Source: Oligoflexus sp.
Lineage (GTDB): Bacteria; Bdellovibrionota_B; Oligoflexia; Oligoflexales; Oligoflexaceae
Length of the DNA: 26,291 nt
Reading direction: 5' to 3'
NCBI GenBank assembly: GCA_041736305.1
Contig: JBGSTX010000051.1
Location: 1-26,291 of the forward strand
Made by a program: the position numbers and the translations under genes. Positions 1 to 26,291 of the stretch are shown piece after piece (the first letter of the stretch is position 1; each line of letters opens with the position of its first letter). The notes under the pieces were generated by a model. That model had not been told where the DNA came from and ran no database searches. It saw nothing but the letters and a program-made list of their open reading frames with translations.

Positions 1-129
1 AAAGTTGAGTCAGCCCAAGGCGCATTGCTGGCTTTCGATACTCTTGCTGTCGATTTCTGGACGACTGCCTTTGCCCAGACAGGAAGCAGCGTTCAGCTGA
101 GTCTTGGTTTTCGTCGCGAGGATGATTGA
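1..129 (+). CDS. 3' end of an unidentified protein (partial, convergent with dapB)
   Basis: Frame +1 is open from base 1 to TGA at 127-129 (KVESAQGALLAFDTLAVDFWTTAFAQTGSSVQLSLGFRREDD*). It ends 9 nt from the dapB stop. Confidence 0.5.
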   Translation, partial: KVESAQGALLAFDTLAVDFWTTAFAQTGSSVQLSLGFRREDD

Positions 130-138
130 CAAAGGGGA

Positions 139-954
139 CTACAGGTTCTGCTTTCTCAGCAGTTGAACCATTTCTTCAATCGAAACATCTTGAGGCCGGT
201 AAATTCCGGCCTTTTTTGCGAGCAGCCATTGGCTAAGCAAGAGGGCACCCTGTGCAAAGAGCTGACGATTCAAAGCACGATGAGATACCCTGATCTCTTC
301 ATTATCGCCGAGAAAGCTCACCTCATGCTCGCCAAAGACTGAGCCCCCTCTGAGTGAAGCCAGACCAATTTCACCCTGTTCACGCTTGCCCTCGCGACCA
401 TAGATGGTATCTACCTTCAGAAGCTCGGCTAAATTTTCACCTAATAGCTTGGCCGTGCCGCTGGGCGCATCGCGTTTAGATCTGTGATGCGTCTCCAGAA
501 TTTCGATATCAAAGTGAAGGGGACTTAAAACTTGAGCTAATAGCTCAGAGACTTTCATTGTGAGGAGAATACCAAGGCTGGTATTGGGCGCTAGCAGCAA
601 TCGCAAGTTGAGCTCGGCAGCGAGCTTTTTCCAACTTAATTCTTCTTCTTTAAGAAGCCCGGTGGTGCCTATGAGCACCGCCTGATCGCGGATACCCTGC
701 TTTTCCAAAACTGTTAAAAGACGGGTATTGGCTGCGTTGGCTGAAAAATCAATGATAAGGTCTGCCGTCTCAAGGAGAGGAGGCAAGGCATTCCAGTCCT
801 CTTCTTTTCCGCTTCCCTTTAAGTTAACAAGTTTATTTTGGGTCGTGCCACCGATAAGATCCCAACGTCCTGGCTCGGCCGCAATCAGCTTTCGAAGTTC
901 CAGCCCTATCCGCCCTGAGTAGCCATTAATCCAGACTTTACTGGGGGGATTCAT
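139..954 (-). CDS. dapB: 4-hydroxy-tetrahydrodipicolinate reductase
   Basis: Motifs INGYSGRIG, IDFS, IGTTG, APNTSLG, ETHHRSKRDAPSGTA, LRGGSVFGEHEV and FAQGA. The ATG at 954 overlaps the dapA stop (TGATG). Confidence 0.96.
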   Translation of the reverse strand: MNPPSKVWINGYSGRIGLELRKLIAAEPGRWDLIGGTTQNKLVNLKGSGKEEDWNALPPLLETADLIIDFSANAANTRLLTVLEKQGIRDQAVLIGTTGLLKEEELSWKKLAAELNLRLLLAPNTSLGILLTMKVSELLAQVLSPLHFDIEILETHHRSKRDAPSGTAKLLGENLAELLKVDTIYGREGKREQGEIGLASLRGGSVFGEHEVSFLGDNEEIRVSHRALNRQLFAQGALLLSQWLLAKKAGIYRPQDVSIEEMVQLLRKQNL

Positions 955-1856
955 CAAAGTACCCCAAGCTCGAGAAGTTGGCCTTTGGCTTTACTATAGG
1001 CTGCCGCGAGCTTCAGCTCAGTCGCCTTTTGAACGCTGACGAGAGGGAGGCGTAGATGATTTTCGATAAGACCTGAGTAGGCAAGCAGATACTTTGAAGG
1101 GCCAGGACTTGATTCGGCGAAGAGAAGCTCAGTTAAAGGAAAGAGCGCTTCGTGAATCAAAAGTGCAGCGCGATGATCGCCCGCCTGAAATTTTTTATGC
1201 AGGGCTACAAAGGCCTTTGGAAAGATGTTCGTCCCCACACTGATTACGCCTTGGCCGCCGACGGCGAGGCTTGGGAGAAAAGTAAAGTCATCGCCGCTGA
1301 GATAGAGAGCCTTCGCGTCAGATAAGGAAATCGCTTTAGAAAAAAGCGCCAGATCACCACTGGCTTCTTTAACTGCTTTAATCTGCGGAATAGTGCAGAG
1401 ATCAGCAAGATCTTCTGGACTCAGTCGCTGACCTGTCCGTCCGGGTACGTGGTAGAGGCAAAGTGGAATCCGAACCGCCTGGGCGATAGCCTGGTAATGA
1501 GCCCTAAGGCCTTCCAGACTCGGCTTATTGTAGGGAGGTGTTACAACGAGCAGGGAATCGACTCCAGCATCCTGAGCTAATTTTGATAGTTCGATCGACT
1601 GCCGGGTGCAATTGCCTCCCGTTCCTGCCATCACCTCGATCGTGCGTGGCAGTTGAGTTCGCGCCCGGCGATAAAGAGATATTTTTTCATCTACAGTTAA
1701 AGTGGGGACTTCGCCAGTTGTACCCGTGATGACAACCCCGTCGACGTTGGCCTCAGCTTGATTGGCGAGGAGCCGGTCGAATGCAGCCCAGTCGATATTC
1801 CCATCTTTTGTGAAGGGAGTCACAAGAGCTGTAAAAACACCGTTGAACCGACTCAT
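954..1856 (-). CDS. dapA: 4-hydroxy-tetrahydrodipicolinate synthase
   Basis: Motifs TALVTPF, GTTGE, PPYNKPS, YHVPGRTG, Schiff-base VKEASG, LSGDD and RLPL. Start moved to ATG 1856, which follows a GAGGAG SD (300 aa). Confidence 0.97.
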   Translation of the reverse strand: MSRFNGVFTALVTPFTKDGNIDWAAFDRLLANQAEANVDGVVITGTTGEVPTLTVDEKISLYRRARTQLPRTIEVMAGTGGNCTRQSIELSKLAQDAGVDSLLVVTPPYNKPSLEGLRAHYQAIAQAVRIPLCLYHVPGRTGQRLSPEDLADLCTIPQIKAVKEASGDLALFSKAISLSDAKALYLSGDDFTFLPSLAVGGQGVISVGTNIFPKAFVALHKKFQAGDHRAALLIHEALFPLTELLFAESSPGPSKYLLAYSGLIENHLRLPLVSVQKATELKLAAAYSKAKGQLLELGVL

Positions 1857-1887
1857 GAAAAACTCCTCGAGGCGCTCTAGCAAGCCC

Positions 1888-3336
1888 TCATTCTTGATTG
1901 ATTGGTGGGCTCGCTTCTGCTGCCTGGGCAGCATGTTTGCCCTCAGCTTTGCCCTCAGCAGATTTTTGAGACGAGTTGTTCCGTTGCTGCGCATGGTAGG
2001 GGATGGCTGGACGCAGGTCAAGAACCTCTGATTGTGGGAGAGTCTTGAACCCGCAGCCACTGAGGCCCAGAGAAAGCGTGGCCAATGGCCAGGGGAGAAG
2101 CACCAGCACTAATAAGTGGCTTTTAATCGTTTTGAGCAGGTGGTCTTTGCGCTTCAGCACTCTCTGCTTTTCCTCAGTCAAATGGGTAGCAACGCCTCTA
2201 TCCATAGCGACTTTTTTAAGATTCTGCAAGAAGCCCTCATTCAGGCTCGAGTGTAGGCGCTGTATTTCGGCACTAAGCAAGAGGTGGGGCTCGGTTTGAT
2301 GCTGCTTACAGTAGCTTTCGAGGAGCTTCAGAGCGGACTGAGCCTGCTGGTAGGGGACACCCTGTGTCAAAAGGTAGGTTACAACTTCACGACGCTCTGC
2401 TTCGGGCCAGAGCGGCATAATTAGGGGGCCGATAAGACTTGTTTTGAGGTTTTCTAGAAGGCTTTGCCCAATACTTTCGAGGATGTCCTGGATATGAAGC
2501 AGAGAAGCTAGCAGACGAAGTCGATGTTGTTCGTGGCGATCCCATGAACCGCGGCCGAGAGTGGGATAAGAGCGTATGCGTGCTAGGTGTCCTGACCAAT
2601 CTTCGAGAGCAAAATACATCTGATCAATCGCTTCGGCAGCGCCTAAATTTTGAGCTAACTGCGAGCTGATGTAACTCAGGCGATCGGCCAGAAGATCCCA
2701 GCGAAGAAAAAGCAATTTAAAAGTCTGCTGCATCCTGAGCTCGGCGAGAGCCCCGCCCTCCCCATAGCGATATCCGAGATGCATGGCGAGGCTTTGCTCC
2801 CATTGCGTACCTACTTCACTTGAGCTTGGTACTCGAGGGTGGAGCACGCGGAGGTCTATTAAAAGCTGCGCAAAGTCTTCCCTGGACTCATGAATATGCT
2901 CTGCTGCTTCCACCAGAAATGTCGAAAAAAATGTTCTCTGTTCGCACATTTCTTCCCGGAAGATAAAGAATGGCTGGTTGAACATGAGCTCAGCTTTTTT
3001 TAAAAGCCCACTAGCAAGTTCGTCCAGATAGACCAAACTTTTCTCAAGGGTATGGGCGATGGTCCACGATAAGTAGAGCTGGCTCAGGCCGTGGCTTCCC
3101 AGGCGAGTCTGCAGCTCAGAAATAAACGGGCCGTTTTCTTTGAAGAGCTCCGAGAAAAGGGATCGATTTACGTCACCCATCTGCCGGTATCGATCTTTAA
3201 TCGTCAGGCGCAAAGTATCCGCCTCTATCTCAGGCATTAAGCCTTGCTCACTGAGGGCCGCGGCACAGGCTAAAAAAAACGGTAAGCTAAATGCTGCATC
3301 GATACGGAGCAGAGACGAATGATCGTTAAACGTCAT
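1888..3336 (-). CDS. Argininosuccinate lyase (ArgH)-fold protein lacking catalytic motifs, with a C-terminal hydrophobic helix, lipobox (LSGC) and LptM/YifL-like tail
   Basis: EVVTYLLTQGVPYQQAQSALKLLESYCKQH...LSAEIQRLHSSL resembles the ArgH C-terminal consensus (DLADYLVRKGVPFREAHH.VG.LV..C...LSLEEL). LLKKAELMFNQPF...EQRTFFSTFL aligns with LL..AE.....MPGYTHLQRAQP.TF...L. Start is ATG 3336 after GGGAGGA (482 aa). Confidence 0.72.
   Translation of the reverse strand: MTFNDHSSLLRIDAAFSLPFFLACAAALSEQGLMPEIEADTLRLTIKDRYRQMGDVNRSLFSELFKENGPFISELQTRLGSHGLSQLYLSWTIAHTLEKSLVYLDELASGLLKKAELMFNQPFFIFREEMCEQRTFFSTFLVEAAEHIHESREDFAQLLIDLRVLHPRVPSSSEVGTQWEQSLAMHLGYRYGEGGALAELRMQQTFKLLFLRWDLLADRLSYISSQLAQNLGAAEAIDQMYFALEDWSGHLARIRSYPTLGRGSWDRHEQHRLRLLASLLHIQDILESIGQSLLENLKTSLIGPLIMPLWPEAERREVVTYLLTQGVPYQQAQSALKLLESYCKQHQTEPHLLLSAEIQRLHSSLNEGFLQNLKKVAMDRGVATHLTEEKQRVLKRKDHLLKTIKSHLLVLVLLPWPLATLSLGLSGCGFKTLPQSEVLDLRPAIPYHAQQRNNSSQKSAEGKAEGKHAAQAAEASPPINQE
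1936..1959. repeat. 12-bp tandem duplication (TTTGCCCTCAGC x2) encoding AEGK-AEGK
   Basis: Exact direct repeat at 1936-1947 and 1948-1959, in the low-complexity tail of the lipoprotein segment. Confidence 0.9.
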
Positions 3337-3369
3337 AGAAGAGTCCTCCCACTGCGCTGAGTTGGCTCT

Positions 3370-3375
3370 ATTATA
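3370..3375 (-). promoter_or_regulatory. Putative sigma70 -10 box (TATAAT) for the ArgH-like/dapA/dapB operon
   Basis: Perfect TATAAT about 34 nt upstream of ATG 3336 and downstream of a terminator hairpin. The -35 match is weak. Confidence 0.45.
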
Positions 3376-3434
3376 GATGATCCGAAGGAATCGGGCAGAC
3401 AAAAATCCGGCGGGGATTCTAGAGGAGAATCAAG

Positions 3435-3457
3435 ATCGCCCTGGATTCCAGGGCGAT
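3435..3457 (-). terminator. Hairpin, probable terminator after the beta-barrel gene
   Basis: Perfect inverted repeat ATCGCCCTGG-ATT-CCAGGGCGAT 10 nt after the stop. The U-tract is weak. A second small hairpin, GATTCT-AGAGG-AGAATC, is adjacent. Confidence 0.65.
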
Positions 3458-3467
3458 AGGATAGGAA

Positions 3468-5036
3468 TTAGAAATTGAAGGTCGCGTAAGACTGCAAGAG
3501 GTAACTGGTTTCCGGACCTTTATCGGGACGGGATTTCCAAGCGTCACCGGGAAGACCAATAGCGCCCGCTACTCCGAATTCGAAGTCGCGGTTGCTCAGG
3601 AAGCGTGAGTAAGTCAGATCCAGTTCATATCCCAGGGAATCTCCGTAGAAGCCAATCCTCTCATTACCTGGGACCTTCAGCTCAGCGGGCATAGTTTCAT
3701 TAAGTTTCGCAGTGATAACTTTAGCTTCGAAATTGCCATTTTCTACGCTTTTATATCGATAACCTACGTTGAATACAGTCGCATTTGTCACGCGGTAGGG
3801 ATCGAAGACTCCGTCGATGCGCAAGTTGTCGTTGCGTTGCCGTCCGTTAAAAAGGAGCAAAGCAGGCTTGAAATTCTTATGAAATGCGAATGCAGTGACT
3901 TTCGTGTCACGAGCGCTAGGTGCATCTTGGCTTGGATACTCGGGATGATAACCGTCCGCATCCCCAGGTGCAAAGGCATAGCCGAGAAAGACTGAGTGGC
4001 TGGTCGCATTTCCCTGATTGTAGTCCTTCGGTCCAACATAGGCACCAGCCCTCGAGAGGAAATACTCGAGGGATCCTGCTAAAGCGATGCCTTGCAAATC
4101 GTTTGTGACTAGATCGTTGGTGTCATTAAAGGTGCGAGCAGAACCGTGTCTTGACCAGTTGGGGTCAGCAGAACGGCCGAGACGGAAAAGTACTTCGTTC
4201 TGAAAAACTAGATCCTGCATCATAAGGTTTACGTAGAGGTCACCGAATTTAACGTCGGTTTTAGTTTCACTGCCACCGATGACATTGGCGAAATATATCC
4301 CTATTTGCTTGGAGAAATCTTTTCCTACGTTCGCGCGCTGGTCGTTGTACTCGATCGTGAGAAAGAACTGGTCGAGGTCGTCACCGTGGCTGGTAGGGCC
4401 ATAGTTGCTAGCCGGAGTCCCGGTGGAAAGGATCGAGCCGCCGGTCTCGCTGATCTTGTCATAGCCTACCGAGAAACCTAGGGTCTGGGATTTTTGAATG
4501 TTGATGTCGCAGGTTACGCCATCGAAGACAGAGGCATCCGTGTCGAAGGGCTTAGAGCCATCATCAAGAAAGATTCCCATGCCCCAGCTCCGGCCTCGCC
4601 GACCCATCGTCAGGAGGCAATGGTCCATGGAGTAGCGAGCATAGGCTTTAGTCACCCTAGGGGTATAAGACTGGTAGCGAGGTTCACCGCTGTTTTGAGC
4701 GTTGATCCTGCAGTTGGGATCATTGGCATTGGCTGCACCAGAAGGACAAGGCTGGGGCTGAGTCTTATCGCCAAGAAAACTTTCGCGTTCATCGTCGAAG
4801 AGTTTAAATTCGAGAAATACACTCGACTGATCGTTTAAGCGCAACTCAGTGTCGAGCCTGAAAAATTGGTCGATAGCCTGATGATCCCGCGAGCCAGGGA
4901 CGAATTCAGGTTTGGTACGCGTTTCACCACGGATGCTGTAGCGGCCATGACCGTCTATAAAGAGGGCGAAGGCTGGACTGCTCATCAGAGCGAAAGCGAG
5001 AGGAAAGCTCGCAATTGAGAGGTATCTTCGACTCAT
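3468..5036 (-). CDS. Outer-membrane beta-barrel protein (TIGR04551-like/alginate-export-like porin)
   Basis: From ATG 5036 (AAGGA SD) there is a signal peptide MSRRYLSIASFPLAFALMSSPAFA, amphipathic strands, a KAYA...MGRRGRSWGMGIFLDDG motif, LGYELDL and a terminal aromatic BAM signal (SYATFNF). 522 aa. Confidence 0.8.
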   Translation of the reverse strand: MSRRYLSIASFPLAFALMSSPAFALFIDGHGRYSIRGETRTKPEFVPGSRDHQAIDQFFRLDTELRLNDQSSVFLEFKLFDDERESFLGDKTQPQPCPSGAANANDPNCRINAQNSGEPRYQSYTPRVTKAYARYSMDHCLLTMGRRGRSWGMGIFLDDGSKPFDTDASVFDGVTCDINIQKSQTLGFSVGYDKISETGGSILSTGTPASNYGPTSHGDDLDQFFLTIEYNDQRANVGKDFSKQIGIYFANVIGGSETKTDVKFGDLYVNLMMQDLVFQNEVLFRLGRSADPNWSRHGSARTFNDTNDLVTNDLQGIALAGSLEYFLSRAGAYVGPKDYNQGNATSHSVFLGYAFAPGDADGYHPEYPSQDAPSARDTKVTAFAFHKNFKPALLLFNGRQRNDNLRIDGVFDPYRVTNATVFNVGYRYKSVENGNFEAKVITAKLNETMPAELKVPGNERIGFYGDSLGYELDLTYSRFLSNRDFEFGVAGAIGLPGDAWKSRPDKGPETSYLLQSYATFNF

Positions 5037-5120
5037 GCTCTTTTTTTCCTTGGCTTTGGCCGGGAAGTCGACTTTTCCAGACTTCGTTAGCTTAAATGGT
5101 ATAGTCCCTTGAACCTTGGC

Positions 5121-5149
5121 ATGGTAGACGCTTGAAGGCTCAAAGTCAA
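5121..5149 (-). promoter_or_regulatory. Putative sigma70 promoter of the beta-barrel gene
   Basis: TTGACT-17 nt-TACCAT on the minus strand in the ymdB/OMP intergenic region. Confidence 0.6.
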
Positions 5150-5196
5150 ACAGCGAGGCCCCTTCTAGAGGCTCAACAGAAAAGTCAGGGTTTTTA

Positions 5197-6039
5197 TTAT
5201 TCGCTCTCATCATCAGTGGTTTGTTGAAGGAGGCGATCGCGGAGAAGATCCAGCTCCCAACGATAGCGCTGAATCTCAATGCAGCGTCCTGTTAGAGGGT
5301 CGACAGTTGCAAGAACGAAGCAAAGCCATAGATTATTTGTAGCTGGCTCAAAGCGACGGCGTTCGCCGGTGCGCATTCTCATAAGGGCCGCCTCAGTGCG
5401 GATTCCAATCACTGAATCATATGGCCCTGTCATCCCTACATCAGTAACAAAGCCGGTGTAGCCATCGAGTATTCTTTCATCGGCTGTTGGTACGTGACTA
5501 TGAGTACCATAGCAGAGGGAGACCCGCCCTTTAAGATACTGAGCTAAGGCCTGCTTTTCGCTGGTGGCTTCACCATGAAAATCTACGATCCGAATGCGAC
5601 AGGTGTCAGGCAGCTGAGCCAGGATTGCATCTACCGGTTCGAAGAAGTCCCGGTTATCAGGGTGCATGAAAGCTCGACCGATGAGGTTGATAACCGCGAA
5701 ACTCTGCCCTGATCGACTCGTTAAAACTCGATAGGCCGCTTGTAAGCGATCAACATTCATCATGTTGGCGGGTAAAACCAAGCGCTCGGCTGTAGGGGCA
5801 AAGCCATGGATCTCAGGCTTATCGTGCCAGTGGTTACCCATAGTCACACAGTCGATTTGAAAGGTATCGATAAATTGCTGATAAATTTTCTTTGTGAGCC
5901 CAAAACCACCAGCCGCATTCTCACCGTTGCAGATGACTATATCAGCAGCAAATTCTTGCCGAGCTATGGGCAGCAGTTTAGCAAGGGCCTTGCGCCCAGG
6001 CTTTCCCATGACATCACCAACCGCGAGAATACGGATCAT
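5197..6039 (-). CDS. ymdB: YmdB-family (TIGR00282) metallophosphoesterase
   Basis: Motifs GDVMGKPGR, NGENAAGG, MGNH, DFHGEATSEK, GTHSHVPTAD and TDVGMTGPYDSVIG. ATGA-coupled to rny, which is the conserved rny-ymdB order. Confidence 0.95.
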   Translation of the reverse strand: MIRILAVGDVMGKPGRKALAKLLPIARQEFAADIVICNGENAAGGFGLTKKIYQQFIDTFQIDCVTMGNHWHDKPEIHGFAPTAERLVLPANMMNVDRLQAAYRVLTSRSGQSFAVINLIGRAFMHPDNRDFFEPVDAILAQLPDTCRIRIVDFHGEATSEKQALAQYLKGRVSLCYGTHSHVPTADERILDGYTGFVTDVGMTGPYDSVIGIRTEAALMRMRTGERRRFEPATNNLWLCFVLATVDPLTGRCIEIQRYRWELDLLRDRLLQQTTDDESE

Positions 6040-7604
6040 TTTGCAAATTCCGCGTACTTGCTCTCGCGCAGTACTGTGACCTTCACTTGCCCGGGGAAAG
6101 TAAGCTCTTTGCGTAGGCGATGCGCTATTTCGTTCGTGATATCCATAACTTCTGAGTCACTCACACCTGAAGGGGAAACCATAGCACGTATCTCTCGGCC
6201 CGCTTGTATCACGTAGGACTCGTCGATACCACGGAAGTTATTGACCAGAGTCTCCATGTCTTGAAGACGCTTGATGTATGTTTCGAGAACTTCACGACGT
6301 GCTCCTGGTCGGCGTTCGGATAATATATTAGCCGCATGAACAATCACGGTGAGGGGATAAGCGTGGTTGAGTTCGTCCGTGTGATGATTGAGAATCGCGT
6401 CGATGACTTCAGGAGCTTCGTTATATTTAACGGCAAGATCGGCTCCAATTTTGGCATGATGACCTTCCGTTTCCTGATCTACCGCTTTCCCGATATCATG
6501 TAATAGACCAACACGTTTAGCCTTTTTAACATTTAGCCCCATCTCTGCCGCCATAATCCCACAAATATGAGCTACTTCAACGGCATGCTGAAGGACGGTC
6601 TGAGCTCCAGCGGTTCTGTACTTCAATTTGCCTATATGTCTTAATAGCTCAGGGTGAAGGTCGGTGATCCCTGTATCGAAAGCAGCCTGCTCACCGTTTT
6701 CCTGAATGATCTGGTCGAATTCTTCAGCCACTTTTTTCACGGTTTCTTCAATGCGCGCCGGGTGAATACGTCCGTCGGCGATCAATCGCTGGAGAGCGAT
6801 ATTGGCAATTTCTCGCCGAATTGGGTTAAAGCAAGAAATGATAATTGCCTCAGGCGTGTCGTCGATGATGAGATCCACCCCGGTTGCTTGCTCAATTGCA
6901 CGGATGTTCCGTCCCTCGCGACCGATAATCCTCCCTTTCATCTCATCCGAAGGCAAACTCACAACAGTTACGGTCGAATCATTCACGTACTCGGAAGACA
7001 CCCTCTGAACAGCTAAGCTCACCATGGAACGCGCGATTTTTTCGCCCTCAAGTTTGGTATCTTCTTCGATCTTTTTGAGAGTTTCGCGTGCGACAGTCTT
7101 CGCTTCCACTTCTAGAGAGCGGATCAGCTCCCGACGGGCCTCTTCCTGAGAAAGATTGGCGACCGTTTCAAGGGTTTTACGATGTTCTTCGAGTGAACGC
7201 TCTGAGTCTTTGATCAGGCTCTTCAGTCGATCTTCTTCGCTGTTGAGGTGATTGGTCATCCGCTCAAGATCTTGTTCTTTCTTCTCGAGCTGGCCGAGCT
7301 TCTTTTCCATCGTCTGCTCGCGGGCTTTTACTTTACCCTCAAGTTTTTCTAGCTCAGAACGACGTTTCTTAGCTTCTTGATCGAACTGTTGGCGACGAGT
7401 TTTGGCTTCCTGCTTGGCTTCGTTGTTGGCTTCACGAAGAATTCTTTCCTTTTCGGCATGGGCTTCTTCAAGGATTTTTTCAGAATCAGCCTGGGCAGTT
7501 TCAAAGGTTTTTCGAAAATTCTTCTTATTAAGAGCGACGAAAATTAGAAAGCCTAGGGCTATTGCGACGACAGCAAAGAAGATATAAAGAAAATAGGTGG
7601 TCAC
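6036..7604 (-). CDS. rny: Ribonuclease Y
   Basis: N-terminal TM helix, long coiled coil, KH domain (DEMKGRIIGREGRNIR), HD domain (LLHDIGK), RPGARRE, QAGREIR and PGQVKVTV. GTG start after GGAGG. Confidence 0.97.
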   Translation of the reverse strand: MTTYFLYIFFAVVAIALGFLIFVALNKKNFRKTFETAQADSEKILEEAHAEKERILREANNEAKQEAKTRRQQFDQEAKKRRSELEKLEGKVKAREQTMEKKLGQLEKKEQDLERMTNHLNSEEDRLKSLIKDSERSLEEHRKTLETVANLSQEEARRELIRSLEVEAKTVARETLKKIEEDTKLEGEKIARSMVSLAVQRVSSEYVNDSTVTVVSLPSDEMKGRIIGREGRNIRAIEQATGVDLIIDDTPEAIIISCFNPIRREIANIALQRLIADGRIHPARIEETVKKVAEEFDQIIQENGEQAAFDTGITDLHPELLRHIGKLKYRTAGAQTVLQHAVEVAHICGIMAAEMGLNVKKAKRVGLLHDIGKAVDQETEGHHAKIGADLAVKYNEAPEVIDAILNHHTDELNHAYPLTVIVHAANILSERRPGARREVLETYIKRLQDMETLVNNFRGIDESYVIQAGREIRAMVSPSGVSDSEVMDITNEIAHRLRKELTFPGQVKVTVLRESKYAEFAK

Positions 7605-7673
7605 TATGTGTGCCTCCAGAGGGTGAAACGCGGGGACTCGCTTTCTTTGACGAGCAGCTTTATGGAACTAGAG

Positions 7674-7702
7674 ATCGTAGCTCGAGTACAGGAAGAAATC
7701 AA
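7674..7702 (-). promoter_or_regulatory. Putative sigma70 promoter of rny-ymdB
   Basis: TTGATT-17 nt-TACGAT on the minus strand, about 70 nt upstream of the rny start. Confidence 0.6.
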
Positions 7703-7774
7703 CGAGCTGCTGGCTCGAGAGGCAGGCTCTAGGGGGAAAACCATAGACTTAGGTAGGATGCGTCAGAAACGGGA

Positions 7775-7804
7775 AGTCTCCCAGAACCTAGATTCCGGGA
7801 GACT
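7775..7804 (-). terminator. Intrinsic terminator of pal
   Basis: Minus strand AGTCTCCCGGAA-TCTAGG-TTCTGGGAGACT, a 12-bp stem with one G-U pair, 6 nt after the pal stop and followed by TCCCGTTTCT. Confidence 0.75.
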
Positions 7805-7810
7805 GAGTCA

Positions 7811-8320
7811 TCAGGGAGACGTAACTACAAACTCATCGCGACGATTCTTCGACCAAGCAGATTCATCGTGTCCTTCAGTAGAAGGCTTCTCTTCGCCGTA
7901 GCTCATAGTAGGAAGGCGGCTAGGATCGACGCCGAGCTGGACTAGATAGTTTTTAGCTGACTGGGCGCGCCGTTGGCCGAGAGCCAAATTGTATTCAACC
8001 GATCCACGTTCGTCGGTATGACCTTCTATCTGAACAACTGCTGTAGCACTGCCCTTCATGAATTCGCCCAGCTGATTCAGCTGTCCTTGAGCATCGCCAC
8101 TCAGGGAGTAATCGTCAAATGCGAAATAGACGGGTTGAGTCGAGCCGCTCGCACTCAGGCCTGCCGAAGGAGCTGACGCCTCGGGTGGAGTCGCCGGTGT
8201 TTCCGTTGTGGTAGGCTGCACAACTTCCTCTGCGGGCTTCTCGTCATCGGAGCAAGCAACGATGCCGAGGCTCATGGCTATCGCGAGGGCAGCCAAGGGT
8301 TTGCGAGTCTTGAAAATCAT
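7811..8320 (-). CDS. pal: Peptidoglycan-associated lipoprotein (Pal/OmpA C-terminal domain)
   Basis: Lipobox IVAC, a P/T/E-rich linker, VYFAFDDYSL, IEGHTDERGSVEYNLALGQRRA, SYGEEKP and NRRDEF. Start moved to ATG 8320 (AGGAG SD). Confidence 0.92.
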   Translation of the reverse strand: MIFKTRKPLAALAIAMSLGIVACSDDEKPAEEVVQPTTTETPATPPEASAPSAGLSASGSTQPVYFAFDDYSLSGDAQGQLNQLGEFMKGSATAVVQIEGHTDERGSVEYNLALGQRRAQSAKNYLVQLGVDPSRLPTMSYGEEKPSTEGHDESAWSKNRRDEFVVTSP

Positions 8321-8388
8321 CCTGTCTTCTCCTGAGAATATGTACGACATGAATCGGACACTGCGAATGTTGCCAATAGCGAAAGCAC

Positions 8389-8418
8389 ATCGTAATCATG
8401 ATCCGCTAGAAAAAGCAA
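8389..8418 (-). promoter_or_regulatory. Putative sigma70 promoter of pal
   Basis: TTGCTT-18 nt-TACGAT on the minus strand. Confidence 0.4.
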
Positions 8419-8468
8419 GATTGATTTAGACCGAGGTCATGCGGCCTAAACCCTTCCACAGAAACAAC

Positions 8469-9989
8469 TTACAGTCCTCGACTTTCGCCCCTTCGTGCAA
8501 GGCGTTCACCGATCCGGTACTGAATGCCTGAAAAACTGCCGCTGGACATGAAAACGATAGTGTCATTAGGTTTAGCTTGGGTTACCAGCGATTCGAGGAG
8601 TGCTTCGTTGTCTGCGAATGCCTGGGCCCGCTCGCCGATGAGACGGACCATATCGTCGGTATTCATTCTTTGTTCATTGGGGATGCGCTGATCGATCGCG
8701 CAAGGTCCGATCAAGACGCGATCAGCCAGTCCGAGCGAGGCTGCGAATTCTTTGACGAAAATATTGCGGCGGCTGGTAGCGTTCTTGGGTTCAAAGGCTA
8801 CAATCAAACGCTTCTTAGGATAGAGGGTTCGCAGCGATTCAATTACTGCCTTAACCGCGGTTGGATGGTGGGCAAAGTCCTCGAAGACTTCGACTCCAGC
8901 TGAGCTGGACAAACGATCAAGGCGGCGCTTTACTCCCGTGAACGAAGCAATTGGTTCGCGTAGAGATTCGAAGGTAAAAGCAGAGCTGGGGGCATCCCCC
9001 TGCTCTTTGATGCGCCAGAGGCAGGCGATGACTTGACAGATGTTAGCTGCATTATGTGGGCCAGCCAAGTCGCTTGCAAAGCTATGCTTTTTCCCGTCGG
9101 GAGTTTTCACGGTGAGCTGCCAGCTCTGGTCTTTGTCTCCTCTTGGTGCATTTAGTTCAAGTAGGCTGACCTGCGCTTTCTCCGCTAGGCCACGAGTCGC
9201 AACAGCAGTGACCTTGTTCAATAAGTTAAGCTGTCGCAAGAGCTTGACCACGCCTGGATCGTCGACATTGGCAATTATAAGTTCAGGCGATGGAACGAGA
9301 CGGAGCAAATGCGCAAACTGGGCTTCGATCGCTTCGAGGTTAGCAAAGATATCAGCGTGATCGAACTCTATATTATTAAGTATCACGTAGCGTGGGCGGT
9401 AATGCAGAAATTTGGAGTTTTTATCGAAAAAAGCGGTATCATACTCGTCCCCTTCGATGACGAAGAGGGGCCCCTTGCCGAGAGCAAAGCTGCGCGGCAA
9501 AGTCCGAGGAATGCCGCCGATGAGGTAGCCAGGGTCCCAGCCGAGTTGCGTGAGCATGTGAGCCATGATGGAGCTGGTTGTCGTTTTACCGTGTGTACCA
9601 GCGATAACGACAGTTTTACGTTGCTCGAGAAAGTAGTGACCAAGAAAAGCCGGGAAGCTTGTGTAAGGAATTCCAGCTTGTATCAATGCATCAATTTCCA
9701 CGTGTTGGCGCGATAAAGCGTTTGCGACGACTACCAATGCAGGGCGTCGTTCCGTAACATTGGCGGCAGCATAGGGAGTGAGGACAGGTATTTTTAATTC
9801 TTCTAACATTGTTGACATGGGTGGGTAAATATTGGCATCACTACCAATAAGCTGATAGCCTGCTTCTTGTGCCAGACCGGCTACAGAAGCCATCCCTGTT
9901 CCGCCTATTCCCATGAAATAGACGAGATCGCCAGGTTTAAGCTGAGGAAGTTTAGGGGTCGACGCGCTTGTCTGTTGAGATTTATCCAT
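8469..9989 (-). CDS. mpl: Murein peptide ligase (UDP-MurNAc:L-Ala-gamma-D-Glu-mDAP ligase, MurC/Mpl family)
   Basis: Motifs GIGGTGMASVA, YPPMST, AGTHGKTTTSS, EGDEYDTAFFDK.SKF, NIEFDHADIF, GVKRRL, DFAHHPTA and MSSGSF. Start moved to ATG 9989 (GGAG SD), overlapping the LD-carboxypeptidase stop. Confidence 0.92.
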   Translation of the reverse strand: MDKSQQTSASTPKLPQLKPGDLVYFMGIGGTGMASVAGLAQEAGYQLIGSDANIYPPMSTMLEELKIPVLTPYAAANVTERRPALVVVANALSRQHVEIDALIQAGIPYTSFPAFLGHYFLEQRKTVVIAGTHGKTTTSSIMAHMLTQLGWDPGYLIGGIPRTLPRSFALGKGPLFVIEGDEYDTAFFDKNSKFLHYRPRYVILNNIEFDHADIFANLEAIEAQFAHLLRLVPSPELIIANVDDPGVVKLLRQLNLLNKVTAVATRGLAEKAQVSLLELNAPRGDKDQSWQLTVKTPDGKKHSFASDLAGPHNAANICQVIACLWRIKEQGDAPSSAFTFESLREPIASFTGVKRRLDRLSSSAGVEVFEDFAHHPTAVKAVIESLRTLYPKKRLIVAFEPKNATSRRNIFVKEFAASLGLADRVLIGPCAIDQRIPNEQRMNTDDMVRLIGERAQAFADNEALLESLVTQAKPNDTIVFMSSGSFSGIQYRIGERLARRGESRGL

Positions 9990-10887
9990 GCAGAATCTCC
10001 AAGTCCCAACTGAGGCTATCTCCTTCGATCCGCAACGGGCGGCCGATAGGCAGAGGCCAGTTCGGTGAGCAATGTCCAAAGAGGGGGCAGAACCAGACTG
10101 GAAGGCCTATGCGCTCAGCGAGCTGCTCACGCAGCATGGCCTCGCTTGCGACATCGGGGACTTCGCAAGCCACAAAGCGCCCTAAGATCAGTCCTTTGAC
10201 TCCGCGCAGAGCTCCACTCTGAAGCCACTGCCTTGCGAAGCGAAGAATGCGGGCCGGGTGCTCGCCGATATCCTCCCAAAATAAGAGTGCTCCTGAGAGG
10301 CTATCTGGGAAGTAGGGTGTTCCAATAAGATTGGTAAGCACTGAGAGGCAGCCGCCAAAGCCCCAACCTCTTACCGAAGGAGCTAATCCTCGCATGAGGG
10401 GGAGCAGGGGGAGAGGGGAGGGGATATCACCTCCACGTAGTAAATTCAGAAGGGCTAAAACGTCGGCATTGCCGTTTTGACCCCATAGTTCGGTGCCAGG
10501 CATAGGTCCGTGAATTCCAGACCAACCTAGCCTAGTATAAAATGCTGCATGCAAAGCTGATATATCAGAAAATCCTACAAGGGGCTTGGGTGGAAGCGAT
10601 GCAATGTAATCCCAGGGGATTTGATCGAGCAGATCACTCGCCCCATAGCCTCCTCGGGTTGCTACGACTGCAGCAGCTTCAGGCGCTTCAAGGGCCTCGA
10701 CAAGCTGGCTCAGCCGGTCCTCGGGGGTGCCGGCCGAAAAAGGCCAGCTTGGGTCAGGGTCGAGTGGCCGGTAGCTGGTCTTGAAGTCGAGAGTCTCGAG
10801 CTCAGCTAGTCTGCGTTCTACCAAAGTCGCTGTGCTCCGGCCAGCAGGGCTAATGATACGCAGATGGGTCACTGAATGATCAAGCAT
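9982..10887 (-). CDS. ldcA: LD-carboxypeptidase (peptidase S66)
   Basis: Motifs IISPA, RGGYGA, GFSDIS (Ser nucleophile), HGPM, GGCLS, WEDIGE (Glu) and FGH (His). Confidence 0.9.
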   Translation of the reverse strand: MLDHSVTHLRIISPAGRSTATLVERRLAELETLDFKTSYRPLDPDPSWPFSAGTPEDRLSQLVEALEAPEAAAVVATRGGYGASDLLDQIPWDYIASLPPKPLVGFSDISALHAAFYTRLGWSGIHGPMPGTELWGQNGNADVLALLNLLRGGDIPSPLPLLPLMRGLAPSVRGWGFGGCLSVLTNLIGTPYFPDSLSGALLFWEDIGEHPARILRFARQWLQSGALRGVKGLILGRFVACEVPDVASEAMLREQLAERIGLPVWFCPLFGHCSPNWPLPIGRPLRIEGDSLSWDLEILHG

Positions 10888-10944
10888 GAAGAGGCGATCC
10901 GCTGGATAAGGTTATTCCTGACGAACGGGAGCAAGAGCGTATTT

Positions 10945-10972
10945 TTGAGACAGCTTCTAGGCGAACTATAAC
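10945..10972 (+). promoter_or_regulatory. Putative sigma70 promoter of the GT9 gene
   Basis: TTGAGA-16 nt-TATAAC in the divergent intergenic region. Confidence 0.5.
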
Positions 10973-10990
10973 AGATGCAGGCAGCGAGTT

Positions 10991-11028
10991 GAAGGAAGCA
11001 TCGCGGCTTCCCTCTTTTCTTATTTTTT
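10991..11028 (+). terminator. Terminator-like hairpin plus U-tract in the GT9 leader (possible attenuator)
   Basis: GGAAGC-ATCGCG-GCTTCC stem followed by CTC and TTTTCTTATTTTTT. Confidence 0.45.
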
Positions 11029-11061
11029 CCGCGAAGCCGCATCCTTGGATCAGGATTTTAC

Positions 11062-12213
11062 ATGAACTACCATGCCGATTGTCGATGGTTTTCTGGATAT
11101 AAGCCTTGTCAGTTCAAGCGGGCCTGTGAGGGCTGTCCTCACTATAGCCCTCCTGGCGAGCGCATTGCGATACTCTCTTTAGAGGCGATGGGAGCGGTAC
11201 TGCGTTCAACCTGCCTCCTTCCAGCGATTAAGAGGAAATATCCGAGCAGCCATATAACTTGGATTACTTTAAAGAACACAAAACCTCTTTTGGAGCATAA
11301 TCCCCTCATCGATCGGCTCCTCCTGGCTGACTCGACTATGCTTGCGACCATTCAGCACCTGCGCTTCGATATTCTGCTAGCGGTCGATAAATCGCTTGAA
11401 GCTGGAGCGCTGGCCCAGCAGATCAAGGCCGGGCGGAAACTTGGCTTTGGCTTAGATGAGGCGGGAGCCATCATACCGCTCAACCCTGAGGCTCAATACC
11501 AATACGACGTTGGTTTGAACGACGATTTGAAATTTTTCATCAATCAGAAAACGGAAACGCAGCAGATCACCGAAACAATGGGCTTAGAATGGAAACGGGA
11601 TCCCTATGTTCTTGAGCTCTCAAAACCCGAAAAACATGAAGTAGGCAAGCGACGAGAGGCAATGCTAGCTCTGGGGGCCAAAGGCATCATTGGCTATAAC
11701 ACAGGTTGCTCGATTCTCTTTCCCTATAAAAAGTTCACCGTAGCTCGCTCGATAGAGCTCATCCAAGCCTGGCGCGCTCGTTATCCAGATTGGGCCGTAG
11801 CTCTGCTGGGAGGCCCCGAGGACCGCGATCGGCAAGCTCAGATGAAGGCGGCGTTTGAAGGGGACGCGCTCGTTATCAATACCCCGACGGGAGAGGGTCT
11901 TCGTTCAGGCGTCCTGTGGATGGATACCAGCGATTTAGTGCTTTCAGCCTGTTCGCTCGGTCTTCACATAGCTATCGGTCTGAAAAAACCTGTCATTGCA
12001 TGGTTTGGGGTGAGTTGTATTCAAGAAATTGACGTTTATGATCGTGGTATTAAGCTGCAATCTGACGTCACCTGCTCGCCCTGCTGGAAGAAAAGCTGTG
12101 AGCAGCCCAAGAAGTGCTACGACTCAGTGGAAGTCGAGCGCATCCTCACGGCCACGGACGATTTGATGCGAACCCACGTCAAGACTGAAAGTCGAAATAC
12201 ATCTGGAGCTTAG
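11062..12213 (+). CDS. Glycosyltransferase family 9 (ADP-heptose:LPS heptosyltransferase-like) with N- and C-terminal Cys clusters
   Basis: Motifs LLPAIKRKYPSSHITWIT, LLEHNPLIDR, IGYNTG, LLGGPED, LHIAIGLKKPVIAWFG and CSPCW...C...C. Confidence 0.88.
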   Translation: MNYHADCRWFSGYKPCQFKRACEGCPHYSPPGERIAILSLEAMGAVLRSTCLLPAIKRKYPSSHITWITLKNTKPLLEHNPLIDRLLLADSTMLATIQHLRFDILLAVDKSLEAGALAQQIKAGRKLGFGLDEAGAIIPLNPEAQYQYDVGLNDDLKFFINQKTETQQITETMGLEWKRDPYVLELSKPEKHEVGKRREAMLALGAKGIIGYNTGCSILFPYKKFTVARSIELIQAWRARYPDWAVALLGGPEDRDRQAQMKAAFEGDALVINTPTGEGLRSGVLWMDTSDLVLSACSLGLHIAIGLKKPVIAWFGVSCIQEIDVYDRGIKLQSDVTCSPCWKKSCEQPKKCYDSVEVERILTATDDLMRTHVKTESRNTSGA

Positions 12214-12257
12214 CTTTCTCGAAAGGGCCGCCCCTAGCCGCCTCGGGCGGGATGCCA

Positions 12258-12263
12258 TATAAT
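12258..12263 (+). promoter_or_regulatory. Putative sigma70 -10 box for the DUF3050-like gene
   Basis: TATAAT with TAGCCG 17 nt upstream. An AGGAG SD precedes ATG 12332. Confidence 0.4.
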
Positions 12264-12331
12264 AAAGTATTCAATTCATGACAGCCGGGCATTAGGGGTC
12301 GAGCATTCCCTCGAGGGATAGGAGCGTATAG

Positions 12332-13123
12332 ATGTCATTTATGACTGAGCGGTACTTCCAGATGTTGGAAACTCATAAGCTCTATGAACGCGTGAGCGAT
12401 GAAAATGCGCTTCGCACCTTCGTCGAGCATCACGTCATATGTGTCTGGAGCTACAGCTTTCTTCTAAGGAACATTTACCAGGAGCTGGTAAGTGTCATTC
12501 ATCCATTGAATTCCCAAGGACAAAAAGAAGCTATTCGGCTGATCTCCGAAATCATTCTTGACGAAGAAGTTGAGGAACAGCACGACGGTTCCCTCATGAG
12601 TCACATGGAAGTCTACATGGAAGCCATGCAAGATCTTGGGGCGGATTTAGGGCCAATTGTTACTTTTTTCGATATGCAGGACGCCGGAGCTGATTGGCAA
12701 GATGCATTGGAAGCCGCCGAGTTCAGTCCAGCGATCACCGAATATGCGCGGTGCATAGGCAGCTTTTTTAAGCGTCCCTTACATGAGCGGGCCGCGATCC
12801 TCTTCTATGAAGGCGAGCCTTACATTCCCGATCAGTTCCTCAGCAAGCTGGGCCTTCTATCGTCTAAGCATCGCACGCATCGTCTGCTGGACTATTTTGA
12901 ACGGCATATCGAAGGCCTCAAGCGTCCAGGGTTCTCGGCAGCTGGCCGGCTCGTCGAGATTTTCTGCGGCGACAGTGATGCTTTTAACGAAGCAGCAGAA
13001 AAGGCTGCCGAGTGTGCGATGAAAGCCCGTATTGAATTTTGGAACCAAGTGGGCCTAGAGATTAAAACCCCCGATCAAACCCCCGATCGAAAAGGTCTTC
13101 GTCTCATCACTAATGCGGTCTAA
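12332..13123 (+). CDS. DUF3050-like (heme-oxygenase-like fold) protein
   Basis: HKLY...LRTFVEHHVICVW, RLISEIILDEE, SHMEVYMEAMQDLGAD, IPDQF, YFERHIE and ARIEFW match the DUF3050 pattern as recalled. Confidence 0.78.
   Translation: MSFMTERYFQMLETHKLYERVSDENALRTFVEHHVICVWSYSFLLRNIYQELVSVIHPLNSQGQKEAIRLISEIILDEEVEEQHDGSLMSHMEVYMEAMQDLGADLGPIVTFFDMQDAGADWQDALEAAEFSPAITEYARCIGSFFKRPLHERAAILFYEGEPYIPDQFLSKLGLLSSKHRTHRLLDYFERHIEGLKRPGFSAAGRLVEIFCGDSDAFNEAAEKAAECAMKARIEFWNQVGLEIKTPDQTPDRKGLRLITNAV
13065..13088. repeat. 12-bp tandem duplication (AAACCCCCGATC x2)
   Basis: Exact direct repeat encoding TPDQ/TPDR near the C-terminus of the DUF3050-like ORF. Confidence 0.9.
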
Positions 13124-13761
13124 TCCATAAGCTGCAGGGCAGCCTCTAAATCGTCGAAGCACTGCTTAGCACCAGCTTGAAGCAAAAGCTCTGGAGGGTG
13201 CTGGGAGCAGATCCCAATGGCAGTCATATGGGCTGCGAGTGCAGCCGCGATTCCATGGGTGCTATCTTCAAATACAAAAATGGATGCATGCCTTTCGAAG
13301 GGAAAGCCCAGTTTGATGGCGCCCTTCATATAAGGCTCCGCATCTGGTTTTGGACGATGGTAGTCCTCGAGGCCAAGATAGAAGGGTATCGCTAGCTTGT
13401 GCCTTTCGATCGCTGCAGCGATGAAAGAGCGAGGAGCATTGCTCACTATTCCGAAAGGAAGCTGTCTTCGCTGCAGTTCCGCAAGAAATTCCCTTGCCCC
13501 TTCAATCAGCGGTATCTTTTCAAGTGACGAAAGCACAAAGGCCACTTTCCTTTTGATAAGCTCCGCCTTCGCTGTCGGAAAACCGCTCTGCTGTCCAAGT
13601 ATCGTGCCTATCGCTGCAGTTGAGCGACCAACTAAAGAAGCCAAAGTGGCTTCGTCAAGTTTGCGTTGAAAAAGTTCCCAGTAGGCTTTCTCCCATCCAG
13701 CCAAGTGAATCGGTGTGCTGTCGACGATGACTCCATCAAAATCAAAAAGCGCAGCTAGCAT
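13120..13761 (-). CDS. HAD-superfamily class IA phosphatase (beta-phosphoglucomutase-like)
   Basis: Motif I FDFDGVIVDS, motif II VSN, KPDAEPY and motif IV FEDS.HGI.AA. Confidence 0.92.
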   Translation of the reverse strand: MLAALFDFDGVIVDSTPIHLAGWEKAYWELFQRKLDEATLASLVGRSTAAIGTILGQQSGFPTAKAELIKRKVAFVLSSLEKIPLIEGAREFLAELQRRQLPFGIVSNAPRSFIAAAIERHKLAIPFYLGLEDYHRPKPDAEPYMKGAIKLGFPFERHASIFVFEDSTHGIAAALAAHMTAIGICSQHPPELLLQAGAKQCFDDLEAALQLMD

Positions 13762-13870
13762 ATGCCGTCCCTAATCTTGCTCAGATAAAATTTAACTTCG
13801 CTCCGCTATAATTTCCTCGAACGTCTCAAGACAGGCTTGGGCGGCTTATCGCTTGCGCAGAGGAAGACTT

Positions 13871-16318
13871 ATGGTGCAAAGATTGCTAAAGAATTCAACG
13901 GTGAAAGTCACCGAGGCCCTTCAAGCTGCTCTTATGGAATATGCCAATCAGCGGAGGTCCGTCGTAGGCCCTGAAGGCGTTCTTATTGCTCTTATTGATC
14001 AAAAAGACTCGATAGTCATCAAAATCCTTAATGAAATGAATCGTGATCCGGCTGAAATTCGAGCTGAGATTGTAGATCGCGCTCTGGCGATAATTGCGGA
14101 CCAGCCGCAGTTTCACCAGGGCCAAGTTGGGCAGATTCGAATGTCGAAAGACGTCGAGAATCTTTTTGAAGCAGCCGATAGAGAGCGTCGACGGCTCGGG
14201 GACACTTTCATTTCCACAGGATCTCTCTTTCTCGCCTGCTTTGATAAGGGCGTACCAGGTAACGCAGGAATACTCGAAGAGGTGGGCTTGAGCTACGAAG
14301 AATGTAGCAAAGCTCATGATCAGATTCGGGGAGCGCACAAGATCACCGACCGCGAAGAAGAGTCTCGGCAAAGCGCGCTGGCAGAGTATACGAGCGATCT
14401 CACCGCTTTGGCAAGAAAAGGCGAACTCGATCCAGTTATTGGACGAGATGCCGAGATCGAACGCGTCATCCAAATTCTATCGCGTAGAAAGAAAAATAAC
14501 CCATTACTAGTCGGTGAGCCAGGCGTAGGGAAAACCGTGATAGCTGAAGGTCTTGCTAACAGAATTGTGGCTGCCGACGTTCCTGAATACCTTTTGGAAA
14601 AAAGAATACTGTCCCTTGAAATCGCCACTCTCCTCGCTGGGGCGAAAATGCAGGGTGAGTTCGAAGAAAGGCTGAAAAACATCCGCGAAGAGGTTATTGC
14701 CTCTTCGGGCGAAGTCATACTGTTTATCGATGAAATCCATACTGTTGTTGGTGCGGGTCGCGCATCAGGCGCACTCGATGCTTCCAATATGCTGAAACCG
14801 GCGTTGGCTAGGGGACAGCTGCAGTGCATAGGAGCCACAACTAACAGAGAGTATAAGCAGTACATCGAGTCAGATAAAGCCCTCGCGCGGCGTTTTGAGA
14901 GCATTCGCGTTGAAGAGCCCTCGGTCGAAGATACGGTACAAATTCTGCAGGGCCTCAGGAAAAAATATGAAGAACATCATCAGGTCCAATATTCCGACGA
15001 TGCCCTTATCGCTGCTGCTGACCTTTCCCATCGTTATATTCAAGACCGCAGCTTACCGGATAAAGCCATCGATCTCATCGATGAAGCCGGGGCGATCACG
15101 CGACTGAAGGTCATTTATACCCCCCCTGAGATTCGCCGTATGGAAAAGCAGAGGCAGGAGCTACTGGACGCGAAGTCGAAATCGTTCAGTGACCAGGACT
15201 TTGAAAAGATGTCGCAATATCAGATGGAGCTCGCGCAGCTTGAGAAAGAAATCGATAAAGCGCGCAAAGATTTTATTCATGACAAAGGTCAGCAGGATCA
15301 TATAGTCAATCGGGAAGTTGTGGCAGGAGTTATTTCGAAGCGCACCGGCATTCCCCTGAGTAAAATGGTAGAGTCTGAAGCTGAAAAACTTCTCCACCTC
15401 GAAGACCACATAGGTGCAAGGGTAATCGGCCAGGCCCATGCTGTGCACTCCGTTGCAAATGCAATTCGAAGAAATCGCTCGGGCCTCAGGCGACCACAGG
15501 TACCAATTGCATCCTTTCTATTTCTGGGGCCCACTGGGGTAGGTAAAACTGAACTAGCTAAGGCTATTGCTGCGGAGATGATGGACGATGATTCACGTAT
15601 CATTCGTATTGATATGTCTGAGTACATGCACAAACATGATGTCAGTAAACTGATTGGCTCGCCTCCGGGTTATGTAGGCTATGGAGAAGGGGGGCAGCTG
15701 ACCGAGAAAGTTAAACGGCAACCTTATTCCGTGGTGCTTTTCGATGAATTTGAAAAGGCACATTCAGACGTATTCAATATCCTCTTACAGATACTGGACG
15801 AAGGCTGGCTCACCGATTCAGAAGGCCAACGGGTTAGCTTTGCTAACTGCGTAATAATTGGTACCTCAAACCTCGGATCTGAGATTATGTCCGAGAGGAA
15901 AACCCCTCTAGGGATCGGTGCCCAGGTCAACGAATGGAGCAAAGATGAAGAAGCCAAAGAAGTTTTTAAAATCGTTAAAAATTATCTCAGGCCCGAATTC
16001 ATCAATAGGCTTGATGAAATCATTATTTTCAATCGCTTAGGACCACCCGAATTTCAAGAGATTGCAGCTGTTATGGTCAAAGATTTCGCCCAGCGTTTGC
16101 GAAGGCTAGATATATCTCTCGACTTCAGCGATGAAGCTCTGCGCTTCCTAGTTAGTAGTATCGACACCGTGCATTACGGTGCAAGACCCCTTAAGCGAAA
16201 GCTGGAAGAACTTGTTGAAAATCCTATAGCTTCCCTTCTGATCAGGGACAGACGCGAAGGGCCTCGCCAGGCTCGAGTTGCTTTAAAGGGGGGCGAGCTG
16301 AAAGCCGAGCTGCTCTAA
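13871..16318 (+). CDS. clpC: ATP-dependent Clp protease ATPase subunit, ClpC-type (Hsp100 class I)
   Basis: Clp N domain, NBD1 (GEPGVGKT, LFIDEIH), a short UVR-like M domain, NBD2 (GPTGVGKT, GSPPGYVGY, LFDEFEKAH), an LGI ClpP-loop-like segment and GARPL. Start is ATG 13871 after GAGGA; TATAAT lies at 13807-13812. Confidence 0.85.
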   Translation: MVQRLLKNSTVKVTEALQAALMEYANQRRSVVGPEGVLIALIDQKDSIVIKILNEMNRDPAEIRAEIVDRALAIIADQPQFHQGQVGQIRMSKDVENLFEAADRERRRLGDTFISTGSLFLACFDKGVPGNAGILEEVGLSYEECSKAHDQIRGAHKITDREEESRQSALAEYTSDLTALARKGELDPVIGRDAEIERVIQILSRRKKNNPLLVGEPGVGKTVIAEGLANRIVAADVPEYLLEKRILSLEIATLLAGAKMQGEFEERLKNIREEVIASSGEVILFIDEIHTVVGAGRASGALDASNMLKPALARGQLQCIGATTNREYKQYIESDKALARRFESIRVEEPSVEDTVQILQGLRKKYEEHHQVQYSDDALIAAADLSHRYIQDRSLPDKAIDLIDEAGAITRLKVIYTPPEIRRMEKQRQELLDAKSKSFSDQDFEKMSQYQMELAQLEKEIDKARKDFIHDKGQQDHIVNREVVAGVISKRTGIPLSKMVESEAEKLLHLEDHIGARVIGQAHAVHSVANAIRRNRSGLRRPQVPIASFLFLGPTGVGKTELAKAIAAEMMDDDSRIIRIDMSEYMHKHDVSKLIGSPPGYVGYGEGGQLTEKVKRQPYSVVLFDEFEKAHSDVFNILLQILDEGWLTDSEGQRVSFANCVIIGTSNLGSEIMSERKTPLGIGAQVNEWSKDEEAKEVFKIVKNYLRPEFINRLDEIIIFNRLGPPEFQEIAAVMVKDFAQRLRRLDISLDFSDEALRFLVSSIDTVHYGARPLKRKLEELVENPIASLLIRDRREGPRQARVALKGGELKAELL

Positions 16319-16426
16319 GTAATTAGCATTACGGTGGCGTCAAGGAATTGGCTGACTAGATGCCTTCGCGAAGGCGGTTTAGACTTGAAAATGGCGATAT
16401 TTAAAGACCGCTTAAGTGAGGATTCT

Positions 16427-17089
16427 ATGGCTGAGCAGTGGCTTTCCATAGTTGAGTATGCGAGGACCTTTGCCGTCTCAGACATGACGGTTCGAAGGCG
16501 AATAAAGAATGGCAAACTGCAAGCCGTTCTGCGAGAGGGGAAGTATTATATTCCCCTTAGTGCGGGAGAACGCATCATCGAAGAAGAGCCTCTCTTCGAT
16601 GTTCCTGATCGATTGCGGCAGAAAGCAGCTGCAAAATCTCCACCGAGGTCGGCGGTTTTGCCGGAAATACCTGTGCAACTGCAGTCGGCGTTGGCAGCTC
16701 CTCCATCAGCACCTGCACTAGCTCCGACTGCAGTATACGCTTCGCATTCGGTTCTTGCTTCTCCTTCGCCTTCTGCGCTGACTGACGAGAATTTTCTCGA
16801 AGACTTCCAGCGGCTGCGGCTTGGGGCAAGCACGAAATCGCTACCGAAGCAAATTACTCAGCATTTGCAGCGAAGTGACAATACTCTGGTGGATAGCCAG
16901 GCTCTGCTGCAGTTCTGCGAACAAAGCATGACGCGCATCAGCTCGATCGAACGCCATTTGCAAGATAGCTTCCAGCAGCGACTGCAGAACCTGGAAACGC
17001 AGATCAAGCTTAAGGACGGGGTTATCGTTCAGCTTAAGCAGCAAGTCGAAGATCTGCAGATGTTGGTCAAGCTTATGGAACAAAAATAG
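16427..17089 (+). CDS. Putative DNA-binding protein: N-terminal MerR/excisionase-like HTH, P/A/S-rich linker and C-terminal coiled coil
   Basis: N-terminal WLSIVEYARTFAVSDMTVRRRIKNGKL...EGKYYI and C-terminal heptads LQNLETQIKLKDGVIVQLKQQVEDLQMLVKLME. ATG 16427 follows GAGG. Confidence 0.75.
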   Translation: MAEQWLSIVEYARTFAVSDMTVRRRIKNGKLQAVLREGKYYIPLSAGERIIEEEPLFDVPDRLRQKAAAKSPPRSAVLPEIPVQLQSALAAPPSAPALAPTAVYASHSVLASPSPSALTDENFLEDFQRLRLGASTKSLPKQITQHLQRSDNTLVDSQALLQFCEQSMTRISSIERHLQDSFQQRLQNLETQIKLKDGVIVQLKQQVEDLQMLVKLMEQK

Positions 17090-17094
17090 ACCTG

Positions 17095-18198
17095 TTAGAA
17101 CATGAGCAAACTAGCATCTCCATAGCTCAAGAAACGATACTGCTCAGCGACGGCAGTTTTATACAGATCACGCATGGATTGGTAGCCAATCAAGGCTGAA
17201 ACCAGCATGAGCAGCGAGCTTTCTGGTTGATGGAAATTAGTAATAAGTCCCGATAAACCCCATGGTTTTATTGTTTCCTCTTTATGCTTTGGATACAAAA
17301 ACAAATCAGTCTCTAGCCAACGATCCAGTTGATCTTCAAGTCTCACTCCTGGGCGCTGCGATTGCCTGACGAAAGATTCGAGGCAGCGCAGCGAGGTTGT
17401 TCCAACTGCGATCAAGGGGAGCCCGATTCTTTGGGCGTTTTCAAGTTCCTCCCAACTTTTGGAACTCATTCGATAGCGCTCTGTATGCATTACATGGGCT
17501 GCAATCTCTGTGGTTTTTACCGGAAGGAAAGTTCCCCCACCCACATGGAGGGTCAGGGGCACAGGGACAATTCCTGCGTCTCTAAGCTCTTGCCAGATCT
17601 CATGGCTAAAATGGAGACCTGCCGTAGGTGCTGCAACAGAACCCTGTTCCTGCGCGTAGATAGTCTGATACCTCTCCCGATCTTCACTTAAAGGTGCGGG
17701 GTTGGCTTCGCGCCGCGCAATATAAGGCGGGAGCGGAATATAACCCACCCGATCCATCCACCCTAAAAATTCCGAGTAGGGGAGACTGAAGCTCACCTCA
17801 GCTGTAGCCTGGGCCGTATCAGTAAATTGAGCCTCTATCCTTGCACGACAAGTCTCGTCTAATACAAGCTCGGTGCCGGGCAGAAGTTTGCGGAACGGCT
17901 TGCCAAGAACCTGCCAACGATTTTCATCCAAGCTTAGAGGCTTCAACAGCATAAGCTCGATGCGCCCACCATGCTTAGTGTGGGCACGGAGGCGCCCAGG
18001 AATAACCCGCGTATCGTTATAGAGTAGGCGCGTTCCTGGGGGCAGGATACGGGCTAAATTCTTGAAGAGCTGATGTTCGAGGGACCCATTGCTTTGCCGC
18101 ACCAATAGGCGTGAGGAGCTGCGTTGGGGGAGGGGCTCTTGGGCGATGAGCTCTTCTGGGAGCTCATAGTTGAAATCTTCGAGGCTTAGTGCTTGCAT
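17095..18198 (-). CDS. queA: S-adenosylmethionine:tRNA ribosyltransferase-isomerase
   Basis: Motifs FNYELPEELIAQ, NDTRVIPGRL, PLPPYI, YQT, GSVAAPTAGLHF, TLHVG.GTF.PV, AVGTTSLR, TNFH.P.SSL and YRFLSYGDA. Confidence 0.97.
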   Translation of the reverse strand: MQALSLEDFNYELPEELIAQEPLPQRSSSRLLVRQSNGSLEHQLFKNLARILPPGTRLLYNDTRVIPGRLRAHTKHGGRIELMLLKPLSLDENRWQVLGKPFRKLLPGTELVLDETCRARIEAQFTDTAQATAEVSFSLPYSEFLGWMDRVGYIPLPPYIARREANPAPLSEDRERYQTIYAQEQGSVAAPTAGLHFSHEIWQELRDAGIVPVPLTLHVGGGTFLPVKTTEIAAHVMHTERYRMSSKSWEELENAQRIGLPLIAVGTTSLRCLESFVRQSQRPGVRLEDQLDRWLETDLFLYPKHKEETIKPWGLSGLITNFHQPESSLLMLVSALIGYQSMRDLYKTAVAEQYRFLSYGDASLLMF

Positions 18199-18219
18199 GT
18201 ACCACTTCTTATTTTGGCT

Positions 18220-19287
18220 TTAAGACTTGTCCTTGCTACGGAGGACAAACTCTTCGTAATGGCTGTAAAATTTTTGCGTGTTGCGGCTTTCTTCGATTTC
18301 TTTTTTGAATGGGTAGTTGATCGCCTGCAGAATCCCTGGCAAGAATTGCTCCCAATATTCATCTACTTTATGAGCATCGGTCGTTCGGAGCTCAAGCGTC
18401 ACCGTTGGTATATGTCTTTCGTTGCCGGCGAAATTCCCGAGCGAACCAGGATAAAAAGAATAGTCGACGACGCGATAGTTTTTAGATTTCTTTGATATGG
18501 CTTCGGCTAAGGCCCGAGCTTTGGCTTCGGTCGGCGAAAGCTTGCTGGGCTTCTGATCGCCGGGGCCATCGTAGTCAAGGAAGCCCAGGGGAGCGTGGAT
18601 CGACAGGATCTTATCTGGTTGAAATTCATCTATAAGGCGAACCTGGAAGATGGTCTCAATTTCAGAATTTGGAAAGTGCCCTGGGAAATGAGGAAGACTC
18701 CGATTCCTGGCGTGTTGCCAAGTAGCGAGTGATTTTTCATACCAGTCCAAGGTGAAAAAATTTCGATTAGGATCTACGCCCCGCATGTTGGTCCGAGTTG
18801 GTGCACCCTGCCGCAGGTATCCGTCTGGGTTGACCAGGGGGGCAATGATAATCTGCTGGTCCTCTTTAACCAATTGAGGATTTTCCGAAAGATAACGAGC
18901 GAGGCGAAAGCCCATCGGGATCGGCGTTAATTCGTCAGGATGAACGCCACTTAAAAGGAGAGTCGTCTGGGTTCCTTTCCCGAAACTCATGAAAAGTAGA
19001 GGATTTTTATCAGCCGACTGCAAGGTGGCTTGCCATTTAAGCGAGCCGCATGGATCACTCTCCCAACCCTGTTTCTTAAACTGCTGGCCTAATTTCTTAC
19101 AAAACGCTCCAAGTTGGTTCTGCTGCTGTTCGGAGGTGATGCGAAAATCGGCTTCGGATTCAGGATTAATCGAAGAACTCTTGATGAAAGCGCGACCCAT
19201 AAGTCCGTGATAATGATCAAGCGCCTGAGCGTTGGCGGATAGGAAGAATAGCGAAGCAAAGCTAAGGCCGAAAATTATGCGGCGCAT
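18220..19287 (-). CDS. M14 zinc carboxypeptidase, murein peptide amidase A (MpaA)-like, with signal peptide
   Basis: Motifs GVHPDE (HxxE), NPDG, RTN.RGVDPNRNF, SIHAP, YPGSLG and TLEL. Signal peptide MRRIIFGLSFASLFFLSANAQA starts at ATG 19287; an alternative start lies at 19359. Confidence 0.85.
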   Translation of the reverse strand: MRRIIFGLSFASLFFLSANAQALDHYHGLMGRAFIKSSSINPESEADFRITSEQQQNQLGAFCKKLGQQFKKQGWESDPCGSLKWQATLQSADKNPLLFMSFGKGTQTTLLLSGVHPDELTPIPMGFRLARYLSENPQLVKEDQQIIIAPLVNPDGYLRQGAPTRTNMRGVDPNRNFFTLDWYEKSLATWQHARNRSLPHFPGHFPNSEIETIFQVRLIDEFQPDKILSIHAPLGFLDYDGPGDQKPSKLSPTEAKARALAEAISKKSKNYRVVDYSFYPGSLGNFAGNERHIPTVTLELRTTDAHKVDEYWEQFLPGILQAINYPFKKEIEESRNTQKFYSHYEEFVLRSKDKS

Positions 19288-19398
19288 AGATGGATCCTTT
19301 CGATGGAACTCAGCTCTCGGGCTGAAGGTCTCCGACTGAACGAGAGCTTGAAGGTGCATTCATTATAGCCTCCTAAGGCTCCAAAAAGGGAGCGTTGC

Positions 19399-21576
19399 TT
19401 AACTCGTCTGGGCTTTGCCCGCAGTGAAGAGGCGGCGTCCTTGATGGAAGCCGTTCCAAATAGGGGCATTTGCTGCGCCGAGTTCGCATATTTCCACGGC
19501 TAGGTCATTTACGAGGTCACTACTGCTAGGACAGGCACTCAGCTTTTGCAAGTCCGTCTGCTGGCTTAACCAATCAATGAAGTCAGCTTCGTCTCCTGAG
19601 GCTACCGCAAGTATGGAGAGGATCCACGGTCTTTGAGCTAAGGAACTATCAATTTGTGTGTTTTTCGACCAAGAGCAGAACCTTATCAAAGGAAATTCAG
19701 CTCCTAGACGAAGTACGTCTTGGCCGCGGCGCAGGAGATCTAAATGCGTATGAACCAGACTGATAGCTTCGTTCGGAGGTATGGGTTCAGACCAGTTTTT
19801 TCCGGCCTGATGAAAGGCGGCTTCGCTTGCTATCCAGTCTTCGAGATGGTCCTCTGGAGCGCCCCAAACGAAAAGCAGCCTACTGCTCATGCAGCCTTTT
19901 TGACCTAAGCTGAAGGTATCTTTCCAAATGTAATCGGCGAGATGCCCTTTAGTTAAAGCGCTCTTGTGGGCAATACTGGCTGTGATAAAACTTCCGAAGC
20001 CTTGGAGCGGCCAAGGGCTGCTATCTTTGAACTCGCGAAGGGTTTCATCGCTAGCAAACGCAAGGAGCGCTCCGACCTGAGGAGCTGGTAAATCCCCAAC
20101 CCGATAGCTCTCGGGTAAGAGATCTATTTTGACAAGGTCACTATGCTCGAGTTCTCTTTTCCAAAAGTGGAGAAGATCGCTGCCGCTAGAAACCCGTACA
20201 GTAAGGTCGAGACCTAGTAAGGATCCTAAGGCAAGCGGATAAAGAGCCGCTATTGGGTGCGTGCGGGGAGGAATAATAAGCCAAGATTTTGGAGTTTCGG
20301 TGTCAATCGCCGCAAGAGCTGCTCTTACCCAGCATTCGACAGATTTTGGAGTACTGCGGCGCAGGTCTTCTTCGAGAGCGGCCGCAAGTCGAGGCGAGCC
20401 CAAAAGGTCTAAAAGTAGAGCCTTATGTTCGACCATATCCCATATAGTCTCTAGGGTTGAGACCAAAATTTTCGCTCGTGCGGCCAGAGTTGCTGGGTCC
20501 GGAGACAAGAGCCTGTCTATCTTAGCAGTCGCCGACGGCAATGTTTTGCGTTTATGACAATCTTCAGCCAGAAGCGAGCAACCTTTAAGAGCGGAAAGAG
20601 GCACGCGCCCTAGGAGTTCGAAGCTTCCTTGCGGATTCAGATTTACGAGGTCTTCAGTCCTGATAGGCCAAGGAAGGTCACAACGAATTCTATCATCGAC
20701 AAGCAGCGAGCCAAATCCTTCGGACTTTAATAAGCCTCGACTATCAGCAACTTGAAGTCGAATCCACTTTGGAAAACGGTATCTGCGTTTACTCAAAGGC
20801 AGTTCCGCGCCGTCAGGGTTTGGCACAAAGTCATAGGCTTGGCTTGCCAGTTCGCACATTCCATACTCACTGACAATGCGATTACGCGGTACAGCGAAAC
20901 TTGCTTCGATAAGCTCGTAAAGTTCTTCGCGACTGACTGAGCGACTGCGACCTTTAGTACCTCCAGTTTCGACTACGATGCTTCCGGCGGGAAGACGGCA
21001 GGTCTGGCCGCGATCCGCAAACTGAACCAGGTGGAAGGCCGTTGCAAAAAGCCAAATAGGCTCTTGAGGCAAGAGAGGCTCAGCACCATCGTCGATATAG
21101 GTGAGGCGACCTTCTGCGCCGATCCAAGCCAACATCTGGGCTAGGCTGGAATCTGGCCATACCGAGGTGTTTGGCACCATACTGAGGCCTAAGGCATCTT
21201 GAGGGTGCGGGAAAAAGTTTTGCAGCATCGCCCAAAACCCACGGAGTGAAAACTGGCGATAGAGATCGAGACCTTGTTTACTGAATGGCGAAAGCGAACG
21301 CTCACTCTGAGTCGTACCGCTAGAACGAAAAGAGCGTTCAACTCCTCCAGCAGCAGCGATGTATTCGGACCAAAACGCGGCATCGTCTTTGAGACTCTCT
21401 ATCGGCAAAAGGTCACTTTGCCTATACACAGCCTGAATGGCCTCTCTATAAAGCGGCTGCGGACGCATGCGCGTTTCTAAAAGGGAGCAAGAAGGAGAAG
21501 AAGGAGACGGAGAAGTATAGACCTCACTGAGGGGTGTTCTAAGCCATTCTTGCAAGGTTTGATTGGGACCGCTCAT
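19399..21576 (-). CDS. Fused LuxE-type acyl-protein synthetase / LuxC-type acyl-CoA reductase
   Basis: N-half: FRSSGTT, SSLAQM, ETGGTKGR..SREEL, SEYGMCELASQAY, TEDL and FELLGR...KGCSL. C-half: VRVSS, AFASDETL, GFG, DTFSLGQKGCMSSRLLFV and P.W..FHQGR. AGGAG SD; 725 aa with no internal stop. Confidence 0.82.
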   Translation of the reverse strand: MSGPNQTLQEWLRTPLSEVYTSPSPSSPSCSLLETRMRPQPLYREAIQAVYRQSDLLPIESLKDDAAFWSEYIAAAGGVERSFRSSGTTQSERSLSPFSKQGLDLYRQFSLRGFWAMLQNFFPHPQDALGLSMVPNTSVWPDSSLAQMLAWIGAEGRLTYIDDGAEPLLPQEPIWLFATAFHLVQFADRGQTCRLPAGSIVVETGGTKGRSRSVSREELYELIEASFAVPRNRIVSEYGMCELASQAYDFVPNPDGAELPLSKRRYRFPKWIRLQVADSRGLLKSEGFGSLLVDDRIRCDLPWPIRTEDLVNLNPQGSFELLGRVPLSALKGCSLLAEDCHKRKTLPSATAKIDRLLSPDPATLAARAKILVSTLETIWDMVEHKALLLDLLGSPRLAAALEEDLRRSTPKSVECWVRAALAAIDTETPKSWLIIPPRTHPIAALYPLALGSLLGLDLTVRVSSGSDLLHFWKRELEHSDLVKIDLLPESYRVGDLPAPQVGALLAFASDETLREFKDSSPWPLQGFGSFITASIAHKSALTKGHLADYIWKDTFSLGQKGCMSSRLLFVWGAPEDHLEDWIASEAAFHQAGKNWSEPIPPNEAISLVHTHLDLLRRGQDVLRLGAEFPLIRFCSWSKNTQIDSSLAQRPWILSILAVASGDEADFIDWLSQQTDLQKLSACPSSSDLVNDLAVEICELGAANAPIWNGFHQGRRLFTAGKAQTS

Positions 21577-21770
21577 AGCAGCATACTCCTGAGAAGCAAT
21601 CGCTTATGCCATTAGAGCAAGCCTACGTCTACCGAAGATTCCTTCTTCTCACTCGAAGCCTTGTTCACGAGAGCAGAGAGTCGCTAGGTGAGGATGCTAC
21701 CCAAAAGCGGCGGATTCAGCTAAAATCCTCCGTCTGCACAAGATTGACCGGTAACCTGCAGGAATGTGGT

Positions 21771-22607
21771 ATGACAACGCAGTATTACCTAAAATTAGCT
21801 CAGTTCGAGGGCCCCCTCGACCTTCTCCTTCACCTCATCCGCGTGAATGAGATCGACATTTTTTGTATCGATATATTCAGACTTACGCAGCAGTATCTCG
21901 AGTACCTTCGCATCCTCCGTTATGACGACCTAGGTGATGCCGGCGAATTTATCGAAATGGCGGCCACACTGATCGAAATAAAAACCAGGATGTTGCTCCC
22001 AGGCCAGGAATCAAAAAATGAAGAAGGGCAGCTGACCGAAGAGGATCCGCGATATTCGCTGCAAGAGCGTTTGATCCAATATGAAATGATGAAGCGCGCG
22101 GCCGAGCACATGGCTCTGAAGCCACAGTTTGGATTGCAGATTCGTTCAAGCATGGAGTGGCAAAGGCTTTTGCCCCAATATGAAGCGATTGAAGCTCCGC
22201 TTACGGGCGATCCCGCTTCGCTCGTGATTCTATACGAGCAGATGCTGCGTGACCTGACCGAGCGTAAACCACCGGTAAAGCACGAAGCTCAAGTGCATGC
22301 CGTGACAGTCGAAGAAAAGATCATTGAACTGGCGAAAATCATCGAAAACGTCAATTTCGCCCTATTTCAGGGTTTTTACAAGACTTTTCAGTCACGCTAT
22401 GAACTGGTCGCCTATATTTTGGCAACTCTCGAACTCTGTAAGGGAGGCAAGCTGAAGGTTCATCAAGAGCTTATGAACGGACCGCTTTGGATCTACCGAA
22501 GTGATTTCGATGCGACGCAGCTGCCGTCGCAGTGGATGCAATCAGATTCGGCTGCCGTTATTGGAGTCGAAGTAGGCGAGCCTGCGCGAGAGGAAGACTT
22601 ACCTTGA
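21771..22607 (+). CDS. scpA: Segregation and condensation protein A (kleisin)
   Basis: Motifs FEGPLDLLLHLI, QYLEYL, AGEFIEMAATLIEIKTRMLLP, DPR..L.ERL..Y and LATLELCK. Start moved to ATG 21771. Confidence 0.95.
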   Translation: MTTQYYLKLAQFEGPLDLLLHLIRVNEIDIFCIDIFRLTQQYLEYLRILRYDDLGDAGEFIEMAATLIEIKTRMLLPGQESKNEEGQLTEEDPRYSLQERLIQYEMMKRAAEHMALKPQFGLQIRSSMEWQRLLPQYEAIEAPLTGDPASLVILYEQMLRDLTERKPPVKHEAQVHAVTVEEKIIELAKIIENVNFALFQGFYKTFQSRYELVAYILATLELCKGGKLKVHQELMNGPLWIYRSDFDATQLPSQWMQSDSAAVIGVEVGEPAREEDLP

Positions 22608-23506
22608 CCCAAGAAGATATGGAAATCCCGCCCAACACAGCCGGAGAAACAGCCCTAGCGGAAAAAGACGAACGCACAGGACTCATGCGCTGGGATGAGG
22701 CCTTAACTTTGGAAGGGCAGGTTGAAGCCGTCCTTTTCGCTGCCCCAAAACCTTTGTCTATGAGCGAACTAGCGGAAATATTGCAAGATGAGGAAGGTAA
22801 GCCTGAAGTTGAGCTCATCGAAAGCACAGTTCAACGTCTGCTGAGACTCTACCTTGAACGCAACGGTGGATTTCGGCTTGAACATGAAAAAGGTGCGGGA
22901 TATCAATTCCGCAGTGTCCCCGCTGCTGCTCCACTTATGGAGCGTATGTTTGCCTCCCGTCAAAGGCCTCTCTCCCGGGCAGCTTTAGAAACTCTAGCAA
23001 TAATCGCCTATCGGCAACCAGCCACCCGAGCCGACATCGAGTATATTCGAGGCGTCGATGCTGGCAGCATTATTAAGAATCTACTCGATCGAGAGCTCAT
23101 AATCTGTGTCGGAAGAAAAGAGGATGCCGGAAGGCCGATGATGTTCGGTACCTCGACAGAGTTTCTAAGAGTTTTTCGCTTGAACTCTCTGAGCGACTTG
23201 CCTCCACTTGCTGCTTTCCAGCCTTCTCCCGAGCTTATGGTTGAGGCTATGAACAGGCTGGATGAACCTCGGGAAGAGGTTGACGTTGAAGCTTTCCTCG
23301 AAGATCCCGAACAGATGAGTCCTTCTATCTCTGCTGGACTAGGGTCAGCAGAGTTCGCTGACGATTTTGCTGACGCCAAAGCAAATTTTGAGGTAATAGA
23401 TCCCGAACATAAGCCGCGAGATAGAGGCCAAAATGGCATAAATCGGGCGGGCGCTAGCAAAGACGCTGAGGGATCAGATGGACACGGCTCAGGAGAACAC
23501 GATTAG
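22604..23506 (+). CDS. scpB: Segregation and condensation protein B
   Basis: Motifs EAVLFA, GYQFRS, LSRAALETLAIIAYRQP.TRADIE.IRGVD, GRP..FGT..FL..F.L.SL.DLP and an acidic tail. The TTG at 22604 overlaps the scpA stop; ATG 22619 is an alternative start. Confidence 0.95.
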   Translation: MTQEDMEIPPNTAGETALAEKDERTGLMRWDEALTLEGQVEAVLFAAPKPLSMSELAEILQDEEGKPEVELIESTVQRLLRLYLERNGGFRLEHEKGAGYQFRSVPAAAPLMERMFASRQRPLSRAALETLAIIAYRQPATRADIEYIRGVDAGSIIKNLLDRELIICVGRKEDAGRPMMFGTSTEFLRVFRLNSLSDLPPLAAFQPSPELMVEAMNRLDEPREEVDVEAFLEDPEQMSPSISAGLGSAEFADDFADAKANFEVIDPEHKPRDRGQNGINRAGASKDAEGSDGHGSGEHD

Positions 23507-24248
23507 GATACAAAAATGGCTTTCTCAGGCGGGAATCGCTTCCCGACGAGAGGCTGAAAGAATGCTCCTCGAGGGTAGAATTTCGGTGAACGGATCTGTT
23601 ACTAGCGAGCTAGGAACAAAGATCGATCCTCTGAATGATCAGATTCGAGTTGATGGGCGACTCCTCCACGATGCAGAACCACCTCGCGTATACTGGATGC
23701 TGCACAAGCCTGACCTCTGCCTGACGAGTCGCAAAGGTCAGGGCGATATGCATACTATCTTCGAACTAGCTGCACTGAAACGTATCAAGTTCATGCTCTA
23801 TCCCGTCGGACGCCTGGATTTCAGGACCGAAGGCCTCTTGCTGCTCTCGAATGATGGCGAACTTGTGCATCGGCTGACTCACCCCAAATTCAAGGTGCCT
23901 CGTACCTACCAAGTATTGGTCAGCCGTCGTCTAAGCGCAGATGAAGAAGCTGAAATGCGTCGTGGAATTGAGCTCGAAGATGGCAAAAGTCAAGGAGTTC
24001 AACTGCAGTTTCTGCAGGGCAAGGAACTCGGGAATAGTAAGGGATCCTGGTATCTCATGACGGTTTTCGAAGGACGTAATCGTATCGTGCGACGCATGTT
24101 CGAGCACTTCGATATCAAAGTTGTCCGACTTATTCGAATGGCCTACGGGGAGATTACTCTGCCGGACGACATGAGGCCTGGAGAGTGCAGACAGCTTAAA
24201 TCAGAACAGATTAAGTTCCTGAAGCAGCAAGTGGGATTGCAGTCTTAA
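23478..24248 (+). CDS. rluB: 23S rRNA pseudouridine synthase (RsuA/RluB family)
   Basis: S4 domain (RIQKWLSQAGIASRREAE), HKP, catalytic VGRLDF.TEGLLLLSNDG, EGRNR..RRMF and LIR. The scpA-scpB-rluB order is conserved. Confidence 0.9.
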   Translation: MDTAQENTIRIQKWLSQAGIASRREAERMLLEGRISVNGSVTSELGTKIDPLNDQIRVDGRLLHDAEPPRVYWMLHKPDLCLTSRKGQGDMHTIFELAALKRIKFMLYPVGRLDFRTEGLLLLSNDGELVHRLTHPKFKVPRTYQVLVSRRLSADEEAEMRRGIELEDGKSQGVQLQFLQGKELGNSKGSWYLMTVFEGRNRIVRRMFEHFDIKVVRLIRMAYGEITLPDDMRPGECRQLKSEQIKFLKQQVGLQS

Positions 24249-24265
24249 TTTCCAAGAGGTTTTTG

Positions 24266-25249
24266 ATGAAGCTGGCAACACGCGATGATGGTAGCCGCGA
24301 TGGACAATTGATGGTGATCAGTCGAGACGGTGAGCGAATGGTAGATGCCGGAAGCTCTTGGCCTACGCTCCAGTCCGCTCTCGATAGGTGGGATGAAGCG
24401 CGTATTGATCTGGAGACGGTTTCGTCCCGACTCGAACGTCAGGCTGCTTTTGGGCAAGCGACCCAGGGAGTTCAATTTCGGGCCCCCCTACCGCGAGCCT
24501 ATGAATGGATCGATGGCTCAGCTTATATCAATCATATCGTTCTGGTCCGCAAAGCGCGTGGCGCAGAGCCGCCCGAAACTTTGCGGACCGATCCTCTGAT
24601 TTATCAGGGCGGTTCAAGCGTGCTTCTTGGTCACCGTGATCCTATTAAGCTGGCTGATCCTGCGTGGGGCTGTGATTTTGAATCTGAAGTAGCGGTAATT
24701 CTCGGTGACACTCCTCAAGGTGTCAAAGCATCTGAAGCAGAAAAACATGTAAAGCTCGTGGTACTAGTCAACGATATCTCGCTGAGAAATCTGATTCCTG
24801 TCGAACTAGCTAAAGGCTTTGGATTCTTTCAATCCAAGCCAGCTTCAGCCTTTTCGCCCTTTGCGGTTACACCTGACGAGCTTGGCGATGCTTGGCGCGA
24901 TGGGCGGGTGCATCTGCCTTTGCTCACTCATCTCAATGGTAAGCTATTCGGCAATCCAGAGGCAGGAAAGGAAATGCATTTTTCGTTCTTTGATCTCATA
25001 GCGCATATAGCCAAAACTCGTGCCTATGGTGCTGGGACGATATTAGGCAGTGGTACTGTTTCAAATGAAGATCGGAGTCGGGGCTCGTCTTGCTTGGCTG
25101 AGAAACGTATGATTGAGACGATAGACGAAGGTAAAGCTCGCACAGCATTTTTACAGTATGGCGACAGGGTCGAAATTGAAATGAAGGACAGAAGTGGTCG
25201 CTCAATATTTGGTAAGCTTGAGCAGACCGTCGAATTGCAGTCTCTCTAA
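24266..25249 (+). CDS. Fumarylacetoacetate hydrolase family protein
   Basis: Motifs MKLAT...RDGQL.V.SRD, APLPRAYEWIDGSAY, YQGGS, DFESEVAVI, NDISLRNLIP.EL.KGFGFFQSKP and GSGTVSN. Confidence 0.93.
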   Translation: MKLATRDDGSRDGQLMVISRDGERMVDAGSSWPTLQSALDRWDEARIDLETVSSRLERQAAFGQATQGVQFRAPLPRAYEWIDGSAYINHIVLVRKARGAEPPETLRTDPLIYQGGSSVLLGHRDPIKLADPAWGCDFESEVAVILGDTPQGVKASEAEKHVKLVVLVNDISLRNLIPVELAKGFGFFQSKPASAFSPFAVTPDELGDAWRDGRVHLPLLTHLNGKLFGNPEAGKEMHFSFFDLIAHIAKTRAYGAGTILGSGTVSNEDRSRGSSCLAEKRMIETIDEGKARTAFLQYGDRVEIEMKDRSGRSIFGKLEQTVELQSL

Positions 25250-26016
25250 CTTGGCCGTCTATGAGCTTTGTAGACGGATGCCTGGTCGGTAGGCATCACA
25301 ATAATATTGTCGATGTTTACATGAGCTGGGCGGGAGCTGAGAAAGTAGACGCATTCTGCAACATCAGCCGCAGTGAGGGGAGTCAGTCCTTTATAGACTT
25401 GTGCCGCGCGAGCCTGGTCACCCCGAAAGCGAACCAGAGAAAACTCCGTTTCCACCATCCCAGGATCTACCGAACCAACTCTTATCGGTGTACCGTTGAG
25501 TTCTAGTCTCAAGGTCTGTGTGAGTGCTTTGATACTGAACTTCGATGCGCAGTAGGGGCCACCTCCTTCATAGACCTGGTGTCCAGAGATGGAGCCGATC
25601 ATAATGATATGGCCTCGGTTCTGCTCTTTGAAGTGCGGAATAAATTGGCGGCAAAGCCTCAGGACGCCGAGAACATTGGTGTCGAAGATGGTTTCCCAAT
25701 CGCTGACGCTACCAGTTTCAATTGAGTCAGCACCGAGAACAAGCCCAGCATTATTGACGAGAATATCAAGATGGCCAAAGTGTTGAAGGGCCCCTTTTGT
25801 CCAGTCACAGACCGATGCTTCCGAACGTACATCGAGCATCAAACTCAGAACGCTCCCCGCACCTAGGTCTCGCAGATGCGCTTCGATACTGTCCTTTAGA
25901 GTCTCTAAGCGTCGTGCGCCCAGCACCAGATGGCAGCCTTTACGAGCATAGGCCTCTGCGACAGCTAAACCTATGCCAGAAGAAGCTCCCGTAATGCAGA
26001 CGACCGGCTCAGTCAC
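25246..26016 (-). CDS. Short-chain dehydrogenase, YdfG-like NADP-dependent 3-hydroxy-acid dehydrogenase
   Basis: Motifs ITGASSGIG, ARR, DILVNNAG, YCASK, PGMVETEFS.VRF.GD and P.HVNI. The GTG start overlaps the upstream stop. Confidence 0.92.
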   Translation of the reverse strand: MTEPVVCITGASSGIGLAVAEAYARKGCHLVLGARRLETLKDSIEAHLRDLGAGSVLSLMLDVRSEASVCDWTKGALQHFGHLDILVNNAGLVLGADSIETGSVSDWETIFDTNVLGVLRLCRQFIPHFKEQNRGHIIMIGSISGHQVYEGGGPYCASKFSIKALTQTLRLELNGTPIRVGSVDPGMVETEFSLVRFRGDQARAAQVYKGLTPLTAADVAECVYFLSSRPAHVNIDNIIVMPTDQASVYKAHRRPS

Positions 26017-26291
26017 GAATTTTCCTCGTTTTCAGGCTTTTCGCGGGTCACAACAACTGCGCGCTCTGAGCCTTCCCCTGTCGAGTAAGAGTAGTAGCCC
26101 TCCGCAACGGCTTTCTTATGCTGGAGGCGCCGGAAGAAACTATTAGATGGATCGAGACGAATTTCGCTTAGCGATAGCTCGCCTTTGAGCCTATCAATAG
26201 CGCTATCGACGGCGTCCAAAGCGAGTCTCTCCTGCTCGACATGGTTACCTTTGCTGCCCGCCGTTAGGACCTTCTTTGGAGCACGATCTCG
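26013..26291 (-). CDS. C-terminal part of an R3H-domain (ssRNA/ssDNA-binding) protein, truncated by the window end
   Basis: The frame is open to the window edge. LDPSNSFFRRLQH...SYSTGEGSERAVVV is a typical R3H pattern (RxxxH...S.GEG..R.V). Confidence 0.8.
   Translation of the reverse strand, partial: RDRAPKKVLTAGSKGNHVEQERLALDAVDSAIDRLKGELSLSEIRLDPSNSFFRRLQHKKAVAEGYYSYSTGEGSERAVVVTREKPENEENS

What the first reader, a model, noticed from the sequence alone, without database searches (positions are those of the whole stretch)
1888..3336. Catalytically dead argininosuccinate-lyase-fold protein fused to a membrane anchor/lipoprotein
Seen: an intact 482-aa ORF with a strong SD. It keeps an ArgH-like C-terminal helical domain (~2240-2395, YLLTQGVPYQQAQ). 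The segment expected to read MPGYTHLQ (catalytic His) reads QPFFIFREE (~2950-2978), and the fumarase/ASL signature SSIMPQKKNP is absent (RSYPTLGRGSWD, ~2539-2577). The ORF continues into LLVLVLLPWPLATLSLGLSG-CGFKTLP plus a disordered tail. Known: argH followed by a small LptM/YifL-type lipoprotein gene and lys/dap genes is a recurrent gene order, and ASL has been recruited as a structural protein before (delta-crystallin). Inference: a full-length ORF with no stops despite active-site loss suggests a repurposed pseudoenzyme, such as a membrane-tethered tetrameric scaffold or sensor linked to envelope biogenesis.
Basis: partly seen in the sequence, partly recalled or inferred. Interest (0 to 1): 0.8.

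Follow-up and report, generated by a model that had tools for sequence, protein, structure and literature searches.

The report
Dead argininosuccinate lyase fused to lipoprotein
This gene encodes a conserved protein in which an enzyme of arginine synthesis that has lost its active site is joined in one chain to the signal peptide and body of a small LptM-like outer-membrane lipoprotein, an arrangement for which no description was found.

Summary
Window 1888-3336 (-) is an intact 482-aa ORF with a GGGAGG ribosome-binding site, followed by dapA and dapB. No curated family covers it, but a 131-member profile matches delta-crystallin/argininosuccinate lyase (ASL) in the PDB (E 5e-10). It aligns to ArgH at 98.5% probability. 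An AlphaFold model (pLDDT 89.5) superposes on ASL over residues 5-410 (Z 22.1).

The catalytic His, the Ser loop and the SRND loop are replaced or deleted family-wide. The gene is under purifying selection (dN/dS 0.14-0.17), and the genome has a canonical argG-argH elsewhere.

Residues ~393-427 keep the features of a lipoprotein signal peptide. Cys428 is invariant, and CG[VL]KT.P.S..D.RP.IP is the best conserved segment. Some relatives carry this module as a stand-alone small lipoprotein gene in the same slot, or split from the ASL-like gene by an ATGA overlap. A sister order has a half-degenerate argH plus a separate lipoprotein gene.

The family is nearly confined to one order (Oligoflexus relatives), where 84 of 95 genomes match.

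Likeliest mechanism (inferred): N-in/C-out insertion, then Lgt/LspA processing releases an LptM-like lipoprotein and leaves the pseudoenzyme membrane-anchored. LptM membership is not established.

The parts
3345..3350 (-). Shine-Dalgarno GGGAGG, 8 nt upstream of the ATG
   Evidence: read directly
1888..3336 (-). CDS of the 482-aa fusion protein (stop codon at 1888-1890)
   Evidence: 100% match to P0002. Family of 196 clusters.
2122..3336 (-). aa 1-405: cytoplasmic ASL-fold pseudoenzyme body (all three ASL domains)
   Evidence: hmmsearch of the A2 profile against the PDB: delta-2 crystallin E 5e-10. hhalign against an ArgH alignment: 98.45%, E 3.9e-15, 340 columns. AF2 pLDDT 89.5. Foldseek and VIA match model 5-410 to ASL 26-465.
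2953..2955 (-). E128, the position of the catalytic His of ASL (own ArgH H159)
   Evidence: residue map. The family column reads G37 D21 N18 E12 A11 S10 of 131, with no His among the six commonest.
2539..2571 (-). aa 256-266, remnant of the GSSxMPxKxNPD catalytic loop; not conserved
   Evidence: S280->S29/131, S281->L, K286->S/T/G, N288->S/D/N
2521..2532 (-). E269..R272, the only two ASL-invariant residues kept (ArgH E293, R296 of the ELIRGK motif)
   Evidence: E269 is E in 116 and D in 14 of 131; R272 is R in 123 of 131
2218..2385 (-). aa 318-373, ASL_C2-like third domain
   Evidence: Pfam ASL_C2 below threshold here, in 8 of 26 relatives and in 11 of 100 members. Aligned to ASL.
2056..2160 (-). 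aa 393-427: K/R-rich stretch plus a 22-residue uncharged segment. This is a former lipoprotein signal peptide, now an internal N-in/C-out membrane segment. The lipobox L-S-G-C spans 2053-2064.
   Evidence: (131 members): uncharged stretch median 17 residues; net positive upstream in 119 of 131; position -1 is G/S/A in 128 of 131. Stand-alone homologues start here with Met. A helix runs to residue 425 in the model.
2158..2160 (-). GTG (V393), a possible internal start codon, with GAGGA 10 nt upstream
   Evidence: Such starts are not conserved across the family.
1993..2055 (-). aa 428-448: Cys428 followed by GFKTLPQSEVLDLRPAIPYH. This is the conserved N-terminus of the mature lipoprotein and the best conserved segment of the protein.
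   Evidence: C428 131/131, G429 129, K431 128, R442 119, P443 127. Mean majority share is 0.61 here against 0.31-0.36 in the ASL-like parts.
1891..1992 (-). aa 449-482: variable, disordered, low-complexity tail
   Evidence: pLDDT 40-67; majority share 0.13
954..1856 (-). dapA, 31 nt downstream, same strand
   Evidence: Pfam DHDPS 2.7e-76. Adjacent in 38 of 41 related loci.
139..957 (-). dapB, overlapping the end of dapA
   Evidence: Pfam DapB_N/DapB_C
3468..5036 (-). Upstream neighbour: 522-aa outer-membrane beta-barrel (AlgE-like, ends in F), conserved next to the lipoprotein module
   Evidence: upstream in 37 of 41 loci and in the sister-order locus L076. AF2 pLDDT 80.1. Foldseek: AlgE 1.4e-15.

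Best explanation
The gene encodes a two-module protein made by fusing two neighbouring genes.

Module 1 (aa 1-405) descends from argininosuccinate lyase. It keeps the whole three-domain ASL fold but has lost the active site, so it is a cytoplasmic pseudoenzyme.

Module 2 (aa ~393-482) is a complete small-lipoprotein precursor. It has a positively charged stretch, a hydrophobic core, the lipobox L-S-G-C, and a ~55-residue mature part. The N-terminus of that mature part, CG(V/L/F)KT.P.S..D.RP.IP, resembles the essential CGLKGPLYF of E. coli LptM.

The ancestor was an argH-like gene whose stop overlapped the start of the lipoprotein gene (ATGA). A frameshift at that junction joined them.

Proposed working (inferred, not shown): the hydrophobic segment inserts into the inner membrane N-in/C-out. 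Lgt lipidates Cys428 and LspA cuts before it. The small lipoprotein has Gly at +2 and goes to the outer membrane, where it acts like LptM on a beta-barrel partner. The ASL-fold body stays at the inner membrane, held by the former signal peptide as a C-terminal anchor, with a non-catalytic role of its own.

The anatomy, ancestry, loss of catalysis and selection are shown (about 0.9). The processing route and the LptM-like role are inference (about 0.5).
For: ASL ancestry and fold:
- Profile against the PDB: E 5e-10 to delta-2 crystallin, colinear 93-410 against 126-466.
- hhalign: 98.45%, E 3.9e-15 against 20 ArgH sequences of the same order.
- The A2 profile also hits the true argH genes of related genomes at about 1e-9.
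- Model pLDDT 89.5. All 45 top Foldseek ranks shown are ASL or crystallin. VIA Z 22.1, rmsd 4.3 over 391 residues.

Dead active site: with column counts.

Not a pseudogene:
- dN/dS is 0.14-0.17 in the 4 pairs with unsaturated dS, out of 78 pairs.
- 84 of 95 genomes of the order match.
- By hand tally, 26 of the 49 genomes that carry the ASL-like part have no ArgH above cut-off. G034 and G035 (97% and 96% complete) have no ArgH match at all.

Lipoprotein module:
- Stand-alone homologues with ordinary N-terminal lipoprotein signal peptides lie between the same neighbours in L037-L041 and L081. Split forms occur in L035, L036 and L042.
- ATGA overlap is confirmed in L035 and L077.
- Signal-peptide features are kept in 131 members.
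- The peptide after Cys is the most conserved part.

Full-length route: 5 of 33 genes have no ATG/GTG/TTG in the 28 codons where an internal start would have to lie, yet they keep the CG.K...RP motif.

LptM likeness:
- CG[VL]K against C20GLKGPLYF28, of which nine residues suffice in E. coli and G21W breaks binding (bioRxiv 10.1101/2025.01.03.631273, abstract and passages).
- The mature part has a median of 48 aa; E. coli LptM also has 48.
- It lies next to DAP genes, as E. coli lptM lies next to dapF.
- In a spike test, E. coli LptM scored above all 95,456 other frames of this genome (15.4 against 13.7 bits).

Intermediate stage: sister-order loci L076 and L077 carry an ArgH-like gene that keeps the His but has lost the SS loop, plus a separate overlapping lipoprotein gene.
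Against: - No experiment or RNA data bear on processing.
- I found no described case of an internal lipobox behind a 400-residue folded domain, so it is unknown whether Lgt and LspA accept it.
- In-frame start codons with an SD-like motif are commoner before the hydrophobic segment (18 of 33 genes) than in control windows of the same genes (0.20). Part of this comes from close kin (10 of the 18 are from one genus) and from the codons of a conserved E-K pair. Even so, separate initiation of the lipoprotein is a live alternative.
- LptM membership fails the curated test. PF13627 gives 12.5 bits, E 1.3, rank 6 of 11 in this genome. None of 100 members reaches the cut-off. Profile against YifL in the PDB gives E 0.07. 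The margin in the spike test is small and E is 0.056.
- Another lipoprotein-like frame in the genome also reads CGFK (C117).
- About ten genomes of the order keep only the lipoprotein, so the ASL-like body is dispensable for it.
- In the tree, the sister-order genes group with ArgH (SH-aLRT 97), not with the family. The stepwise series is therefore suggestive, not proven; long branches limit the tree.
Confidence: 0.6

Rival explanations
1. There are two products from one frame by internal initiation. The lipoprotein is translated on its own from an in-frame start inside the ORF (here GTG at 2160-2158, V393). The full-length chain is a by-product, or an uncleaved membrane-anchored form of the pseudoenzyme.
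For: A start-capable codon with an SD-like motif lies 13-40 codons before the Cys in 18 of 33 genes, against 0.20 of control windows in the same genes. In non-genus-1 loci the count is 8 of 18 (hand count). The ancestral split forms carried the lipoprotein start and its ribosome site inside the end of the upstream gene, so these signals could survive a fusion.
Against: Presence of any start-capable codon is not enriched (28 of 33, against 0.80 in controls). The position varies from -13 to -39. In 5 of 33 genes there is none, while the lipoprotein motif stays conserved. The SD-like signal overlaps codons of a conserved E-K pair (K390 in 125 of 131). The rows are kin, so the counts overstate the case. 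In the window the GAGGA-GTG spacing is 10 nt, on the long side.
Confidence: 0.25
2. It is an uncleaved bitopic inner-membrane protein. The hydrophobic segment is only an anchor and Cys428 is not lipidated. The conserved periplasmic peptide stays tethered and works as a ligand or sensor arm of a membrane-bound ASL-fold scaffold.
For: The signal peptide is internal, which is atypical for Lgt/LspA substrates. The fusion is kept in one frame in 72 rows, which suggests that linkage itself is useful. The ASL-like body is under selection.
Against: The lipobox is kept to the standard of true lipoproteins (position -1 is G/S/A in 128 of 131; Cys in 131 of 131). Stand-alone homologues are ordinary lipoprotein precursors. 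Gly at +2 is invariant as in outer-membrane lipoproteins (129 of 131). A simple anchor would not need an invariant Cys.
Confidence: 0.12
3. It is an active enzyme with a new chemistry: a neofunctionalised member of the fumarase/ASL superfamily that uses a rebuilt active site.
For: A few positions are nearly invariant in the body: N120 in 128 of 131, E269, R272, K390, Y342, E357. The superfamily has produced several chemistries; EDDS lyase, CMLE and Tad1 appear at Z 19-21.5.
Against: Two of the three active-site segments shared by the superfamily are deleted (HTGRSRND and YNKD) and the third is unconserved. No superfamily profile reaches threshold: Lyase_1 matches 0 of 100 members. The body evolves two to four times faster than ArgH (end branches ~1.1 against 0.2-0.6).
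Confidence: 0.06
4. It is a decaying argH pseudogene read through into the next gene, or an assembly or frameshift artefact.
For: The sequence is so far from ArgH that single-sequence searches fail. A canonical argH exists elsewhere in the genome.
Against: The frame is open and full-length in dozens of genomes of many families. dN/dS is 0.14-0.17. The AF2 model is confident. There is a strong SD.
Confidence: 0.01

Closest known systems
Argininosuccinate lyase (ArgH; TIGR00838; Pfam Lyase_1 + ASL_C2)
   Same: Same three-domain helical fold over residues 5-410 (Z 22.1). Colinear profile alignment. Glu and Arg of the ELIRGK motif are kept.
   Different: No profile reaches its cut-off. The catalytic His, the Ser loop and the SRND and YNKD segments are lost. 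It carries a C-terminal membrane and lipoprotein module. It is present in genomes without arginine-pathway ArgH.
Delta-1 crystallin of birds (ASL recruited as a non-enzymatic lens protein)
   Same: An ASL-fold protein kept by selection without ASL activity. It is the best structural match (1hy0_B, Z 22.1).
   Different: Delta-1 crystallin is a recent duplicate that is still readily recognisable as ASL at the sequence level (recalled, not measured here). This family shares 12-15% identity with ASL and delta-crystallin chains and has deleted active-site loops. It is bacterial and membrane-linked. This is an analogy only.
LptM (YifL; Pfam PF13627), small outer-membrane lipoprotein that helps LptD maturation in E. 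coli
   Same: Lipobox then C-G-(L/V)-K. The mature part is about 48 residues, proline-rich and disordered. The gene lies directly upstream of a diaminopimelate-pathway gene. E. coli LptM is the best non-family hit of the module profile in the spike test.
   Different: PF13627 is not reached. After CG.K the motif differs: T.P.S..D.RP.IP against GPLYF. It is fused behind a 400-residue protein. The lineage is outside the Proteobacteria, where Yang et al. 2023 (PMC10567701, passages read) report lptM-like genes as virtually absent. No LptD contact has been tested.
Sister-order argH-like plus small lipoprotein gene pair (loci L076, L077)
   Same: Same order of genes (barrel, argH-like, lipoprotein in L076). 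The lipoprotein starts CGVK. The stop and start overlap as ATGA.
   Different: These are two genes, not one. The ArgH-like protein still scores 275.8 and 285.8 bits on TIGR00838 (cut-off 279.5) and keeps PGYNHLQ, though the SS loop is already gone. There are no dapA/dapB genes downstream.

Membership tests
Fumarase/aspartase/ASL superfamily (fold level) | Three-domain, mostly helical fold with a central long-helix bundle | tested here: met
   AF2 pLDDT 89.5, pTM 0.84. Foldseek E 8.4e-10, TM 0.59/0.62. VIA Z 22.1 over 391 residues, with other superfamily members at Z 19-21.5.
Argininosuccinate lyase (ArgH) | Curated profile above cut-off (TIGR00838 279.5 bits; Pfam Lyase_1 27 bits, ASL_C2 27.3 bits) | tested here: not met
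   No NCBIfam ArgH hit. ASL_C2 scores 13 bits. No Pfam family reaches its cut-off in any of 100 members: Lyase_1 matches none at E <= 0.1, and the best ASL_C2 E-value is 0.0021. The genome-wide Lyase_1 search does not pick up this locus.
Argininosuccinate lyase (ArgH) | Descent from ASL rather than from another superfamily branch | tested here: met
   15 of the 23 PDB profile hits are ASL or delta-crystallin, including all twelve at E <= 1.7e-7. hhalign 98.45% against ArgH. ASL_C2 is the commonest sub-threshold Pfam hit. Fold scores alone do not separate ASL from EDDS lyase (Z 22.1 against 21.5).
Argininosuccinate lyase (ArgH) | Catalytic His in the PGYTHxQ motif | tested here: not met
   H159 aligns to E128; the family column reads G/D/N/E/A/S
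Argininosuccinate lyase (ArgH) | Signature loop GSSxMPxKxNPD with the catalytic Ser and Lys | tested here: not met
   S280, S281, K286 and N288 are not conserved
Argininosuccinate lyase (ArgH) | Substrate-binding segments TGRSRNDQ and YNKD | tested here: not met
   Both fall in gaps of the profile-profile alignment, i.e. they are deleted
Argininosuccinate lyase (ArgH) | Homotetramer with shared active sites | not tested
Bacterial lipoprotein precursor (Lgt/LspA substrate) | Lipobox [LVI][ASTVI][GAS]C after a positive n-region and a hydrophobic h-region | tested here: met
   L-S-G-C here. Position -1 is G/S/A in 128 of 131, Cys in 131 of 131, net positive upstream in 119 of 131, uncharged stretch median 17 residues.
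Bacterial lipoprotein precursor (Lgt/LspA substrate) | Signal peptide at the N-terminus of the translated chain | tested here: not met
   It starts about residue 393 of 482. It is N-terminal only in the stand-alone or split relatives, or if an internal start is used.
Bacterial lipoprotein precursor (Lgt/LspA substrate) | Lipid modification and cleavage at the Cys | not testable with these tools
   Needs globomycin or palmitate experiments
LptM (PF13627) | PF13627 LptM_cons at or above 27.3 bits | tested here: not met
   12.5 bits, E 1.3, rank 6 of 11 sites in this genome. 3 of 100 members hit below threshold, none above.
LptM (PF13627) | Mature N-terminus C-G-L-K-G-P-L-Y-F, the essential nine residues in E. 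coli | tested here: inconclusive
   C, G, (V/L) and K are shared and nearly invariant; the rest differs. Profile against YifL chains gives E 0.07. Spike test: 15.4 bits, E 0.056.
LptM (PF13627) | Small lipoprotein (mature part under 70 aa) next to lysine/DAP genes | tested here: met
   Mature part is 55 aa here, median 48. dapA-dapB lie downstream in 38 of 41 loci. E. coli lptM-dapF adjacency.
LptM (PF13627) | Binds the LptD/LptE translocon | not tested
   An LptD candidate exists (1065-aa frame with LptD_N), but no binding test was run

The most novel reading that the evidence does not exclude
This would be a natural piggy-back lipoprotein precursor. One polypeptide carries a folded 400-residue cytosolic pseudoenzyme in front of an internal lipoprotein signal peptide. 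LspA cuts it into two working parts: an inner-membrane-anchored ASL-fold scaffold or ligand sensor, and an LptM-like outer-membrane lipoprotein. Production of the envelope-assembly factor would thus be tied one-to-one to a cytoplasmic module derived from amino-acid metabolism, within a conserved barrel / lipoprotein / dapA-dapB envelope operon. It would also show that Lgt and LspA accept signal peptides far from the N-terminus.
Probability: 0.3. Interest if true: 0.8.

Novelty: new variant of a known kind. Interest (0 to 1): 0.66.

Why it matters
1. It defines an unannotated protein family: 196 clusters at 50% identity, and no Pfam or NCBIfam model reaches threshold. It is a bacterial pseudoenzyme derived from ArgH, the prokaryotic counterpart of the delta-crystallin story.

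2. The architecture places a lipoprotein signal peptide and lipobox 390 residues into a chain. It is kept in roughly three quarters of the genomes of an order. This poses a direct, testable question about what the lipoprotein maturation pathway can accept.

3. If the C-terminal peptide is an LptM equivalent, LptM-type factors reach beyond the Proteobacteria into Oligoflexus relatives. The invariant C-G-x-K would then mark the core of the interaction.

4. The split, ATGA-coupled, fused and lipoprotein-only states, plus a half-degenerate sister-order ArgH, give an unusually complete natural series for how a metabolic enzyme gene decays into a new role and merges with its neighbour.

Tried and rejected
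- Single-sequence searches gave nothing useful: Pfam and NCBIfam, phmmer against the PDB, BLASTP against the genome's own ArgH, and hhalign of the 5-sequence alignment against a single ArgH (prob 0.14%).
- Complex prediction of the mature lipoprotein part (A2 residues 428-482) with the neighbouring barrel (A4 residues 25-522) gave 'no answer', score 0.00. This is no evidence either way.
- The look-up of sequencing runs listed no RNA holder; read laying was not used.
- The tree of ArgH, sister-order genes and the family (54 rows, quick LG+G4) did not place the sister-order genes next to the family. Long branches make it indecisive.
- The module profile found no lipoprotein gene beside canonical argH loci (0 hits at E<=10 in 36 loci), so the canonical argG-argH operon is not the source locus.
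- PF04453 (LptD) found nothing in this genome, but that model rings in only 2 of 14 control genomes.
- The search of earlier findings returned nothing.
- Literature searches found no description: ASL + pseudoenzyme + lipoprotein, ASL + Oligoflexus, internal signal peptide/lipobox terms.
- The gene-neighbourhood analysis of lptM in Yang et al. 2023 is in supplements that were closed.
- Considered and rejected: the hydrophobic N-terminal stretch (aa 16-28) as a signal peptide. It aligns to an ArgH helix and is helical at pLDDT >95.
Full report
**What is there.** On the minus strand, an open frame runs from 3402 to 1888. The ATG at 3336 is preceded by GGGAGG with 8 nt spacing, which gives a 482-aa protein. 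On the same strand, dapA (954-1856) follows after 31 nt, then dapB (139-957).

**Single-sequence tools see almost nothing.** Pfam gives only ASL_C2 at E 0.15 (13 bits, cut-off 27.3) for aa 318-373. NCBIfam gives nothing relevant. phmmer against the PDB finds nothing. BLASTP against the genome's own ArgH finds nothing better than E 7.2. The genome-wide Lyase_1 search finds three other genes and not this one. Those three are fumC, purB and a canonical argH (611.7 bits on TIGR00838) directly behind argG.

**The family.**
- The word-indexed search found 4 relatives at 44-56% identity, all 458-471 aa.
- The exhaustive profile search found 196 clusters at E<=1e-3, 160 at <=1e-10 and 93 at <=1e-30. 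Nearly all are 440-500 aa and are matched from the start to beyond profile position 440.
- In whole genomes, 54 of 61 relatives matched.
- In a search at phylum level, 84 of 95 genomes of the order matched (G000 included). 72 rows cover both modules in one frame; 8 of them have 1-2 stops counted inside the match, and for G045 the gene frame read holds both modules without a stop.
- Outside the order there are only weak hits, and they fall on real ArgH genes.
- The two named records that the search for related loci returned are Oligoflexaceae/Oligoflexus MAG contigs.
- None of 100 members reaches any Pfam cut-off. ASL_C2 is the commonest sub-threshold hit (11 of 100), then LptM_cons (3 of 100). 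Lyase_1 hits 0 of 100 (compare 8 of 26 and 4 of 26).

**ASL ancestry and fold.**
- A profile of 131 members (A2) hits delta-2 crystallin at E 5e-10 (profile 93-410 against chain 126-466), human ASL at 1.3e-7, and plant, mycobacterial and Thermus ASL at 1e-4 to 4e-4.
- hhalign of A2 against 20 ArgH sequences taken from genomes of the same order gives 98.45% probability, E 3.9e-15 and 340 aligned columns (23-372 against 40-427).
- The AlphaFold2 model built on A2 has mean pLDDT 89.5 and pTM 0.84. It is helical to residue 425 and has a disordered tail.
- In Foldseek against the PDB, every one of the 45 top ranks shown is ASL or delta-crystallin. The best is E 8.4e-10, TM 0.59/0.62, 14% identity.
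- VIA-align gives Z 22.1, rmsd 4.3 A over 391 residues, model 5-410 against delta-1 crystallin 26-465. Other superfamily members follow at Z 19-21.5.
- The fold alone therefore says 'fumarase/ASL superfamily'. The sequence profiles say 'ASL branch'.
- The protein atlas lists ASL clusters first at 0.80, which is a lead only.

**Loss of catalysis.** I mapped the profile-profile alignment onto the genome's own ArgH, with column counts from A2.
- HTGRSRND (107-114) falls in a gap.
- T158 and H159 of PGYTHxQ align to R127 and E128. The His column reads G37 D21 N18 E12 A11 S10 of 131.
- S280, S281, K286 and N288 of the signature loop are not kept.
- YNKD (320-323) falls in a gap.
- Only E293 (E269: 116 E and 14 D of 131) and R296 (R272: 123 of 131) survive.
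- The HMMER alignment agrees on the His position (E128) but places E269/R272 against the NKDLQ segment of ASL instead. The conclusion on catalysis is the same either way.

**Selection.** Among 13 genus-level sequences (78 pairs), four pairs had unsaturated dS (0.7-1.5). Their dN/dS in the ASL-like body is 0.14-0.17, and 0.11-0.28 in the membrane/lipoprotein part.

The body is kept whether or not the genome makes arginine. In the 61 genomes, ArgH exceeds its cut-off in 24. By hand tally, 49 carry the ASL-like part: 23 have both, 26 have it without a canonical ArgH, 1 has ArgH only and 11 have neither. G034 and G035 (97% and 96% complete) have the family but no ArgH match at all. Genome incompleteness limits these counts.

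**The C-terminal module is a lipoprotein precursor.** In 131 members:
- The Cys is invariant and position -1 is G/S/A in 128.
- The uncharged stretch before the Cys has a median of 17 residues.
- The 15 residues before that stretch hold a median of 4 K+R against 1 D+E, and are net positive in 119.
- The part from the Cys to the end has a median of 48 residues.

After the Cys, G429 (129 of 131), K431 (128), P434, S436, R442 (119), P443 (127) and P446 form the motif CG[VL]KT.P.S..D.RP.IP. This is the best conserved stretch of the whole protein, with a majority share of 0.61 against 0.31-0.36 in the ASL-like parts and 0.13 in the tail.

**Synteny and the natural series.** In 41 related loci, the family or its lipoprotein module is followed by dapA in 38 and preceded by the barrel protein in 37.

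In L037-L041 and L081 there is no ASL-like gene. A small ORF matching only the C-terminal module sits in the same slot. These small ORFs begin with ordinary lipoprotein signal peptides, for example M-KCSLQITLLLMLAS-C-GVKTAPRS.

In L035, L036 and L042 the two modules are separate genes. In L035 the stop of the first overlaps the start of the second as ATGA.

In a sister order (L076, L077) the locus holds an ArgH-like gene that scores 275.8 and 285.8 bits on TIGR00838 (cut-off 279.5). It keeps PGYNHLQ but reads LGTESLPWRKAPD / LGGDNIPVSTTPD in place of the SS loop and SFTDQ / SFKDQ in place of SRNDQ. It is followed by an overlapping small lipoprotein gene starting ...G-CGVK. In L077 the overlap is ATGA, and in L076 the barrel homologue lies upstream. 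G073 has no better argH than this copy.

The canonical argH loci of the order have no such lipoprotein beside them (0 hits in 36 loci).

The simplest history is as follows. A locus-resident argH lost its function. Its stop overlapped the next gene's start, and a frameshift fused the two. In some lineages the ASL-like part was later lost or split off again.

The tree (54 rows) shows the family as one clade on a long stem, with the sister-order genes joining ArgH (SH-aLRT 97). It therefore does not confirm the direct line of descent, though long branches make it weak evidence.

**How it probably works.** Shown so far:
- a cytoplasm-type body with no N-terminal signal (the hydrophobic aa 16-28 are an ArgH helix);
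- a positive-inside membrane segment;
- a standard lipobox;
- Gly at +2;
- a conserved short peptide after the Cys.

Inferred: N-in/C-out insertion, diacylglyceryl transfer to Cys428 and cleavage by LspA, and export of the ~55-residue lipoprotein to the outer membrane. The ASL-fold body stays anchored by the former signal peptide.

The main alternative is that the lipoprotein is made from an internal start. A start-capable codon lies 13-40 codons before the Cys in 28 of 33 genes, which is no more than in control windows (0.80). One with an SD-like word lies there in 18 of 33, against 0.20 in controls. This is enriched but confounded by kinship (10 of the 18 are from one genus) and by the conserved E-K codons. 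Five genes have no such codon and still keep the lipoprotein motif, so at least there the full-length chain must be the precursor.

**LptM?**
- E. coli LptM is MKNVFKALTVLLTLFSLTG-CGLKGPLYF..., with a 48-residue mature part, and lies 36 nt upstream of dapF.
- Its first nine mature residues suffice for function and G21W breaks binding (bioRxiv 10.1101/2025.01.03.631273, abstract and passages).
- The family shares C-G-(L/V)-K, the size, the disorder and the DAP-gene neighbourhood.
- The profile of the module ranks E. coli LptM above all 95,456 other frames of this genome (15.4 against 13.7 bits, E 0.056).
- The A2 profile hits YifL chains at E 0.07.
- Against this, PF13627 gives 12.5 bits here, rank 6 of 11 in the genome, and another frame in the genome also reads CGFK after a lipobox.

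I therefore say it works like LptM with moderate confidence and do not file it as a member. Yang et al. 2023 (PMC10567701, passages) report PF13627 genes as virtually absent outside the Proteobacteria, so a true equivalent here would widen that range.

**Partner.** The upstream neighbour is an 18-strand-type barrel. Its model has pLDDT 80.1 and its best fold match is the alginate exporter AlgE (E 1.4e-15, TM 0.52/0.58). It hits TIGR04551 below cut-off. An LptD candidate lies elsewhere, in a 1065-aa frame with LptD_N. Which barrel, if any, the lipopeptide binds is open.

**Verdict.** The protein is a selected, catalytically dead ASL-fold protein fused to a lipoprotein module. It belongs to a family of its own that is nearly confined to one order. 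The processing route and the function of either part remain to be shown.

Noticed in passing
window 3468-5036 (-): Conserved upstream neighbour: a 522-aa protein with a signal peptide and a C-terminal F. It is modelled as a beta-barrel (pLDDT 80.1), and its best fold match is the alginate exporter AlgE (E 1.4e-15). It has no Pfam family and hits TIGR04551 only below cut-off. It lies next to the lipoprotein module in 37 of 41 loci and in the sister order. The listed 603-aa ORF start overlaps ymdB; the likely start is the ATG at 5036.
   Followed up: partly
loci L076 (3853-5265) and L077 (3522-4982), sister order: ArgH-like genes at the borderline of TIGR00838 (275.8 and 285.8 bits against 279.5). 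The catalytic His is kept, but the Ser-Ser loop and the SRNDQ motif are degenerate. In G073 this is the best argH-like gene in a 94%-complete genome. These may be pseudoenzymes at an earlier stage.
   Followed up: partly
genomes of the order: Canonical ArgH exceeds its cut-off in only 24 of the 61 genomes searched, so many members of the order may be arginine auxotrophs. Genome completeness ranges from 53% to 97%.
   Followed up: partly
own genome contig C94:3379-3606 (L083) and C114:14080-14394 (L082): The Pfam LptD barrel model finds nothing in this genome. LptD_N matches a 1065-aa frame (LptD candidate) and a 273-aa frame (LptA/LptC-like).
   Followed up: no
own genome contig C117, minus strand: A second lipoprotein-like frame reads MRASITPLVILIFVAS-CGFKNRLND, the same C-G-F-K start as the window's module. 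It may be chance: about one such frame is expected among 1043 crude lipobox-like sites.
   Followed up: no
window 5197-7604 (-): RNase Y followed by YmdB, directly upstream of the barrel gene. This order (RNase Y, YmdB, barrel, lipoprotein module, dapA, dapB) recurs across the order.
   Followed up: partly
window 19399-21576 (-) and 16334-17089 (+): A 725-aa ORF and a 251-aa ORF with no Pfam or NCBIfam family at the thresholds used. The only hit is a weak excisionase-type match (E 0.0048) for the 251-aa ORF.
   Followed up: no
window 7811-10887 (-) and 11062-12213 (+): An envelope-related cluster: OmpA/Pal-like lipoprotein, a Mur-ligase family protein, LD-carboxypeptidase and a family-9 glycosyltransferase (heptosyltransferase-like). 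This fits an envelope theme for the region.
   Followed up: no
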